A DNA stretch of 62,935 nucleotides, counting the filler, from Folioceros fuciformis (Eukaryota): assembly GCA_049999805.1 (NCBI GenBank). It is 12 parts of 12 records of this genome, joined end to end, with 100 filler letters (N's around TTAATTAATTAA, not from the genome) between each part and the next. Parts side by side here need not be neighbours in the genome. Positions count along the whole stretch, not along the records: positions 1 to 1,996 come from JBNGIO010001734.1; 11 more parts are not named here. The stretch is one strand, 5' to 3'. Positions 1-62,935 of this stretch are shown here, one piece after another; position 1 is the first letter of the stretch; every line of letters starts with the position of its first letter. The notes under the pieces were generated by a model. The model saw only the letters and a list, made by a program, of their open reading frames with translations. It searched no databases and had not been told where the DNA came from. A program made the position numbers and the translations under genes.

Positions 1-1996
1 CCTTGCAGAAGGGCAGGGAGCTTCACTCACAGATTGTCCACAGAGGTCTGCTGGATGATGTAGTGGTGGGAACCTGCGTGGTGGACATGTATGCAAAATG
101 TGGTGAGCTGGCATCTGCACGCCAGGTTTTTGAGAGTATGGCCTCGAAGGATGTGGTGACATGGACGGCCCTGATTACTGGGTATGCACAGCAAGGACTC
201 GGCGAAGAGGCGCTTGTTGTGTATGGACAAATGGAGGACGCAGGCCTCGTTTTGGCTAATGATGTTACTTTTGCTTGCCTTCTGAAGGCGTGTGCCAGCA
301 CTGGTGCCTTGCAGAAAGGCAGGAAGCTGCACTCACAGATTGTCCAAAGAGAACTGCTGGATAATGTACTGGTGGGCAACTGCCTGGTGGACATGTATGC
401 AAAATGTGGTGAGCTGGAAGATGCCCGCCAGGTTTTTGACAGGATGGACACGAAGGATGTGGTGACATGGAATGCCCTGATTGCTGGGTACGCACAGCAA
501 GGACTCGGCCAAGAGGCGCTTCTTGTATATGCACAAATGGAGGACGCGGGCCTCGGATTCGCTGACCATGTTACTTTTGCTTGCCTTCTGAAAGCGTGTG
601 GAAGCACTGGTGCCTTGCAGAAGGGCAGGGAGCTTCACTCACAGATTGTCAAAAGAGAACTGCTGGATAATAGAGTGGTGGGAAACTGCCTGGTGGACAT
701 GTATGCAAAATGTGGTGAGCTGGAAGCTGCCCGCCTGGTTTTCGATGGCTTGGCCTCGAAGGATGTGGTGACATGGACAGCCATGATCGCTGGGTATGCA
801 CAGCAAGGACTCGGGCAAGAGGCGCTTGTTGTGTATGGACAGATGGAGGAGGCAGGCCTTGTTTCGGCTAATGATGTTACTTTTGGTTGCCTCCTAAAGG
901 CGTGTGGAAGCATTGGTGCCTTGCAGAAGGGCAGGAAGCTTCACTCACAAATTGTCCAGAGAGGTCTGCTGGATGATGTAGTGGTGGGAACCTGCCTGGT
1001 GGACATGTATGCAAAATGTGGTGAGCTTGAATATGCACGCCACGTTTTTGACAGGATGGCGTCGAAGGATGTGGTGACATGGACGGCCCTGATTGCTGGG
1101 TATGCACAGCAAGGACTCGGCCAAGAGGCGCTTGTTGTGTATGGACAAATGGAGGAGGCAGGCCTCGTTTTGGCTAATGATGTTACTTTTGCTTGCATTC
1201 TGAAGGCGTGTGCAAGCAGTGGTGCCTTGCAGAAGGGCAGGAAGCTGCACTCACAGATTGTCAACAGAGAACTGCTGGATAATGTAGTGGTGGGAACCTG
1301 CCTGGTGGACATGTATGCAAAATGTGGTGAGCTGGAAGATGCACGCCAGGTTTTTGACAGCATGGCCACTAAAGATGTGGTGACATGGAATGCCCTGATT
1401 GCTGGGTATGGTGCTTGTGATGAAGGTCGCAAGGCGCTATCTTGTTTTGAGGAGATGTTAGCTGCCGGTGTTCATCCTGACGATGCTACTTTTACTTGCC
1501 TTCTAGTAGCATGCAGTCATTGGGGTCTGGTCGAGGAGGGTCGCAAGCTCTTTGATTCCATGTCTGAACAGCATGGTGTCATACCTACTGTTGAGCATCA
1601 CACCTGCATGATTGATCTTCTTGGGCGTGCTGGCGAATTAGATGAGGCAGAGAGGATGCTATTATCATGTGAGGGCCAAAGTGATGTGGTGTGTTTGACA
1701 TCTTTGTTGAATGCCTGCAAAAGTCATGGAGATCTAGAGAGGGCTGTGTGGTGTTTTGAAAGCATTGTTAGGCTGGACCCCCAGGTGGCACCTGCCTATG
1801 TTCTCATGGCCAATGCCTATGCAGATGCAGGTAGGTGGACCGATGTAGACAGGATTGAAACACAGAGAAAGGCAGCAGGAGCTAAGAAGAAGCCAGCAGT
1901 GGCAAGCATTGAGGTGAATAAGGAGGTACACAGATTTCTGGTGGGAGACAGGAGAAAGGATATTGCGCTTAAGGTAGAGAGCACGAATGCGCGTGT
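1..1996 (+). CDS. PLS-class PPR protein with P2-L2-S2-E1-E2 and the start of a DYW:KP-type domain (partial at both ends)
   Basis: Open frame with 102-aa (306-nt) P-L-S triplets (VVTWxALIxGYAQQG / DVTFACLLKAC / VVVGxCLVDMYAKCG). These are followed by P2/L2/S2, E1 (VVCLTSLLNACKSHG), E2 (AYVLMANAYADAGRW) and KKPAVASIEVNKEVHRFLVGD. The frame runs into the gap. Confidence 0.95.
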
Positions 1997-2096
1997 NNNN
2001 NNNNNNNNNNNNNNNNNNNNNNNNNNNNNNNNNNNNNNNNTTAATTAATTAANNNNNNNNNNNNNNNNNNNNNNNNNNNNNNNNNNNNNNNNNNNN
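1997..2096. other. Artificial contig linker N44-TTAATTAATTAA-N44. It recurs at 5549-5648, 10783-10882, 15646-15745, 21608-21707, 36880-36979, 39536-39635, 47092-47191, 51967-52066, 56917-57016 and 61200-61299
   Basis: Identical 100-bp spacer carrying a stop-codon cassette, present 11 times. Confidence 0.99.
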
Positions 2097-2549
2097 TTAA
2101 AGTAAGAGGAACATGAAAATAGCTTGCAAGCTTACAACCTTTGTTCTTCTAAGCCATCCCATCAAGTATAGTTATTGTTTCTAGGTATAGTTATTGTTTT
2201 TAGGTCATTTTTTTTTCTACATATCTAAGGTCCTTTTGGTTCAAGAGAAGCTTTTATGTATGAGTATATACTCTGAATACTTTGAATCTTATGAAGGTTG
2301 TTCCCTATTACTTAGAAATAAAGCTTATGTGATAGTACATAAAAGAGATATATTCTCTAGCACATTTTAGAAAGCCAATTTTCTCTTAGGAAAAAATCTA
2401 AAAGCCATTTTTTTCAAAAATTAGGATTCTTGGGCGCTAGGCCTAAATATCGGTTCGCCAAGGTACAGCCTTGCGAACCGACATGCCATGCCATGAGCAT
2501 GGCCTTCCTCTCCCCTGCCCCTCTCTCTCGTATCCGTGCCAACCCGCAT

Positions 2550-5540
2550 GAGGGGAATGAATTCAAGTTCACGTCGTCCTGATTGTCGTGGCAATTGCCG
2601 CGGCAATACTGCTCGCCCTTCGTTCGTTTCAGTTGAGAACGAGAGCGGAGAGAGCGCTCTGCTCAAAGCACAGCACACGGTAAGAGTTGAAAGACCGAAG
2701 GCTGGGGAGGATGCACGTATGCTGATCGTGCTCCAGCGATGGATGAGGTTGCAATGCATTGTCCTTTTGCAGTTCAAAGGCCTGGTGGAGGGAAATTTTC
2801 TTTCAATGACTTGGAATGGTAGCAATCCTCATACAAGCATCCATCTTGTCCTGGCCAAGACAAACAACGACAGCTAGCTTACATCCCTTGGACCAGAGTG
2901 CAGGATTTCATAGAGGGCATGAACTCATTGCCACATGCTCCGACAAATTATTACAAGGCATCTCATAGAGGGGCAGCCAGAAATACTTCAGCAGTAAGTT
3001 GTCTGAAGCTAGATGCAGCCATTGTCACAACACAGTACGTATGGACGCTAAGGATTCAATCTGTTTACTTTCTGCTTGTTGGTATCATTGAAAGATTTCA
3101 TCTTCAATGTTCTGCTTGCAGTTATTGGTGTGGATATGGGCCACATGACTTGCGGAATGTTTCCATGCCTCCACCACCTGTACCTATTACTGTGCAAGGT
3201 GAGAAGAAGCGTAGACGGTCTCGGATTGCTAATGGTGAAAGCATCAAACACGGTTGTCAAGCTTCGTTTGCCATTGCACAGTTATGAAGATGGCCAGTAA
3301 TTGCTCAAGTAACATTATACGAAACTATGCATGTGGATGTTTTTGGAAGAGTGTGTCATGGCCTAGAGTACGTAGGCATTCCAAGAGATGTCAGGGCTTC
3401 TCACTTGAGTGTTGATAAGAAGGCATGGGTGAAACATGGTTTACTGTGTAATGTTTATGTGTCAGAGATTCTTAGACGACACTAGGAGCAGGTGCGGGCG
3501 AAATGTTGTGGGCTTTCAACAAGCTTGGAGCATGAGTCACATTATGTCCAGGTTAGAGATGATTTCTTGACATGTGCAAACATTGACAATCTTGCTGTCG
3601 ACTTGCAAGGTACAGTGTGGAAACATAATGAGGATGACAATATTAGTGTGGGTATATGGATGTGGCTCAATGTTGCATTTGTGTTTCACAAGTCTATTGC
3701 TGATCAGTCGTTTTGTTTGGGAATTCAAACCATGTTCATGCTTCAAACCTGTTTTGACACATGGTAGGAATAATGTGCGCAAGATTGACTCCACGTTTGG
3801 TGTAAACTAGTACAAGTACCAACTCTTCACAATTATGGCATTCGACCGTCATATGAATGGTATTCCGGTAGCGTGGGTTTTGGCAAAGGGCGGTACAAGT
3901 GATACCATAGCCAGATGGTTGACATCTTTTCATGAGGTTCTGTTAAGTAAGGATGCAACTTGGTTGCCCTCCACAATATTGGTTGATGATTGTGCAGCTG
4001 AGATTGTTGCAATTCGAAAGGTTTACAATTACAATGTTCCTGTTCTACTTTGCCTCTGGCATGTGCGTCGTGCTTGGCTTCGTAATCTTATTAAGAAAGT
4101 CCAAAATAGGGTAGACAAGGAAGCCATATGGTAGGAATTAGGTGAACTAATGTACGTCAAGGGCCCCAGTGCATCAATTCAAGATACAATTCAGGAGGGT
4201 GAGCAGTTGCTATTTTCCTTCTATGCCAAGTGGGAGAAACGGCAACCCGCGTTCGTGGGCTATTTCAGAACAACCTGGGGTGCACAACTAGGTTAGTCCA
4301 TATCTCCAGCCTCATATTCTCCCTTTTCAAGCTTGTGCACATACACATCTTCACAAGGCCTGTTTTGATTGCAGGCATATTCATAAAAAATGCCTGCATG
4401 CTTTCGCATGCATGGCAAGAATGTGCCTCTGCTATAGAGGCATGACATCGGTTTTTTAAGTAGAAACTTAGTCTTACGAGGGCATCTCTTGCTGGCAAAT
4501 GAGTAGACTCGTTGTTACATCAATTATGCTTCGTAATTGCATCCCATTATTGGTATGTGAACCATTTCAAAGAAGGAGGGTATGTGGTTAACACAGCCGA
4601 GGGAAAACTGTTGCACACTGCAATAGATGGGGCAACTCTGATTGAGGATGATAATGTTACTTTGCCTTCCCCACCTTGTACCACAGCTTTATGAAGGAGT
4701 TCAACAAATGCCCATGTGACATATACAATTGAGAATGCAGATTCCATATGGGCTATATGTGAGTGCGCTCAAGGGAGGAAAGGCTTTATTTGTAAACATA
4801 TCGTGAAAGTGCAAGATATGCTTGGAGTGCTCTCATACACACTCCCAATAAAATGTTAGTATACAACAACGAATGGTCTGGTAATTCAGGAGCTTGTAAC
4901 AACTCTTGCTTTATGTGATAATAGAGAACAGTTGATGGAAAGCGTTTCGTGCAACCTGCAACCCGTTGTGGAGGGTGTTTTATGTAATGAAAGCGGAACA
5001 GAAGATCAGATTCACTTCCTGGAACAAGATTTTAATGCTATTGTGAATTTGATGCACAAGAATGAGGAAGTCGTTGGGGATGCAGCACTTTTGGTGAAAC
5101 GTACACTCATGGATGTCCAGCGTTTGATTGCATATGAGCAGGAAATGCTTGCAGCACGGCAGCCTCTTCAAACATTCACCACCAACGAGGGAGACAACAA
5201 CATCATCAAGACTAAGCCATTCTTCTCACCACCGAAGAAAAAGAATAAGAGAGTGACTTGGAAGTTATCAGCAGACAAAGGAAACCAGCGTAGGTGTAGG
5301 TGTGATGTAGGTGCCAGTAATGTCTCCCTTTAGATGTTTTGACCAATGCTGCAATTAATCAAAAACTCAGTCTTGGTGATCGTCCTCTTCGCTCGTCTTG
5401 ATGATCCTCCTCCACGCTTGCCACATTGCATCCCAACTGCACATGCCTGAACGATGTGCGTGTTGACGAGTTCGACTTTGTATTGTGCCAGAGTATCACC
5501 GCGATATTCAGGACGACGGGAACTTGAATTAGTTCCCCTC
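2550..5540 (+). mobile_element. Degenerate Mutator-like (MULE) DNA transposon with terminal inverted repeats
   Basis: Left end GAGGGGAATGAATTCAAGTTCACGTCGTCCTGA (2550-2582) is the imperfect reverse complement of TCAGGACGACGGGAACTTGAATTAGTTCCCCTC (5508-5540). The internal broken frame has MULE transposase motifs (GIPVAWVL, ILVDDCAAE, LCLWHVRRAW) and a SWIM finger CECAQGRKGFICKH near 4757-4800. Many stops are present. Confidence 0.85.
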
Positions 5541-7335
5541 GCCCTCGGNNNNNNNNNNNNNNNNNNNNNNNNNNNNNNNNNNNNNNNNNNNNTTAATTAA
5601 TTAANNNNNNNNNNNNNNNNNNNNNNNNNNNNNNNNNNNNNNNNNNNNCCTGCTGTCTGTCTCCTCCGATTCTGCGTCCGCTTCAGCGGCTGCGCCTTTG
5701 CCTTTCCTGCTGCTGTCCTGCGTCCCGCTCATTCATCCAGTTCAGGGCGCAGCGGGCCGGGCGGCCAATGAGGGCGGGATACGATCGGGGGCGTCAGCTG
5801 GCGCGGCAACGCGCGCACACATGGGCTGGAAATGCGAAGCTTACGAAAGTCTGGCGAGGCAGGATAGGATGGACGGTTCACTCGCCTGCGCTGGTGTATG
5901 GGCTCGACGGTTTGCTGCTGGCGGCTCTGCCCGGTCGGGACCATATATCTCACTCCTTCTGGCACCTTGGGGTACGTGGCGCAAAACGCACCCGCGCCAG
6001 CCCTCCCGGCGACGCGTGTCCCAAGCCCTTCCTGCTCACACCCAAATATCAAGCACGGTGCTCCCTCCTCGGGCCCCCTCGGGCCTCACCAAACCCATTA
6101 CGTGGCCGATAGCTCAAGCGCGGGGTTCCACCACCCGCCACCTGCCCCCTCCCTACACGCTGCCCAAATCGAAAAACGCGCTCTTACCGGGATCGGGGCC
6201 CCAGCCCTTCCACACCCGGCCGTGTGATCTCATAGAATCAGGACGCGCGGCTTGCCCGGGTTCGCGGCAAACCAGCACGTGCCTCCGGCTCGGGCACCAG
6301 CTTAGGGGAGAAGGCCTCGAGGCCCCGCGGCCCCGACTCTCGTCTCCCAGAATCAGACTCCCAGCTTCCCAGACAGACACATGGACATGCACTTCCATTT
6401 CCCTTCCACCCCCGTTGCGCGCTGCACACGCAAATGGAACAACGTCCTCCTTTCTTCCCATCTCTTCTGCTGCTGCCAAGCCACACCAAAACGGAGCCTC
6501 AAACTTGGTACGCACACACTCTCACTAACTGGAGGGCAGAAAATTCAATACCCAACTGCAACCATGGTAATACTGCTGATACTGTACAAGTACATCCCAT
6601 CCCATACTGTATGTAGGAAGAAGGCTAGAAACAAACAGACAAGTGTGCGGCAAAGGGGAGAGAGGAGCAGGGAAGCCACCAAGGAGGACCAACTGGGATA
6701 TTTTCCTCTCTCGTCTGGCACCTCTCTTGTCTTTTTACGCTGGCTACAGACTGCACATTCAGTGGAATTCAATGCAAAAGCTTGACTTGACTGCGAATAC
6801 AGCATTGGTTGAATACATGTATGTACACGAGTGTGTACTATACTGGGCCTGCTTGTGTGCAGGAGAAACCCCCTGGATGATGAGCTCCGAGTACGGGTGG
6901 GGCACCGGCAAGGTGACAGGACGACAAGGGAGGGTGTGTCGTTTGCTGGACGGAGCAGCCTCCCCCGACCTCCCTCCTTCCACATTCTCCTCCACTGCTT
7001 TGCTTCCGAGGGCTTTGACCTGTAGCTGCAGGCAGGACAAGGAGGAAGGAGCAAAGGAGGTGGCATTCAATGGAAGTGGTGGCGAGGAACGTGACAGAAG
7101 GCACGCCCAATTCTGGAAATGGGGAGGAAAGGGTACCGGATTGGGGCACCACCCTGCTTCGTGACGGGCTTCCACTCCGACCTGGACAAGCTGCCATTGA
7201 TGACGAGTACCCAAGGCTCCTTAGGAAAATAAATTACTTGATCCGGAGGGCTTCTCGGCTTCCTCCTCTTCGATGCACATGTCTGCCTGGTGCTAACAGA
7301 TCAGGACAACGTGGAGGACGATGTGTAAGGGGAAT

Positions 7336-8868
7336 TCAGGAGGGGCTGGCCGTTGCCGCCTTGTACTCTGGACTGTTGACGTAGGTTAAAGCTTCCTCCA
7401 GCACCTGCCTCATCCTGTGCACAGATGGCCGAACGTCTTGGTCCTTGAGGTATATTTCCTTCACGGTGGCCCACCCAAGGTCTGCTATGCTCTGGGGATC
7501 CCTCAGCACGGGGTCATCCTGGTCGTACTTGTCGCTCAAGGAGCTCTCCGAGGGCTCGACCTTGTAGGGCAGGTAGTGGAGGCCCAGCTTGGTGGCAGGC
7601 TCGCCGTAGTAGGTCCATGCAGCCCAGTCTGTGCCCAGGGGGATGATCTGGATGAACACGGCCCCCGGCCTCATGAACAGGAGGTGCGTCATTGCGGCAC
7701 CATGGACTCCCAGCATCACGTCGCACGAGTCCAGCACCTTGTACATGTCACGGAGCTCCATCGTTGCATCCGGAATGACGAGCCTGACAGCAAACCCCAG
7801 TTGTCGAGCAACAGCTTCTATCTGCTCCAGATTCATGATGATGCGGCTATCATTCCGGGCCAAAATCACTAACGTTGGCCTGCCTGGAGGCAGCATGCTC
7901 ATTGGCTTCGCAGCCATGCTACTCACTCCCTCGCCACCACTGAACGCTCGGTCCAGAACAGCTCGAAATCCTCGGATGCTCTCCCCGCCAGGCATGAACT
8001 CCGGCACCACAGCCAGCTCCTCGTGGAAGTGCACCCCGACCGTCACCTCCGGGAAGCAGTGCACTCTCCTGGTCCCCTCCAGATCGATCACCTCATAGTT
8101 GGTGAGCTGCCTCACCACATCCCGGTACTTGGAGAACCACCAGTCATGGTACTCCACGATGACGAACACAACCTCCCCCTTCAGATGCTGCGAGGTCACG
8201 TACACAGGAATCAGTCCGTCGTTGAACTCGTGGTACACATTTCCAGTGTATCCCCCCGTAGTGAACACCACGGCAGGGACTGTGTGATTCACATAGCACT
8301 CTGGAGCATTCTTCCTCTCCCCTCCAGATCCCCTCACGCTCCTCAGCACCAACTCGTGCACAGAGCTCATGGTGCTCTGCTCCCACTTCCTCGTGTATGG
8401 TCTTATCCTCTCCTCCCCTAAGGGAGTGTTCTCCAGAGCTGTGTAGAGCACAAAACTCCTCAGGGATCCCACCATGCGCACATCCCCCTTCATTGTGCAC
8501 ACATCCGTCCTGTAGTGCGACCGATCGCAGGAGAAGACTTCACCTCTGTGCATTCCCGGAAGCACCGGCACTCCCAGCCTCGCCTTCCCTGCGAGGAGAA
8601 TCGAATTAGGGCTAAAGCATCAAGAACGTCAGACAAGAGATGCAAGCAAGGACTGCTGTGCTATGCTTGACCAACCTGGGAGTAAGCCGGGAAGCGAAAC
8701 CCGCATATTGAGCAGAGCAGTGAGGAGGACGACCATGATCAACACCAGCGCGCCCACCAGCCGGAGTTGCATCCCCTTCCTGGGCTGCTGCCCGAGGCGG
8801 GATCGGAATCCCGCCATGTTGGAAGCGGCTCTGGAAGCGAACACCGGGCTGTCCCGCCCTTTCCTCAT
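7336..8868 (-). CDS. Glycosyltransferase family 61 protein (xylan arabinosyl/xylosyl-transferase-like), type II membrane protein. Exons 8868-8676 and 8588-7336
   Basis: Motifs CDRSHYRTDVC, IRPYTRKWE, GGYTGNVYHEFNDGLIP, GVHGAAMTH and FIQIIPLG. An N-terminal TM helix lies in the upstream exon. GT-AG intron 8589-8675 is phase-compatible. Start ATG may be 8868 or 8817. Confidence 0.92.
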
Positions 8869-11404
8869 GGCGAGCTCACCAGCCAGTCCACGTCCAGGGT
8901 GCCGGGCCAAGGGACATCGCCGTTCGCGTCCTATCTCACAAGTTGCCTTCACCCATCGGGTCCGACGGGAGGGATCCCCGGAGGATCCGACGACACGCAA
9001 CCGAGCTGTCAAACGATCGGTACATCCGGCTTCGGGGAAAGTCAAGTTATGGTAACTGTCGCCTTCTCACCTCCTTCTGCACAGACAGACGCGTTCTGCT
9101 ATTTGCTTGTTTTGCTTTGGGATGCTTGCTCTCCCCCTGTTTTCTTTCGTCTGGCTCAATTTGTACGTTTCCATGCTGTGCAAAGTTATCATGGATGAGA
9201 GAAGCTTCCCAGGAAGAGGGACACCAAGTGTCTCTACGTGGTAACATTTCCACGGGGGAGGCCCAACACTAGCCTGAGCACTCGATTCCACATCTGCGTT
9301 CTTGCTCTCAGTGCCTTGGGATTGGAAAGAAGATTTCCCTTGAAGTTTGCATCCTGCAACAGAGAACCAGCAGCAGCTCAGTTCCTGATGGTTGGTAAGA
9401 AGTAGATGGTCGGTTGGTGGGATCGAAGAGCAGAGATTGATGGGCAGCTAGTTCCTTAAAAAGCATGGTGGAGGGGTTTGATCTAGAAGTGTCAGTGGTA
9501 CCTCCGTGAGAAGTTCATCGAGGGCTGCAACCAAAGCATCCTTCCTGTTCAGGACCCACCTGGTGTCTTCGTAGCCGAGGAAGCCCAGCTGCCAGGGTCA
9601 CCAGTGACATCAGACAGGGTTGGTTGTGGAGAGGATGAGAGGAAGTGAGCTGCAGACAGAGGACTTACCATCACGGTGTCCCACAGGCAGACGTTTGGAT
9701 CCGGGTCATACCTTTGACCACCCCTGCAGGCCGAGTGGAGCAGGATTAGTGACGAACCAACCAGACCAGAGGTCTGTTGATTGCTGGATCAATAAAAGCG
9801 TGAGCTGTTGATGCTACTTTTCCTACCTTCAAGTATCACATTGGAGAGCAGACAGTGTGCGGCTGGAGGGGGGATGGAGGGATTGTGAAGTCTGTGCATC
9901 AAATGTGCCAACAAAACTCAGTGCTAAGACACTCTGCCAAGTACCGCGGTAATCGGAAGACTTGGTCACCAAAGACGCCCACAGAAACTGAGATGCATCG
10001 CACGAAGTCAGCCTTCATCTTCTGGGCCTCACTTTCAGTCAGAGCCTGATTCCTGCGGCAACAGAGCATTGTTGAAAGTGATGTTAGCACGCCACTGCTG
10101 GCCTTCTCACAGTATGTGAGCTGGATGTGCTCAGGAAAGCAAGTACCTTCTCATTTCATTATTGAGCCAGTTCTTGACAGGTAGGAAGAAGTTCTCAGTG
10201 CCACCCCTCCTTAAGGCCAGAAACCTCAACACAAACTCTCTGTCCCGCATTCTGTACCAGAGAATCAACGTGAGAAAGGATGTTGCAGCTGAGATTGACA
10301 CCAAGCTTTACGACTCCCGGGTAGACCTTTTGTGTGGTACTTCTTGACGAAACGCTTTCAGCATCGCCGGAATCAGAACTAGTTCTTCCAACAGATCGTT
10401 GTATCTGGGCAAGCGCGCAACCAGAAACTTAGGAAGGAAGCTTCCCCCCTAGCTACAGTGCGTTTTCTAAACACATGACCCACCTGCCTTGAAACACACA
10501 GTTGCGCAATTCCTGCTCGTTCAACTGTACCACAAACCGAGAGGAGAAATAAACAAGCCACGTTTGTGCCCAGACATCAGGGAGCCCTTCAATTCTTTCA
10601 CAATTGTGTGACACATTTCAGGCATAGAACATACCTGTGTGGACCCCATGTTGAGCCGCTCGAAGACCTGGTGCACGAAGGACAGAATGTAAGCAGAAAG
10701 GCGGCAGATGAGTCCAATTAGGAACTGGAGAGATGCACACCTCAAAGACGACATCATCGTCAGAATGACGTGAGATTGTGTGNNNNNNNNNNNNNNNNNN
10801 NNNNNNNNNNNNNNNNNNNNNNNNNNTTAATTAATTAANNNNNNNNNNNNNNNNNNNNNNNNNNNNNNNNNNNNNNNNNNNNGAAAATGCGCGTGGGAAT
10901 TATCGTAGGCCCCACCGCACCGCCTCCCAATTCCCTTAGTTATGACATAACGCTCATTCGCAATGCACATTACCGTTAGTATTTAAACCTCCCCCTCCCT
11001 CTCCCTCTCCCTCTCCCTCTCCCTCCAATCTCTCCCCATTCTGGCAACTCCAACCTTCCCACCTTTTCCTTTCCACTACCTTCCATATGGCCCATCATTC
11101 AACACTTACTACACATTTCCCTTGCACTTCATTAATGCATATAATTAATGTATTTAATTATTTATTTTAAATTAAATACTATTTTTATCATATTATATCA
11201 TATAAAAGAAATATGAACACTTCATTAACCTAACAAGCACTTATTCTCCCTAATTTTCATAGCTTGGTATTTACAACATCCTTCCATATAGGATGAAAGA
11301 CTCTTTTAATAGTCTATCTTATACTATTTTGGGAACAGTAGATAGGTTTTCTAGATGGTGTTCAAAGCAAAGCAGCTAGTACCTTTTCTTGGCTTGTGGC
11401 CGTG

Positions 11405-11578
11405 CTTGGGTTGTTCCTCCAATGTTTAGGGTTTAGGGTTCACTAAACCCTAAACCCTAAGGGTTTACTAAACCTTACACCTAAGGGTTTACAAAACCTT
11501 CAACCCTAAGGGTTTACTAAACCTTCAACCCTAAGCGTTTACTAAACCCTAAACCCTTGGGTTGTTCCTCCAATGTTT
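11405..11578. repeat. Interstitial telomere-like repeats (TTTAGGG/CCCTAAA and variants) flanked by a 23-bp direct repeat
   Basis: CTTGGGTTGTTCCTCCAATGTTT at 11405-11427 and 11556-11578 brackets TTTAGGG and AAACCCT units in both orientations. Confidence 0.85.
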
Positions 11579-13299
11579 TGGAGAGATGGGACTTTCTATC
11601 CTTTTTTTTTCAATAATAGAAAAGAATCCTAACTGCAGTATACAAAGTATGGTTTACAACCACAAAGAAAATCATGAAATGAACCATCAACCAAAAGCAT
11701 CTAACACATCCTCCTAATTACACTAGAGTTAAAACTTTATAGTATAATTATTATTATTATAGAATTAAAATAATAATATATAATGAATATTTTTATATTT
11801 ATCCAAATTATAGAGAGAAAATATAGACTAAGCGAGCCTCCTCATATAAGGGTTGCAGTATAATATGTTGTATTTTTATTTCTTTATCTGAATTTATTTT
11901 TTTCTATCTATATTCTTTGACGATATTTATGTATAAAAAAACATTTTCAAGGAGAATATCTCTATACAACCACCTTATGAAGACTTGTTGGTTAAGTCGT
12001 TTATTTGGCATTGGATTTATCGCAAAAGCGCGGAGAATAAGAATGTGGAAGTATTTAAAGAAAATTCATTCCCTTCTAGAATGTGTACATTCTTTTCAAG
12101 AATAGAATGCACATATTTCAAAGGACACCTGATTGGAAGAGAAATTAATTATATATGACATCATAATTGTACGTATTCTTGTTAGTGGGTCGTTTAGATT
12201 AGGTTTAAAAAGTTAACAGTTTTATTTTCTGTTTTTTCTGGTTTTAATAGTAAAATCTCCGATGAGAACTTGACTGGACGCAGCGATCTAGGGAGTGAAG
12301 GACGCAATTCTTTTAATCGGAGTAATTAAATTTAGGAAAAAGTAATAATAAAGGATGAAAAAGAGGGGGTAAAGCGCATGTATGCTCCATGGTGGGGCCA
12401 TGGAAATGACGTCCGTTGGGAATTGACTGTCAGGAAACAAATGAGAGTAAATGATTGGGAAAATGAAAGGAAAGAGGCATTTATGAGGGCACGGCACGGC
12501 CCGCTTTAGGCTGGCCCTTGTAACTAGAAAATGAATGGACCCGGAAAGGAAAGGCTATATGGGACCTGGAGTTATTGACCACCAGACGAGGTAAGGACGG
12601 GTGAATGGGATTAACTAGGCGGGACCCGCCTCAGGATTATTGGGGCGTGAGCGGGGTCCGTGTGAAGTCCCCACTGGCCGGTATGTATGTACTGTATATG
12701 TACTGTACGAGTAGTGCATGCATGCTATTCTAGGCGAGTAGTGGGGAAGCCATTGCGGTGCCCACCCGTGCGCGTCGCCCTCTATTGCTCTCGCCATCCC
12801 CTTTCCCCTCGCCATCTGCCATGTCCCGCCGCCCCACCTACTCTCTGACGACACCCCCTTTTTATTACCAGCCTCACCGCCTTTTAATGCTTCACGCCCC
12901 AGACCTTGCTGCTTCTTAATGCTCCACGGCCCCACTGCGGCGGTGGTAGCTCTGTGTGTATGTATGTATACCCTATACCCTAATCGCTCACGGCTCCCGT
13001 AATACGGGAGGCCTAACTAAAAGGGGGTTGCGGCGTGATTAGGTGAAGGATGGGGATGTAGGATGTTTGCTACGAGATGTGGTTACTCATTAGTACGGAG
13101 AGTGAGGTGGGAGTATTTATTATGTATGTCACAAGGATTGAGAACATTATGGGTTATATCGTTCTTGAGTTTGTTGAGTTGAGAGCATTTTGAGGATGAT
13201 TCTTCATGAGAGTGTGATAGACAATCATCCTGAAGATGAGACTATGAAGGTTGAGAGTGGAGGTTGTGAAGCGTTCTCTTTGTAAGTGTTCTTGCGCGT

Positions 13300-13560
13300 A
13301 ATGGCTCTCTTGTTGCATGACAAGTTATGAGTGTCTGACAAGTGAAGATAATGACTCTCTCGTTGCATGACAAGTTATGAATGTCTAAGAAGTGAAAGTA
13401 ATGGTTCTCTTGCTTCGTGACAAGTTATGAATGTTTGACAAGTTTCTAGTAGGCCTTGGTAATGGCTCTCTTGTTGCATGAAAGGTTATGAATGTATGAC
13501 ACATGACAGTAATGGCTTTCTTGTTGCTTCACAAGAGTTACAAGTTGTGAATGTCTTTCA
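13300..13560. repeat. Tandem repeat, ~50-bp unit (AATGGCTCTCTTGTTGCATGACAAGTTATGAATGTC...), about 5 degenerate copies
   Basis: Direct inspection. Confidence 0.8.
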
Positions 13561-13779
13561 ACATTCACAAGTTCATTACAAGTTGTAACTAGTCTTTCAC
13601 ATCCTTCACACAATCCCAAAAGTGGACATCACCAAATCTTTCTCTTACACAATCTTGAAGACACCTAGGCATTGGTTCATCTCATGCACAATCTGGAGGA
13701 CATTTATTCATCTCATGTCACAATTTCGAAAGTAGGCATTCTGACAAAGTCTCAAAATCATCAAGGACATTTATTCATT

Positions 13780-14325
13780 CCATGACACAATCTCGAAAGT
13801 AGGCATCCTGACACATTTTCAAAAGCGTGCATCTAGTTTGTTCGACACAATCTCACAAGCTATGACATGCATCCTCAAGCTAAACACAATCTTAGAAGCA
13901 TGCGTCTTCAAGCTAAACACAATCTCAGAAGCATGCGTCCTCAAGTTAAACACAATCTTAGAAGCTGTGACATGCATCCTCGTCCTCGACACAATCTAAG
14001 AAGCTGTGACATACATCCTCGTCCTTGACACAATCTTAGAAGCTGTGACATGCATCCTCATCTTCATCCTCGACACAATCTAAGAAGTTGTGACATACGT
14101 CCTCGTCCTTGACACAATCTTAGAAGCTGTGACATACGTCTTCGTCCTCGACACAATCTTAGAAGGCGTGACATCCTCGTCCTAGACACAATCTTAGAAG
14201 TTGCGACATACATCTCGTCCTAGACACAATCTTAGAAGTTGCAACATACATCTCGTCCTAGACACAATCTTAGAAGTTGCGACATGCGTCCTCGTGCTCG
14301 CGTCCTCGTCCTCGACACAATTGAA
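13780..14325. repeat. Minisatellite, ~30-40-bp unit (GACACAATCTTAGAAGCTGTGACATRCRTCCTCGTCCT)
   Basis: More than 10 copies of the ACACAATCT(T/C)AGAAG core. Confidence 0.9.
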
Positions 14326-14747
14326 GGTCTAGTCTATCTTGACAGAATCTGGCATATGACTATTCTTGTTCTTAGTGTCAGACATGACTTTAAGGTCTTT
14401 TGTCAAGGTCTGACATGTCCCTAAGGTCAGGTGACACCTTCCATTAGAGATGCACTTTAATGTTTGACGTATTGGGTTGTGAGTACACACTTGCCAAAAA
14501 CCTATGTGTAGGTACAAATCATGTAAGTACTATAATATACGAGGTTCCCTAGACACAATCTCAATGGCTGGGCCAGCATTGTACGAGGTTCCCTTGAACA
14601 CAATCTCTAAGGTTTGTATATTGTACGAGGTTCCTTGGACATAATCTCAAAAGCGAATGTACACCCATCTCATACACAACGTTCGTAGCGACCTTCTTGT
14701 TCTCAATTCACTGACATGTCTATGAGGTTGACAACATCTCATTCTTG

Positions 14748-14885
14748 ATGTCTGACATGTTGTTGAGGTCTTGGACATCTCGATGCCTGACATGCCCTTT
14801 AGATCCTCGACATCTCAATGTCTGACATGTCTTTGAGGTCCTCGATGTCTGACATGTCTTTGAGGTCCTCGATACCTTCTGACAT
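14748..14885. repeat. Short tandem repeat, ~27-35-bp unit (TCTGACATGTCTTTGAGGTCCTCGATG)
   Basis: 4-5 degenerate copies visible. Confidence 0.75.
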
Positions 14886-15596
14886 AGATGCTCAAATGCA
14901 CTTTCATGCCTAACATATTGGGTTGTGGGGCACATAGTGGGATGTACTTCCCAAAAGCTACACATAGCTACAGATCATGTACGAGGTTCCTTAGATATGG
15001 TTTGTATGTTGCACGTTGTGACATTTTCTTGCACATTGATGTCATATAGTGGTACAACCAAAGATTGTCGATGTGAAATCCATTTAAGACTTGAGGAAAG
15101 ATGTCACATCTCTAGTCTCAATCGAAGGAGTACAAGTTTCAGTATTGTCCTAAGAACGATGCCCAAGTTGAGAGGGAGGGATGCTATGGACTATAAACTT
15201 CTTGCATCTGACCACCCAACTAATTAAATTGTAATTAGTTGGGTCTCATAGTCCCATTAAGCTGTAAATATGTATATTTTTAATTATTTCACTAACACAA
15301 ACTGGAGGACCAATTGCAGCAACCTAGATGGACATAGAGTCTCGGGATGTGGGGTGAATGGGCAGGAGTTGTGGGAAGGAGAAGAGACTCCCACAAAAAG
15401 GTGACTTTTGTTATCTATAGCATTGGAGGCCTAAGCATCGGGCGTTGATCCGTTTGGACTTTTGAGAGCACAACAAAGGGAAAAAGGTGCTAACGGTGCA
15501 TCCAACATGCGAGAGAAAGCCAAAGGCCGGCACAAAAAAGCGACAGCAAAGGGACATGGGATCATGTGATAGGCGCATAAGCAAATGCATGCACAC

Positions 15597-15645
15597 AAGA
15601 GCAAGAGCAAGAGCAAGAGCAAGAGCAAGAGCAAGAGCACGAGCA
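15597..15645. repeat. (AGAGCA)n microsatellite at contig end
   Basis: Direct inspection. Confidence 0.9.
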
Positions 15646-15745
15646 NNNNNNNNNNNNNNNNNNNNNNNNNNNNNNNNNNNNNNNNNNNNTTAATTAATTA
15701 ANNNNNNNNNNNNNNNNNNNNNNNNNNNNNNNNNNNNNNNNNNNN

Positions 15746-16227
15746 GGGCAGAATCTGCTGGAGGGACTGGAGGGGGACATGGAGTAGCTAGTGGCAGCGG
15801 GGGAAAGGGAAAATTGCAAAGCGGACGGGGCGAGGCGGAAATTCTTAGGAGATAGCGGGAAGGCAGCATCGATGAGGCTCTTCTCCAGAGCGAGCGCAGA
15901 TTCATCCCCTGGTGACTTTGCTCCTACGGCCCGGTGCGGCGAATCCAGAGCGGGAGGGCAGCCCTTGAGGTTGTAAATTGGGCGGGGCCGCAGCGTGGGG
16001 TAAGCCTGGTCGAAGGATTCGAAGGAGGTGGAGCGGTCGGTGGCGTATTCGGAGCAGTCTAGCGGGCCGTCCCCGTCTCCTTTCCCCGCTCCTTCTACTC
16101 CCCCTGGAGCAGTGCGCTTCCCCGGTCGCTTCCGCCTGTAGGCACGCCTAATTTCCTTCACCTTGGCGTACCATGCGCGCGGCATGACCACGTGCGCCAG
16201 CTTGAAGCGGGCGTCGTTCTTGTCCAT
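15746..16227 (-). CDS. OVATE family protein (OFP) N-terminal part, truncated by the gap
   Basis: MDKNDARFKLAHVVMPRAWYAKVKEI resembles the RF(K/R)LSDMIPNAWFYKLK N-terminal motif of OFP1-type proteins. The C-terminal OVATE domain is not visible. Confidence 0.65.
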
Positions 16228-19200
16228 GACCACGGGTGTAGGCGGCGCAGGAAGAGCAGCAAGCAGCCGCCGGGGGAGCGAGCGAGGAGGAGCGGAACGA
16301 GAGCTTTCCTTGAGCGGCAAGAAAGGCAGTTGCGGAGGCAGAGGCAGAGGCAGAGGAAGAGTGCGTGAGGTGGAAGCGCAGACTGGTGGGCAGGAGCAGC
16401 AGCAGAGGCAGGAGCAGGTGGCCGTGCGGGAGCGTCCGCACCGACATTGCAGGCTGTGCAAACAGCGGCAGCGGCAGCACCAGCAGCCGCGGCGGCGGCG
16501 GCGGCAGGGAGACAGGGGGAACGAATTGTGCGGGAGGCTCTCACGGCGTCTCGTGTGTGAAGTGCAAGAGGGGCGAGCGTACGCGGCGAGACAAGGAGGC
16601 AGGGGCAGGAGCAGAGGCAGGAGGGAGAAGGAGACTAGGAGACGCGGGAAGGGAAGGGAGGGGAAGGGAGGGGAAGGGAAATGATTTTGACGTGCAAGTG
16701 CAGAAGCCTGGGAGGTGTAGAACTAGTATATGAGGCTCACAGGCTGGAGGCCTGAGAGAAGTTACCCAGTACAGGGGAGAAGGACAGGAGAGGAGAGGAG
16801 AGGAGAAGGGGAGGAGAGCGTGTTGTGTGCGTCATGGCACCACTCTCTAATCTTGTGTGTTGTACAGTGGGCAGTGGCGATTTGCGTGTGCAGCGAGAGC
16901 AAGTGATGATATGGTCTCGCCTGGCGCTCTTCTTCCATCCAGTTGGCTTGCTTATTAGGCTGGAGGCTGGAGGGGAAGCAAGGTGGGGCCAATGCCTCGG
17001 GGGCGATGCCATTTGTTGGTTGCCTGCCCAGCTCCTGGTGCCGCTCCCGCTGCGGTGCCGCTGCTGGCCTCTGCCCCTGCCGCTGCCGCAGTAGCAGCAG
17101 CTTGTAGAATTATTAACGGCGGCCCGTCGGTGTAGGGGCTTGGGCCGAGTCCCGTGCCGTGCCGTTCTACCCAGGTCTGCCGTCGCCATCGCCATCGCCG
17201 TCCCCACCCCATGTTCTTGTTCTGTGTCGTTCCGTCATGCCCCGTCCCTTCCCGTTCCGTTCTGTTCCAGAGTTCCACGCATGGGGTCTGGGAGCGGTGA
17301 GCTCCCCGGCCAGACCCCGTTCCGTTTCAGGGGTCCGGGGGCAGCAGGATCTGGTGCGTATCTCTCGGGCGTGGAGACAGCCAGCCAGCCAGCAGCCCAG
17401 CTCTTTACTTTTCGGGACACGACTTGAGTCGTGAGTCGCGACTCGTTACCGAGTTACCAGGAGGAGAGAGATGGAGGGACGGAGGGAGGCCCGGAGGGAA
17501 GCAGGAAGCATGGGTCAAGAGTAGGGTGGCTGTGAGAAGCTGAGCTGACCGGGGGTTGTAGCTAGAAACACGATGGCTGGCTACCGAAGGGTCATGATGA
17601 AAGTAGGAGGATTACAGGGCTGCGAAACGCCCAGCACCAGCACCGGCACACCAGCACACCAGCACCATCTCCAGCTCCGGCTCCAGCTACTGGTGTGATG
17701 GTGCCGTGTGGTAGCTACTACTGCGGTCTGCGCTGTTACTGGTAGGTCGTTGACGATGACGAGCGTCCTGTTTCCCGCGGGCCCAATGCAGGCAGGCACG
17801 TGGCGCGCACGAAAGGCGGAAGCGTCACGCAGATTCCAGGCCCGCATCATGGCCAAGGAGGGAGCCGCCATGGAGGCTCGCAACCCACCTCAACTCCGAC
17901 TCCGACCACGACCCGACCCGATGCAGGCCGCTCTACTAGTAGCAGGCCAGTGTAGCCTGCCTCCGCGCGGTGCACCACCGTCGTCACAACCCGCAAAGCA
18001 TCATTCGTATCGGGTTGGACCGCCTTGGTTTTGGACCAGCTTTGTTGTCCTGGCCTCGGTTTTTCCTCCCTCCGCCTTTCTTGCTTTGCTTTTCAAGACA
18101 GACGACACTCCCCCCACTCCCCACTCCCCACTCCCGCTCCCGCGCCGACCAAGAGCGGGAACGGAGCGCACATTCTTCCTTCTTGTTTCGGCGCATGTGC
18201 AGCTACAGTAGCGCTAGTCTAGGTGTGCGCAAACCGGAAAGGACCGCTGCAATGCTTGTCCGCAGTTGAGGAACAAAATGGCACAGGGCATATTAATTGG
18301 CAAGGCCTGACTCGGGCTGGGAGCTTTTCAAGCATCTCATCCTCATCCTATACAATCCCCGAGCTGTGGACCTGGCTCTGTACTGGAGGTGGCAGTGTAC
18401 ATGTACGAGGGGAGGGGGGACTGATGAGGAGGGCATGGGCTGGACTGAACTGGACTGGACTGGGCTTCCCCTGTTCTGCTCTGCTCTGGCCTGCTCTGCT
18501 CGGGTGTGACGTGTGGGGCAGCCCGAGAAGGCGCTGCGCAATGCATTTGTGGATGCCATAGGCAATGGTGGCAGGCTGGGGAGTCACGTGATGCCGGTGC
18601 ACCACGGTCCGCCACGCAGCGGAACGGGACGGTGGACGTTACGCGCTTGAGGAGCTGGGAGGGGGGGAGGGATCAGGGGTCTCTATGTTTGCGACTGCAG
18701 TGGTGTGTACCTGATTGGAGTACCTGGGCTTAGTCTCATCGTATGGTGTGCGCTCTGCGCTACTCCATCGTCACACATGCGCACTTTTATTATTGTAAGA
18801 GGACACGGCGCCTGCAGGGCGATGGCTGTACATCCCTCACGAATCACGTCTTGCCGTTCGTGCCCACTCCATCTGCTCATAATGGGCAGTGGGGCTAGCC
18901 TAGGAGTGCCAAGCATTCAAAAACATATCTGTGTTTTCTTGTGTGGCGCAGAGTGGGTGATGCGAGCGCAATGAGGGGGGCGGGGGCCGGGGGTATGGTC
19001 TGGCCGACACTCCCAAGCCCAGTACACGTACATGCCTGGATTGCAAAACGAAACAAGCAGAACATCCCTAGCACCGTTCCATTCCAGCCCAGCCCAGCCC
19101 CGCAACCTGGCCGCACAAGATGAAAGCAGCAATGATGTAATGCGTGCCACTTTACCTGCCACACGCTTCCCTTCCCCTGTTGCCGCTGGAAGCTGCTGCA

Positions 19201-22200
19201 ACTCCGGGCAACGTTATTACGGTCCGCCTCTTCGGCCCAGGCCCAGGCCCAGGGCAGCGAAGAGTAAGTGGACTCGGTCCTCGGATGCCTATCTCGAGAC
19301 AAGTCGCGGGTAATCAACGTCCAACTTCTGCAGGAGGTTGGGCGTGGCTTTCCAATGGGGGGCCGCCACACCGCGCGCTCCGTGGATTACACCGCTGCCG
19401 CTGCCGCAGCGGCAGCAGCTGCCTTGAGGGGACTGGAATCGGAATATGATATTAGTATAAGGTGTGTACTTGAGAGGGCAGCGGAAAGAGGGAAGGAAGG
19501 CAGGCAGGATCCGGGGTGGCCTATTGAAGCCAAGCCGAGCCGAGCCGAGCCGCGTAGATCGTCATGCAGGCAGGCAGCAGTCTGCAGCTGCAGGCTGCGG
19601 CAGGCTTCTGCCACGGCCGCAGCCGCTGGCACTGCAGCAGCTCGCATTGCCTGTTCGTTCATTCACACACAGCGCAGGCCGCAGGAGGAGCAGCCAGCAG
19701 CCAGCAGCTTCATGTCGTTTTGTAAGAACATCCGAGTCCCTCCAAGGGCAGGGCAGGGCAATGCAATGCAAGGCAAGGCAAGGCAAGACAAGACTATGCA
19801 AGGCAAGGCAAGGCAACATTACGTGCTTGTCACCTGTTGCTGTGCCTCTGGCTGCTGCTCTGCACCCACCCTTGTGGACACTGGTGGGGGCGGGGCGGAG
19901 AGGAGAGGAGAGGAGAGACTGGGACATGGACCGGGACACAGACCCGGACCAGGACCAACCTGGCCCCGGCCGGCCCCACGGATCGGGTGCGGTCAGGCCT
20001 CGAATCCCGCGACGGTTGCATCCGCCATTCATTCGCAAGCCCTAACCCTGTGCCAGAATGTGGTGGAATCATAATGGAGGCATCTGCTTTTCCATGTCCA
20101 AACAAGCCTGGAAAGTTATGTGGCACCGCTTCCAATTTCCCTCTCGCAGCCTCGCTCACCACACTCTCCACCTCTGCACTGCACTGCACTGACTCCCCCT
20201 GCCTGGGCCTGCCTCCACCTGCCTGGGCCTGCCTCTCACTGACTGACTGCGTGGCGAGTCACGACGAGAGGGCCTGCATGCCTCCGCCTCCCCGCGCTCG
20301 TTCTCCCGCTTCAACCTTGCTTCCATCCCTTTTCACTTCCTCCCTTCCTTCCTTCCTTCTTTCCTTCCTTCCTCCCGCTTTTCCTCCCTTCCATAGCACC
20401 ATCATTCCCTAACAAACCCTACTCCTCCTCAATTCTACACACCCTCTGCTGTCGGCGCCACCGACGAAACTCCCTCCACCTGACAACCTACTCTACTCCA
20501 CCTTCGTCGCTGCCGCCACCTCCCTCGTCAACCTCTCCTGCTCCATAAACATCTGTATGCATGCAAGTACTACTACTTTCTCCATCAGGCAAGGCAAAGC
20601 TCCAAGCTCCATGCTCCCCCCGCTTCTCCTCCTCCTCCAAATGTGAATCCGGATGATACCGCTCCGCGACTCGACCTGGTCCACGCACGAACCAAACCAA
20701 CCAACCAACCCCGCCTGCAGCATTCCGTATGTCCCTTGACCACGACGGAACGGAGCCCTAGCCCCAGCTGGCAGCCCCAGCAGCGTCCGTTCCCGCTGTC
20801 GTCTTGCATCACCCCCCCATTTACAGGCGCAGGAGGTTTGCAGACAAGCAAGCTGTCTGTGATTTTCTTGTCTTACACTTCCCACATGATACGATACGCA
20901 GCAAGGGCGGTTCCCTGGGTTCCCAGCGCCAGCCCGCCCGCAACCCGTGACCGTAACTTCACCTCACCATGTCATCAAATCCCCGCTTCGCCGACCCCTC
21001 GCACGTACAACCCAGTACAGTAAGTAACTAGAAGCCACCTCACCTCGTCAACGTTCTGTCATGCTGCCGTCCCGACGGAACGGCAGTGCCGCAGCCACGC
21101 CATGCCCCAATCCGATTCCCAACATCTCTCATACCATTTTTTTATCAAATATTCTCATGCTATAATCGGGCTCGGCGTCACCACCGTCCCGAGCACCCAG
21201 ATTCTTTCTTCCCTCTTTCGCTTATTTCAATTCAGGCGAGTCAAATGGAAGGCTGGCCTATCCTCGCCACGCCACGCCACGCCACGCCACGCCTCACCTC
21301 GCCTCGCCTCGCCTCGCCCAGCGGGCGGGGAACGCCAGATTTCAGCATCCCCTCCTTGTGGCGGCATTTTGTCGCCTTGTCTGCGTCGCTTTAAATTCAA
21401 AATCTGGCGCACACCTTCGCCCGCGCTCACCCCGATGATGCAGCAATCTACGTAACTTTGTGTACATTCTATTCAACAACAAAACAACATGTGCAGCCGG
21501 GATTTGGGCACCTGGATTTGGATTTGTGCACTCCATGCCGTAATCAGCGTCTCTTAAATCTCAACGCAACGGTAGATAATATCCAAATCTCGATGCACGC
21601 ATAGGGCNNNNNNNNNNNNNNNNNNNNNNNNNNNNNNNNNNNNNNNNNNNNTTAATTAATTAANNNNNNNNNNNNNNNNNNNNNNNNNNNNNNNNNNNNN
21701 NNNNNNNAGACTGACAGCCGAGCCGGGTGTAGGAGGAAGGACGGACGGCACAGATGCGGGCGGACGGCAGACAAGGCAGCGGCAAAGGAGACTGCGCGAT
21801 GCAAGGCTAGACAACGCTAGGGCGGAGGACAGCCAACAACAGGTGCAGAAGACACGCCTTCCAGAACCAGATGGGAGGGCGAGGAAGAAGAAACAGGGCA
21901 AGGGCGAGGGAGAAAGCGAGGCAAACCTGGAAAGGGAAGGAAAACTCGAGAAACGCCCAGACACTGCCAGAGTGCCAGAAACGCCACTCCCTTTCCCATT
22001 CTCTCACAATGCTCCATTTTACCCGTCCATAATTCTGTAAAACTGCAAAATGCCACTTGGACAACGTCCTGGCGTTTTTGTACAGTATAGTACATGCTCG
22101 CACTCGCTGCATCTCTGCGGCTTCCAATATTCGCTCAAATTTTCGTCACTCTTGCCTGCATTATTCTTACTTTCGTATTAATTTCGACTAGAGCGATTCC

Positions 22201-22304
22201 TTTTCAAATTTTCTCAAAAAACACCCCACTTGAAGTAATTTCAAGTGCCCTGAGATAAAAGGGGTTAGCCTCCAGGGTCCCAATCACGATTTATTTCAAG
22301 TGAA

Positions 22305-22466
22305 TAAAACCCTAAACCTATTTTTTAATAAGATATATTAATTATAACAAAGGTAAAAAAATACTAAACAACATACATGGTGTACTATGAACCTACATGG
22401 CTAAACCTAATCCTAATCCTAAGACTTGGCTAACCCTAATCCCTAAACCCTAAACATGGCTAAACC
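22305..22466. repeat. Telomere-like (AAACCCT/TAATCCCT) units immediately 3' of the kinase ORF
   Basis: AAAACCCTAAACCTA near 22307 and TAACCCTAATCCCTAAACCCTAAAC at 22431-22455. Confidence 0.7.
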
Positions 22467-23902
22467 CACATGTCTTCGAAAAAAACGTCTTTCTTAATTC
22501 TACTTGTTGTGTTATTGCGTGGCATCCGATAAATAAATCTATTTAATTGTTCAAGATTGTTGATGGAGAGTTTTTTGTCTCTAATACTTCGATTCAAAAT
22601 CATTCGGGCGACATATTCCACCCATATTGCATTAATATTAGGGTAGCTTTGGTCCCACTTCCCTTGAGCAATTTGGTGCACACGTCTCCAAGTTTGGTCC
22701 AAAAAATAATTTGGTATCCTTTGTTTGGCAAGATTTGTAAATATAACCTCGGAGCCATGTTGCATACGTGATAATCCAAAATCTATAATAGACGCTTTCA
22801 ATCCATGTGTTTTGATTATTTCTCTTTCGTTGTTCGTGATATATAATTCAAGACTTTTGTCGTCTCCTGTATAAGTTATAAGAATGTTTTTGGTATGGAG
22901 ATCTCGATGTTCAAACCCATATGCGTTTTCTGCTACCTGCAAGGCCAAGGTTACTTGTAACAATACACTTTTGACTTCATGCAAGGTATTAAATTTAAGT
23001 TTTGACAAAGAAATCCCGCCATCTTCTTGCGCAATTATCATGAACCTTTGATTAGGTTCATAGACCATAGGAAAGTTGGACTTCTCCATCGCTGCCCATT
23101 CTGACTTGGCATGCATAAAAAGCTCAGAGTTTAGAAACTCTCCTCTCCAAATTTCATTCCATTTGTTACATATAAAGTTGGTGCAGAAAAAAAGAGCATT
23201 CGGATTTCGTAAGGTCGCCAAAGTATTGCCAATCAATAACTCCTTAAAATTATCATCCTTCTCAAGATTATCATCCTTTTTCATAGGTATCACTTTAATT
23301 ATTTGACCATTCACCTTAAAAATTTCTGCATAAAAACCTTCACCAATCTTTGTCACACATGGTCTTATAGAAGAGTCAAAAAAAGATGAATAGTGGTGAT
23401 ATAAGTCGTCATAATATGCTTTTGAAGCACCGTCAAATCCGACACCCTGAGGATTACCGGCCTCCGAATCTTGCAAAGAAGTTCTAACACCAAAGTTCGG
23501 AGGACTACTACAAAGCTGCAAAGAATTTCTAACACCTAAGCTCGGAGGATGGGCGACGTTGAAGCTTGGAGAACCCATGAGATCAAAACCTAGTAAATTA
23601 ATGAGATCAGAACCTAATAAATGAGTGGTGTATGAACTCAGCTCTACCTCCGGCACCAAATTCGGCTTAGTTCTAACACCAAAGTTCGGAGGACTACTAC
23701 AAAGCTGCAAAGAATTTCTAACACCAAAGCTCGGAGGATGGGCGACGTTGAAGCTTGGAGAACTCATGAGATCAAATCCTAGTAAATTAATGAGATCAGA
23801 ACCTAATAAATGAGTGGTGTATGAACTCAGCTCTACCTCTGGCACCAAATTCGGCTCCAGACCTAGAGCATGAGGTCGAAAATTTTGTTCAAAATGAGGC
23901 AT
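22460..23902 (-). CDS. Divergent, intronless haspin-like Ser/Thr kinase
   Basis: KIGEGFYAEIF (Gly loop), IIKVIP (Lys), KELLIG (alphaC Glu), SVLLQVTLALQVAENAYGFEHRDLHTKNILI, ASIIDFGLSR and W..SYPNINAIWVEY. The FEHRDLH context and the C-lobe are haspin-like. First ATG at 23902. Confidence 0.8.
   Translation of the reverse strand: MPHFEQNFRPHALGLEPNLVPEVELSSYTTHLLGSDLINLLGFDLMSSPSFNVAHPPSFGVRNSLQLCSSPPNFGVRTKPNLVPEVELSSYTTHLLGSDLINLLGFDLMGSPSFNVAHPPSLGVRNSLQLCSSPPNFGVRTSLQDSEAGNPQGVGFDGASKAYYDDLYHHYSSFFDSSIRPCVTKIGEGFYAEIFKVNGQIIKVIPMKKDDNLEKDDNFKELLIGNTLATLRNPNALFFCTNFICNKWNEIWRGEFLNSELFMHAKSEWAAMEKSNFPMVYEPNQRFMIIAQEDGGISLSKLKFNTLHEVKSVLLQVTLALQVAENAYGFEHRDLHTKNILITYTGDDKSLELYITNNEREIIKTHGLKASIIDFGLSRMQHGSEVIFTNLAKQRIPNYFLDQTWRRVHQIAQGKWDQSYPNINAIWVEYVARMILNRSIRDKKLSINNLEQLNRFIYRMPRNNTTSRIKKDVFFEDMWV
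23480..23856. repeat. Near-identical 189-bp in-frame tandem duplication (63 aa x2) in the kinase N-terminus
   Basis: GTTCTAACACCAAAG starts at 23481 and 23670. The peptide PNLVPEVELSS...PPNFGVRT is repeated. Confidence 0.95.
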
Positions 23903-24559
23903 TGTAGGATGCTTAGAGCAATGGTACCTTGATTCAACTAAATACACAAGATATAGTTCTAAGATCAATATGCATGATAAATCTTTACGAAAGTTCTTGC
24001 AAGTCGACACTTACAAGAGAAGAGAAAAAATGGTTGAGGTTGTCCATTATGGTAAGAGCTAACCTATTCATAGTGAAATACTTTGTAAACTTTCCAAATA
24101 AAGTTAGGGTTACTTTCATTTTTAGTACAAGTAAACCATATGTTTATGCGTACACCAAGAGGTAAGTTAAGTGCAACTTGCTAAATAATGACATAAAGAC
24201 TATGCATAATGCCAACCTAGTATATTCTTTAATTAGGTCAATATTATTCTAAATCCTAAACTTTTAAATTCAGAGTTAATTCTAACTTGGGTGTAAAATT
24301 GAGATACTTCTTCTTTGAGTCATCTTGTTGCTATTCAAGCATGTGTGCTTAAGAGCATTGTTACACGGTACATAAAATTGGTGGAACGTGTGCAGTATGT
24401 TACCTGTATATTTATTCTCAATACGTTATTATATTTAAAATCCTCAAATGACCATAAAGTATGTAATAAAATACTTAACAATTAATAAATAATAAATGTA
24501 TCACGAAGACATAATACTCAAAACTTAAATCTCAAACCACATCAAGGCATCACAATCAA

Positions 24560-26600
24560 GAGGCCTCGAGCTAAGAATAACCTACCATTCAAGATCCAAG
24601 TTTTCATCATCATGCTCACAACTAGGATCAAGTTTTTCCTTTCCATCCTTGACCTCATGTCCTTCAAGGGCAATCTTCAACAAGGTGTTGTGACGTTGCC
24701 TCCACCTTTTGCTAATAGTTTCACATTTGTTTTTCACCAACTTCTCAGCTTGCTGAGATGTCAGCCTATTCCTTTTCTTTGAGTATATGAGTTCATATGT
24801 GCTCTAGGCCCTTTCACAAGGAGAAGAGCTAGAAGGTTGAGACAAGATGTGGATGGCAAGCCTTTGGAGTTGAGGTGTTGATTCCCCATAGTTCTCCCAC
24901 CATAGGGTAGGGTTCATAGACTCTGTTGCCCTATCATATTGCATCTGGCTTGATCCAAATAATCCGCTTTGGGTTATGTACAAGACAAGTTGTTCACGGA
25001 TGACCTATTGTGCGCTAGATCCTGCACCCATGATTGCATCCAAGTATGTATGTAGACTTGACATGATTGTTGCGTTTGTTTTTTTTGTCATCCCCTCCAT
25101 ACTTTGGATCTAAGATTGATAAAGTTGTTCCCACTTCCTATCAATGATTGCCAAAATCTCACTTGTCTTCTCATGCCCCACAACATGCCCCACAACTTGA
25201 GACAAGTCAAACACCTCTTTATGTGCTGCCACCATAGTTGGATAGATTTGCCCCATAACATGATGTGCCCCATCAACATGCCTCAATAACTGTACAAAGG
25301 CTGTAGTGATGGAAAGGACAGCCCTTATTCCTACCCACATACTATCACCATGACGTCCATTTTCACTTGACCTTTAAGCTCTTGAGCTAGAAGGCCTCTA
25401 GGCTTCCCAAGACTTGCTCACCATGGTTTCCTGGAGACTATTCTTCACTTGAACAAAAAACGCTGCAAGTGTATATGATGGATAGCAAATCTACTAGCTA
25501 CAGGCCTCAACAATCTACAATTGAGTGTGTCCAAAACATAGCCAAGGATGTATGATGGGGTGGTGATGAACTGAACCACTTATTGAGCTCGCTGAATGAT
25601 GGGTTGAACCACTTATTGAGCTCGCTGAATGATGGGTTGTATCCAATTGATGCTACTCATTGCTTCCAGGAGTAAGTCGAGGATGTGAGCTGAGTAAGGT
25701 GTGCAAACAATGCCAGGATATTGTGCTTCAATCATCTGTCTAGCAATGCCAGGATATTGTGCTTCAATCATCTGTCTAGCAATGCTAGGATATTGTGCTT
25801 CAATCATCTGTCTAGCACATTTACAATTTTCCAGCAAGTCTGTAACCACTTGAACCACATTCTTACAGCCTACCCCATCAATTGCTTGTTGAAATAGGTT
25901 TGCAAGGTACAAAGCCATTTTCTCACGCCCTGGTGTGTCTTCCACCTCTAAGAAATACATTCCCTTGCCGCAAAGCCACTAACACATTTACCAATAGACA
26001 GTTTTGTTTATTACTCCAACCATCACTCAAGATTGAGCAACCAAATGTCCAAGAGGCTTTGACGTTTTCCAACTTCTCTTTGACTGTGGCCTTTTCCTCG
26101 TTCAGTAGAGTAGCTCACAAAGCGTTGAAGTTTGGGGGCTTATATGAGTTACCTATGTTGGCGATTGCACTGACCATGGCAATGAAGAAGGGAGATCGAG
26201 CAAGGTTGAATGATAACCCGTGTGCATAGAAGCATCTCGCCACAGCTGCATGTACTAGTTTTCTTCGTGGTAGCTCCCATGCCTTCTCCACTGTGGTTTG
26301 CTGAAAACTCGAGCTGCCAAATTGATGTGTTGATGCAACGCATGAAGATATCACCTTCGTCTTTGCTCCATTCAAAAGCTTTTCTTTTACTACACTTGGC
26401 ATTGTGGAGCATGCTCCCACTCCACCTCCTACACTTGTATGGTGACATCTAGCCCTTGTGCTTGTTGCTTGGAAAGACTGAGCACAAAATTTGCATGTGA
26501 CCTTCTTCACTCCAAATGTGCGACCTTCCAAGATCTTGGAAATGCTCCTACACATCTTGAGACGGTAATCGACTCATGGTCCCTAGACAATAAGAAGGTT
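24560..26600 (-). pseudogene. Degenerate hAT-family transposase (BED-like finger, DUF659, hATC dimerisation domain)
   Basis: Fragments VTCKFCAQSF...RARCH, RCFYAHGLSFNLARSPFF...YKPPNFNAL, IDGVGCKNVVQVVTD...AHILDLLLE, and WWENYGESTPQLQRLAIHILSQPSSSSPCER...KKRNRL. Stops, frameshifts and short internal tandem duplications are present (36 bp x3 near 25705-25815; 33 bp x2 near 25572-25637). Confidence 0.88.
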
Positions 26601-27947
26601 CAGAGCATTGCAAGAGGGAGGTGGCCAAAGAAGTTGGTATGCGAACAAGGATGTACATGTAAAAGTAAATAACATTGGTACATATTTTGCACGTATAAAT
26701 ATAAATGTATTCATTTAAAATACAAAATCTAGGTAATTGTGCTTACTAGTCCTCTTCATGGTTTGTCTCGTCCCCATTGTTACTTCCTTCTTCTTCTTCT
26801 TCTTGAGTCTGCTCTCTTGCATGTGATGATGTCCTTGTTGTCACCTTGGTACAAACAAGTGAGCTCTTCCATGCAATCCATCAAGAAGACTTTGCTTCAT
26901 ACCTACATGAGGAAAACAATGCACTTGTACTCCTAGCCAATATTCTGCACTTGGATCTCCCAAAGTATGAAACCAAATTTCAAGTAGCTTTTGCTTGCAA
27001 AGATGTTGCAAAAGAGTACAACATTTTCTTCTTAGTTCCTAATGGTCTCAAAGATGTTGGAAAGAATCACTTTTTAAGTAGTATTTGTTTGGACATTAGG
27101 AGATGCTCATCAAGGTCCTCCTCGGGGAGAGTTACATACAAGCTCTAAGAGAATGGGATAGTCCACATGGCTTCCATCTCCGGAGCCATTTTATGGTCTC
27201 ACAAGTCAATGCAAGTAGAACTAGGAATAAATGTCGGCAAAGTTTGCTACAAGATTGGAACACTAATTTTATCCATCCAAGGCCTCTTGAGTGCAAGGGG
27301 TGCGTATTGGAATCCACAAGGGTTACAAGGAATGTTATTTTAATAGGTGTTCGTGACGTAGAAAACTCTTAACCTTCTTGTCTTAGGATGTGAGGTATGC
27401 CTGTGGCGGTCTCTATACCCTGCAGGGTAGTGTGACCGCCCATGTCTCTTTGCTGGCTTTCTCGATGCTTGAAACATGATCCAGATTTGATTGTTATTTA
27501 TCTATTCTGTACCAAGTAGAGGTATTTCTTTTAAAGGTCTTGTGACTCATGGACATGGAGGAGGCACGTGCATGGATCTCAGCTGGCCAATGCACTTGTA
27601 GAATCCGCACAGTTTTCGAATACAGCGCGCTGAGCTGAAACGATCCAGGCTGCTGCTGCGGTCTTGGATTGTGGCTTACTAGCCTCTTCGGATGTATCGC
27701 GGGGTGGAAAACCAAGATTCTGTGAATACGGTTGGAGCGCTCGGTTGTGGAGGTGGATGATTTTTTGTGATCGATGGATCAGGCTCCAGAGCCGCGGCTT
27801 TGTCATCTGAAAGCTCTCAGATGACAAAAAAACGTACAAGCTGCTATCGAGGGATGGCAATCGGCGAAGGATACCAAGAACAAAATTAGGTCAAGGGCGT
27901 GCGGTTTGCACTCTGGAAGAAGCAGACTGCATTTACGTTAGACGGGC

Positions 27948-29114
27948 ATGAGTTCCAGTGGAGCCAGTCCAGAGAAGCTTCAGGAGTACAGGGTAGTGGT
28001 CCCCTGTCTGCCTCTCTACGATTCCCCGCTCTGCACCCGCCTGGGAACACAAGCATGGGAAGGCCGTCACCTGGCTGTTGTGACGAACTCCTCTGGTGAC
28101 ACCCGCACTAGCCGCTCGGTTGAGCTGCCGCATCTGTCCAGGTCACAAGCCCTAACCCCAGGCCCCTCTTGAATTACGTCTCGGTCGTATTGACTTGGCC
28201 ACGGCATCTAAAGCCTGTCACGGAGAATGAGAATGAAGTGTGTGCTACTTTCAGGTCCCCGATCGAGGTGATTCTTTGTGAAGACGGTTACCAGTGTTGG
28301 TTGGCCCCGGAGGACCTGGATGCCATCGTTCCAGTCCCTCACCACCTGCATTACCGGGCACAATTGCTTCCAGAGAAGGAAGTGAGGTTGAGGACCGCCC
28401 TTGTCATAGACTTCGTCATGGTGGCGGATAAAACTGAAAACAGCTATCTCTGGGGAGGGACTTGCGGACCTAACTATGACTGCAGTGGATTAGGTGATTT
28501 TTGGATGAGCCTTCTCTGCACGCTGCTTCCATCGGATTTCAGTCTTGCTGATGATATGGGTCTAGTCGTGTGCACTTGGCAGTTCGAAGAGCGTTTGAAG
28601 CCGCTGGGATTTGGGTGCCGAGGGATGCTTACCAGCAGGTGATGGTTTGGATTACGGGGCTGCTTGCATCCTGGACTTCCCTCTGCCCCCGCCCTGAAAT
28701 GAGTTTCTTGCTCTTGTTCAGGAGGGTTTTGCGCAACGGGTGCCGAACAGCGACGTGCACACTGGCGATCTAGTATTGCTGCTACTTTCTTCGCACCTTC
28801 AGTAACGAGGACTGGACATTATTATTATTCGCTGAACCTAGAGTATGGTGCAGGTCTTCTTCGGTAGTAGCAAAGCAACTCACGTCGGTATCATTTTGGA
28901 TGACGCGCTGCCTGAGGCCCAGAAGAATAACTCCGCGTTATACGGCCCCGAACGTCTGCCTCCTGTAAGGTTCTTACACAGCTCTGGCAAGGAATATGGG
29001 CATGGAAGGATCGAGGTGGATAATCTGGGCCTGCCACGGGGTCCTGTCGCCATGTATTACTGTTCCCTGTACAGGGGAGCTGGAAGGGTGTTGCAAGTCT
29101 TCTCCCTTCAGTAG
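27948..29114 (+). CDS. Cyanobacterial-type SH3b + NlpC/P60 peptidoglycan peptidase, 266 aa. Exons 27948-28141, 28255-28493, 28583-28638, 28722-28772, 28854-29114
   Basis: Four phase-compatible GT-AG introns (113, 89, 83, 81 bp). Spliced protein: LPLYDSPLCTRLGTQAWEGRHL...EVILCEDGYQCWL...YLWGGTCGPNYDCSGLVRRAFEAAGIWVPRDAYQQEGF...GDLVFFGSSKATHVGI...FLHSSGKEYG. Confidence 0.9.
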
Positions 29115-29564
29115 GACTCGTGCACAAGTGAATCCTTAGAGCCTATCACGAAGAAATCTATACCACAACAGCCACATTACCCAAACGAGCTAACGAGTTA
29201 CTCCTTCACACGTCAGCCAAACTGCCATTGACGAACATCTCAATGAGGCAACTGCCTGACGATAGTCAGAAGAAACCGACAACTTCGGACAAAACGTCAG
29301 GACTCATATTTCCCTGCTTCGTCTAACAGAGCTTGGCAACCGCCTGTACAGGTAACAAAACATTGTGGGAACATCTGAAACAAATGTAGGCGACCGCTAC
29401 CTAAGCTTGGCATGCTGCTCTCATAATTCCGTGAGTGCAAGTTGCCTGCACTTTTCCACTCCCAAGGAAGTGGACCCACCGTTTCCGTGGGATTCCCTGG
29501 AACAGCCCGCCTGATAGGCCGTCCACCTCATGACCCCCCCCTGTCATCTGAGAAAAAATTTGAC

Positions 29565-30812
29565 TCAGATTTTCCTCCTCTTCAAAATCATTAGCTTGTC
29601 ATCGACGCTCCCTGGATTTATCTGCAACAAACATAGCATCAGTCAGTGTAGGTTGCTGTGGGAAGTCGACGGCTCCAGTGCAGGCACGATAACGCAAACC
29701 ACGTTGGCAATGGTCATCCCGGCAGCGCTAATTAAATAACCGAAAGCAGCAACCTTCAAGTACCTTGTCTTCTGCAACTAGTAGAATCTGTCTGACTTCA
29801 TCGTCTTCTGTGAGGTCGGCTGGGGTCTGCAGAGGAAACGACTCATGTAAGTTAGCGCTACGGCTCTCGTGAAGTCCACTGTACAAATGGCACGTCGATC
29901 GAGACTGTGCCCGGAAACAAAGGTGCAACCTGATAGGAGTTATTCTTCAAATTCGGCAAAGCTCCGTGATTTAACAATTGGCGCACGACATCCGCATGGT
30001 CACCCCGTGCGGCATGATGCAGGGGCTGCATGCACACCCACAAAATGTTTTATGTGCAATTGCACAGAAGAACCTGCGTCAAAGAAGATAAGGGACATGC
30101 TCCAAGGTCCGTTGCACAAACCGTGTCGCCGTCTGTATCGGTGGCTTGCAAAACCCGTTTGAGCTCCTCCTGGCTCTTCGTAGCTCTCAACAACATCTGA
30201 ACAATTCCATCGAACCCTGCACTCCCCAAAGCACCCGCCCTGATCACAAAGCCGGAATTCATACAGCCCACAGACCTTCGATCCGATACTTAACCAGCGT
30301 GAACAAGGACAACTCACCCCCAGCAGCGGCATCATGCAAAGGCAGAGCCCCATCCTCATCCCTAACGTCCACGCTTGCTCCAGCTGCTAAAAGAAGCTGC
30401 AGGTCACCAGTCATTCTAGCCTGACCACCTTCCCCGCCCAGCTCCAAACTTAAACCATTTCAATACCTGTGCACAAGGCATATGGCCGTAGAGACATGCG
30501 AGATGCAGTGCTGTATCACGGTCCTCGCCATACGAATCAACGGCTACTGTCAATCTTCCTGCAGACAGAACCAAATTCTGCCTTCAACACACAGAACGGA
30601 CCGGAACGCCATCAGATCGAACAATCGGTGCAGAACTCAAGACCCCAACCTAACGCCCGGGACAAGCTCTCCGTGTTGCCAGCCTCAGCAGCAGAGAGAA
30701 CAGCTTGCAGGTCCTCAGGAACCTCCACGGCATCATCTCCAAAATTCCCAGTCCATTCATCATTTTCCCCGTTCTCCCTCCCACCTACGCCAGAAGGCTG
30801 TGGAACAGCCAT
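29565..30812 (-). CDS. Small multi-exon ankyrin-repeat protein
   Basis: Exons encode SAAEAGNTESL, DTALHLACLYGHMPCAQ, LLLAAGASVDVRDEDGALPLHDAAAGG, PLHHAARGDHADVVRQLL and TPADLT. Inferred last exon is 29621-29565. Confidence 0.85.
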
Positions 30813-32071
<1,259 letters not shown>

Positions 32072-32686
32072 ACATTCCGATGTGCAGCTTACACATCAGA
32101 ATAATTTTGATCTGAGTACCTACAAGCGGTGCATCGAAATGTCGTGCGACATAGTCGTTTTGTTGTTGAACAGAGTTTTTGTTGGAACTGTTTTTTTCAG
32201 ACATCTGACAATTTAGGCACTCAGACCCGTCAAGAATTGGGTGCCAAAGAAGTGGGTGTGTGATCACCCCGTGATTTATCTGTACTAGAGTTCGATTCCG
32301 ATTCCGATTCCGATTCCGATTCCTCCAAGTTGCAGCGGGCTGAGCTGCGCCAGTCCCAGCTCCAGCCCCTACACTTACTCGTTCTGGATGTACTGAGACT
32401 TGGGTTTAAACCCTCATGGCTTTCGTTTTTCGTTTGCCGCGGCAAGTTTCCTTCGTATCGATCCATTTGACAGTCCATCGATACTGGGACCTTGTTGGCG
32501 ACTTGTCACATAATCTATACCATGTGCGAACATTGAAGCACATATTTGCTATGGCCGTCTGTCTTCGAGAAAACACTGGCTGCGCTATGCGTGTGGGCTT
32601 CATGTTCTTAAGTTCGAGTTCACGGCCGTCGGAACCTGTTTAAACACATTCGAATTTAGAATACAGCTGAAGTCCGCTTACTGCCC

Positions 32687-35370
32687 ATGCTGGACCAGAA
32701 ATCGCTCACAGCAGTAGGGGATTGGAAATGGGGATCGTATCACAGTGTACAAGGTAGCAGTTGCTGGCCAGTCCAGGCCGGAGACGAGAGCGATGCCGCC
32801 ACTGCGGGTCGTGAAGCTGTACGAAATTGCGCCAAGTTCCCCGATGTCCAGGATGCCAGCGCCTTCATCTGCTATCTTCTCATCCACAATGAAGATGTTC
32901 TAGAATTCACGCCGCCCACTCCGGGGGAGCGGCAGATGGAGTGGCTGGCCCTGCTTCTCCAAGAGGGTCCCTCGTGCTGAAGTACTTCGGTGTGCAGAGA
33001 GGAGTGTGAGATCGAAATCCACAAACGCCTTCATCTTTGCTTCCCGATTCCGGAATTACGCAGGTGAGATGCTGGTGTTGGTCCTGATGGGTGTCTGGAT
33101 GCCCCGAGGAGAGGGTGCAGGGAGAGACTTGGAAGGAGAGTCTGGACAGTCAAACGATCTCTCGGTTCCGGTTCCTCTCAGAAGCAGAAGTTAGATTGAT
33201 ACACTGATTGTGTCAATTCAGCAGCGCTGAGCAGACAACGTCTGGTCGCAGCTTGGCCATGAGACTATTGTCCTTCAAAGTTCCATGAAGTTGTCCCCGG
33301 ATCCCACGATTGATTGTCCAAGTTACAACTCCCTGGAGCACTGTACACCGAGGTACTTAATGCTCAAGCCCGTGCTGCGAATTGAAATGGATGAAAGCTT
33401 GTCAGTTTTTGCTGATGCTTGTCCTCTTGGGCAGTCGGAGGTCCAGGAAGGCGAGGCTGTCTCAGCAGCTGTCTGAAGAGAGCGTCCCCAGCAAGATCAT
33501 GATAAAAGTTGCCAGGGACGTGTTTCTGGAACCCACTGCCTGTACCTAGGATGGGCAAGCTGCTTAGCAGAGTGAGGACTACTGCTTGAAAGAATTCTCT
33601 TAATAGAACCTGGAGAATCCTGTCCTCCCGTCATTCCTATGCAGTCCTGCAGGAGAACCTTGATACCAGGCCCGATGTGAGGGACACATGGAAGGTGGTA
33701 TAATGGATGTGGAAACTCCTTTCATACAGAAAAGACTTCGTGAAATGGTGAGAGAACGTCTGAAGTCCTACTTCAAATGCAAAGTCCCACTTCCAGGCAG
33801 CTATATTCTGAAGGGATGCCCAGATCCCACGGCTCTGCTTGAGCGAGACCAAGTGGCAATTGTGCTGTGAGTCCTCAACTACTCTCTTGTGGTTCCTGTT
33901 AATTGCACTCAGCTTAGAGCATGCTGACGCGGCTTCTGCAGAGCGAACCCAGATGTTGTGAAGGGTGATAGTCTACAGGTACCCAGGCATTCATGAGGGG
34001 AATCCTCATTTCTTTCAAGCTGTGTATCCTGAAGGCTTGCTGAGCATATATTATCGGAAACGGTCGGTATGGGATTTTCTTCTCAACCAAGGGCCCACGC
34101 TCTGTTGTAGATGAAATGGCAGGAGGTGATACGGACGCGGACGACTTCCTCCTCATTCAAAATCCAGAGTTGAGGAAGCGAGTGAGGCATTCAGATTCAG
34201 TCTTTGTAGAAAGCGCAGGCCCTTGGCCTTGCGTTTCAACTTATTCGGTGTGTCGCAAATTGTGGATTCAGTTTTTGGCTAGCTATCCCTGGTTGGCTCC
34301 AATTATCACTTCTTCAGATGGTAACGAGAAACCGAAGCTGGCTCCTGATAATCCTGAGGTGGCTGAACTTCAGCATTTCGAAATAGCTTTGAAAGCCGTC
34401 TTCAGTCCCGGACCGAAATAGGTGCTCAATGCACTTCTTCTGTTCAGCACCGCTTCCGATGCCTGACGAGTGACGTTGCCCTCCGTTGCACTCTTTGTAT
34501 GGCATCCAAGAAGTGGCTTTCTACCCAAGATACAAGCATAGAGAACCTTATCTCTGGAAGTGATTGTGAAGAACATGACCAACACATCCGACATCAACTA
34601 GAAGAAAAGTGTTTAACGCTTGCCGGGCTAAGCTACAAAGCTGTTGACGCACACAAGCGAGGATTAAACGTGTGCGAGATACTCTGTTGTATGCTACTTC
34701 CTACTTTTGCGAGTGGCCTGTTCCCTTTTCATTTCATTGCACAAGGGCTTCGGAAAGTTGCAGGTCTTCCATTCAGTGGAGCCGTTCCTGAAGTGGACAA
34801 CACGTTTCACTACCTCTTCATGCCGCGGTTGTTTTGAAGTGGGACAAACTGCATCCAGCTTGTGGAGTACTCTTAGAAGGCATCGGCATCTGTTATTTTT
34901 AACAAAACAGCATTAAGCATTGAGGAAAACGTAGCAAAATTTGAAGAGCGCTACACATTTCACAGAAACGTGAGTACGCGAGTTTTGAGTTGCAAATTGT
35001 CCACAGACCAGATCAGAAGTCCGGCCTCACATCTGTTGCAGGAATTGTATGGGAGCGCCCATCATGGAGAAGGAACGAAGAACGCTGAGCTCATTGTGCG
35101 GGAAGCAGTAGCTGTGTGTCTCGTGGTGCTTCAGCGGGAAGACAAAAAAGAGGGGGAAAGGGAGAAGGCCCGCGGGGCAACGTCGTGAAGAAAGCTGAGG
35201 TTTGCTTGGCGTGTAGCGGTTGATGCTCTCACGTCCATTGAAGCAGGGGAAGATGCGAACGACTTCGTTGGAACGTACGGAATCACAAACCTGAAGACCG
35301 AGAAGCACATGGACAAGGAGGGGAGAGGGCAATTGCTCCAATGTAAAAGACACTATGAAACGCTTTTGAG
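32687..35370 (+). pseudogene. RDR-gamma (RDR3/4/5-like) RNA-dependent RNA polymerase, disrupted and N-terminally incomplete
   Basis: Segments ETPFIQKRL...KVPLPGSYILKGCPDPTALLERDQVAIVL, VIVYRYPGIHEG, GIFFSTKGPRSVVDEMAGGDTDADDF, YKAVDAHKRG and FAWRVAVDAL. In-frame TGA near 33959 and at 35186, plus a frameshift near 34045. Confidence 0.75.
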
Positions 35371-35566
35371 CTTCATCATTCACATCACAAACAGGCTGTG
35401 TACATTGCTCAACTGTTGCGACATACTGTACAGAGGGAACTGAGCGAACTAAAGAGCTCAGTCCTGAAATCAGAAAACCGGACAAGACCTGGTTCGCAAG
35501 CTGGCGTGGTTTCCTTCCAGTGGAGCACGTTTCAGCAGGCTGCCCCCGGAATGTGGACGGAACTGT

Positions 35567-36879
35567 CTAGTTCCCGGGCACGAACTTGGTAGCATAGGCC
35601 CAGGCATTGTTGTTGGCGGGGTCGGCAAGGTGGTCGAGGAGGTTCTCAATGGGGCCTTTGCCAGTCACAATGGCCTGAACGAAGAATCCCAAGGCAGAGA
35701 ACTGCGCCAGCCTGCCGTTCTTGATCTCCTTCACCTTGAGATCGGCAAAGACATCGGGGTCGTCGGCCAGGCCCAGAGGATCGAATGCACCACCGGGGTA
35801 CAGAGGGTCTGTCACCTCGCCCAAGGGACCACCTGCAATGCGGTAACCCTCCACAGCGCCGATGAGGATCACCTGGGCAGCCAACACCGCCAGAATACTC
35901 TGTGCGTGAATCAGAGACGGGTTGCCCAGGTAGTTGAGCCCCTCGTCGGAAAAGATGACAGCGCCTGCCTTGAACCACACTGGCTCCTGGATTGGCACCC
36001 CGTTGAGAGCCAAAATCTCAGGGGTCACGATTCCCAGGGTTCCCAAGAGGGCCCAGCGGGAGTGGATCACCTCCAGCTCCCTGTTCCGGGCGAAGGTCTC
36101 GGGGTCGGCCGACAGACCAGCCGTGTCCCAGCCGTAGTCGCCAGGGAACTCGCCCTTCAGGTAGCTTGGGGGTTCGCCGGAGAACGGGCCTAGGTACTTG
36201 GGCCTGTCTGGGCCGTACCTGCGCAGCACAATCCGTGCTTCTTTCTTAGATCACGCTGAATGACGCCAATCACCTAAGAACAAACATAGGCTCGACGCTC
36301 CCGAAAAAACTTCTGTATTGAGTTCCAGGTGGGAGGGAAGACAAATGCACTGCATTGAGGAGAAATCTTAGAGTTCTTGTCTGGGATAGAGTCTGATGGA
36401 GACGAAGAGAGCAGAGGCCATTGCAGAGAGCTTGCAGGAACAAGTTAGTTCCGAAATCAAGATTCGTGCGTCCAATAATGGACATAACTCGACACTTGTG
36501 TCCACACAACTTCAATGCAAGGTTCCCGGTGGAGGGACGAAATGCAGTATCTTGAGAAGTAAAGCAATCCGAATATAATGCATACACAGACAAATTCTAT
36601 GCAGCGTGCGCACATCCGGGCACAAGCCAATCAGGACAAACAAGGCAATGAAACAGAGAATCCTTAGCAAGGACGCGAACAAGAAATTCGATAGAACGAC
36701 CGTGAGCAAAGTAGAGAATCATTGCGCGGAGTCTAGGATGTCTTAGGATGAATGAATAGGGTAACTTCCCTGCAGTGCAATGCACAATTGAGCAAACAGA
36801 GGAGCAAGAAAGCAGGGCTACCAGATACTGTCAGGCTTGGTGCTGGCTGTCTTCCTCATGGTGATCCTCGACTCCACGG
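35567..36879 (-). CDS. Lhcb: Major LHCII chlorophyll a/b-binding protein (Lhcb1/2/LhcbM-like); transit peptide cut by the gap. Exons >36879-36822 and 36218-35567
   Basis: [28 protein letters not shown]...ELEVIHSRW...[11 protein letters not shown]...FVPGN; 603-bp GT-AG intron inside the Trp codon. Confidence 0.96.
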
Positions 36880-36979
36880 NNNNNNNNNNNNNNNNNNNNN
36901 NNNNNNNNNNNNNNNNNNNNNNNTTAATTAATTAANNNNNNNNNNNNNNNNNNNNNNNNNNNNNNNNNNNNNNNNNNNN

Positions 36980-39535
36980 TTGTGTGCCTGGCCATGGGCA
37001 TGTTACTCAACTCTTTCAGATGATTCTGCATCTGCAAGGCTTTGTCCGTGGCTTGAGCCGCTGGCGGTGGTCGCGGTGGTTCCAAGCTTGTTGCAGAGAA
37101 TGCGGCGTCAACGTGCACGGTTGTCGCACCTGCTTGGCTGACGCGGAACAAATGGAGTGCTGTGTCCCGTGTCGCCGTAGCGTCTGGCGCTGAGAAGCTG
37201 GGCGGCTGCACCTCATGCCGGGGGACGCTGTCCATGCGGAAAACCCCTGGAGATGACAGCAGGAAATTGAGCTCCCCGTCTGCTCCATGCTCGCTTTCAT
37301 TAGGCGGCGGGAAGATGGATGTCCTCCGCTGGTGGTGGGCAGGATCATTAGGATCAGCGACGCTCATCAATCGCATGTAGTCCACAGCAGATGCAGCAGC
37401 ATTGCTGGTTCCACCGCTGTTCGGATTTGAGTCCTGAGCAGTCATCTCTCCATACGCTAATTCTTGCCTGCCAGAGTTCTCGATGACGACTCCTGACTCA
37501 GGCGGAGCATAAGGAAAAGGAGCCCTTGCAATGTGACGCATGAATGCAGTCGGAACGTAGAGAGGAGGACTGGCCATGGCGGAGCTCGCCCAAAGATAGT
37601 CGTAGCTGGATCCGTTGCCTGGAACTGATTGGCGCTGCAAGAGTGGATTCAGATCATTGGCAGAAGTGAGAAGTTCTCGCTCCCCACTTCCTGTCGAGTG
37701 AATCTGGTCACGGTGTAATGATCCCTGCGACTGCCCGGGACTTACCATCGGGACCGGTGCCCCGGGCCCGCTCGATAGCCACTGATTGTGGAATTGCAAT
37801 TGGTCGTTACCCGATCCAGTGTCGGGCGTCCATGGGGATCTGGAAATGGTTCGGGAAGCGGAAACGTGAGCAGCTTCTGGTCCTCCCAAGTTCCCTACAC
37901 CTTCCATATGCATGCTGCCCCAGCTTTCAATGCCCTCCATGCCCTGTGGGCCTTCAGCATTTCTGCTCCATTTCCTTGTGCTCATGCCTAGTCCTACGGG
38001 TTGAGTCTGATCCGTCGCTCGACCTAGATCGTTCCAGTTCAAGGAAGCGATACCCTCCATCCTCTGATCAGCCTCGTCTTCATGATCCTGTGCGATAATT
38101 CTAGAGGCAACGTCTCCCCATGGATTCACACTAGAGATCCCTAGTTCTTCCAAATCACATGATTCGTCCCCAGCCTGGTTCCGATCCCAGCTGCCTTGGA
38201 TGGACTGAGCAGCACTGACGGGTGGCGTATGATCTTGCATCTCATGAATTCTAGTCCTAGACCACTGGCCGAGGTCTCTGTCAGAGGGGGTTTGCTCCCA
38301 GCTGCCCCGACCCATGTCACCTGCGCATGCGGAAGAGGCAGTCGTCGTAGTGGCTATAGTGCCCCGGTCTCCAGGATTGAAAGCAGCTGGTCCCAGGCCT
38401 GTTGATCCATTAGAAGCCCGCTGCTGCTGCATGTTAGTCGGACTCTCGGTGCTAGTGCCGGCTGTGCAGCCCAGCTTCTCCCTCAAGGACTCGTAGATAT
38501 CCAGGACATGAGATGCATGGTAGTTCTTGCTGCCGCCTTGATCCGGTTTCCCAGCTCCTTCAACAAGCTGTTGTGAATCGGACTCGTGCACGTAAGAGTG
38601 GCCCGACACCAATCCAGCCTTTAAGCCCTGCACGATCACCAATGGGCACAACCGAAAGCCGTGAGTCTAGCTAGCGACAGACGCTGTGACGGAATCACGC
38701 ACAAGCGCAACCAACTTCTTCAATGCAGTAGTGCGCAGGTCCTGTACCTGTCTCTGGTCCGAGGAGCCAGACGTGGCAGCAGCTAAGCCGGAATACGCTC
38801 TCAACTGCGAGCCCGGAGCCACAACAGTGGGAGGCAAGCTTAAGACGTGCACACTGGCCGCCTGCTGCGCCAGACTCATCGCTGTGGTGGAATGAGTGGT
38901 CTCCCCGCGGTGACGAGGACGGGCAGCAGCAGCACGAAAGAGGGGATCCTGCAATTCAGAGTAACCGCTGGAGACATCGCTCCGTTCTTGCAGGTGCTCT
39001 TCCAGTGCTAGCTCAGAGCTGTCCGAGAGCGCCGTTGCCGTACTCCTGTCATACGGCAGGCCCGACAGGACCTGCTCAGAGCCTGCAAAGCACCGATTAC
39101 GCATTACATGAATTTGCAACGTTTGCCGCAGCCGCGGAGGCTTGGAAGCAGCATCGACTGGACGGCGACAACATTGACAGAAGCAGCCAACGCACCTGAC
39201 GTGGATCCGGAGCCGGCGGAAGCAGCCGCCGCAGCGGAGGGCAGGAGGCCGCCGCTGTCCAGGGTGCCGGCTACGGCAGCGGCCTCCACGGCGCGCTGCA
39301 GCAGCAGGCGCACGGAATTGGACGAGAATCCAGAGCGGGAACCGGCGGTCCTGGCGAAGTTGGTCCTGGTGTTGGCGCCGCGCAGGGTGCGGGCGGCGTC
39401 ATCGTACGCCCGGGCAGCGTCCTCCGGGTTGTTGAAGGTGCCGAGCCACAGCCGGATCTTGTGCGTGGTGTCCTTGATCTCCGCCACCCACCGGCCCGAA
39501 GGCCTCTGCCTCACCCCGACATACCGCTTCCTGGG
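36980..39535 (-). CDS. AP2/ERF transcription factor, ERN/RAP2.11-like, partial at both ends. Exons >39535-39196, 39082-38748, 38627-<36980
   Basis: [28 protein letters not shown]...[21 protein letters not shown]. Two phase-compatible GT-AG introns (113, 120 bp) join three ORFs into more than 770 codons. Confidence 0.85.
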
Positions 39536-42500
39536 NNNNNNNNNNNNNNNNNNNNNNNNNNNNNNNNNNNNNNNNNNNNTTAATTAATTAANNNNNNNNN
39601 NNNNNNNNNNNNNNNNNNNNNNNNNNNNNNNNNNNAGACATTCCCTTCTGGGGGTGGGGGATGAATGAGACATTCCCTTCTGGGGGTGAAGAGATTGCTT
39701 GGAATTGGACTCGGATAGTTATCGGAGTTTGATTCACCGGATTGAACTTGGCGACCGTATTTTTTATTCTTAGTCGCAGAGGCTTGGCCTCTGCAATTTG
39801 GACAATCTGTTGACGTGTCAAATAGCAGTGGAGAGGGTCGTGTGCGAGGCTATTGTGAAAATTCTTGTCCTACACTTTTCTGTCACCGTGCAAGAAACAA
39901 AGATTTTGAGCTCGGATCACCTTCCATATAGTATTATACGCACCGAAAAGTGTTCTTGTTCCCACTCCTGGTCCAATCATCTCTGCGAAGTCCTGGTTGT
40001 TTGTGCTCTGTCCCAGGAACAGACGGCAGCGTTTGCCAATGTGTGCCATTATGCCGTAGTCTACCCATCCCCATGTGCTGTTTCCTACAGCACGTTGAAC
40101 AAGTGGCAACCTCATGTATCCGACCTATTGCCATGTGCCAGGTCCTTCCCGTTGATGAGAAAGAGTCAAGGGCTACAACTGTGATGGCTGGTGTAACGTG
40201 CGTGCGCAGCGAGAAAGATAGTTAGCACATTTCAGAGTAGTGCGATCACTTCTGACAGTTTGTATGTAATTGCCAGCACCGAACAGCTCAGCTGAGTGCG
40301 GTTGAGGGCGGGCCCACGGGCATGTTCTTCTTCTTTGCGCAAGGTGTCTTGCTCTTGCACAGAGTGTTGTCAAGCATCGGCGGCGGGCAACGTCACGGGC
40401 TGCGTTCCACTGGCATACTGGCTCCCCGTCTGCCACGCGAATGCACGAATACGCATACGAAGGAGCATTATTCCGCGTCGGCAGTACCTCTTGGGAACAG
40501 CCATTTTCCTAAGCGAAGGGAGGGCATGTGTTTTTTTCGCGGAAATTGAGCCGTTCCCGATTCTTGCAATTAGACACAGCCCAGAGTGTGGAGACATGTC
40601 AGGGCCAAGCCAAGGCCAGGCATCGTGGTGATGTGGTTATGCTATCCACGTCTGTTCCGCGCACCCTCCCTCCAGTCCCTGGTGGCAAGCGGAGTAAATC
40701 GCCCTTTCGCATCAATATGCCTGGATGGGCCATGAGCGGGATCTCCTTCGCTGGATCTTGGAATTTTTCGGCGTCTGATTTGGAAGCAGAAAGTTGGTGC
40801 ATTTAGCGGCTCAAGATCAATCACGGCCGTATGCCCAGTTCCAAAGGTGAGCAAAGCAATTTCACAGTCCTGTGCATGGGGTTGTCCCGTGTTAGGGATG
40901 GGGTGTAGCGTTCATCACGAGGGTTCACTGATGCATGCATGTTGTTTTTCTGTGTGATTACAGTACACCTGATAAATTTGACGTACGTCAGCTCCTGCCG
41001 GGAAGTGACTCGCTCGGCACGACATTGAAGAGGACAGGGAGGGGGAAGGACAGGTAGGCGGAATTCTGGGCTGAGCAGCACGCAAATTTGGAGGCCTATG
41101 GTCTAATCCAGGGCTGGATTCGAGTGACGGGGTCTTTCTCTCTGTGTGGAACAGGGGTTATTGAGCTGTCTCTCTTACCGTCTTGTAGATGGAAGAACCT
41201 AACAGCAGCCAAGGACACAGTGTCACGTCGAAATTTTTGACGAAGATGAGGACAGGAGGCATAGGTGAGTTCTCACTCCTTGACTGTTTTGTCTTCGTTT
41301 GCAGAATAGGGCAAAAAGCCAATTCCTTGCTGTGGAAGCTGATTATTCAGATGGTTGTGGCCGTCTTTGGCCGATAGTTGTGCCTGCAAATGTTGGAGGT
41401 TGCTATTCAGGTTTCAAGACTGTTGCTATGTAACTTTAATATAAACTTACCAAGTGCAAGGTGGACTTATGGGTCACCGAGGTGATACGTCATCGTCATC
41501 CTTTTGCTTTGTTCAGAGGCAGTGCCAGTTAATGGAACCAAGTTCTCATGGTGTGGGCTTCGGAACTCTCACCATTTCCGTGTGCTGTAGTGGGTTTTGG
41601 ACGAATCCATGACGGTGGAAGCACTGAGGATGAGGAACCATTTCTGAATGCATATGACGAACCCCTTCCTTGTTGCGGGTGTGGGATTGGCTGGTGTTCG
41701 TAAGTTTTTCGTCCACCCACCCACTCAGTTCCCTCGCGTCATTTTCTGTTAGGCGGAGACCTTGTCCAGTGACTTGCTGAGAGTGACGTTGTAGGTTTCT
41801 TGTGGGATTCGTTGTTCCATTGCTGTGGTTCTATGGCACTTACGTGTTCTTCAAGACTCCACGACAATATGACCCACGAGACAGACCTGGACTGGCTGCA
41901 TGTGCTATTGCCGTGAGTTCGCTACCTTGAACCTCTGTGTTACGGGTGGCAAGCTCCGGTATTTTTCTTCTTGGCTCAACTTCGGGCCGAATTTTCATCA
42001 TCGAAGGAAGTAACTTCCGGGTCTGCAGGCTCTGGCGTGCACAGTTGGAGCTTTAATTGCTGGCATCGTCCTTCTGTTGCAACTTGTAGTTTCCCACTGA
42101 AGAGGTGAAGAAAGAGTGCGGCATTTTTCTGACTCATCATAGGTACGCCTGATCTACTGTCATCTGTTTCAGAGAGACGTCGTGACCGTCCCGCAGCTGC
42201 GCTGTGAGTGATGGCAAAGATGTAGTTGAGTGGAAGGGCAGGGCTTCGGTGCGTTTAGGTTGAATAAAGTAGGGCTAGTGCAGGTTTTTCCGTGTCTTAG
42301 CTCAGGTTTAAGCAGAGAAAAAACGCCAAACCTGTAGTACATTGACTGTCATAGAAGTTGCCATGGTCAGATCTGCTTTTGTCCTAGACTGCTGTTGACA
42401 AAAGGTGTCAGCACACAGGTTGCGATACGCTCATCACATATGTGATTTCTGTTGTCCCGGATATACACTAGGACAGGTCTGCATTCCTCCCGGATATACA

Positions 42501-42838
42501 CTAGGATAGGTCTGAGAGGAATTCACGATAGTCACCAACTGCTGTACTTTAACACAGTTCAGTCCAGTGGACGTGACGTTTGACAGACAATCTAGAGTAC
42601 CACAAATACTGGGTCACTGTTTGGTTGTGTATTTGACGTGTTTATTACGACTTTTGTTTCTACTGGTCTGTACTTCCATAGTGAAAGCCGTTGTGAAGCA
42701 GCCTTCAGCTTGCCTGTCGGCATTTTATTCGAAAAAATAGGAGCGGAGTTACCGCTGGTGAGCCGACAAAAGGATCGGTATTTCTCCCATCCCAGCCACG
42801 CATCGCGTCAACCGGACAAGGTGGATCTCAAGCTGTCC

Positions 42839-45191
42839 CTACACAAATACAAGATGCAAGCGCATATCAAATTTGGGTTCCAGCGGTGAGCTTGCTCTCC
42901 TAATCAGCAGCAGTGGTTGCAAGGAAACACTACCTGCTGGTCTGGGCCTTCTTTTCAAGGGAACAATTTTGATCCTCTTGGCCAGTCGCACAAATTCTCT
43001 GCACACGGGACAGACATGTCAGAAGCTGAAAGCTCCATCCAACAACTCCACCAGATAACATCACTTCCGAATGGCCAGCTCGCCGAAAGCATGGCATGTG
43101 CCCCATGGACACTCACCTCCAGGAAGTGTCGCCAGCAAGAAGGGTGTCGCCTTCATCGTCCTCATACGCAATCTGGTAGCCAGGAATAGCAGTGACTGGA
43201 TGGAAGACACTACCAGATGCACCTGTTTCGTCTGGAGGTAAGCTGCTCCCAAACATCGCTCTCAGGTGGGCAGTAAAACTCTCGTAGCTGTCAAAATCGA
43301 GCAAGTTGATCCTTCTGCCAGTGTCCCTACCTTCGAAGACAAGAGGTACCTGCTGGGGCTGACCTTGAGGCGTTAAATCAAAACCAGGCCTATCTAACTG
43401 AAAGCCTGCAACCTCCATGCCTGGACTGCACAACTGGAAGGGGGGCCTCCCGTGGCCTGCATACTGTGAGGGCAGGAAGTCACGAAATCCCGCTGCACCA
43501 CCTGCAGATGCCATCGGCCTCGGCAGAGGTATTTGAGGAACCTGCATCATCCCTGGAGCTGCTGATCCCCCGAGTCCTGGTCTAGCAAATACGCGATCTC
43601 CCGGGTGTGGCCGCTGCGCATGCCCAGACTGCTGCACCACGTCATAGGGAGCAAAGGGAAATCCTAGTCTAGCAGGATCTGCAGGTCGAAAACGAGGCAA
43701 AAATGGTGCAGACGGCCCCCCCGCCAGCTTCTGCATGGTCGCCTCGGCACTGGAGTGGTGCAGGAGTGTAGGATGAACCATGTCCATGTGACCTAATTGA
43801 CGTGGCCCTGGAATGCTCTGTGCCGGCCGGCTTTGATTGACGTGAAACTGATTAAAGAAAGGAGTGGGAGGTGCAGGAGCCTGGGGGTTGTCATGAGGAG
43901 AGGAGCCCATAAACTTGCCGTCGAAACCACCTGGCCCAGGAATCAGTAGTCCTGGCCCTTGCCCTTGCCCTTGCCCTTGCCCTTGCCCTGGACCTGGGCC
44001 TGGGCCTGGGCCTGGACCTGGGCCTGGGCCTGGGCCTGCGCCTGCGCCTGGACCTGGGCCTGGGCCTGGGCCTGGGCCTGGGCCTGGACCTGGGCCTGGC
44101 CCTGCCCCCTGCTCTAGCCCTTCCCCTTCTCCTTCCCCTTGGCCAGGCCCCTGCCCTTGAATTTGCACTGCATGGGCATGTGGAGAGGCATGAGTTGCAG
44201 CCTCCCTCATGGCATGCCGTTGTTGCTGGCCTTCAAAAGGTGATGGATGCCTGAACGGTAAGCTCCTCTGCCCCGTATCAGCAAAGCGAGCGCCCTGTAC
44301 AGCACTATCGGAGGCTGGCGGTTCCCTCCCTTTGGTGTCCTCAGACGGAGAAGGCGCGGTTCGAGGATGAGGAAGAGGATGACTCGGATGATGATCAGCA
44401 CCCGCACGCTCGGAGACCAAGGGCATTGCTGATGGATCCGCCCTTGTGAGGAACAGCAGTTCCGACGCATCCTGTCTAGAAGGTGGCCTGTCGGACCAAT
44501 CGGAGGGAATTCCAGGAAGTCCCAAGCCCGCAGCTGCTCGGTCCTGTCTGGACTCCATGCTACTCAACATGTCTGGGTCATACACAGGTTGCTTGGGGAA
44601 AAATTGGCGCTCCTGCTGAGGCTCCTGAGTTCGCAGCATTCCGCCGTGCTGCATGGAGACATCCTCACGAGCGGGTGTATCCCGAGGGGATGCGTGGCCA
44701 GCAAGTGCAGGAGGCGGAGGTGGCGGCGAAAGCCACCAGGGCTTGGTGTCCCTGACCTGGCTGCTGCTCCCCGTTTCTGCTGCCGAGGGCGATCTTCCCA
44801 GCGAGATGGACGGCGGTGTGTCCACGGAGTGCCTTTTGGAGAGGGGAGTAGGGGCAGAAGCAAAGCTGCTGTCGTCCCGGTCGTCCGACGAGGTCCTGGC
44901 GCGCTTCTTGGGTGGGGCGGACACGACACCACCTTCTCCCTCTTCCGGGACTTGGTGGGAAAGCTCGGAAGCCTGGTGGCCCTCCCCTGCGCCTCCTGAC
45001 ACATTTCTGTCCGCAGAGGCCGGTGATGCTCCTGAAGCAGACGCAGGCTCCGGTGCGGGTTGTGACCTGGATTGGGCCAGAAGAGGTGATGGTGTAGGTG
45101 GTGGGGACTGCTGGTGGGCTGGTTGTGAATCTGAAGCCTGGGCCGCCGTGGCGGCAGTGTGGGAAACGGCAGAATCTTCATGATCCGCCAT
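42839..45191 (-). CDS. Non-canonical Aux/IAA (IAA33-like PB1 domain) with a long disordered N-terminus. Exons 45191-43117 and 42998-~42839
   Basis: QVPLVFEGRDTGRRINLLDFDSYESFTAHLRAMF...AIPGYQIAYEDDEGDTLLAGDTSWR|EFVRLAKRIKIVP; intron 42999-43116. The start codon and the extreme C-terminus are uncertain. Confidence 0.85.
43953..44105. repeat. Coding hexamer microsatellite giving (GP)n/(GQ)n runs
   Basis: (CCTGGG/CCTGGA)n and (CCCTTG)n, in frame. Confidence 0.95.
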
Positions 45192-47981
45192 TACGGTGCA
45201 GCAGGAGGAGACAGTGCCGAGCGAGCTTTCCACACGACAGAAGTTGTTGGATTTCAGAAGAGGCTGAGACAAGCCAAGGCATGAATCCATATCAAGCTGC
45301 AGGAGCATCATGTTGAAGAGTGGAAGCACTCCGCAAACAGCCATCCCCACCGCAATAGCGCATTGCCCACCCGCTTCACCCTGTGCGTACAACGTAATCA
45401 AGTTGTGAGGTGCAGGTCCGGCTCCGGCTCCGGCTCCGGCTTGGGCTCGGGCTCCAGCTGGTCCTCAAAGACGCCCCGCGGAAACCAACATGTCCAGCTT
45501 GAAAGAGGTTGCAAGGGACGATGGATAGATGGGTGGGACGCAGCAGATCCGCAGCAGGCCAAGGCCAAGGCAAAGGAAAGGCTGCAGGTGCAGCTCAAGT
45601 TGCATAGCCGCATCGCCAGCTGTGAATTGCGAAGTACAAACAGACGTAGCGAGGCGAGAAGCGTGTCCGGAACCTTGTGGCCCTGCTGTCCTTGTCCTGT
45701 CTCCCTGCTGTGCGTCCCCTGTCCCCCTGTCCCCTGTTCCCTGCTCCGGATCGGAAGAAAAGGTGGAGTCCACGCCGCTTGTGTGCCCGAGGAAGCAAAG
45801 GGAGAGCCGTCGTGAATTCCCTTTCCTCCTACTTCTGGTCCAGGACCTCCTCCTACTGGAACTGTGCTGTGCTACTGTTAGAGCTACTGTAACAGCTACA
45901 GCTGCGGCTACAGCTACACTGACGCTGAGCCCGTCAAGGTGTCATCCGGAGGCCGGCAGACAATCCGGCGTGGCAGGAAGCAGGGCGGAAACGGAAAGAA
46001 AATAAGTGAGTGCGGTGGTGAGAAAAAGGCGAGGAAGATGAAGACCAACAGCATGGGAGTGCAGCCGGTCCGATAGCGACGCCGGCTCCCGAAGCCCGGG
46101 AGGGAAGCGCTACATTAGAGCCCGGTCAGTCGCACTCGCACTCACTGAGCGTTTGGTGGAAGCATTGGAATTGGCAGACGGCACAGGGGAGCAGAGCAGG
46201 GTGCAGCACAAGACAGTCCTCCCGCTGGGAAGACAGGCAGAATTGATGAGACAGGCAGCAGGCCCATTCGCAAAGAGGCCTAGGCCGCCGGGACTGAGGC
46301 GGGGAGGCAAGGGAGCAAATTCGGAATCCGGGGGCTGGGCTGAGCAATAAAAAAGCGGGCGCAGATCTGAAAGAGAGAGGCGCGGCGCGGGCCGGCGCGG
46401 GGAGGAAGGTGCGAGGTAGAGGCGGGAAGGCGGGTGGCGCCGCACTGGGCAGCAGCTGGTCCCGAGGTTGGAAGAAATTGATGTGCCAGCCGGGTGGCGG
46501 TGGCGGAGCCGCGGCTGGAGGTGGAGCTGGCGCTGCTGGTGTGGAGAGCAGGGCAGGGCAGAGCAGAGCAGAGCGGAGCGGAGCGGCGTGACGAGGGCAG
46601 CAGCGCGGTCGGCAGAGCGAGAGGGAAAGAGGAGCGGCGGCAAGCAGCTGGAGTCCAGCTGCAGGCTACAGCCAGCAGCAGGCTTGAGGGCAGCGCAGGT
46701 GTAGCGGCAGGCAGGCAGCAGCGAGGTGGATGCAAGCAAGGAAGGCGGGCAACGCTGGCGCTAGCGCGAGCGCAAGCGCAAGCCGCAGCCGCAGCCGCAG
46801 CCCCAGTCCGAGCCCGAGCCCAAGCCCGAGAGGAAGGTAAGGAGGGAGGAGAGGAAGGAAGGAAGCAAGCAAGAAAGGAAAGCGAGAAAAAGGAAGGAAA
46901 GAGGGAGGAAAGCAGAGTAAAAGGAAAGCGGGGTGGAGCGGACCGGGCCGGACCGGGCCGGGCCTGGCCCTGGGCCGGGGGCGGGGCCTGGGCCAAGGGC
47001 AGCGTGGTGGGCAGCGCGCCGGGCCCGAGTACTTTGGGCTTGGCTGGCCCCTGGAGTCCCGGACCCAGACCAAGGCCCCTGCAAGGGGGGGNNNNNNNNN
47101 NNNNNNNNNNNNNNNNNNNNNNNNNNNNNNNNNNNTTAATTAATTAANNNNNNNNNNNNNNNNNNNNNNNNNNNNNNNNNNNNNNNNNNNNGCTATTGGT
47201 AGTCATTAAGCTTCAAGGTTAGCTCATCATGTTTTCTCAATTACATAAATCAATTGTGTAAATGATGTTTTAGGTGCTATTGGTAGTCATTAGGCTTCAA
47301 GGTTAAGCCTTAAGTGGTTCTATCATAGTTTATCTCTCAATTCTTAAACCTAAGTACCAAAGCCATTGCTACTTCTTCCAACATCATGAAACATCGCGCC
47401 CGTCTTACCCTAGTCCCCAAAAGAGAGAAATATAAGATATGTAGAGAGATATAATAAGAAAAAAAAAGAATTCCGGGCTCGTAGTATATGTCCCCAGTCC
47501 AACAACGACCTGAAGGCAAAGCACAGGCAGCAGGCAGCCATCCATTCAACAAAGGCCAGGCCCGAAAACAGGTTGGGGAGATGTACGGACTAACGATAAC
47601 GATATATTTTTGTATAGAATACCTGAAGATACGAAGGAAAGAGCGAGTATTTTGACTGGAATGGAGCCAACGTAAAGTAACTGCGGCTGAACGGCGTAGG
47701 TTAGACACACAAGGTGTAGTACGTAGAACGAATCTCGGGGACGGAACTTGTGTCGAGGGGCTTCCGAAGAAGGGGGTTTGCATGTGCCTACACACCTACT
47801 TATACCTGTTTCGGCAACCTTAGTTCCGACACTGCACATTGCTTGGGTTATGAGCCTCGGGCTCAGCCATCGCATTGGTTTGTCCTGTTTTCAGCCTCCG
47901 GCTGTGCGCTTCCGGTGGCCTCCGCTCCGCTGCCGCCGCCTCCTCCTTCCTCTTCCTCCTCCTCCTCCTGTGAGCGGAGCC

Positions 47982-49124
47982 ATGGGGAAGGGAGGCAGTA
48001 TGGTGTTGCAGGAGCAGCAGCAGCACCAAGAGGTGCACAAGGGGCGGGCTCCCTTCAGCAAGCCTCCCTTCACTGTGGGGCAGCTGAAGCGCGCCATCCC
48101 GGCGCACTGCTTCCAGCGGTCGCTGCTCATGTCGGCGTCCTACCTGGTGTTGGATCTGTTGGTGGTAGTGGCTCTGGCGTTGGCGACGTGCTTCATCCCC
48201 GAGTCGGGTCCCCTGGCGTGGGCGGGCTGGTTGGCGTATTGGTGCGTGCAGGGGTGCGTGGCCACGGGGGTGTGGGTGATCGCTCACGAGTGCGGCCACC
48301 AGGCCTTCTGCGAGCACGGGTGGATCAACGACTTGGTGGGATTGGTGTTGCATTCCTGCCTCCTGGTGCCCTACTTTTCTTGGAAGTACAGCCACCGGCG
48401 GCACCACAGCAACACCGGCAGCGTGGAGAGGGACGAGGTGTTTGTTCCCAAGGCCAGGCACCAGCTGGGACCGGCTTCCGCCTGGCTCAACCACCCCGTG
48501 GGCCGTCTCCTGCAGATCGCGGTCATGCTCATCCTGGGCTGGCCCGCCTACCTCGCCTTCAACGTTTCGGGTCGGCCCTATCCCAGGTTCGCCTCCCACT
48601 TCGATCCCAAGGGCCCCATCTTCGGCAGCCGGGAGCAGATGTTCGTGCTGCTCAGCGACGCATCCCTGGCGGCGGTGGCGGCGGGCCTTTACTTCCTTGG
48701 CTCCTCCTTGGGCTTCCTCGCCCTCTTGAAGCTCTACGGCGTGCCCCTCCTCATCGTGAACGCCTTCTTGGTGCTCATCACCTTCTTGCAGCACACGCAC
48801 CCGGCGCTGCCGCACTACGACTCCAGCGAGTGGGACTGGCTGCGCGGCGCCCTGTCCACCGTCGACCGCGACTGGGGCATCCTCAACAAGGTCTTCCATC
48901 ACATCACCGACACGCACGTTGTGCACCATATCTTCTCCACCATGCCGCACTACCACGCGCAGGAGGCAACCCTGGCCGTGAAGCCCATCCTGGGCCAGTA
49001 TTACCAGTTCGACAAGACCCCCGTGCATCGGGCTCTATGGCGGGAATGCACCCAATGTGTGTACGTGGAGAGCGACTCCGGCGAGCACAAGGGTGTCCTC
49101 TGGTACAGGAACAAGCTGCATTAG
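47982..49124 (+). CDS. FAD2: ER omega-6 (delta-12) fatty acid desaturase, 380 aa, no intron in the CDS
   Basis: MGKGG start; His boxes HECGH, HRRHH and HVVHH; C-terminal YRNKLH. Confidence 0.96.
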
Positions 49125-50065
49125 ACTCCACTCCCTCCTTCACTTCTTTTTCCCTCCTTCCTTCCTTTCTTGCTGTTCCTTTCCCCTCCACCATTTGAAG
49201 CCTCTGGCTTTTGTTTGTCATCTCCTCCTCCTCCTTCCCCTTAGCACTCTCCTTCCCCTTAGCACTCCCCATTCCCCTGTGCTCCTCCCAAGTCCGAGCG
49301 GACTTCCCCAGGCGGATTCATGCATGACTCGAAGGGTCATGCAAACTTCTCTCCTAATTTGTAGGCGAGACATTTATGATGGAAACATTCCAAGTAGTTC
49401 ACGTCAGTCAGGTCTGTCGCGCTGCGTTTGCTATTACGGCCAGCAGTGACTTGTTGAACTCACAAACAAACATGTAGTCACTCAATTTTGTCTCATAAAA
49501 AATGTACCACAATTGGAGTCCGGTCATAGATGTACAGACGTGAGCTGTAATTCTGATTTGTCCCCATTTGAGGAAAAGCTTGCAAGGCACAAGCGTGTAC
49601 ACTTGATTGGATTGCTGTCTTTGTCGTTTCTGGAAACCTGCTCTTGCGAGAGAGTGAGATCAAAAACGTTTTGTGCTTGTCTGGCCTGAATAGGAAGACG
49701 CCAAGTGTTGGCCGCGTATTTGGGGCTCCCACTCGCTCACAGACGAATGAGAATTAAAGAGAGGAGAGGAGATGCCCCGGCCGGGGGGGCCGGATGCTGA
49801 TTCGCTTCCCATCCCCGCCCACTCTCCCCTCCCCTCCCCTGCCCACTCTACATCTGGAGCCTGCGGAGCCCGAGAATCGGGGGCGCCGCCCCAGGCAATC
49901 CCCAGGCCAAAAGTAAAAAGAGACTGCCGGCGGGCCCCAGGCTCCGGCTGAGAGAGCAACTGTCCGAACATCCCGCGGTCTGATAGCGCCGTGACGGCCG
50001 GAATCTCGTGAAGCATGAAATCTTCCTTCCTTCTCTTCGTCCGGGTGTGCTCGCAAAACACTTTT

Positions 50066-50497
50066 CTACCAAGAGATGGCGGTGTAAAATAGGGCCGCGG
50101 CGCAGGCAATCACCACTGAGCAGAAAGAGGACATGGCCAGGTCCACAGCCATGGACCCGTGGCGTTGGAAGAAGTCGGCTGGGATTGCCACGTAGTCTCG
50201 GGGGGACTTCTCGGTGGGGACGACGAGAAATCGCGAGGGCGGAGGCGGTGCCGCCCATGCGCTGGTGGGAGCTTCCGTCAGAACCAGCGCCTTTTCGAAG
50301 GCGACGTGCAGCGACAAGCCGAACACGGAAAGGAGCACCAGGGCGATGAGGGTGAGGGACAATGCTCTCTTGGGGGACGACTGGTGGAAGAAGGCGTGAG
50401 GGGAGAAGGTGGAGGATAAGAGTTCGCGTAGGTAGTACGCAAGAGACAGGAGCAGAGTTGCGCACAGCTTTGCGGCCAAGGATGGGAAAGATGGCAT
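50066..50497 (-). CDS. Hypothetical small membrane protein (~143 aa, three hydrophobic segments)
   Basis: GC-rich ORF with TM-like stretches (LCATLLLSLAYYL; ALSLTLIALVLLSVFGLSL; FCSVVIACAAALFYTAISW). Start is uncertain. Confidence 0.5.
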   Translation of the reverse strand: MPSFPSLAAKLCATLLLSLAYYLRELLSSTFSPHAFFHQSSPKRALSLTLIALVLLSVFGLSLHVAFEKALVLTEAPTSAWAAPPPPSRFLVVPTEKSPRDYVAIPADFFQRHGSMAVDLAMSSFCSVVIACAAALFYTAISW

Positions 50498-50779
50498 CTT
50501 GGGAAGGGATCTGACGCGGATGTAGACGCGGATGTGGATGTGGTTGTGGACCTCGTCTACTCCTCCTGCTCTGATGTGAGGAAGCGCCCACCACGCCGCA
50601 CACACGCACCTCGGGTACCTTCCTACCCTCCCCCACCCACAGGCAGGGAAGAAGAACGGTTGGTTATTTCGGTTAGCCTTCTGCTGTCAGCTGACTGGAG
50701 ACCCACGATTGAGAGCCCGGGAAGTCCACACGTTAAACTCTGTGCCGCCTGCACCGCACCCTAGCCAACCTGCTCCAAA

Positions 50780-51566
50780 ATGGCGTCCGTCAGTCCCATC
50801 AAGAAGCCGGCCAAGCCGGCTGCTGGTGCCAAGGAGCTGGTGTCCGAAGCCCAGTCCGTGCTGGACATGATTGAGGCTGCTGGACGACCTCCACCCAACA
50901 TGGACGTCTACCAAGTGTATGCTTTACCGCCTGCACCTGCGCCTGCGCCTCCTCTTCATACCTGTCTCCTTTGCTGCCCAAGGCTCACTGCACAACGCTT
51001 GCTTGCACTGCCAGGCTGCAGCAGACAACCATCGAGGAGGCCAGGCTTTACATCGACAGGCTGGTCCGTGAGATGGAGCGGGTTGACGCGGAGAGCAAAG
51101 TTACCCGGAATGAAGCTGTAAACGCCGCTACCACCTAACCTCCCCTTCATCCCGGCGAATGCAGCCTGCAACGTTCTCTTTCCTCACATCTCCTTGCTTG
51201 CTTGCGCTCTGCAGTTTGCTTTGCAAGAGTATTTCCAGGCAGACGTGAACACCAAACAGAAGCGCATTGAGGAGCTGGAAACAAAACTTGCACAGGTGCG
51301 GGACCCTCGGAGGCTTGCAATGCTGGGAGGATGATGATTTCCTCAACTGCAACAAGCCCAGTGATGGATATCCCCCTGTGGCCTGTCACACATAGGGCAG
51401 CGGGAGGGAGAGCTTCAAGCCCTACAAACCGGAAGGGCAGAGGAGATCCGCGCCATCACTGTGCAAGCCCGGGAGGACAAAGCCAGGGCTTGTGAAGCGC
51501 TCAACCAACAGATCAAGGGTTTGAAGGATGAGTTGCAGTCTGTAGCCGAGTTCCGGAAGCATCAGG
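50780..51566 (+). CDS. Multi-exon coiled-coil protein, 5' part only
   Basis: ATG at 50780. Short exons bounded by GT/AG encode TTIEEARLYIDRLVREME, LQEYFQADVNTKQKRIEELETKLAQ and ELQALQTGRAEEIRA...QQIKGLKDELQSVAEFRKHQ. Confidence 0.55.
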
Positions 51567-52066
51567 TAGGCTAAGCCGTGCCACAAGCACTGCCAGGAAA
51601 ATTAATTTATGCCACAACCTTAATCACATCCTCATCTCTTGCTTCACATGCAGTATCGAGTGCCAACTGGATGTTTAGGACGTCACCACAGTAGTTGTCC
51701 AGCCTCGCACATGATGCACACCCTGCCACTCTACGTTTCCACTCCTTTTCGTGCACGACCTTGGAAAGGAGGAACGATATCAGTTCCCTCACTGCAACCT
51801 GGGGCTTGTCGTGGCTTACTGAACTCAGCTTGAGGTTGAAGAGGAGTGTGCAAAAGCAAAGCAGGAGACGGCAGATATGAAATATAGAGAAAAGCACCTC
51901 GTTCCAGACCTAGAGAGGCATTGGTTTGAGCAGGCAAGTGTCTGGAGAAGCGACCCTACCCCCGCCNNNNNNNNNNNNNNNNNNNNNNNNNNNNNNNNNN
52001 NNNNNNNNNNTTAATTAATTAANNNNNNNNNNNNNNNNNNNNNNNNNNNNNNNNNNNNNNNNNNNN

Positions 52067-55000
52067 TGTCATTTAACTCACTTTCCCCCTCTGATGCGAG
52101 ATCCCCTTGAGCGGCTGGAGCCACTGGTGGCACCACAACCAAAGTAGGGGGCTCGGCATCATCCTGTGGGTAAAGACAGACATCAGAGTCATCCTCATCC
52201 GGCTGGACAGCTCCCTCTGCTTGCAAAAGGGCATCAAGAGGAGATAACTGAACGAGCTGTGAAGGTTCCATAAAGGTGATACTCCGAGCGAGGGTAACTG
52301 TTCGAGAGCGGGCATCATACAGTCAATAGCCCTTGGCCGTCTCACTGTACCCGATGAAGAGAAGGGCCTGGGCTCGATTGTCAAGCTTCTTTCGCTTTTC
52401 GGCTGGAATATAAGCATATGCCCGGGAGCCGAAAACGCGAAGATGAAGAAGGCTAGGCTTACGGCGCCAGAAGACTTCAAAGGGGGTCTTGCCAGGAACA
52501 GAGCTTGTAAGAACTATGTTAAGAATATATGTAGTAGTGACAATAGCCTCCGCCCAGAAATCCTGAGGTAAGCTAGCCCACAAGAGCATACTTCTGGTCA
52601 TAGAGAGCAACGTCTGATTTTTACGCTTAGCAACTCCGTTTTGTTGCTGTGTGTAGGGCACGATCAGCTAGAGCTGGATCCCATGCTCCTGGAGGAATGC
52701 ATCAAAAGCAATATTCACAAACTCAGTACCATTATCCATGCGGAGTACCTTGAGGAGATAGCCTGACTACCTCTGCACCACAGGTAACCATTCCCTGAAA
52801 AAATCTAGCGTGTCACTCTTCAGATGCATCGGGTAGGTCCATGAATATCTACTGAAATCATCCGTAATTGTTAGATAATACAGGGCACCTCCAAGAGAGG
52901 GCTTGTGGAGTTTGCCAGAGATATCCGCATGGACTAACTCCAACAGACCTGTTGCTCTGTATGCATGTCTTGGAAACGGGAGCTCCCTCTCCTTGGCTAA
53001 AATACAAGACTCGCAGACGGGAAGACCCTTGAAGCAGGGTGGCAAGGGTTCCCTGTGGCAAGATTGCTTTGACATATCTATCAGCTTGTGGCGGTTAGCA
53101 TGCCCTAAGCGTGCATGCCACAGTGATGCCAATTGTTGTGAATTCAAAGGGGCAGCGCCTGTAGAGTAAGTAGCAGGTGGCCAAACACATTGCACAGCTA
53201 GTTTGTACAGGTCATGTTCCGGCACACCCTTGACACACACTGCAGGGTGGCCAACCTTTTAGAAGTAGCAACCCTCATTGTCAACACGCATCTCATAGAT
53301 ACGGGATTGCATGAGTTTGCTCAAGGACAACAGGTTCTTGGCCATATCTGGAACAAAGAGTACACCATGGATAGCAAAGGTCGAACCATCGTCAAGGAGA
53401 AAGGTACAGGTACCATGACCCTCAACTCATAGGCTTGTATCACTCCGTTCATCCCCTAGAAGCACCTTGTCTTTCATGTTACATCGAATTAGGTTCGAAA
53501 ACAAGTGCTTATCATTGCAGATGTGTGTGGTAGCGCCTGAATCCAGGTACCAGCATCCAGCATTGTGCAAAGAGCTTGTGAGGCAAACGGTAAGGATTTT
53601 TACAGTCCCTTTTGAGCTATCTCCCTTTTCCTTCACTACAACGTGCCGAATGCTTTTGGACTTTTCGCGGCTCGCCGGCCTTCTTCTTCCGGTAGTCACG
53701 AGCCTAATGGCCAGCCACACCACACCAGTTGCAATTTCCAGTTCGCTTGAGGGGGGGAGACGAACCAGAAGATGTATCTGTTCGACCTCCAAGCGATTTT
53801 CCAGGTACTTTCTGAGCTCTGAATTTTGCAGCAAGGACTTTGTCACCTTTGGACTTGTGTCCCCTTGTAGAGTTAATAAGACCCTATTCTTCTTGAAATA
53901 GGGCACTTATGATTTCTTCCACCGTGATGGGAGGAGGAGCTCCAGCTTGGTGGGTCTGGCGGATAGGACCATTGAAGCTATTGATAAAGGTTTGATATGA
54001 GGGTGGCAGGGAAGTCAACAACTGTGCTGCAACCTCAACTTCATCAGTCTTGGATCCAAAAGCCTTCATCTTGGCTTGCAGTTGTCTAAATTTTGTGATG
54101 TGAGGAGCAACTCTCTCACCTTCACGCAAGCGAAGTGAGTAGAACTCCATACGCACAACATTATAAACATGCATCTACTGTACATCATACGTTGCTGCGA
54201 CTTGATCCCAGATGCCCTTCCCAGTAGTATGGTACTCCACATTACGTACGAGAACCTCATCTAGACCATGGACCAGTATTGCTAATGCTATGGAATTTAA
54301 ACGATCCCATCTTTCTATGTCTGCTGTAGAGGGGGGAGGGCTGGCATTAGGATCTGGCTTTGGGGATGTCCCATCTACCACTTCCCACACCCCTCTACCA
54401 ATGAGGGTGGTTTTCATGCGGGCCTTCCAAACAGCATACTTGGTCCCATTGAACCGACCCTTTTCCTTCAATTCTGAGGTAAATGCAGGATTCGGTGGTT
54501 GGGTGGCCATCTGAACTACAAGGTAAAGTTGAAGAAACTACTTAATGTTCTTTCTAAATGCTTTGACTGCTGACAAGAGTAGGATAGGCTAGCACACACT
54601 CGTGATTATGATCAGAGTTAGTTGATAGCCTTCAGGCTCTTATGTAGACAGCACAACTTGCCTTACTTGTTACTAACCTAGGTGATGCAGGAAGGAGCAC
54701 GTAGGGCTGTGCTGGTGTGCCGGAACGTGATCATGTGTGGGCCTACTCCAGCTCCGCCTTGTCGTCTCACCTCCCAGCATCTGTAGGGGTTAGTCAGCAT
54801 GCAATACAGGCATATTCTATCTTGAGTTCGCTAACCGCTGTGTGTTCCTCTCCTTGGACGAAGCACACAGGATGGAGAGGTGAATACGGAAGGCTCGAAG
54901 AGTCGCAAGGAGATGCCGGTGTCTGTTGGGGTGGTGAAGCTGTGAGGACCCTTCACACCCGTCTCTTCACACGAACAACACCGCTTCAATTCTCCCTCGA

Positions 55001-55896
55001 TCCGTTTCAGCTTTTTGCAATGGAAGTTTCACAAGAGAATTGATTCTTGGCGCTCTGGGCCAAGGTTCGGCTCAATTCACACACTTTGAAGTTCAACCGG
55101 GTCATCATTTCTGCCAAGCTACTGATTTCCTGTGTAAAATCGGTGTTGGTAGCCAGGCGGCTGATGTCAATCTTCAAATCTGTGTATGTTTCGTCGATTC
55201 TCTGGCCAAGGCTCGCATCAGTTTCTTGGATGTCGTTCTTGAGAGATTCTTGCCGTGACAACAACAGGGTAAGTGTCTTCTCAACTCTCGTGGCCACTGC
55301 CAGTGATTGAAGCGCAACGCCTTCAGTAATGCTGTGTGCAGATCTCGAAGTTGATCGCTTTTCCCTGTTGTCTACAGATCTGGAAGCCTGAAGAATTGAT
55401 TCGACTCCAAGAATTTCTGGCCTCCTGTAGAACAATTCTGGATTTTGTCCTCTCTATATACAGCATGCCCTAAACAAAGTGTCTGTACGCTAATTTGGAA
55501 AGGGAAATCTACGCTGTTGAGAGCGGTTTGGACCAGAATGCCTATTGGCTAGGTTTTTGAGCCAGAGACGCGAGTAATCCTACTCGTAGAGATCTAGCAC
55601 TGTATCCGTAGGTAGGTATCATGGATTTTGTGGGTAGGTGCCCTCAACGCGTCCACGAACACTTCTACGGTTGCTCCTCGTACGGCGATTACCCGATCTT
55701 AGCATTTTCTATTAATGTAAATGGTAGATCAAGCATAGCTCTGATACCATGTTTCTTTTGTAAGTGGACGAGCGTACAAGATAAACTTTCATCAAAGCAA
55801 AATGTGTTTAATTTGTGTCTTTTATACTTGACTAGATAATGCTTCACTTAACCCTAACGACCGTTACTTAACTAGAGGTTGGCTTTATCTCCAACA
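52067..55896 (-). mobile_element. Ty1/copia LTR retrotransposon, 5' half (LTR, PBS, gag, protease, integrase), decayed
   Basis: PBS TGGTATCAGAGC (plus 55738-55749) sits next to a putative LTR TGTTG...ACA at 55896-55750. gag starts at 54510 (FNGTKYAVWKARMK). Also WYLDSGATTHIC, LWHARLGH, LELVHADISG, DDFSRYSW and QQNGVAKRKN. Stops and frameshifts are present. Confidence 0.93.
55007..55435 (-). CDS. Putative extra coiled-coil ORF between the PBS and gag of the copia element
   Basis: 142-codon sense ORF with heptad pattern (VEKTLTLLLSRQESLKNDIQE...LAEMMTRLNFKVCELSRTL); non-ATG start as called. Confidence 0.4.
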   Translation of the reverse strand: MFYRRPEILGVESILQASRSVDNREKRSTSRSAHSITEGVALQSLAVATRVEKTLTLLLSRQESLKNDIQETDASLGQRIDETYTDLKIDISRLATNTDFTQEISSLAEMMTRLNFKVCELSRTLAQSAKNQFSCETSIAKS

Positions 55897-55944
55897 TTCT
55901 TACTCCACAGCAATGGTGGAGGACGAATCAGCAGGACACCTGCT

Positions 55945-56390
55945 GAGTGGAAGGTCATCTTCCCTTATTCCCCAAACCGTTTGTTGTGATCCGCAGAGTG
56001 AAGTACGGAGGACAAATCCGCCAGCCGTGTAGAGTGGAAGGAGAGACCCTCCTTCCCTCATTCCTTGGACGGCTACATGTGGATTGTAGCCAAGGCGAGG
56101 GGGACAAATCTGCCAATGCGCGGGGTGGAAGGGGTTCGCGTCCTTCCCTTATTCCTTGACCCCCTGGTTATGGTTAAAATCTGCTAGCGAGAAGTGACGA
56201 GGTACGAAGAGTGTGTGCAAGGAAATGATGCGTTGAAGTGAGTATGAAGAAGAGGGTGAGTAAGAAGACGAGGGGCGAAGGCACAAGTGTGTGAGAAGAA
56301 GAGTGACTGGACGTAAGCTAATAAGAGGGGGACAAATCCGCCCATTGCGCGGAGTGGAAGGGGGAGTTTCTCCTTCCCTTATTCCCTAAA
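55945..56390. repeat. Dispersed direct repeat (GGACAAATC(C/T)GCC...GTGGAAGG...CCTTCCCTTATTCC), 3-4 copies
   Basis: Copies near 55947-55975, 56010-56067, 56099-56157 and 56326-56388. Confidence 0.7.
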
Positions 56391-57754
56391 CTGTTGGCTG
56401 CGTTTCGAGTCCGGTGTCGAAGCGAGTGAGCTAAGGAGAGAAGAGGAGATGAATTGACTACAACTAACTGAAAGACTGAGGAGGACCCTAAAAACATTAC
56501 TGAAAGATTGCTGAAGATTAGACGTGGTTGCTGGGTAATCGCTGAGGAATTCTCGGATGTTATGGAGGGCTGTTGAGATTGTTGGAACTTGTGAAGTGCT
56601 GTGGGGTAGTGCTGGGAAACAACGGAGGTTTGTGGACGTCACTAGAAGGTTGGAGGCTTTTGGGGACGGGCCTGTGGGAAATAAGTGTGAATTAGGGCTC
56701 TTGTGTGTTTTGCATAAGAGTGTGCCTGTGTGTGTGGAAGTGTGGCTGATTCGCGGGGATTTGTTTCCCAAGGAACACATTTGCATGTGAGGAGCATCCA
56801 ATAACCAAGATCTATGAGTTTGGCAGTCCAAGAGCAAAACTCGTGTGGAAACCCGTGGCGGCGCCTATGCCGGAAAATATTAGTTAAGGTTTTGGGTGGG
56901 ACCCACCATGATCGTGNNNNNNNNNNNNNNNNNNNNNNNNNNNNNNNNNNNNNNNNNNNNTTAATTAATTAANNNNNNNNNNNNNNNNNNNNNNNNNNNN
57001 NNNNNNNNNNNNNNNNGGGGGGGGGGGAAAAGGGGGAGGAAGATAGGGATGGGAGCGGCCGCAGCCCCGCCCTAGCTAGGGCATGGCCTCCCCGGCCATT
57101 TAGGCTAGCCTGATGTAAGCCCCTGACCCGTGACATTGACATACCCCACATATTCCCGTTCCTATGTTCAGACCATTAATCTATTATTTATTATTATTTT
57201 ATTATTTAATACTATATACCTTTAATTAATATTAAACCAATCCCCGAACCTAGATTCAAACTTTCCTGACCCTATGGCCCGGTACCCGACCTAAACTTTC
57301 CCAGGTCTGGGACCAAACCTATACCCACTCTAATAACCAAACCAACTATTTCATGGTCAATTAACCTAATTAGCACAAAGAAAAATAGGAAAAATGACCA
57401 GAAAATAAAAGAAAATTAGGGAAAAGAAAAAGAAAACCAAACCATACCGATATTAACCCTTTTTCAACCAAAACAAACCACTACCCCAAACTTTGGAGGT
57501 TTACACTGAGTAAGATGAAAGAACAATCTGCGGGTGCGGGTGCGGGTGCGGGAGCTTCTAGAGCGCGAGCAAAGGGGCCCCGCACACGTAACGCGCAGGT
57601 TTACAAAGGCCCAATTGTTGCAGCAACTTTAAGAACAGGCGGATGAGCTAGAAAGATTGAAGGGCGGTCTTAGCCCTAGCTTGGAACGATTGAGGGATGC
57701 CCCAACGAATGTCTGTCCGCCCATTTTGTCGGTGATGACCCAGAGATGTATTAT

Positions 57755-58052
57755 GTTTCGCTTGCATCGAGGGAGGAGGAGCAGAGAAGCTGCTCCTTTC
57801 ATCGATCTCATGTGAAGCGAGCCACCAAAGAATGGAATGATGACCAGTAGCCTTGGTATGCATGACGAGGAGGAAGCACCCAAAGGGAGACATTCGTGTT
57901 TTATTAGTTGTGGTCACTTGCTTACATCGAGGGAGAAGGAAAAGAGAACTTGCTCTTTCAGCCATCTTATGTAAAGTGAGCCACCAAATAGAGGAATGAT
58001 GACCAGTAGCCTTAGTGTGCACAATGGGGAGGAAGCACCCAAGGGGAGGCAT
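57755..58052. repeat. ~160-bp degenerate tandem duplication
   Basis: CATCGAGGGAG...GAGCCACCAAA...GGAATGATGACCAGTAGCCTT...GAGGAAGCACCCAA occurs twice. Confidence 0.75.
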
Positions 58053-58529
58053 CTATGATATCAATGTAGGGGCTGGCCACTCCATATATACATGAATCTA
58101 TGCTAAGTATATATATATATAATGTATACTAGGATTAACTAGTCTTAGCGTGAAAAGATTCAAATGTTGAAAGGCAAGATCTCTTGTAGCATAACACTGA
58201 TATTGTGATAACGAACCCCACATGGGACTTTGTTTGTGAGCACATCATCCTCCTTAATGGTTTAGATTAGGCTCTGGAGGGGTTCACATTGGCCAAGATT
58301 CACAAGTACATACATATACAAGTTAAGCATTCCTTCAATTCTCTTACTATTAAGTCTTGTGTAGGCACATGCAAGGCATTCCCCAAGTTTCTTAAAAATT
58401 GTGCCAAAGCATACCATAATAAGAAGAGCTAAGTTGGTCAAACTCCATCTGTTTCATTTCTAACCTTCTTTCGATAGCAAGTGTTCATCACTCTTCAAAG
58501 AGCATTGGCAAATATGATTTACAAAACAG

Positions 58530-58850
58530 TAGTGAGTGTAGGGGAGGCAACATTAGTGATTTGGGTGGTTGGTAGACCCTTTCAATTGCTAGGCAAATGT
58601 GGTCTACAAAACAATAACAAGCGTGAAAGAAGGCGGCATCAATCATTCTAGAGGTAGGTAGAGCCTTTCAATTGCTAGGAAAATGCGATCTACAAAATGA
58701 CAACGAGTGTGGGGAAAGGTGTCATCAATGATTTTGGTGGTAGCTAGACCCTTCCAATTACAAGATAAATACGATCTACAAAACGATAACAAGAGTGGGG
58801 AAAGGTGGCATTACTGATTTTGTGGTAGGTAGACCCTTTCAGATCCTAGA
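58530..58850. repeat. ~85-90-bp degenerate tandem repeat (GGTAGACCCTTTCAATTGCTAGG...TCTACAAAA), about 4 copies
   Basis: Direct inspection. Confidence 0.7.
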
Positions 58851-58932
58851 CATTAGTTTCTATAAGTAGCTTTACACATTGTGGCCTTGGAGGCTAGTAA
58901 ACCGGTTGTAAAGTAATATTATGTGATTAGGT

Positions 58933-59095
58933 TAATGCCCTAATGCCCTAATGTACTAACGCCCTAATGCCCTAATGTACTCATGCCCTAATGCCCTAAT
59001 TCCCTAATGCCTAATGCCCTAATGTACTAACGTCCTAATGCCCTAATGTACTAATGCCCTAATGCCTAATGCCCTAATGTACTAAAACCCTAATA
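58933..59095. repeat. (TAATGCCC)/(TAATGTAC) 8-bp telomere-variant tandem array
   Basis: About 20 units; the reverse strand reads (CATTAGGG)n. Confidence 0.9.
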
Positions 59096-61299
59096 CATCC
59101 TTAATAAGATAAAAACTTCAAGTAAAAGTTTCTTATTTTCATTTGAACCGTACTAGCCATGTTTAAACATCTTTGTGATAAAATAGTTATTAGGCTATTC
59201 TCAATATATTTTCTTTTATAGGTACTTAAATTTAATCATTAAATCATACGCTCCTTAATATCATCCTAATCATAGTTCTCTTCACTAACTAGACAATGTC
59301 ATTAACCGTCACCCTTAACGGGTTACGGGAGCCTCCTATTCTGATCACAGACCCAATGAGTATGCCTTCCTCTCAATCAAGCTTCCATCCGGAATGCACA
59401 TGGAGTTAGGGTTAGCGTGGGCTAAAAAGTTGGACTGGCTCATGGAAATGGAGGAGCTGCCATGGGAGCATGGTTTTGTGCCTAAACTAGATGCAACAGT
59501 TATGTATTGGCTGTAGCTATGGCTGAATCTTGGCTGAATCTTCGGAACTTTGGTCGGACATCTCTACCGAGCTCGCCCTTGGCATCTAATTATGAGGACC
59601 AGCGCCTCACTACCGGGCTGTTCTCGGTCAAGCTAGCTGCTCCACCAAGCTCTGAATGGAGTGTGGTCAAGCTAGCTGCTCCACCAAGCTCTGAATGGAG
59701 TGTGGTCGGGGGTCAAGTTCGGCCTGTTTGTAGAAGCTGTAGGGACCGCTTTCCAGGTCCTAGAATTGGGGCCAAAGTGAGAACACATGAACTTGCTACC
59801 TTCATCTTCTGGTTGTGATCGGAGAGCTGAATTGCTCTGGTGTTGGTGGCAGGGGCGCTGCTGTATTGGCCGTCGTGAGGTGGGGCTCAGCATCTGCTCC
59901 CTTCACATGTGGGAGCATGAATGGCCTATACGAAGGATCCGAATGCAAATTTCTGTAGTTATGATGGAGCTTTGTATGTTGCACTAAAGCCAGCTGTGAG
60001 GAGGATGCTTATAGCAAGTTGTAGCCTCTTAAGCATGTGCTACAATAATGAAAACGATTCCCTCCATCATTTTCAGCACTTCATTACTAGGAGCACACTA
60101 GCTAATTGAAGTCCCAATGGCAGTGCTAGTGTATTAAGGGCATGTGTTATTGTACACTCGACAACAATGTTCACACACAAATCCCCATTTTTCCTTATAG
60201 CCACTCTGTAGATTGTTGTCTCCTCTACCCAAGCAACAACAACACACACTGCAAATGCTTCCTTTATAGCCCATGGTTCCAAAAACAAACATATGGCTCG
60301 ATTTTCAATCAAGACTTCGTAGTTTTTTCACCCTTCTTTTTCAAAACGTTTTTAGATTAAAATTTCAAAATATGTCAATTTCTCCCAAATCCTAGCTCTA
60401 TCCAAAAAGTAGAGTCTACCTCTACTTGAAAGAAGATTGTAAAATGTGACCTCTTGCAAGATATAAGGTGTTAACGACATACACTTTATAAGTCTTAAGG
60501 AGTTGAGATGGTTCTTTAGTAAGTGCTTCTGCTTTTGTCTCATTTCTTGGAACACCTTGCACACTTGTACCTTTGGCTTTCTATGTCTATTAGGGCATTG
60601 GGAGTCCCAAAGAGGAAAAAAATTTGGTTGTAGCATTCACTAAGTTGGGGATGTTATCTTCCTTTTAAATGACAAAAAAGATATTAATAATTTTTCCTAG
60701 AGGATTAAGATATTTAATTTGAAGACGTTGAAATAATCTTTTAATTTAAATGAACTCATCTTAACGATGTTTTTTTGCAACAAAGATAAAAATATCCTTA
60801 ATATGAAAAATTGTTAAGAAACTCTAATTTTTCATAGATTCTTATATTATTATTAATTAATATTTTAGGGTTAATCATTAAAATTAAATTATACAAAGAA
60901 TTTAGCCATATCCAATCAATTAGTGTAATTTATCGACAAGTGCTCAATAATGTTAGTGTAAATGCTTTGGGTAGTTTGAGGAGGAATCACGCTTTCTACC
61001 AATACAAATACCATGCGTTGGCCATGAAACTCTTTTAATTGGTCCAACAATGAAATATAGAGGATGAACCAAATTACTAGTTGAGCTAATATATACACAA
61101 AGTGTACGAAGGAGAGAGAAGACAAGGGCATCATGTATAGGTCTGTAGTGGGCGCACCAAGGGGAGAGGAGACAAGGTGACCAAGTAGATATTGTGTAGN
61201 NNNNNNNNNNNNNNNNNNNNNNNNNNNNNNNNNNNNNNNNNNNTTAATTAATTAANNNNNNNNNNNNNNNNNNNNNNNNNNNNNNNNNNNNNNNNNNNN

Positions 61300-62703
61300 A
61301 GGACAAAGCATATAGAGCTTTACCATCACTATGTCCGGGATGTGGCTGAACGAGGAGCTATCAAAGTTTAGTACATCAGTACTCACCTAAACACCGCCAA
61401 TGTTTTCACAAAACGGTTCCCGAAGGCCAAACATTTTTAGCACATGGCTGCATTAGGTCTGAAAAAGTTCAGCTATCCTAAGAAAATAACCTAACTATTC
61501 TATGCAGAGCCATGGCTTTTTCCTAGGGAGTTCGTTACTGTCCTGTCCGCACAAGAGATATGCATCTTAGTGGCCCTTACCACCGTTTTGTTTTGAAACT
61601 GCTCCAGGTTTATAGCCCCCCTGCTTAGAAAGACAAGTCTCAGATTAGTGTCAAGCACATGGACTATCCAGAGGATGAAGCTTATTTCACAAATCCAGTC
61701 GTGGACAGAACATACTGTATGTTTAGTGTAGAACTCACCTTGAACAATCTCTTCCCGCACAATGGACACAGTCGGCTACTGTAGGTGCACATGCAACAGT
61801 CTCTACCTGCACGTTTGGTTCTGCTTGCTTCGATGTCGTTACAGACTTTGTCCGCAAAGCCAACAGCCCGTGCAACAGTTTCTTCAACCATAGCCGCCTG
61901 CTGCCTGGCGACCTTGACCCTCTTCACATCCAAGAGCTTCTCCATTTCATCCAGCGTAGCAAAGACTGCTTCAACTTGGTCAGCTAGCACGGGAGCAGTG
62001 GGAGGACCTCCATGAACTCAACTATGAGGAGCGCTCTCCACCTCTTCACCCGTGGGGTTTGCAGTTGGATCAAGATCTGTCAAGCTGGGCCTGGATGTCT
62101 CGGAGGAATCAAAAGACTTCAGCTCTGACACAGAGCCGCCAGGGTTGCGAGGAGGCAGAGCAAGTGATGGCGCCACTTCATCTTTCACAGGCGCTGCAGC
62201 TAGTATGGCACTTCTGACTTCACTGCGTCCTTGTGCCTGTCTTCTGTCAGCGCTGCCACTGTTGGTCTTCTTCATCCTTAGGCGTCTTGTGGCTGAGGGT
62301 GGCGTTAGCACTGGATGTAGCCCCTGTGCGTGTTCCCGCCTTTATGTATGTGTCACCTTCCTTTCTCATGGGTAGCATGCACGAGAGGAACGCGAACAGG
62401 AGCCCCATGTGGTGTACCATCTCACTCATAGGTAGCGGTGGCCTAGTGCTCCTGTATGATTCCAGTCTGTGCGAAGTAAAGTGTGTATGAGTAACCCTCG
62501 TCTGGGTTTAGTGAGAGTGTTGGGGAATTAAACCCAACACGAGTTTACTTAAGATAGGTTACTTGAGGGTTAACCTACCTAACTCAAAGGACACATACAA
62601 TTTTTGTATATAAGGACATCTATATTCATTTTTATATATACACATATTATATTTGTATCTAAGTCTTGCTTCTAGTCTAGGTACTCTAGCTAATTACAAG
62701 ACA
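61300..62703 (+). mobile_element. Ty1/copia 3' portion: RNase H C-terminus, long 3' region and putative 3' LTR from 62518
   Basis: RTKHIELYHHYVRD...STHLNTANVFTK...LGL with stops (61300-61470). AGTGAGAG precedes TGTTGGGG at 62518. The LTR end is uncertain. Confidence 0.7.
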
Positions 62704-62935
62704 TAATTGTCAAGTGTATGCCGCAACCATTGTCTGTTGTGTCAATCGAGCCAGCTTCTTCCGAGCGACCTGCCTTGCTTCCAAGGGCACAAATTGTGCA
62801 TGGACTAGTTGTAGAAACTCATCAAGGCTCTGAGGCTCTTCAGTCGCCCCCTGCAAAATCGACTGAAGCAACTTCACTCACCACAATAGGGCCGCCCCCT
62901 TTAGGTATGTAGCCGTTGTCTATACCTCCCGCCCC

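Follow-up and report, generated by a model that had tools for sequence, protein, structure and literature searches.

A contig-end PPR gene fragment of Folioceros fuciformis as a candidate DYW:KP-type RNA-editing factor

The question raised by this locus is whether a PPR gene fragment that runs to the end of a Folioceros fuciformis contig belongs to a reverse RNA-editing factor, that is, one that converts U to C, and where the catalytic part of that factor might be encoded. The DYW:KP class of PPR proteins has been known since 2020 (Gutmann et al. 2020 and Gerke et al. 2020 are reportedly the primary descriptions), and a single genome of a hornwort, lycophyte or fern encodes many of its members. 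To our knowledge, the class is the sole known enzyme family for site-specific U-to-C conversion of RNA. The fragment (P0001) is a further, truncated member of this known family. We examined it within the window, meaning the whole stretch of DNA that was analysed (62,935 nt), and the results suggest that nt 3–1994 are probably the 3′ portion of a nuclear DYW:KP gene of the PLS type, from a GRP-like subgroup, which would encode a U-to-C factor and was truncated by assembly. The features on which this reading draws are as follows.

Positions 3 to 1994, + strand: PPR gene fragment P0001, an open reading frame of 664 codons with Pfam PPR, PPR_2 and E_motif matches.
Positions 1 to 1410, + strand: tandem array of 306-nt units, 4.6 copies, 88% matches, no indels.
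Positions 1377 to 1685 (residues 459–561, approximate), + strand: P2-L2-S2 motifs, placed by the register of a synthetic PPR-DYW chain.
Positions 1686 to 1886, + strand: segment between P2-L2-S2 and the KP box, defined by Pfam E_motif (residues 575–637) and TPR_14 (residues 565–604) and by alignment with KP and PG proteins.
Positions 1887 to 1916 (residues 629–638), + strand: KP box, KKPAVASIEV, in place of the canonical PG box.
Positions 1917 to 1994, + strand: N-terminal region of the DYW:KP domain, 26 residues past the box, with a 4-residue deletion at the SHPQ position.
Positions 1997 to 2096, no strand: artificial spacer between contigs, TTAATTAATTAA flanked by 44 N on each side; the window has 11 identical copies.

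The fragment is read in frame 3 of the + strand, with no stop through its 664 codons, and only the final two bases of the contig (nt 1995–1996) follow the last of these codons. It is cut on its 5′ side by the window edge, so that the N-terminal PPR motifs of the gene fall outside the window, and on its 3′ side by the contig end. Pfam PPR matched the product in 13 stretches (1.3e-94) and PPR_2 did so at 7.7e-89 (best stretch, residues 457–505), followed by the E_motif match at 5e-14. Together with an alignment to full-length relatives, these matches gave the order of motifs as a PLS-class PPR array, then P2-L2-S2-E1-E2, then the KP box, although the P2-L2-S2 boundaries were counted by hand from a printed repeat unit and are hence approximate.

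By the definition used in the PPR field, the KP or PG box marks the start of the DYW domain. The original prediction had pointed to a KKPAVASIEV sequence after E2, where PGxSWIEV is canonical, and to the lack of the usual SHP motif in the segment that follows, and both observations were borne out. The box lies at nt 1887–1916, within the interval originally highlighted (1800–1996) and after the Pfam E motif match, and it aligns with the PGCSWIEV-type boxes of proteins with an HSE zinc motif, having a Lys-Pro pair instead of Pro-Gly. Past the box, in the stretch that the prediction had quoted (residues 643–658), the alignment shows a 4-column gap exactly at the S/x-H-P-Q site. This gap is common to all 10 aligned proteins with an HAE zinc motif, which marks the absence of SHP as a deletion that characterises the class, as opposed to random drift; S/x-H-P-Q is present in P0010, a lycophyte protein considered below, and in the 63 HSE rows with coverage there. 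Among contigs from public sequencing runs, the prevailing differences within the box codons in two runs (X3 and X4; 1892 G>A, 1895 A>T and 1904 A>G) were synonymous when read by hand, and a further difference (1886 G>C) changes the lysine directly before the KP box.

How much of the domain the fragment holds can be gauged from the full-length relative P0002, whose box begins at residue 817 of 950, giving a DYW domain of 134 residues by the same definition. The end of P0001 is equivalent to P0002 residue 852; thus, 36 of about 134 residues are present and about 98 C-terminal residues are absent, and the fragment ends before H-x-E, CxxC, the lysine equivalent and the terminal triplet. In P0002, the Pfam E_motif match (763–825) covers the box, and the DYW_deaminase match (858–948) starts approximately 41 residues after the box start. 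Because the Pfam model starts this late, a gene cut just past its box gives no Pfam DYW signal. Indeed, Pfam DYW_deaminase (PF14432) did not match P0001, as the sequence ends 6 residues before the model start, which reflects truncation and not divergence.

The missing part was originally expected beyond the gap that follows, an expectation that the window does not support. The gap is a spacer, an artificial six-frame-stop join between the 12 unrelated contigs that make up the window, and it is neither part of a gene nor a gap of measured size. Its copies stand at 1997–2096, 5549–5648, 10783–10882, 15646–15745, 21608–21707, 36880–36979, 39536–39635, 47092–47191, 51967–52066, 56917–57016 and 61200–61299. 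The 12-mer TTAATTAATTAA occurs 11 times in the window, versus 0 expected from 100 shuffles, and the window's 22 runs of N are each exactly 44 long. The contigs so joined range from about 2 to 15 kb, with GC of 0.37–0.63 across 2-kb windows. The relative position of features on opposite sides of a spacer is therefore without meaning, and N runs flanking TTAATTAATTAA mark contig joins in this record, so that the sequence past such a join is not to be taken as continuing the one before it. Nor was a DYW core, with its HxE...CxxC, found elsewhere in the 62.9 kb. When the window was searched by tblastn with 11 KP-type C-termini (230 residues each), the 19 matches obtained lay between nt 72 and nt 1997; with P0002 and P0013 as full-length queries there were 8 matches and nothing past nt 2000. 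A DYW-core profile run against 1,542 six-frame pieces of the window reached a best E-value of only 0.81 (as a control, the same profile detected 125 proteins among the collected set).

To which class the fragment belongs was assessed from homologues of its last 195 residues. At an E-value of ≤0.001, 559 proteins were retained among 1,716 candidates, and 120 of them were listed. The best 8 by E-value among these 120 (P0002–P0009), as well as P0023 and P0032, have a KP-type box, CGHAEKLA and CxxCH, and end in non-DYW tails (GRP, DRH, DHH, DAH and others). The closest among the matches listed was P0002 (62% identity, 100% coverage). Both zinc motifs were present, by pattern match, in 75 of the 120 listed proteins (64 HSE, 10 HAE and 1 HVE).

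We constructed a tree from the region upstream of the box only (P0001 residues 470–626; 75 rows, with P0055 dropped as too short), and labelled its rows solely by the downstream H-x-E residue to avoid circularity. P0001 grouped with three GRP-tail proteins (SH-aLRT 96), and this group was nested in the HAE group (support 90), itself nested in a 12-row clade that included P0010 of Diphasiastrum (support 100). All 63 HSE rows fell on the opposite side of the tree (support 100).

Two further comparisons agreed with the tree. When the last 70 residues were compared with 268 collected proteins (242 aligned), ranks 1–14 were all proteins with a KP-type box (12 with HAE and CxxCH, 1 with HVE and 1 truncated), and PG types appeared from rank 15. 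We also scored the last 80 residues against profiles of the segment from E2 to the early DYW domain, built from 18 HAE (KP) and 86 HSE (PG) proteins. P0001 scored 113.6 bits on the KP profile versus 77.7 on the PG profile, the segments including the box and the 18 KP-profile sequences having themselves been found by similarity to P0001. This KP margin of 35.9 bits is within the HAE range: in leave-one-out scoring, the KP profile gave the better score for each of the 18 HAE members (margins of 5.6 to 48.7 bits), and the PG profile did so for 19 of the 20 HSE members sampled; only P0055, which lacks the region, departed from this. The assignment of P0001 as a DYW:KP-type PLS PPR protein and candidate reverse-editing factor thus holds up in three tests, none of which depends solely on the KP box. 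Of the original prediction, the class stands, by tree, ranking and profile and by the definition in the literature (PMC9478123, PMC11845758), and the placing of the deaminase beyond the gap does not.

The KP class is defined by its N-terminal KP pair, and the PG and KP subclasses differ in this box, in the surroundings of HxE(x)nCxxC (HSE versus HAE) and in the last three residues (PMC9478123, PMC11845758). The same reports describe KP proteins as confined to hornworts, lycophytes and ferns, the lineages with U-to-C editing, and recognise two hornwort KP subgroups, DRH and GRP (PMC9478123, PMC11845758). P0001 resembles the GRP subgroup (PMC9478123) in the order of its PLS array, P2-L2-S2-E1-E2 and KP box. 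Of the matches listed, those closest to it are P0002, P0004 and P0008, the same GRP-tail proteins that it grouped with in the tree (55%–62% identity over the last 195 residues; clade support 96). This GRP affinity would tentatively suggest a hornwort as the source. P0001 differs from that subgroup in lacking the approximately 98 C-terminal residues, including HAE...CxxCH and the GRP-tail region, and in the unusual regularity of its array, whose 4.6 PLS triplets are 88% identical in nucleotide sequence.

Canonical DYW:PG proteins (e.g., the OTP86 DYW domain, PDB 7o4e, and the synthetic PPR-DYW protein 9kfx) are homologous in architecture and in their domains. The KP relative P0002 matched 9kfx at 1.5e-200 (residues 342–947) and 7o4e at 1.5e-27 (residues 822–948). 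DYW:PG factors nonetheless differ in having a PG box, SHPQ, HSE and a DYW tail and in editing C-to-U, and P0001 scores 36 bits lower on their profile. A further point of comparison is P0010, from the lycophyte Diphasiastrum complanatum, which has a KP-type box like that of P0001, together with HVE and a DFY tail. In the upstream-only tree it branches as the sister of the HAE clade (support 100), but it retains SHPQ and scores 102.1 versus 99.0 bits on the KP and PG profiles, unlike the clear margin of P0001. Nine HVE/HCE proteins with odd tails were observed in all (P0010, P0132, P0141, P0209–P0211, P0241, P0257 and P0262). Eight of the nine scored nearly equally on the two profiles, and P0262 scored higher on KP (88.1 versus 59.1 bits); judging from these motifs and scores, they look like intermediate or third-type DYW variants.

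For the function of P0001, the closest models are the synthetic proteins KP2, KP3 and KP6, which are consensus designs of the same class and were compared by their published descriptions (PMC9478123, PMC11845758, PMC11332814). U-to-C activity, the need for Lys88 and RNA crosslinking have been demonstrated for these designs; they are consensus proteins, whereas P0001 is native. Synthetic consensus KP proteins edit U-to-C in bacteria and in human cells (PMC9478123, PMC11845758). For such assays, proteinase treatment ahead of RNA extraction proved necessary (PMC11845758, PMC11332814). Lys88 is described there as essential for U-to-C editing, and its replacement switches the activity to C-to-U (PMC11845758). 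This lysine has been proposed as the nitrogen donor, acting via a crosslinked intermediate, and native enzymes must, according to that proposal, resolve the crosslink otherwise than the synthetic proteins do (PMC11332814). In these reports, U-to-C activity is demonstrated solely for consensus-designed proteins (PMC9478123, PMC11845758, PMC11332814), and the literature searched contained no report of a native KP protein experimentally assigned to a site.

From these synthetic consensus proteins and from family membership, we infer that the native P0001 product edits U-to-C. Its PPR array would recognise a particular sequence in an organellar RNA, and its C-terminal DYW:KP domain would act on a uridine a few nucleotides downstream, converting it to cytidine. 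The absent 3′ end, judging from the relatives, would encode an intact zinc site of the HAE...CxxCH type together with the lysine of the active site, and would finish with a GRP-like tail. A site-specific organellar U-to-C factor is the best-supported reading of the gene, with its RNA-binding part seen in the fragment and its catalytic part and activity presumed.

A competing reading is that the protein is KP-class by sequence yet edits, in its own organelle, from C to U or in both directions, without being dedicated to U-to-C conversion. Synthetic KP6 edits C-to-U in human cells and in vitro, and single substitutions, such as that of Lys88, turn KP proteins to C-to-U (PMC11845758, PMC11332814). 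Moreover, the residues that decide direction belong to the part absent from P0001. Against this, the class occurs only in U-to-C lineages and matches U-to-C sites by the PPR code, according to PMC9478123, and the GRP-based designs KP2 and KP3 edited U-to-C (PMC9478123, PMC11845758). We consider a C-to-U or dual role unlikely, and a dedicated U-to-C role for the P0001 product remains the reading that we prefer.

Why the gene stops where it does was examined through its close relatives. A near-identical full-length protein was not found in the databases searched, where the best identities were 62% (near lengths) and 38%–40% (longer proteins). A search of a representative library, in which ranking was mainly by summed PPR repeats, added KP examples but no close relative. 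We therefore turned to assembled contigs from four public runs (X1–X4), aligned to nt 1400–1996 (597 nt) at a likeness of at least 90%. The runs gave 368, 404, 5,811 and 6,696 contig records, of which 77, 53, 978 and 1,167, respectively, had a likeness of at least 99%. None of the contigs listed spanned the whole of nt 1400–1996, all of them being too short. The contigs came from at least three organisms, at 90%–99% likeness, and many odd internal joints were observed in X3 and X4. Such numbers fit a family of very many close paralogues or orthologues that expanded recently, whose members would be prone to cross-assemble and whose shared domains would be points at which assemblies break.

Some of these contigs reach past the end of the fragment. 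Beyond nt 1994, three runs have loose ends that stay in frame (from 5, 13 and 7 contigs, with an agreement of 0.93–0.97), and their hand translation, L/M-K-Q-E-G-G-H-V-P-H, is similar to KP homologues at the same alignment columns. Their base at nt 1995 is not that of the window, so they are from relatives and not from the P0001 locus itself. One X2 contig, with 1 difference in 144 nt, runs 25 nt beyond nt 1996. Most likely, then, P0001 was truncated where the assembly broke within a large family of paralogues; very many of these have the downstream domain in common, which is probably why the contig reaches only 36 residues into the domain.

Alternatively, P0001 could be a dead or naturally truncated copy, either a pseudogene or an E2-type protein that has a KP box and no catalytic domain, whose product would be at most an RNA-binding specificity factor. 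In favour of such a copy, the sequence ends 36 residues into the domain, and decayed copies are usual in large families, as this one apparently is (368 to 6,696 contig records over 597 nt). However, the frame is open over 664 codons, dN/dS among the internal repeat units is 0.29–0.54, and the end of P0001 coincides exactly with the assembly spacer, with no stop codon there, while the near-identical contig continues 25 nt past nt 1996 and the relatives remain in frame. Taken together, the open frame, dN/dS and the in-frame continuation of relatives make an intact gene cut by assembly more likely than a pseudogene, and we regard a dead or truncated copy as slightly less probable still than a different direction of editing. 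That P0001 is instead a canonical DYW:PG (C-to-U) factor with a merely drifted PG box was already disfavoured and is very improbable: PG and KP proteins are homologous and P0001 does reach 77.7 bits on the PG profile, but it scores 35.9 bits higher on the KP profile, its upstream columns place it in the HAE clade independently of the box, it shares the 4-residue deletion with HAE proteins, and its top 14 of 242 matches are KP-box proteins.

Upstream of the box, the tandem array may offer a view of how the specificity of a KP-type protein may arise. Each 306-nt unit is one P1-L1-S1 triplet of 102 codons, and the four complete units have pairwise nucleotide identities of 84.6%–94.4% and the dN/dS values given above. 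Aligned with one another, these four triplets differ at 28 of their 102 columns. In the PPR code, T/N reads A, N/D reads U and T/D reads G, and L motifs predict target bases poorly. We take variable columns 5 and 36 (P motif) and 76 (S motif) to be base-reading positions under this code. Across the four units, P-motif column 5 reads T, N, T, T and column 36 reads N, D, N, N, and column 76 (position 5 of the S motif) reads N, N, T, T. Column 36 was taken as the last residue of the P motif after a one-residue insertion, following an alignment of P0002 with the synthetic chain 9kfx, and a single inserted residue shifts the register of the motifs at the P1/L1 junction. By this code, the second unit would have been re-tuned at both P-motif reading positions together. 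It is conceivable, if rather doubtful, that reverse-editing specificities originated in this manner, with a P1-L1-S1 triplet copied at least four times and its base-reading positions then changed while the rest stayed under purifying selection. If true, triplet duplication and re-tuning would be a route to new U-to-C targets for the large KP family.

One more copy of a DYW:KP gene, and an incomplete one, adds little. A full-length native gene of the GRP type would be useful for understanding how native enzymes finish the U-to-C reaction, for which the P0001 locus needs completing first.

The other contigs of the window contain several matches to different families. In the contig after the first spacer, a weak match to a MULE transposase was observed at 3835–4131 on the + strand (1.2e-4; 22.8 bits, under the Pfam cut-off of 27.6). 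On another contig, a long open frame on the − strand (22463–24010) matched a Haspin-like kinase (2.2e-27) and is without a close named relative, its best named match being from Selaginella (34%). Two more long open frames on the − strand, each in a different contig from P0001, matched domains of plant type, Glyco_transf_61 (GT61; 7339–8619, 1.8e-11) and an AUX/IAA-type C-terminal region (43116–45464, 2.1e-5).

Follow-up and report, generated by a model that had tools for sequence, protein, structure and literature searches.

The window analysed here, a 62.9-kb stretch of Folioceros fuciformis DNA, contains on its plus strand (27948-29114) a five-exon nuclear gene whose 266-residue product is an SH3b plus NlpC/P60 protein of the YkfC/AvPCP type, in which the SH3b domain packs onto the papain-like domain. 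It probably descends from a cyanobacterial gene and has long been part of the green lineage, encoding a peptidase of murein stem peptides that is likely to act in the cytosol. The kind of enzyme is known; its host, a land plant with counterparts in green algae, is what makes it unusual.

Gene Structure and Transcript Evidence

A search for pairs of donor and acceptor sites that keep the frame open gave five exons joined at GT..AG sites, which reproduces the 266-residue model of the original prediction. Exons 1, 2, 3, and 5 are matched colinearly by four full-length homologues in a tblastn comparison with the window, in which exon 4, with its 17 residues, lies below the reportable length. No comparable peptidase-like match to these four homologues was found elsewhere in the 62.9 kb. 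Contigs covering the gene were found in two of the four runs searched (X1 to X4), X1 being from the same organism and X2 from a relative about 92% identical. They are treated as transcript contigs because of their exact GT..AG joints, the source runs not being on record as RNA. In X1, a single contig of 2393 nt (depth 39) follows the window with no mismatch and exactly skips introns 1, 2, and 3. Introns 1, 3, and 4 are missing from the X2 contigs, in which intron 2 is not spanned. Between them, the contigs thus confirm all four introns, intron 4 through the X2 relative only. The 81 nt skipped there in X2 are drawn one base leftward, a shift that may reflect a synonymous A>G difference at 28772.

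The 5′ untranslated region occupies at least 27600-27947 on the plus strand, an extent to be taken as a minimum since the true transcript start is not readable from contigs and the X1 contig continues about 23 nt past 27600. Both contigs are colinear with the genome in this region (27600-28138 for X1, 27830-28138 for X2). An in-frame TAG, read directly in the sequence, lies upstream of the ATG at 27939-27941. It had been suggested that a targeting peptide might be hidden there if this TAG were a splice acceptor; because the contigs run colinearly across it, it does not serve as an acceptor in X1 or X2. As judged from the ATG, the TAG, and the colinear transcripts rather than from a targeting predictor, the gene leaves no space for a transit peptide or an N-terminal extension.

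Exon 1 (27948-28141, plus strand, as are all parts of the gene) encodes the start codon, 12 residues, and the first half of the SH3b (SH3_16) domain; its donor is confirmed by X1 and X2. Intron 1 (28142-28254, 113 nt, GT..AG) interrupts the SH3b domain and is skipped in contigs of both runs. Exon 2 (28255-28493) provides the second SH3b half, with the EDGY motif (Tyr77), a linker helix, and the start of the NlpC/P60 domain; it carries YLWGG (Tyr129 and Trp131) and YDCSG, the codon of the catalytic Cys141 being 28481-28483. Intron 2 (28494-28582, 89 nt, GT..AG, phase 1) comes right after DCSGL. Exon 3 (28583-28638, VRRAFEAAGIWVPRDAYQQ), supported by tblastn, holds Asp159 of the S2 site and Ala160, and is followed by intron 3 (28639-28721, 83 nt, GT..AG), skipped in X1 and X2. 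Exon 4 (28722-28772, EGFAQRVPNSDVHTGDL) derives from the model and has its joints on both sides in an X2 contig. After intron 4 (28773-28853, 81 nt, GT..AG), exon 5 (28854-29114) extends from the GDL/VFFG joint through THVG, an insert of 20 residues, LHSSG, and a C-terminal strand to the TAG stop codon. Both catalytic histidines are encoded in this last exon, His190 at 28881-28883 (THVG) and His222 at 28977-28979 (LHSSG).

The insert (28911-28970) is defined relative to the cyanobacterial proteins and lies between the two catalytic histidines. It is coding, since the contigs of both runs carry it in full, with no gap. A hidden extra intron at this place was considered and rejected, there being no frame-keeping GT..AG pair and both contigs containing the insert. 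From the alignment, it would lie at the tip of a hairpin.

The X1 contig retains intron 4, its piece 28719-29400 being continuous, and read-through reaches a TAA at 28803-28805, ahead of both catalytic histidines. Retention would truncate the protein, with the loss of both residues. The gene could then be decaying or regulated off, with intron 4 mostly retained and a main product reduced to an inactive protein made of the SH3b domain and half of the next one. The one X1 contig, with its depth of 39 and its stop at 28803, speaks for this explanation, which nevertheless looks quite improbable: intron 4 has GT..AG ends, its removal restores a perfect alignment across GDL/VFFG, the X2 relative splices it, and every catalytic and binding residue downstream is intact. 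Contigs also drop minor forms, and the share of fully spliced transcript in Folioceros is not readable from them. The silent and replacement differences argue in the same direction. The list of coding differences between the window and the X2 transcript, itself incomplete, has 30 entries distributed over 26 codons; in 12 of these codons the residue stays the same and in 14 it is replaced. None of the entries lies in a catalytic or binding motif, and two are inside the 20-residue insert. Set against 190.7 silent and 607.3 replacement sites, they give a pN/pS of roughly 0.37 between the window and the X2 relative, which suggests that the peptidase gene is under constraint.

At its other end, the X1 contig extends 854 nt past 29400, toward a convergent ankyrin-repeat gene (29861-30583, minus strand). 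The transcripts of the two genes may overlap, or they may have been merged in an unstranded assembly.

Genomic Surroundings

The flanks of the gene are land-plant nuclear DNA. At the window start enters a PLS-type PPR gene (3-2048, plus strand), whose P-L-S triplets form a tandem array of 306-bp (102-residue) repeats at 1-1410, with 4.6 copies and 88% matches; E-type motifs follow, then a masked stretch. Genes of this class are characteristic of land plants that edit their organelle RNA. Closer to the peptidase gene, on the minus strand, are found a single-exon Haspin-kinase ORF of 516 residues (22463-24010) and, about 1.8 kb upstream, the remains of a hAT transposon (24807-26114) with a hAT dimerisation domain and two DUF659 pieces. 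Beyond the ankyrin-repeat gene come RPL10 (30965-31495), a short RNA-dependent RNA polymerase fragment (34044-34418, plus strand), and Lhcb (35570-36250, minus strand). The window also includes copia pieces with gag and integrase-related domains (52076-54537, minus strand), a MULE transposase fragment (3811-4131, plus strand), a GT61 gene, a fatty-acid desaturase of plant type, and an ARF-like ORF of 783 residues with PB1/AUX_IAA at its end.

The GC3 of the peptidase gene (0.61) falls inside the range of its neighbours (0.35-0.82). The lower end of this range is set by the Haspin-kinase ORF (0.35, as against 0.52-0.82 in the other measured genes), the composition of which is locally odd. Bacterial contamination had been thought unlikely from the presence of RPL10 and Lhcb; it is excluded by the four introns and the eukaryotic flanks, and the spliced transcripts agree with this.

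Runs of 44 N are distributed through the window in 11 pairs, with 12 bases within each pair and an irregular spacing of about 3-15 kb (1997-2096, 5549-5648, 10783-10882, 15646-15745, 21608-21707, 36880-36979, 39536-39635, 47092-47191, 51967-52066, 56917-57016, and 61200-61299). They look like masked or withheld stretches more than assembly gaps.

Protein Family and Active Site

The Pfam SH3_16 model (“bacterial dipeptidyl-peptidase SH3 domain”) is split by intron 1, its positions 1-27 being matched by exon 1 (21.8 bits, E = 1.6e-4) and positions 32-49 by exon 2 (21.5 bits). Each half stays below the cut-off of 25.8 bits, and jointly they cover the model. Positions 3-19 of the NLPC_P60 profile are recognised on exon 2 with 13.9 bits for a cut-off of 23, a weak match on this exon alone because the domain is spread over four exons. 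A search of NCBIfam gave a sub-threshold RipC match alone. When exons 1, 2, and 5 were compared with PDB sequences by phmmer, the best matches were always 2EVR/2FG0 and 2HBW, the gamma-D-Glu-diamino-acid endopeptidases of Nostoc punctiforme and Anabaena variabilis. The corresponding E values are 1.7e-5 and 2.9e-6 for exon 1, 4.9e-17 and 1e-14 for exon 2, and 1.9e-5 and 3.6e-4 for exon 5. Exon 1 aligns with the SH3b domain of 2HBW (residues 11-53) and of 2EVR. Together with the two Pfam domains, these matches bear out the Nostoc/Anabaena endopeptidase type first proposed from motifs.

The predicted Cys-His-His triad is indeed intact. Cys141 (YDCSG), His190 (THVG), and His222 (LHSSG), the last providing a histidine as third polar residue, form the signature of the NlpC/P60 family (PF00877; MEROPS C40), and the three motifs align with their equivalents in 2EVR and 2HBW. 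This catalytic domain is preceded by a fused SH3b domain of the SH3_16 type, as in YkfC and AvPCP. According to the available text of the BcYkfC study, the YkfC subfamily is defined by the catalytic triad, by Tyr226, Trp228, Asp237, and Ser239 binding gamma-D-Glu (BcYkfC numbering), and by the residues that hold the free L-Ala amine; AvPCP carries a Ser257Ala change, and the cyanobacterial YkfC homologues lack signal peptides (PMC2954226). All these positions have a counterpart here. The gamma-D-Glu pocket is represented by Tyr129, Trp131, Asp140, and Ser142, and the L-Ala amine site by Asp159 (PRDAY) and the SH3b residue Tyr77 (EDGY), with Ala160 at the S257 position. Asp159 sits 18 residues past Cys141, as in BcYkfC, and Tyr77 is invariant in the family alignment (A1). 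The correspondence uses a constant offset of 97 for the set from Tyr129 to Ala160 and is deduced from spacing and motifs, not from a structure. By this mapping, the triad and every YkfC-type specificity residue are kept. The single SH3b domain, the 12 residues that precede it, again as predicted, and the upstream in-frame TAG place the protein with the cyanobacterial branch of these enzymes.

Measured with one and the same regular expression, the loop between the two catalytic histidines is 12-49 residues long in the four named full-length eukaryote homologues and reaches 27 in the window protein, against 7 for 146 of the 156 family members that the expression matched. Loop length was rejected as a marker that cleanly sets eukaryotes apart, since three rows grouping with cyanobacteria in the trees have 11-13 residues. 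One might imagine that the fold was kept while the enzyme turned to another substrate, such as some other gamma-glutamyl compound, with the enlarged loop of the eukaryote proteins as the mark of this shift. The S1 and S2 residues are unchanged, however, and the intermediate loops of the three cyanobacteria-grouping rows weaken the association, which leaves such a change of substrate with hardly any credit.

Relatives and Evolutionary Origin

With exon 2 as query, an exhaustive HMMER search matched 55 proteins among the cluster representatives, none of them above 50% identity. Names were obtained for 30 of the 55, in addition to the listed matches of a profile search. The named relatives are mostly cyanobacteria, with eukaryote-like marine sequences among the rest. 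Homologues from the green lineage belong to the prasinophyte Pyramimonas obovata, whose protein bears the automatic database label “NlpC/P60 domain-containing protein,” and to the streptophyte algae Chlorokybus, Mesotaenium, Spirogloea, and Closterium. No named land-plant homologue was seen among the cluster representatives or among the best 120 of 1578 matches of the profile search made with the eukaryote alignment (A2), which is not exhaustive for land plants, as it is limited to these best 120, in which even two rows of the query alignment are lacking. A word-index protein search returned 41 candidates with exon 2, none significant, and four matches with a 172-residue read-through ORF.

A lead for the gene in hornworts comes from Anthoceros angustus, on the basis of annotation and gene order rather than sequence comparison. 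In the supplementary table available for this genome, the gene AANG002872 has PF00877:NLPC_P60 as its sole annotation, with transcript support, and is placed after a DnaJ gene and before the ankyrin gene AANG002873 (PMC7027989). The order peptidase then ankyrin is common to this table and the window; the upstream genes differ (hAT and Haspin in the window, DnaJ in A. angustus). In three fragments among the relatives (P0012, P0018, and P0041), similarity is lost right after DCSGL, and the next residue is either Gly or Ser. A phase-1 intron lying where intron 2 does would be expected to yield this pattern on read-through (xGT), a point that is suggestive only.

The original prediction had considered a gene acquired from cyanobacteria. 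Cyanobacterial ancestry holds. A scan of prokaryote genomes gave at least 600 matches, and 78 of the best 80 are titled cyanobacterial. A recent gift from a Nostoc-type symbiont is another matter. Such a horizontal transfer, from a Nostocales cyanobiont to the Folioceros lineage, would fit the origin of the solved relatives, from Nostoc and Anabaena, and the fact that Nostoc shows the highest full-length similarity, with 49.6% over aligned columns and, by BLAST, 189 bits at about 43% identity (171 bits and 43.6% for Chlorokybus). Yet the exon-2 identity to cyanobacteria is just 43-53% and flat across orders, without preference for Nostocales, among the best 80 of these at least 600 matches. 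The four spliceosomal introns, the host-like GC3, and the homologues in algae are also difficult to reconcile with it.

The trees add to this. Two quick trees, one with 50 rows and one with 52, place the window protein in a clade with algal rows (SH-aLRT 86 and 89). In the careful tree, also of 52 rows, the grouping window + (Chlorokybus, (Closterium, (Spirogloea, P0055))) has 87/89 support, and Pyramimonas lies outside this algal clade. Nesting within Nostocales, proposed beforehand as the phylogenetic mark of horizontal transfer, is not what this tree shows, a Nostocales clade at 91/96 leaving the window protein outside. The eukaryote rows are long branches, and the meeting of long branches calls for caution about the algal clade. 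After nine long rows had been dropped against long-branch attraction (P0055, Pyramimonas, Closterium, Spirogloea, P0033, P0031, P0036, P0017, and P0047), the window protein grouped with Chlorokybus at 100/93. Forcing it into Nostocales costs 27.8 lnL units, a borderline result in the AU test (p = 0.0495), and a single clade of the six eukaryote rows is not rejected (p = 0.18). On balance, these comparisons make a recent symbiont-to-host transfer unlikely, and we would give it very little weight.

The best reading of the alignments and trees is that of an old green-lineage gene of cyanobacterial descent, apparently shared with one prasinophyte and several streptophyte algae. Broad presence in streptophytes had been put forward as the sign of an endosymbiotic origin, and by that standard the distribution across streptophytes points to an ancient origin of the endosymbiotic type; endosymbiotic transfer and very early transfer are not separable from these data. 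This corrects the tempting view that, when a plant may be symbiotic, any wall enzyme resembling those of cyanobacteria has to be derived from its symbiont.

Proposed Function

Since all YkfC-type residues could be mapped, the expected chemistry is the cleavage of free stem peptides and not lysis. The enzyme would act on L-Ala-gamma-D-Glu-mDAP, whether or not it carries D-Ala, by cutting between gamma-D-Glu and meso-diaminopimelate. Intact sacculi would not be its substrate, and it would work downstream of an amidase. Its most likely location is the host cytosol, given the 12 residues before the SH3b domain, as in the signal-less cyanobacterial relatives. There it could ensure the disposal or salvage of stem peptides leaking from the plastid peptidoglycan layer, and possibly also of those coming from bacteria. 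A cytosolic action assumes that stem peptides reach this compartment.

Within this overall reading, turnover of plastid peptidoglycan is the most likely source of substrate, with a confidence somewhat short of even. The named algae that carry the gene come from lineages in which the plastid peptidoglycan layer is reported to persist, according to a review and to an antibiotic study of Closterium. The same enzyme could alternatively degrade, in the cytosol, muropeptides of symbionts, epiphytes, or pathogens, with a role in immune modulation or symbiont control. The lack of a transit peptide is compatible with such a role, as are, in the texts available, the link made for Chlamydia YkfC with limiting the release of immunogenic fragments and the acquired NlpC/P60 genes aimed at bacteria in Trichomonas and mites. 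This alternative appears rather unlikely, in that the named homologues are from free-living algae of lineages reported to have plastid peptidoglycan. A YkfC-type enzyme moreover requires a free N-terminal L-Ala, according to the text available, and so works after an amidase without lysing bacteria (PMC2954226).

Returning to the plastid source, a broader proposal can be made tentatively: plants that keep plastid peptidoglycan may also keep a cyanobacterial cytoplasmic stem-peptide peptidase, now cytosolic, which would close a salvage loop across compartments. Stem peptides freed in the envelope would exit the plastid and be cut in the cytosol to L-Ala-D-Glu and meso-diaminopimelate. If true, this loop would perhaps keep fragments of the organelle or the cyanobiont from peptidoglycan sensors.

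Work on plastid peptidoglycan has centred on ten synthesis proteins and DipM, and the fate of the peptide stems is not addressed in the literature searched, as far as its accessible text goes. This conserved, apparently constrained gene of the YkfC type offers a handle on this question: its product lends itself to a defined assay in vitro, the gene itself is small and single and could be knocked out in a transformable bryophyte or alga, and its occurrence can be set against the patchy distribution of Mur genes.

Comparison with Known Systems

The plastid-peptidoglycan toolkit, in the accessible part of the review that lists it, consists of the ten synthesis proteins, with no peptidase named; MurA-G, MraY, DDL, and PBP belong to it. 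No NlpC/P60 or YkfC-type enzyme described in plants or green algae was found in the available texts on plastid peptidoglycan, moss MurE, Picea, and hornwort genomes. A study of moss peptidoglycan hydrolases (Utsunomiya et al., 2021) reportedly covers MurJ, a lytic transglycosylase, and DipM. DipM, of the LytM/M23 type, is the characterised plastid peptidoglycan hydrolase of a moss and of glaucophytes (PMC4015805). It has in common with the present gene its cyanobacterial descent, its nuclear coding, and a hydrolase function in plants with plastid peptidoglycan, whereas its fold is unrelated and it acts on envelope sacculi. In its accessible text, the same paper names NlpC/P60 for bacterial LytE-type enzymes only.

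The closest known enzymes are the Nostoc/Anabaena endopeptidases (2EVR/2FG0/2HBW), which also have one SH3_16 domain followed by NlpC/P60, a similar length, the same kind of motifs, no signal peptide, and Ala at the S257 position. The Folioceros gene differs from them in being nuclear and interrupted by four introns, and its product by an identity of about 43-50%, the 20-residue insert between the histidines, and about 10 extra residues in an SH3b loop at intron 1. YkfC of Bacillus cereus and B. subtilis and the dipeptidyl-peptidase VI of B. sphaericus share the residues for gamma-D-Glu and for the L-Ala amine; unlike the window protein, these Bacillus enzymes have two SH3b domains, and BcYkfC has a signal peptide.

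Two further systems offer more distant parallels, here again within the limits of the texts available. The NlpC/P60 genes of Trichomonas and of the house dust mite are likewise bacterial genes in eukaryote genomes, but with other domain builds and other donors, and they are aimed at outside bacteria, with no link to an organelle. YkfC of Chlamydia trachomatis operates in an intracellular bacterium with a transient peptidoglycan ring at division, and is proposed to recycle peptides and thereby lessen their release (PMC9928106). This parallel is functional only, a thin, division-linked wall being comparable to that of the plastid. The Chlamydia enzyme is encoded by the bacterium and active inside it, in contrast to the nuclear gene described here.

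Follow-up and report, generated by a model that had tools for sequence, protein, structure and literature searches.

One green alga and one cyanobacterium are known to make sulfur-poor antenna isoforms. The algal isoform, LHCBM9, carries four sulfur atoms and belongs to LHCII, often described as the Earth's most abundant membrane protein. In the cyanobacterium, Calothrix/Fremyella PCC 7601, Mazel and Marliere are said to have described in 1989 (Nature 341:245) light-harvesting proteins from which Met and Cys had been eliminated, and the genes of this sulfur-starvation phycocyanin set reportedly form an operon that is expressed when sulfur is limiting. The Calothrix set belongs to an unrelated, prokaryotic phycobiliprotein family, whereas the protein considered here is a eukaryotic membrane Chl a/b protein. 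For Chlamydomonas reinhardtii LHCBM9, PMC4344250 gives four sulfur atoms against six to seven in the other LHCBMs and attributes the overexpression under sulfur deprivation to that difference; it also describes normal pigment binding in reconstitution, favors sulfur saving as the explanation, and proposes that the two Met residues kept in the mature chain are possibly essential. According to PMC4724957, LHCBM9 is barely detectable in sulfur-replete cells, and in the trebouxiophyte Parachlorella kessleri the lack of sulfur raises expression of the LHCB1 gene (1779_t), named there as an LHCBM9 homologue, 2050- and 5106-fold, whereas that of the other LHCB genes falls.

The window analyzed here is a stretch of 62,935 nucleotides, filler included, from Folioceros fuciformis (assembly GCA_049999805.1), and a tblastn search finds only one LHCII locus in it. 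On the minus strand, between positions 35567 and 36879, translation yields a two-exon gene whose product is a major LHCII protein. Exon 1 is represented by its 3' part only (36822-36879), which encodes the last seven residues of the transit peptide (VESRITM), including the processing-site Met (36857-36859), and the mature N-terminus that starts at the next R. Exon 2 (35567-36218) runs from the last base of the Trp codon and the Y of WYGPDR to the C-terminal ..KFVPGN and the TAG stop (35567-35569). The two exons are separated by a 603-nt GT..AG intron (36219-36821) with a GC content of about 0.44 vs about 0.60 in exon 2, and joining them restores in frame the WYGPDR motif, which is thus encoded across the splice junction. 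At 36879/36880 the gene adjoins an artificial contig linker (36880-36979; N44 + TTAATTAATTAA + N44) that cuts exon 1 and leaves the promoter, the start codon, and all but those seven residues of the transit peptide out of view; the whole window holds 22 N runs of this type, that is, 11 linkers. ORFs close to the LHCII gene encode a Haspin-like kinase and ribosomal protein L16/L10e; these are nuclear genes of a eukaryote, which argues against a contaminant.

This nuclear gene encodes an apoprotein of major LHCII, of the Lhcb1/Lhcb2/LHCBM type. The protein matches the Pfam family PF00504 (Chloroa_b-bind) over profile positions 1-162 of 162 (E 2.2e-46, 158.7 bits vs a cutoff of 22.3) and solved LHCII chains at E about 1e-120 to 1e-123. 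Among single-domain PDB chains, the best matches, over residues 1-215, are of the Lhcb1/Lhcb2 type, which places the protein nearer to major LHCII than to the minor antennae or LHCI; the top protein-database matches carry the names LHCII type 1/2, the identity to seed-plant LHCII is 81-84%, and a protein-atlas search returned only generic chlorophyll a/b clusters. Lhcb9 of Physcomitrium was considered as another possible identity, but none of the 60 PDB chains listed as matches bears that name. The canonical Lhcb1/Lhcb2 proteins of seed plants and mosses (for example, 1rwt, 2bhw, 8c29, 5zji, and 8htu) share with the window protein their length, fold family, ligands, and the WYGPDR sequence, which is the N-terminal trimerization motif of LHCII, but differ from it in the lumenal loop (VPIQEP and LNYLGNP in the window protein). 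In the five PDB alignments, moreover, each of the four LHCII chains with a single domain carries M73, C79, M135, M188, and M191, and no LHCII there is sulfur-free.

A first-pass annotation of this DNA had proposed that the mature chain of about 228 residues contains neither Met nor Cys, that its chlorophyll ligands and WYGPDR are intact, and that targeted substitution rather than decay is responsible, and the two-exon translation bears out each of these points. From the R after the processing-site Met, the mature chain counts 228 residues with no Met and no Cys, and the three motif replacements on which that annotation relied, RLAQFSALG among them, are all found in it. The residues Y24, E65, H68, R70, Q131, E139, E180, N183, R185, Q197, and H212, which we take to be, in spinach numbering, the chlorophyll ligands and the helix-bridging Arg-Glu ion pairs, are present at the aligned positions in 11 of 11 cases, and all but Y24 are invariant in a 13-row alignment. 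The protein has therefore lost none of its chlorophyll-ligand residues and retains the trimerization motif and both Arg-Glu ion pairs.

The comparison set was built from 255 proteins, 163 of which measure 200-300 residues and 162 of which also align over 205 residues or more; gene models of 330-470 residues, fused or doubled, head the profile search with the sulfur-free alignment and were left out of all counts. The five usual sulfur positions read M, C, M, M, M in 110 of the 162 relatives and L, I, I, Q, A in the window protein (query residues 57, 63, 119, 172, and 175, presumably equivalent to spinach positions 73, 79, 135, 188, and 191). Specifically, on the minus strand, canonical Met73 is replaced by a Leu codon, CTC (36047-36049; relatives M 122, L 40), Cys79 by an Ile codon, ATC (36029-36031; C 112, I 44, M 6), Met135 by another ATC Ile codon (35861-35863; M 138, L 22, I 2), Met188 by a Gln codon, CAG (35702-35704; M 141, Q 12, L 9), and Met191 by an Ala codon, GCC (35693-35695; M 110, N 19, A 14, C 11, V 6 as the five commonest residues, 160 of 162). 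When the protein is set against five canonical LHCII comparators, all of their Met/Cys sites (5-8) lie among the 35-48 differing positions of 216, with hypergeometric P values from 2.5e-6 to 1.8e-4 that, the test being post hoc and the trait shared by descent within the clade, measure the targeting of sites and not independent events.

The same sequence pattern could also originate from a pseudogene, an assembly artefact, or a contaminant, a reading favored by the truncation of the gene at a contig end and by the make-up of the window, in which linkers string short contigs together. It is extremely improbable, given that both exons are open in frame with canonical splice sites and given the contigs of X1, a single coded sequencing run that is transcriptome-like and presumably RNA, whose depths were not used for ranking genes and in which uncovered gene parts were not counted as evidence. 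One X1 contig joins 36215 to 36819 ("cut +3"), which is exactly the 603-nt intron, at a depth of 1598 and with no cover inside the intron, and another, of 288 nt, matches the gene exactly. The run also contains a second copy, likewise sulfur-free, whose differences are almost all synonymous: 40 differences are listed for the X1 contigs, mostly from this copy, of which 36 are synonymous when taken singly and none creates a Met or Cys. Three further X1 contigs, translated by hand and with a loose end at 36050, keep the canonical Met73..Cys79 motif, indicating that the substitutions are not common to all the paralogues. Taken together, the spliced and exact contigs, the synonymous second copy, and the canonical contigs show, within the limits of this transcriptome-like run, that this is an expressed gene on which purifying selection acts and which is accompanied by normal paralogues. 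Decay was accordingly rejected on the open frame, the X1 contigs, and the synonymous sister copy, to which the change of Met/Cys sites beyond chance and the conservation of the ligands are added as signs of targeted substitution.

Met and Cys are both absent from the 216-residue core in 20 of the 162 LHCII relatives, counting the window protein; the usual count there is 5-7. The named holders are Calypogeia, Sphagnum, Mesotaenium, and two Coccomyxa species, together with further records without a species name, some of them chlorophyte-like. The first-pass annotation knew of no land-plant equivalent and regarded the trait as special to this lineage; both statements are contradicted, the former by the deposited proteins of Calypogeia fissa (0 Met+Cys), Riccia fluitans (1), and three Sphagnum species (0), and the latter also by Mesotaenium and the two Coccomyxa species. 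Intermediate forms with one to three Met+Cys are present in several groups, among them Apatococcus, Symbiochloris, and Haematococcus (2) and Sanguina (3). The liverwort and moss genomes with sulfur-free copies also carry copies with 4-8 Met+Cys (Calypogeia P0119, Riccia P0166/P0167, Sphagnum P0051/P0054), so that the two kinds of paralogue coexist. None of the vascular-plant sequences in the compared lists is sulfur-free, and a sulfur-free LHCII is apparently absent from these lists for Marchantia and Physcomitrium, which may be why such proteins have been overlooked so far. Judged by its sequence, the window gene belongs to a set of LHCII paralogues with a sulfur-free mature chain that occurs in bryophytes and in some green algae. 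A literature search returned no description of sulfur-free LHCII in bryophytes or streptophyte algae, and the words sulfur, methionine, and cysteine are absent from Alboresi 2008 (PMC2323573).

The phylogenetic trees were calculated with IQ-TREE, replacing an earlier midpoint-rooted FastTree tree, after 44 of the 162 rows (without species name, with at least five Met+Cys, and from the first search) had been dropped to thin the seed-plant block. A convergent invention confined to one lineage, as first suggested, would agree with the position of the window gene among embryophyte LHCII and of the chlorophycean low-sulfur forms among chlorophyte LHCII. It is nonetheless very unlikely in that literal form: sulfur-free relatives with 83-92% identity exist in a liverwort, in Sphagnum, and in other records, a Riccia relative with 86% identity keeps a single Met, and the window gene groups with these close low-sulfur relatives (liverworts, Sphagnum, and other records) with SH-aLRT values of 92-96. 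When the sulfur columns are included, the bryophyte set also takes in Coccomyxa and Mesotaenium (SH-aLRT 88); when they are removed, the rows with zero or one Met+Cys are scattered on the free tree and the trait needs at least eight changes. Forcing all 22 rows with zero or one Met+Cys into one clade, with LHCBM9 outside the data, lowers lnL by 59.4 with an AU p of 0.063, so that a single clade is not clearly rejected.

A far-reaching reading of these trees, which we consider rather unlikely, is that the sulfur-free LHCII is an old class spanning the green lineage. It would be to eukaryotes what the sulfur-starvation phycobilisome is to cyanobacteria, an exchange component that enters the antenna at times of sulfate shortage. 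Such a class would date from around or before the chlorophyte/streptophyte split; bryophytes, zygnematophytes, and trebouxiophytes would have retained it, and it would have disappeared from vascular plants and apparently from Marchantia and Physcomitrium. If this were true, neither Met nor Cys would be needed for the folding, pigment binding, and trimerization of LHCII.

An old divergence is also the basis of a different and doubtful explanation, in which the protein is a specialized LHCII paralogue, for instance one with its own position in supercomplexes of PSII or PSI or with a part in state transitions, and has lost Met and Cys as a neutral by-product. At ten positions, three of which are sulfur sites, the sulfur-free set of bryophytes shows a consensus of its own, while the remaining two sulfur sites are also changed but vary within the set. 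The other seven diagnostic changes (D111N, W128L, L84I, S190A, N227K, Y24F, and F40Y) are unrelated to sulfur, and the lumenal loop VKFGEA has become VPIQEP; specialization for another role is therefore possible, and these changes count against a reading centered on sulfur alone. The mature N-terminus RKT..SIWYGPDR, which resembles the phosphorylatable Lhcb2 type, and the AU result given above point in the same direction. A neutral by-product is, however, hard to reconcile with the replacement of all five conserved sulfur sites and with the lack of Met or Cys outside them in 20 of 20 sulfur-free rows, vs extra residues in 50 of 110 canonical rows (mean 0.66 extra). It also has to account for the intermediates described above and for the different replacement residues through which the lineages reach zero (L-I-I-Q-A, L-I-L-Q-A, L-I-L-L-N, and others).

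The best reading of the sulfur-free LHCII is in our opinion sulfur economy, to which we assign a probability of about 0.5. With its ligands, ion pairs, and trimer motif kept, the window protein would fold and bind pigments like an ordinary trimeric LHCII, and the loss of Met and Cys would be a selected trait, because it is complete and targeted, leaves no Met or Cys elsewhere in the chain, recurs across lineages, and coexists with retained function. LHCII ranks with the most abundant proteins in a green cell, although each molecule saves only 5-7 sulfur atoms. The only sulfur would reside in the cleaved and recyclable transit peptide, and the antenna could thus be built or kept while Met and Cys are spared for other uses. 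By analogy with Chlamydomonas LHCBM9 and the Calothrix phycocyanin, the isoform might gain weight when sulfur is short, although, unlike LHCBM9, the gene may be constitutive. The habitats of the holders, many of which we take to be aeroterrestrial or poikilohydric, fit nutrient-poor, rain-fed sites, but they fit oxidative stress equally well.

The latter consideration leads to an alternative, judged fairly unlikely, in which an LHCII without Met and Cys better survives high light, desiccation, and rewetting, and the sulfur content itself is not the selected variable. Met and Cys are the residues most easily oxidized by singlet oxygen and peroxide. Besides bryophytes, the holders of sulfur-free or low-sulfur forms (Coccomyxa, Mesotaenium, Apatococcus, Symbiochloris, Haematococcus, and Sanguina) are presumably aeroterrestrial, lichen-forming, or stress-tolerant; the bryophyte set has also lost the Trp W128, and transcripts are found in run X1, which shows no sign of special treatment. 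Against protection from oxidation, other oxidation-prone residues are not generally reduced, as 5 Trp, 8 Tyr, and 3 His remain in the window protein and one of the diagnostic changes, F40Y, introduces a Tyr; moreover, the low-sulfur LHCII precedents, LHCBM9 and the Parachlorella protein, are tied to sulfur deprivation in PMC4344250 and PMC4724957. A further consideration on this side is that in canonical LHCII the Met residues that are removed here sit in membrane helices beside pigments.

Relative to these precedents, the window protein is, like LHCBM9 (a type I LHCBM), an isoform of major LHCII that contains less sulfur than its paralogues, but its mature chain has no sulfur atom, whereas LHCBM9 has four. 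Induction by sulfur deprivation is shown for LHCBM9 and is a conjecture by analogy for the window gene. The two Met residues kept in LHCBM9, which correspond to 135 and 188 by this alignment, the LHCBM9 sequence itself being outside the data, are replaced in the conserved and expressed window protein. The sulfur-free LHCII would thus be a natural proof that both are dispensable, though PMC4344250 suggested that they may be essential. If sulfur economy is the correct reading, which is about an even bet, elemental sparing would be extended to land plants by an LHCII wholly without sulfur that is conserved and expressed in bryophytes and in several groups of algae. Such a protein is also a ready template for a Met/Cys-free LHCII in reconstitution, labeling, and oxidation studies.

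Coccomyxa, like Parachlorella, is a trebouxiophyte, and its sulfur-free proteins come from the same class as the Parachlorella LHCB1, whose possible link to the sulfur-free set serves only as a lead. Lastly, the precursors of the full-length relatives contain only one or two Met and zero or one Cys, all ahead of the core, and in the Coccomyxa precursor the sole Met or Cys is the initiator Met.

The LHCII gene lies on the minus strand of a short contig (21708-36879 of the window) and consists of exon 1 (36822-36879), whose 5' part is cut off where the contig ends, a 603-nt intron with GT..AG borders (36219-36821), and exon 2 (35567-36218), which ends in a TAG stop codon. Joining the exons restores the reading frame, including the WYGPDR region; what can be read of the product is VESRITM and, after it, a chain of 228 residues starting with RKTAS, and the start codon, the promoter, and most of the transit peptide lie beyond the window sequence at the contig end. 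The first-pass annotation had described a chain devoid of sulfur amino acids with three substituted motifs and intact ligands, and the translation agrees: none of the 228 residues is Met and none is Cys, each motif is found as written, and all 11 residues that we take to be the LHCII ligand and ion-pair residues are kept. The 216-residue product of exon 2 (P0001) matches PF00504 of Pfam (E 2.2e-46) and, over its full length, solved Lhcb1/Lhcb2-type LHCII chains (E ~1e-120). This is the only LHCII locus of the window. In every other feature tested the gene is typical of major LHCII, and its single extraordinary property is the complete absence of sulfur amino acids.

Searches with the window protein, with a profile of sulfur-free hits, and with a Coccomyxa protein listed 255 proteins in total, of which 163 (200-300 aa) were kept and 92 fused, doubled, or truncated models dropped; the 162 in which 205 or more residues align with the 216-residue core form the counting set. 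Among these listed matches, Met and Cys together number zero in the core of 20 rows (window protein included), one in 2, two in 9, three in 11, four in 9, five in 61, six in 29, seven in 19, and eight in 2. The closest relative among the matches listed is transcript-derived, 92% identical, and likewise sulfur-free. Further sulfur-free proteins occur in the liverwort Calypogeia fissa (88% identical to the window protein), in Sphagnum jensenii and S. troendelagicum (83-85%), in Mesotaenium endlicherianum, and in Coccomyxa viridis and C. subellipsoidea, and Riccia fluitans has a copy with a single Met. Full-length sulfur-free precursors hold one or two Met and at most one Cys, every one N-terminal to the core, and in both Coccomyxa precursors the initiator Met is the sole sulfur residue. 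Bryophyte and algal paralogues, among them those of a liverwort, Sphagnum, and Coccomyxa, form a set that lacks sulfur in the same way. As worded, the first-pass claims of uniqueness and of convergence in this lineage fail. Among the matches listed, all vascular-plant rows have at least five Met and Cys, the Marchantia rows in the count have six, and Physcomitrium has no row; because a sulfur-free protein should rank among the top matches to the window protein, its absence there indicates that these species probably lack one. In many seed-plant database entries of roughly 400 aa annotated as “LHCII type 1-like” (P0122-P0151), PF00504 is accompanied by PF10143 or the LHCII domain is present twice; such models seem to stem from gene fusion or read-through and are excluded from every count.

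Nearly all LHCII sulfur in the 162-row alignment sits in five columns (query residues 57, 63, 119, 172, and 175, spinach positions 73, 79, 135, 188, and 191); 110 rows have M-C-M-M-M there, where the window protein has L-I-I-Q-A. Outside these columns, Met or Cys is found in 0/20 sulfur-free rows, and the 110 canonical rows have a mean of 0.66 extra residues, with at least one in 50 of them. When the window protein is compared with five canonical proteins (78-84% identical), all of their 5-8 Met/Cys sites fall within the 35-48 differing positions of 216, an overlap with a hypergeometric P of 2.5e-6 to 1.8e-4 in a post hoc test on a trait inherited within a clade. Even so, the sulfur sites have changed far more than the remainder of the chain. 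A chain emptied in this way might belong to an antenna built to withstand oxidation, a serious competing reading, though a less likely one than sulfur economy.

Zero sulfur is reached through differing residues in different groups: the window protein shares L-I-I-Q-A with its nearest relative; Calypogeia, Coccomyxa, and rows P0019 and P0211 have L-I-L-Q-A, Sphagnum has L-I-L-L-N, and still other sets occur elsewhere in the alignment. Seven streptophyte-like and trebouxiophyte records (P0020, P0043, P0205, P0241, P0203, P0225, and P0251) read L-I-M-M-N, retaining just two Met (positions 135 and 188), and have the appearance of transitional forms from canonical to sulfur-free LHCII. In the FastTree and IQ-TREE (LG+G4) phylogenies, the window gene pairs with the 92% relative, and the pair adjoins Riccia, Calypogeia, and one further row (SH-aLRT 96); with the sulfur columns kept, the sulfur-free rows of Sphagnum, Mesotaenium, and Coccomyxa join this group (SH-aLRT 88). 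In a second tree, built under a site-mixture model after removal of the seven Met/Cys-bearing columns, Coccomyxa returns among the chlorophyte rows, Sphagnum stands separate inside the embryophyte group, and Mesotaenium falls on the backbone. On this tree, the 22 rows with zero or one Met and Cys require at least eight state changes; forcing them into one clade lowers lnL by 59.4 (AU p 0.063), which is not a clear rejection. The sulfur-free LHCII may thus stem from one old paralogue or from repeated eradication.

Ten positions carry a consensus particular to the sulfur-free set of bryophytes, and three of them are sulfur sites; the remaining two sulfur sites differ too, but are variable inside the set. 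Its hallmarks other than sulfur are D111N, W128L, L84I, S190A, N227K, and the loop VPIQEP, so that some further specialisation may have occurred. A specialised LHCII paralogue in which the loss of sulfur is incidental is a competing reading about as likely as the oxidation-resistant antenna.

The classic cyanobacterial case of sulfur-poor light-harvesting proteins is reportedly that of Mazel and Marliere in 1989. Specifically for LHCII, passages of Natali and Croce (PMC4344250) give four S atoms for Chlamydomonas LHCBM9 versus six or seven in other LHCBMs, attribute its overexpression in sulfur deprivation to this low count, and propose that the two Met retained in the mature protein are possibly essential. 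A Parachlorella LHCB gene homologous to LHCBM9 is upregulated 2050- and 5106-fold without sulfur, according to a passage of Ota and co-workers (PMC4724957). A full-text literature search found no description of LHCII lacking sulfur for either bryophytes or streptophyte algae, and the paper on the Physcomitrella antenna by Alboresi 2008 (PMC2323573) mentions neither sulfur nor methionine nor cysteine. Economy of sulfur in the antenna is the most likely meaning of the sulfur-free LHCII, at roughly even odds (about 0.5), and the first-pass proposal that land plants have an LHCII which spares sulfur survives, with a wider reach.

Contigs of X1, a single transcriptome-like run presumed to be RNA, were compared with 35400-36879, where they give zero cover over the intron and the downstream spacer. 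One contig joins 36215 to 36819 (“cut +3”) at a depth of 1598, in exact agreement with the predicted intron; depths were not used to rank the LHCII copies. Another, of 288 nt, is identical to 35819-36106, and two more of about 90% nucleotide identity span 35559-36106. Taken singly, 36 of the 40 listed differences (of 63) are synonymous; the others are D91E, D159E, L176F, and L194F, the last being Leu if the adjacent change in the same codon is included, and none of the 40 creates Met or Cys. These contigs differ almost only synonymously: a second sulfur-free copy outside the window is transcribed, given the presumed RNA nature of X1, and both copies are under purifying selection. In three other contigs, the loose end just before 36050 reads canonical M-L-G-A-L-G-C-V-F-P on hand translation; therefore, ordinary sulfur-containing LHCII is present in the same run, and the substitutions are not common to all paralogues, contrary to one of the refuting outcomes that the first-pass annotation had named.

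The window joins 12 short pieces by 11 identical linkers (N44 + TTAATTAATTAA + N44), giving 22 N runs between 1997 and 61299; pieces that adjoin here may lie apart in the genome, and genes break off at piece ends. The contig of the LHCII gene also encodes a Haspin-like kinase domain (PF12330, E 2.2e-27) within an open frame of 516 aa (22463-24010, minus strand). An open frame at 30965-31495 (plus strand) matches ribosomal protein L16p/L10e (PF00252, E 1.3e-17) and is probably a single exon of a cytosolic RPL10 gene. The next piece has an open frame of 575 aa (36924-38651, minus strand) that abounds in Ser, Gly, Pro, and Ala and extends into the linker.
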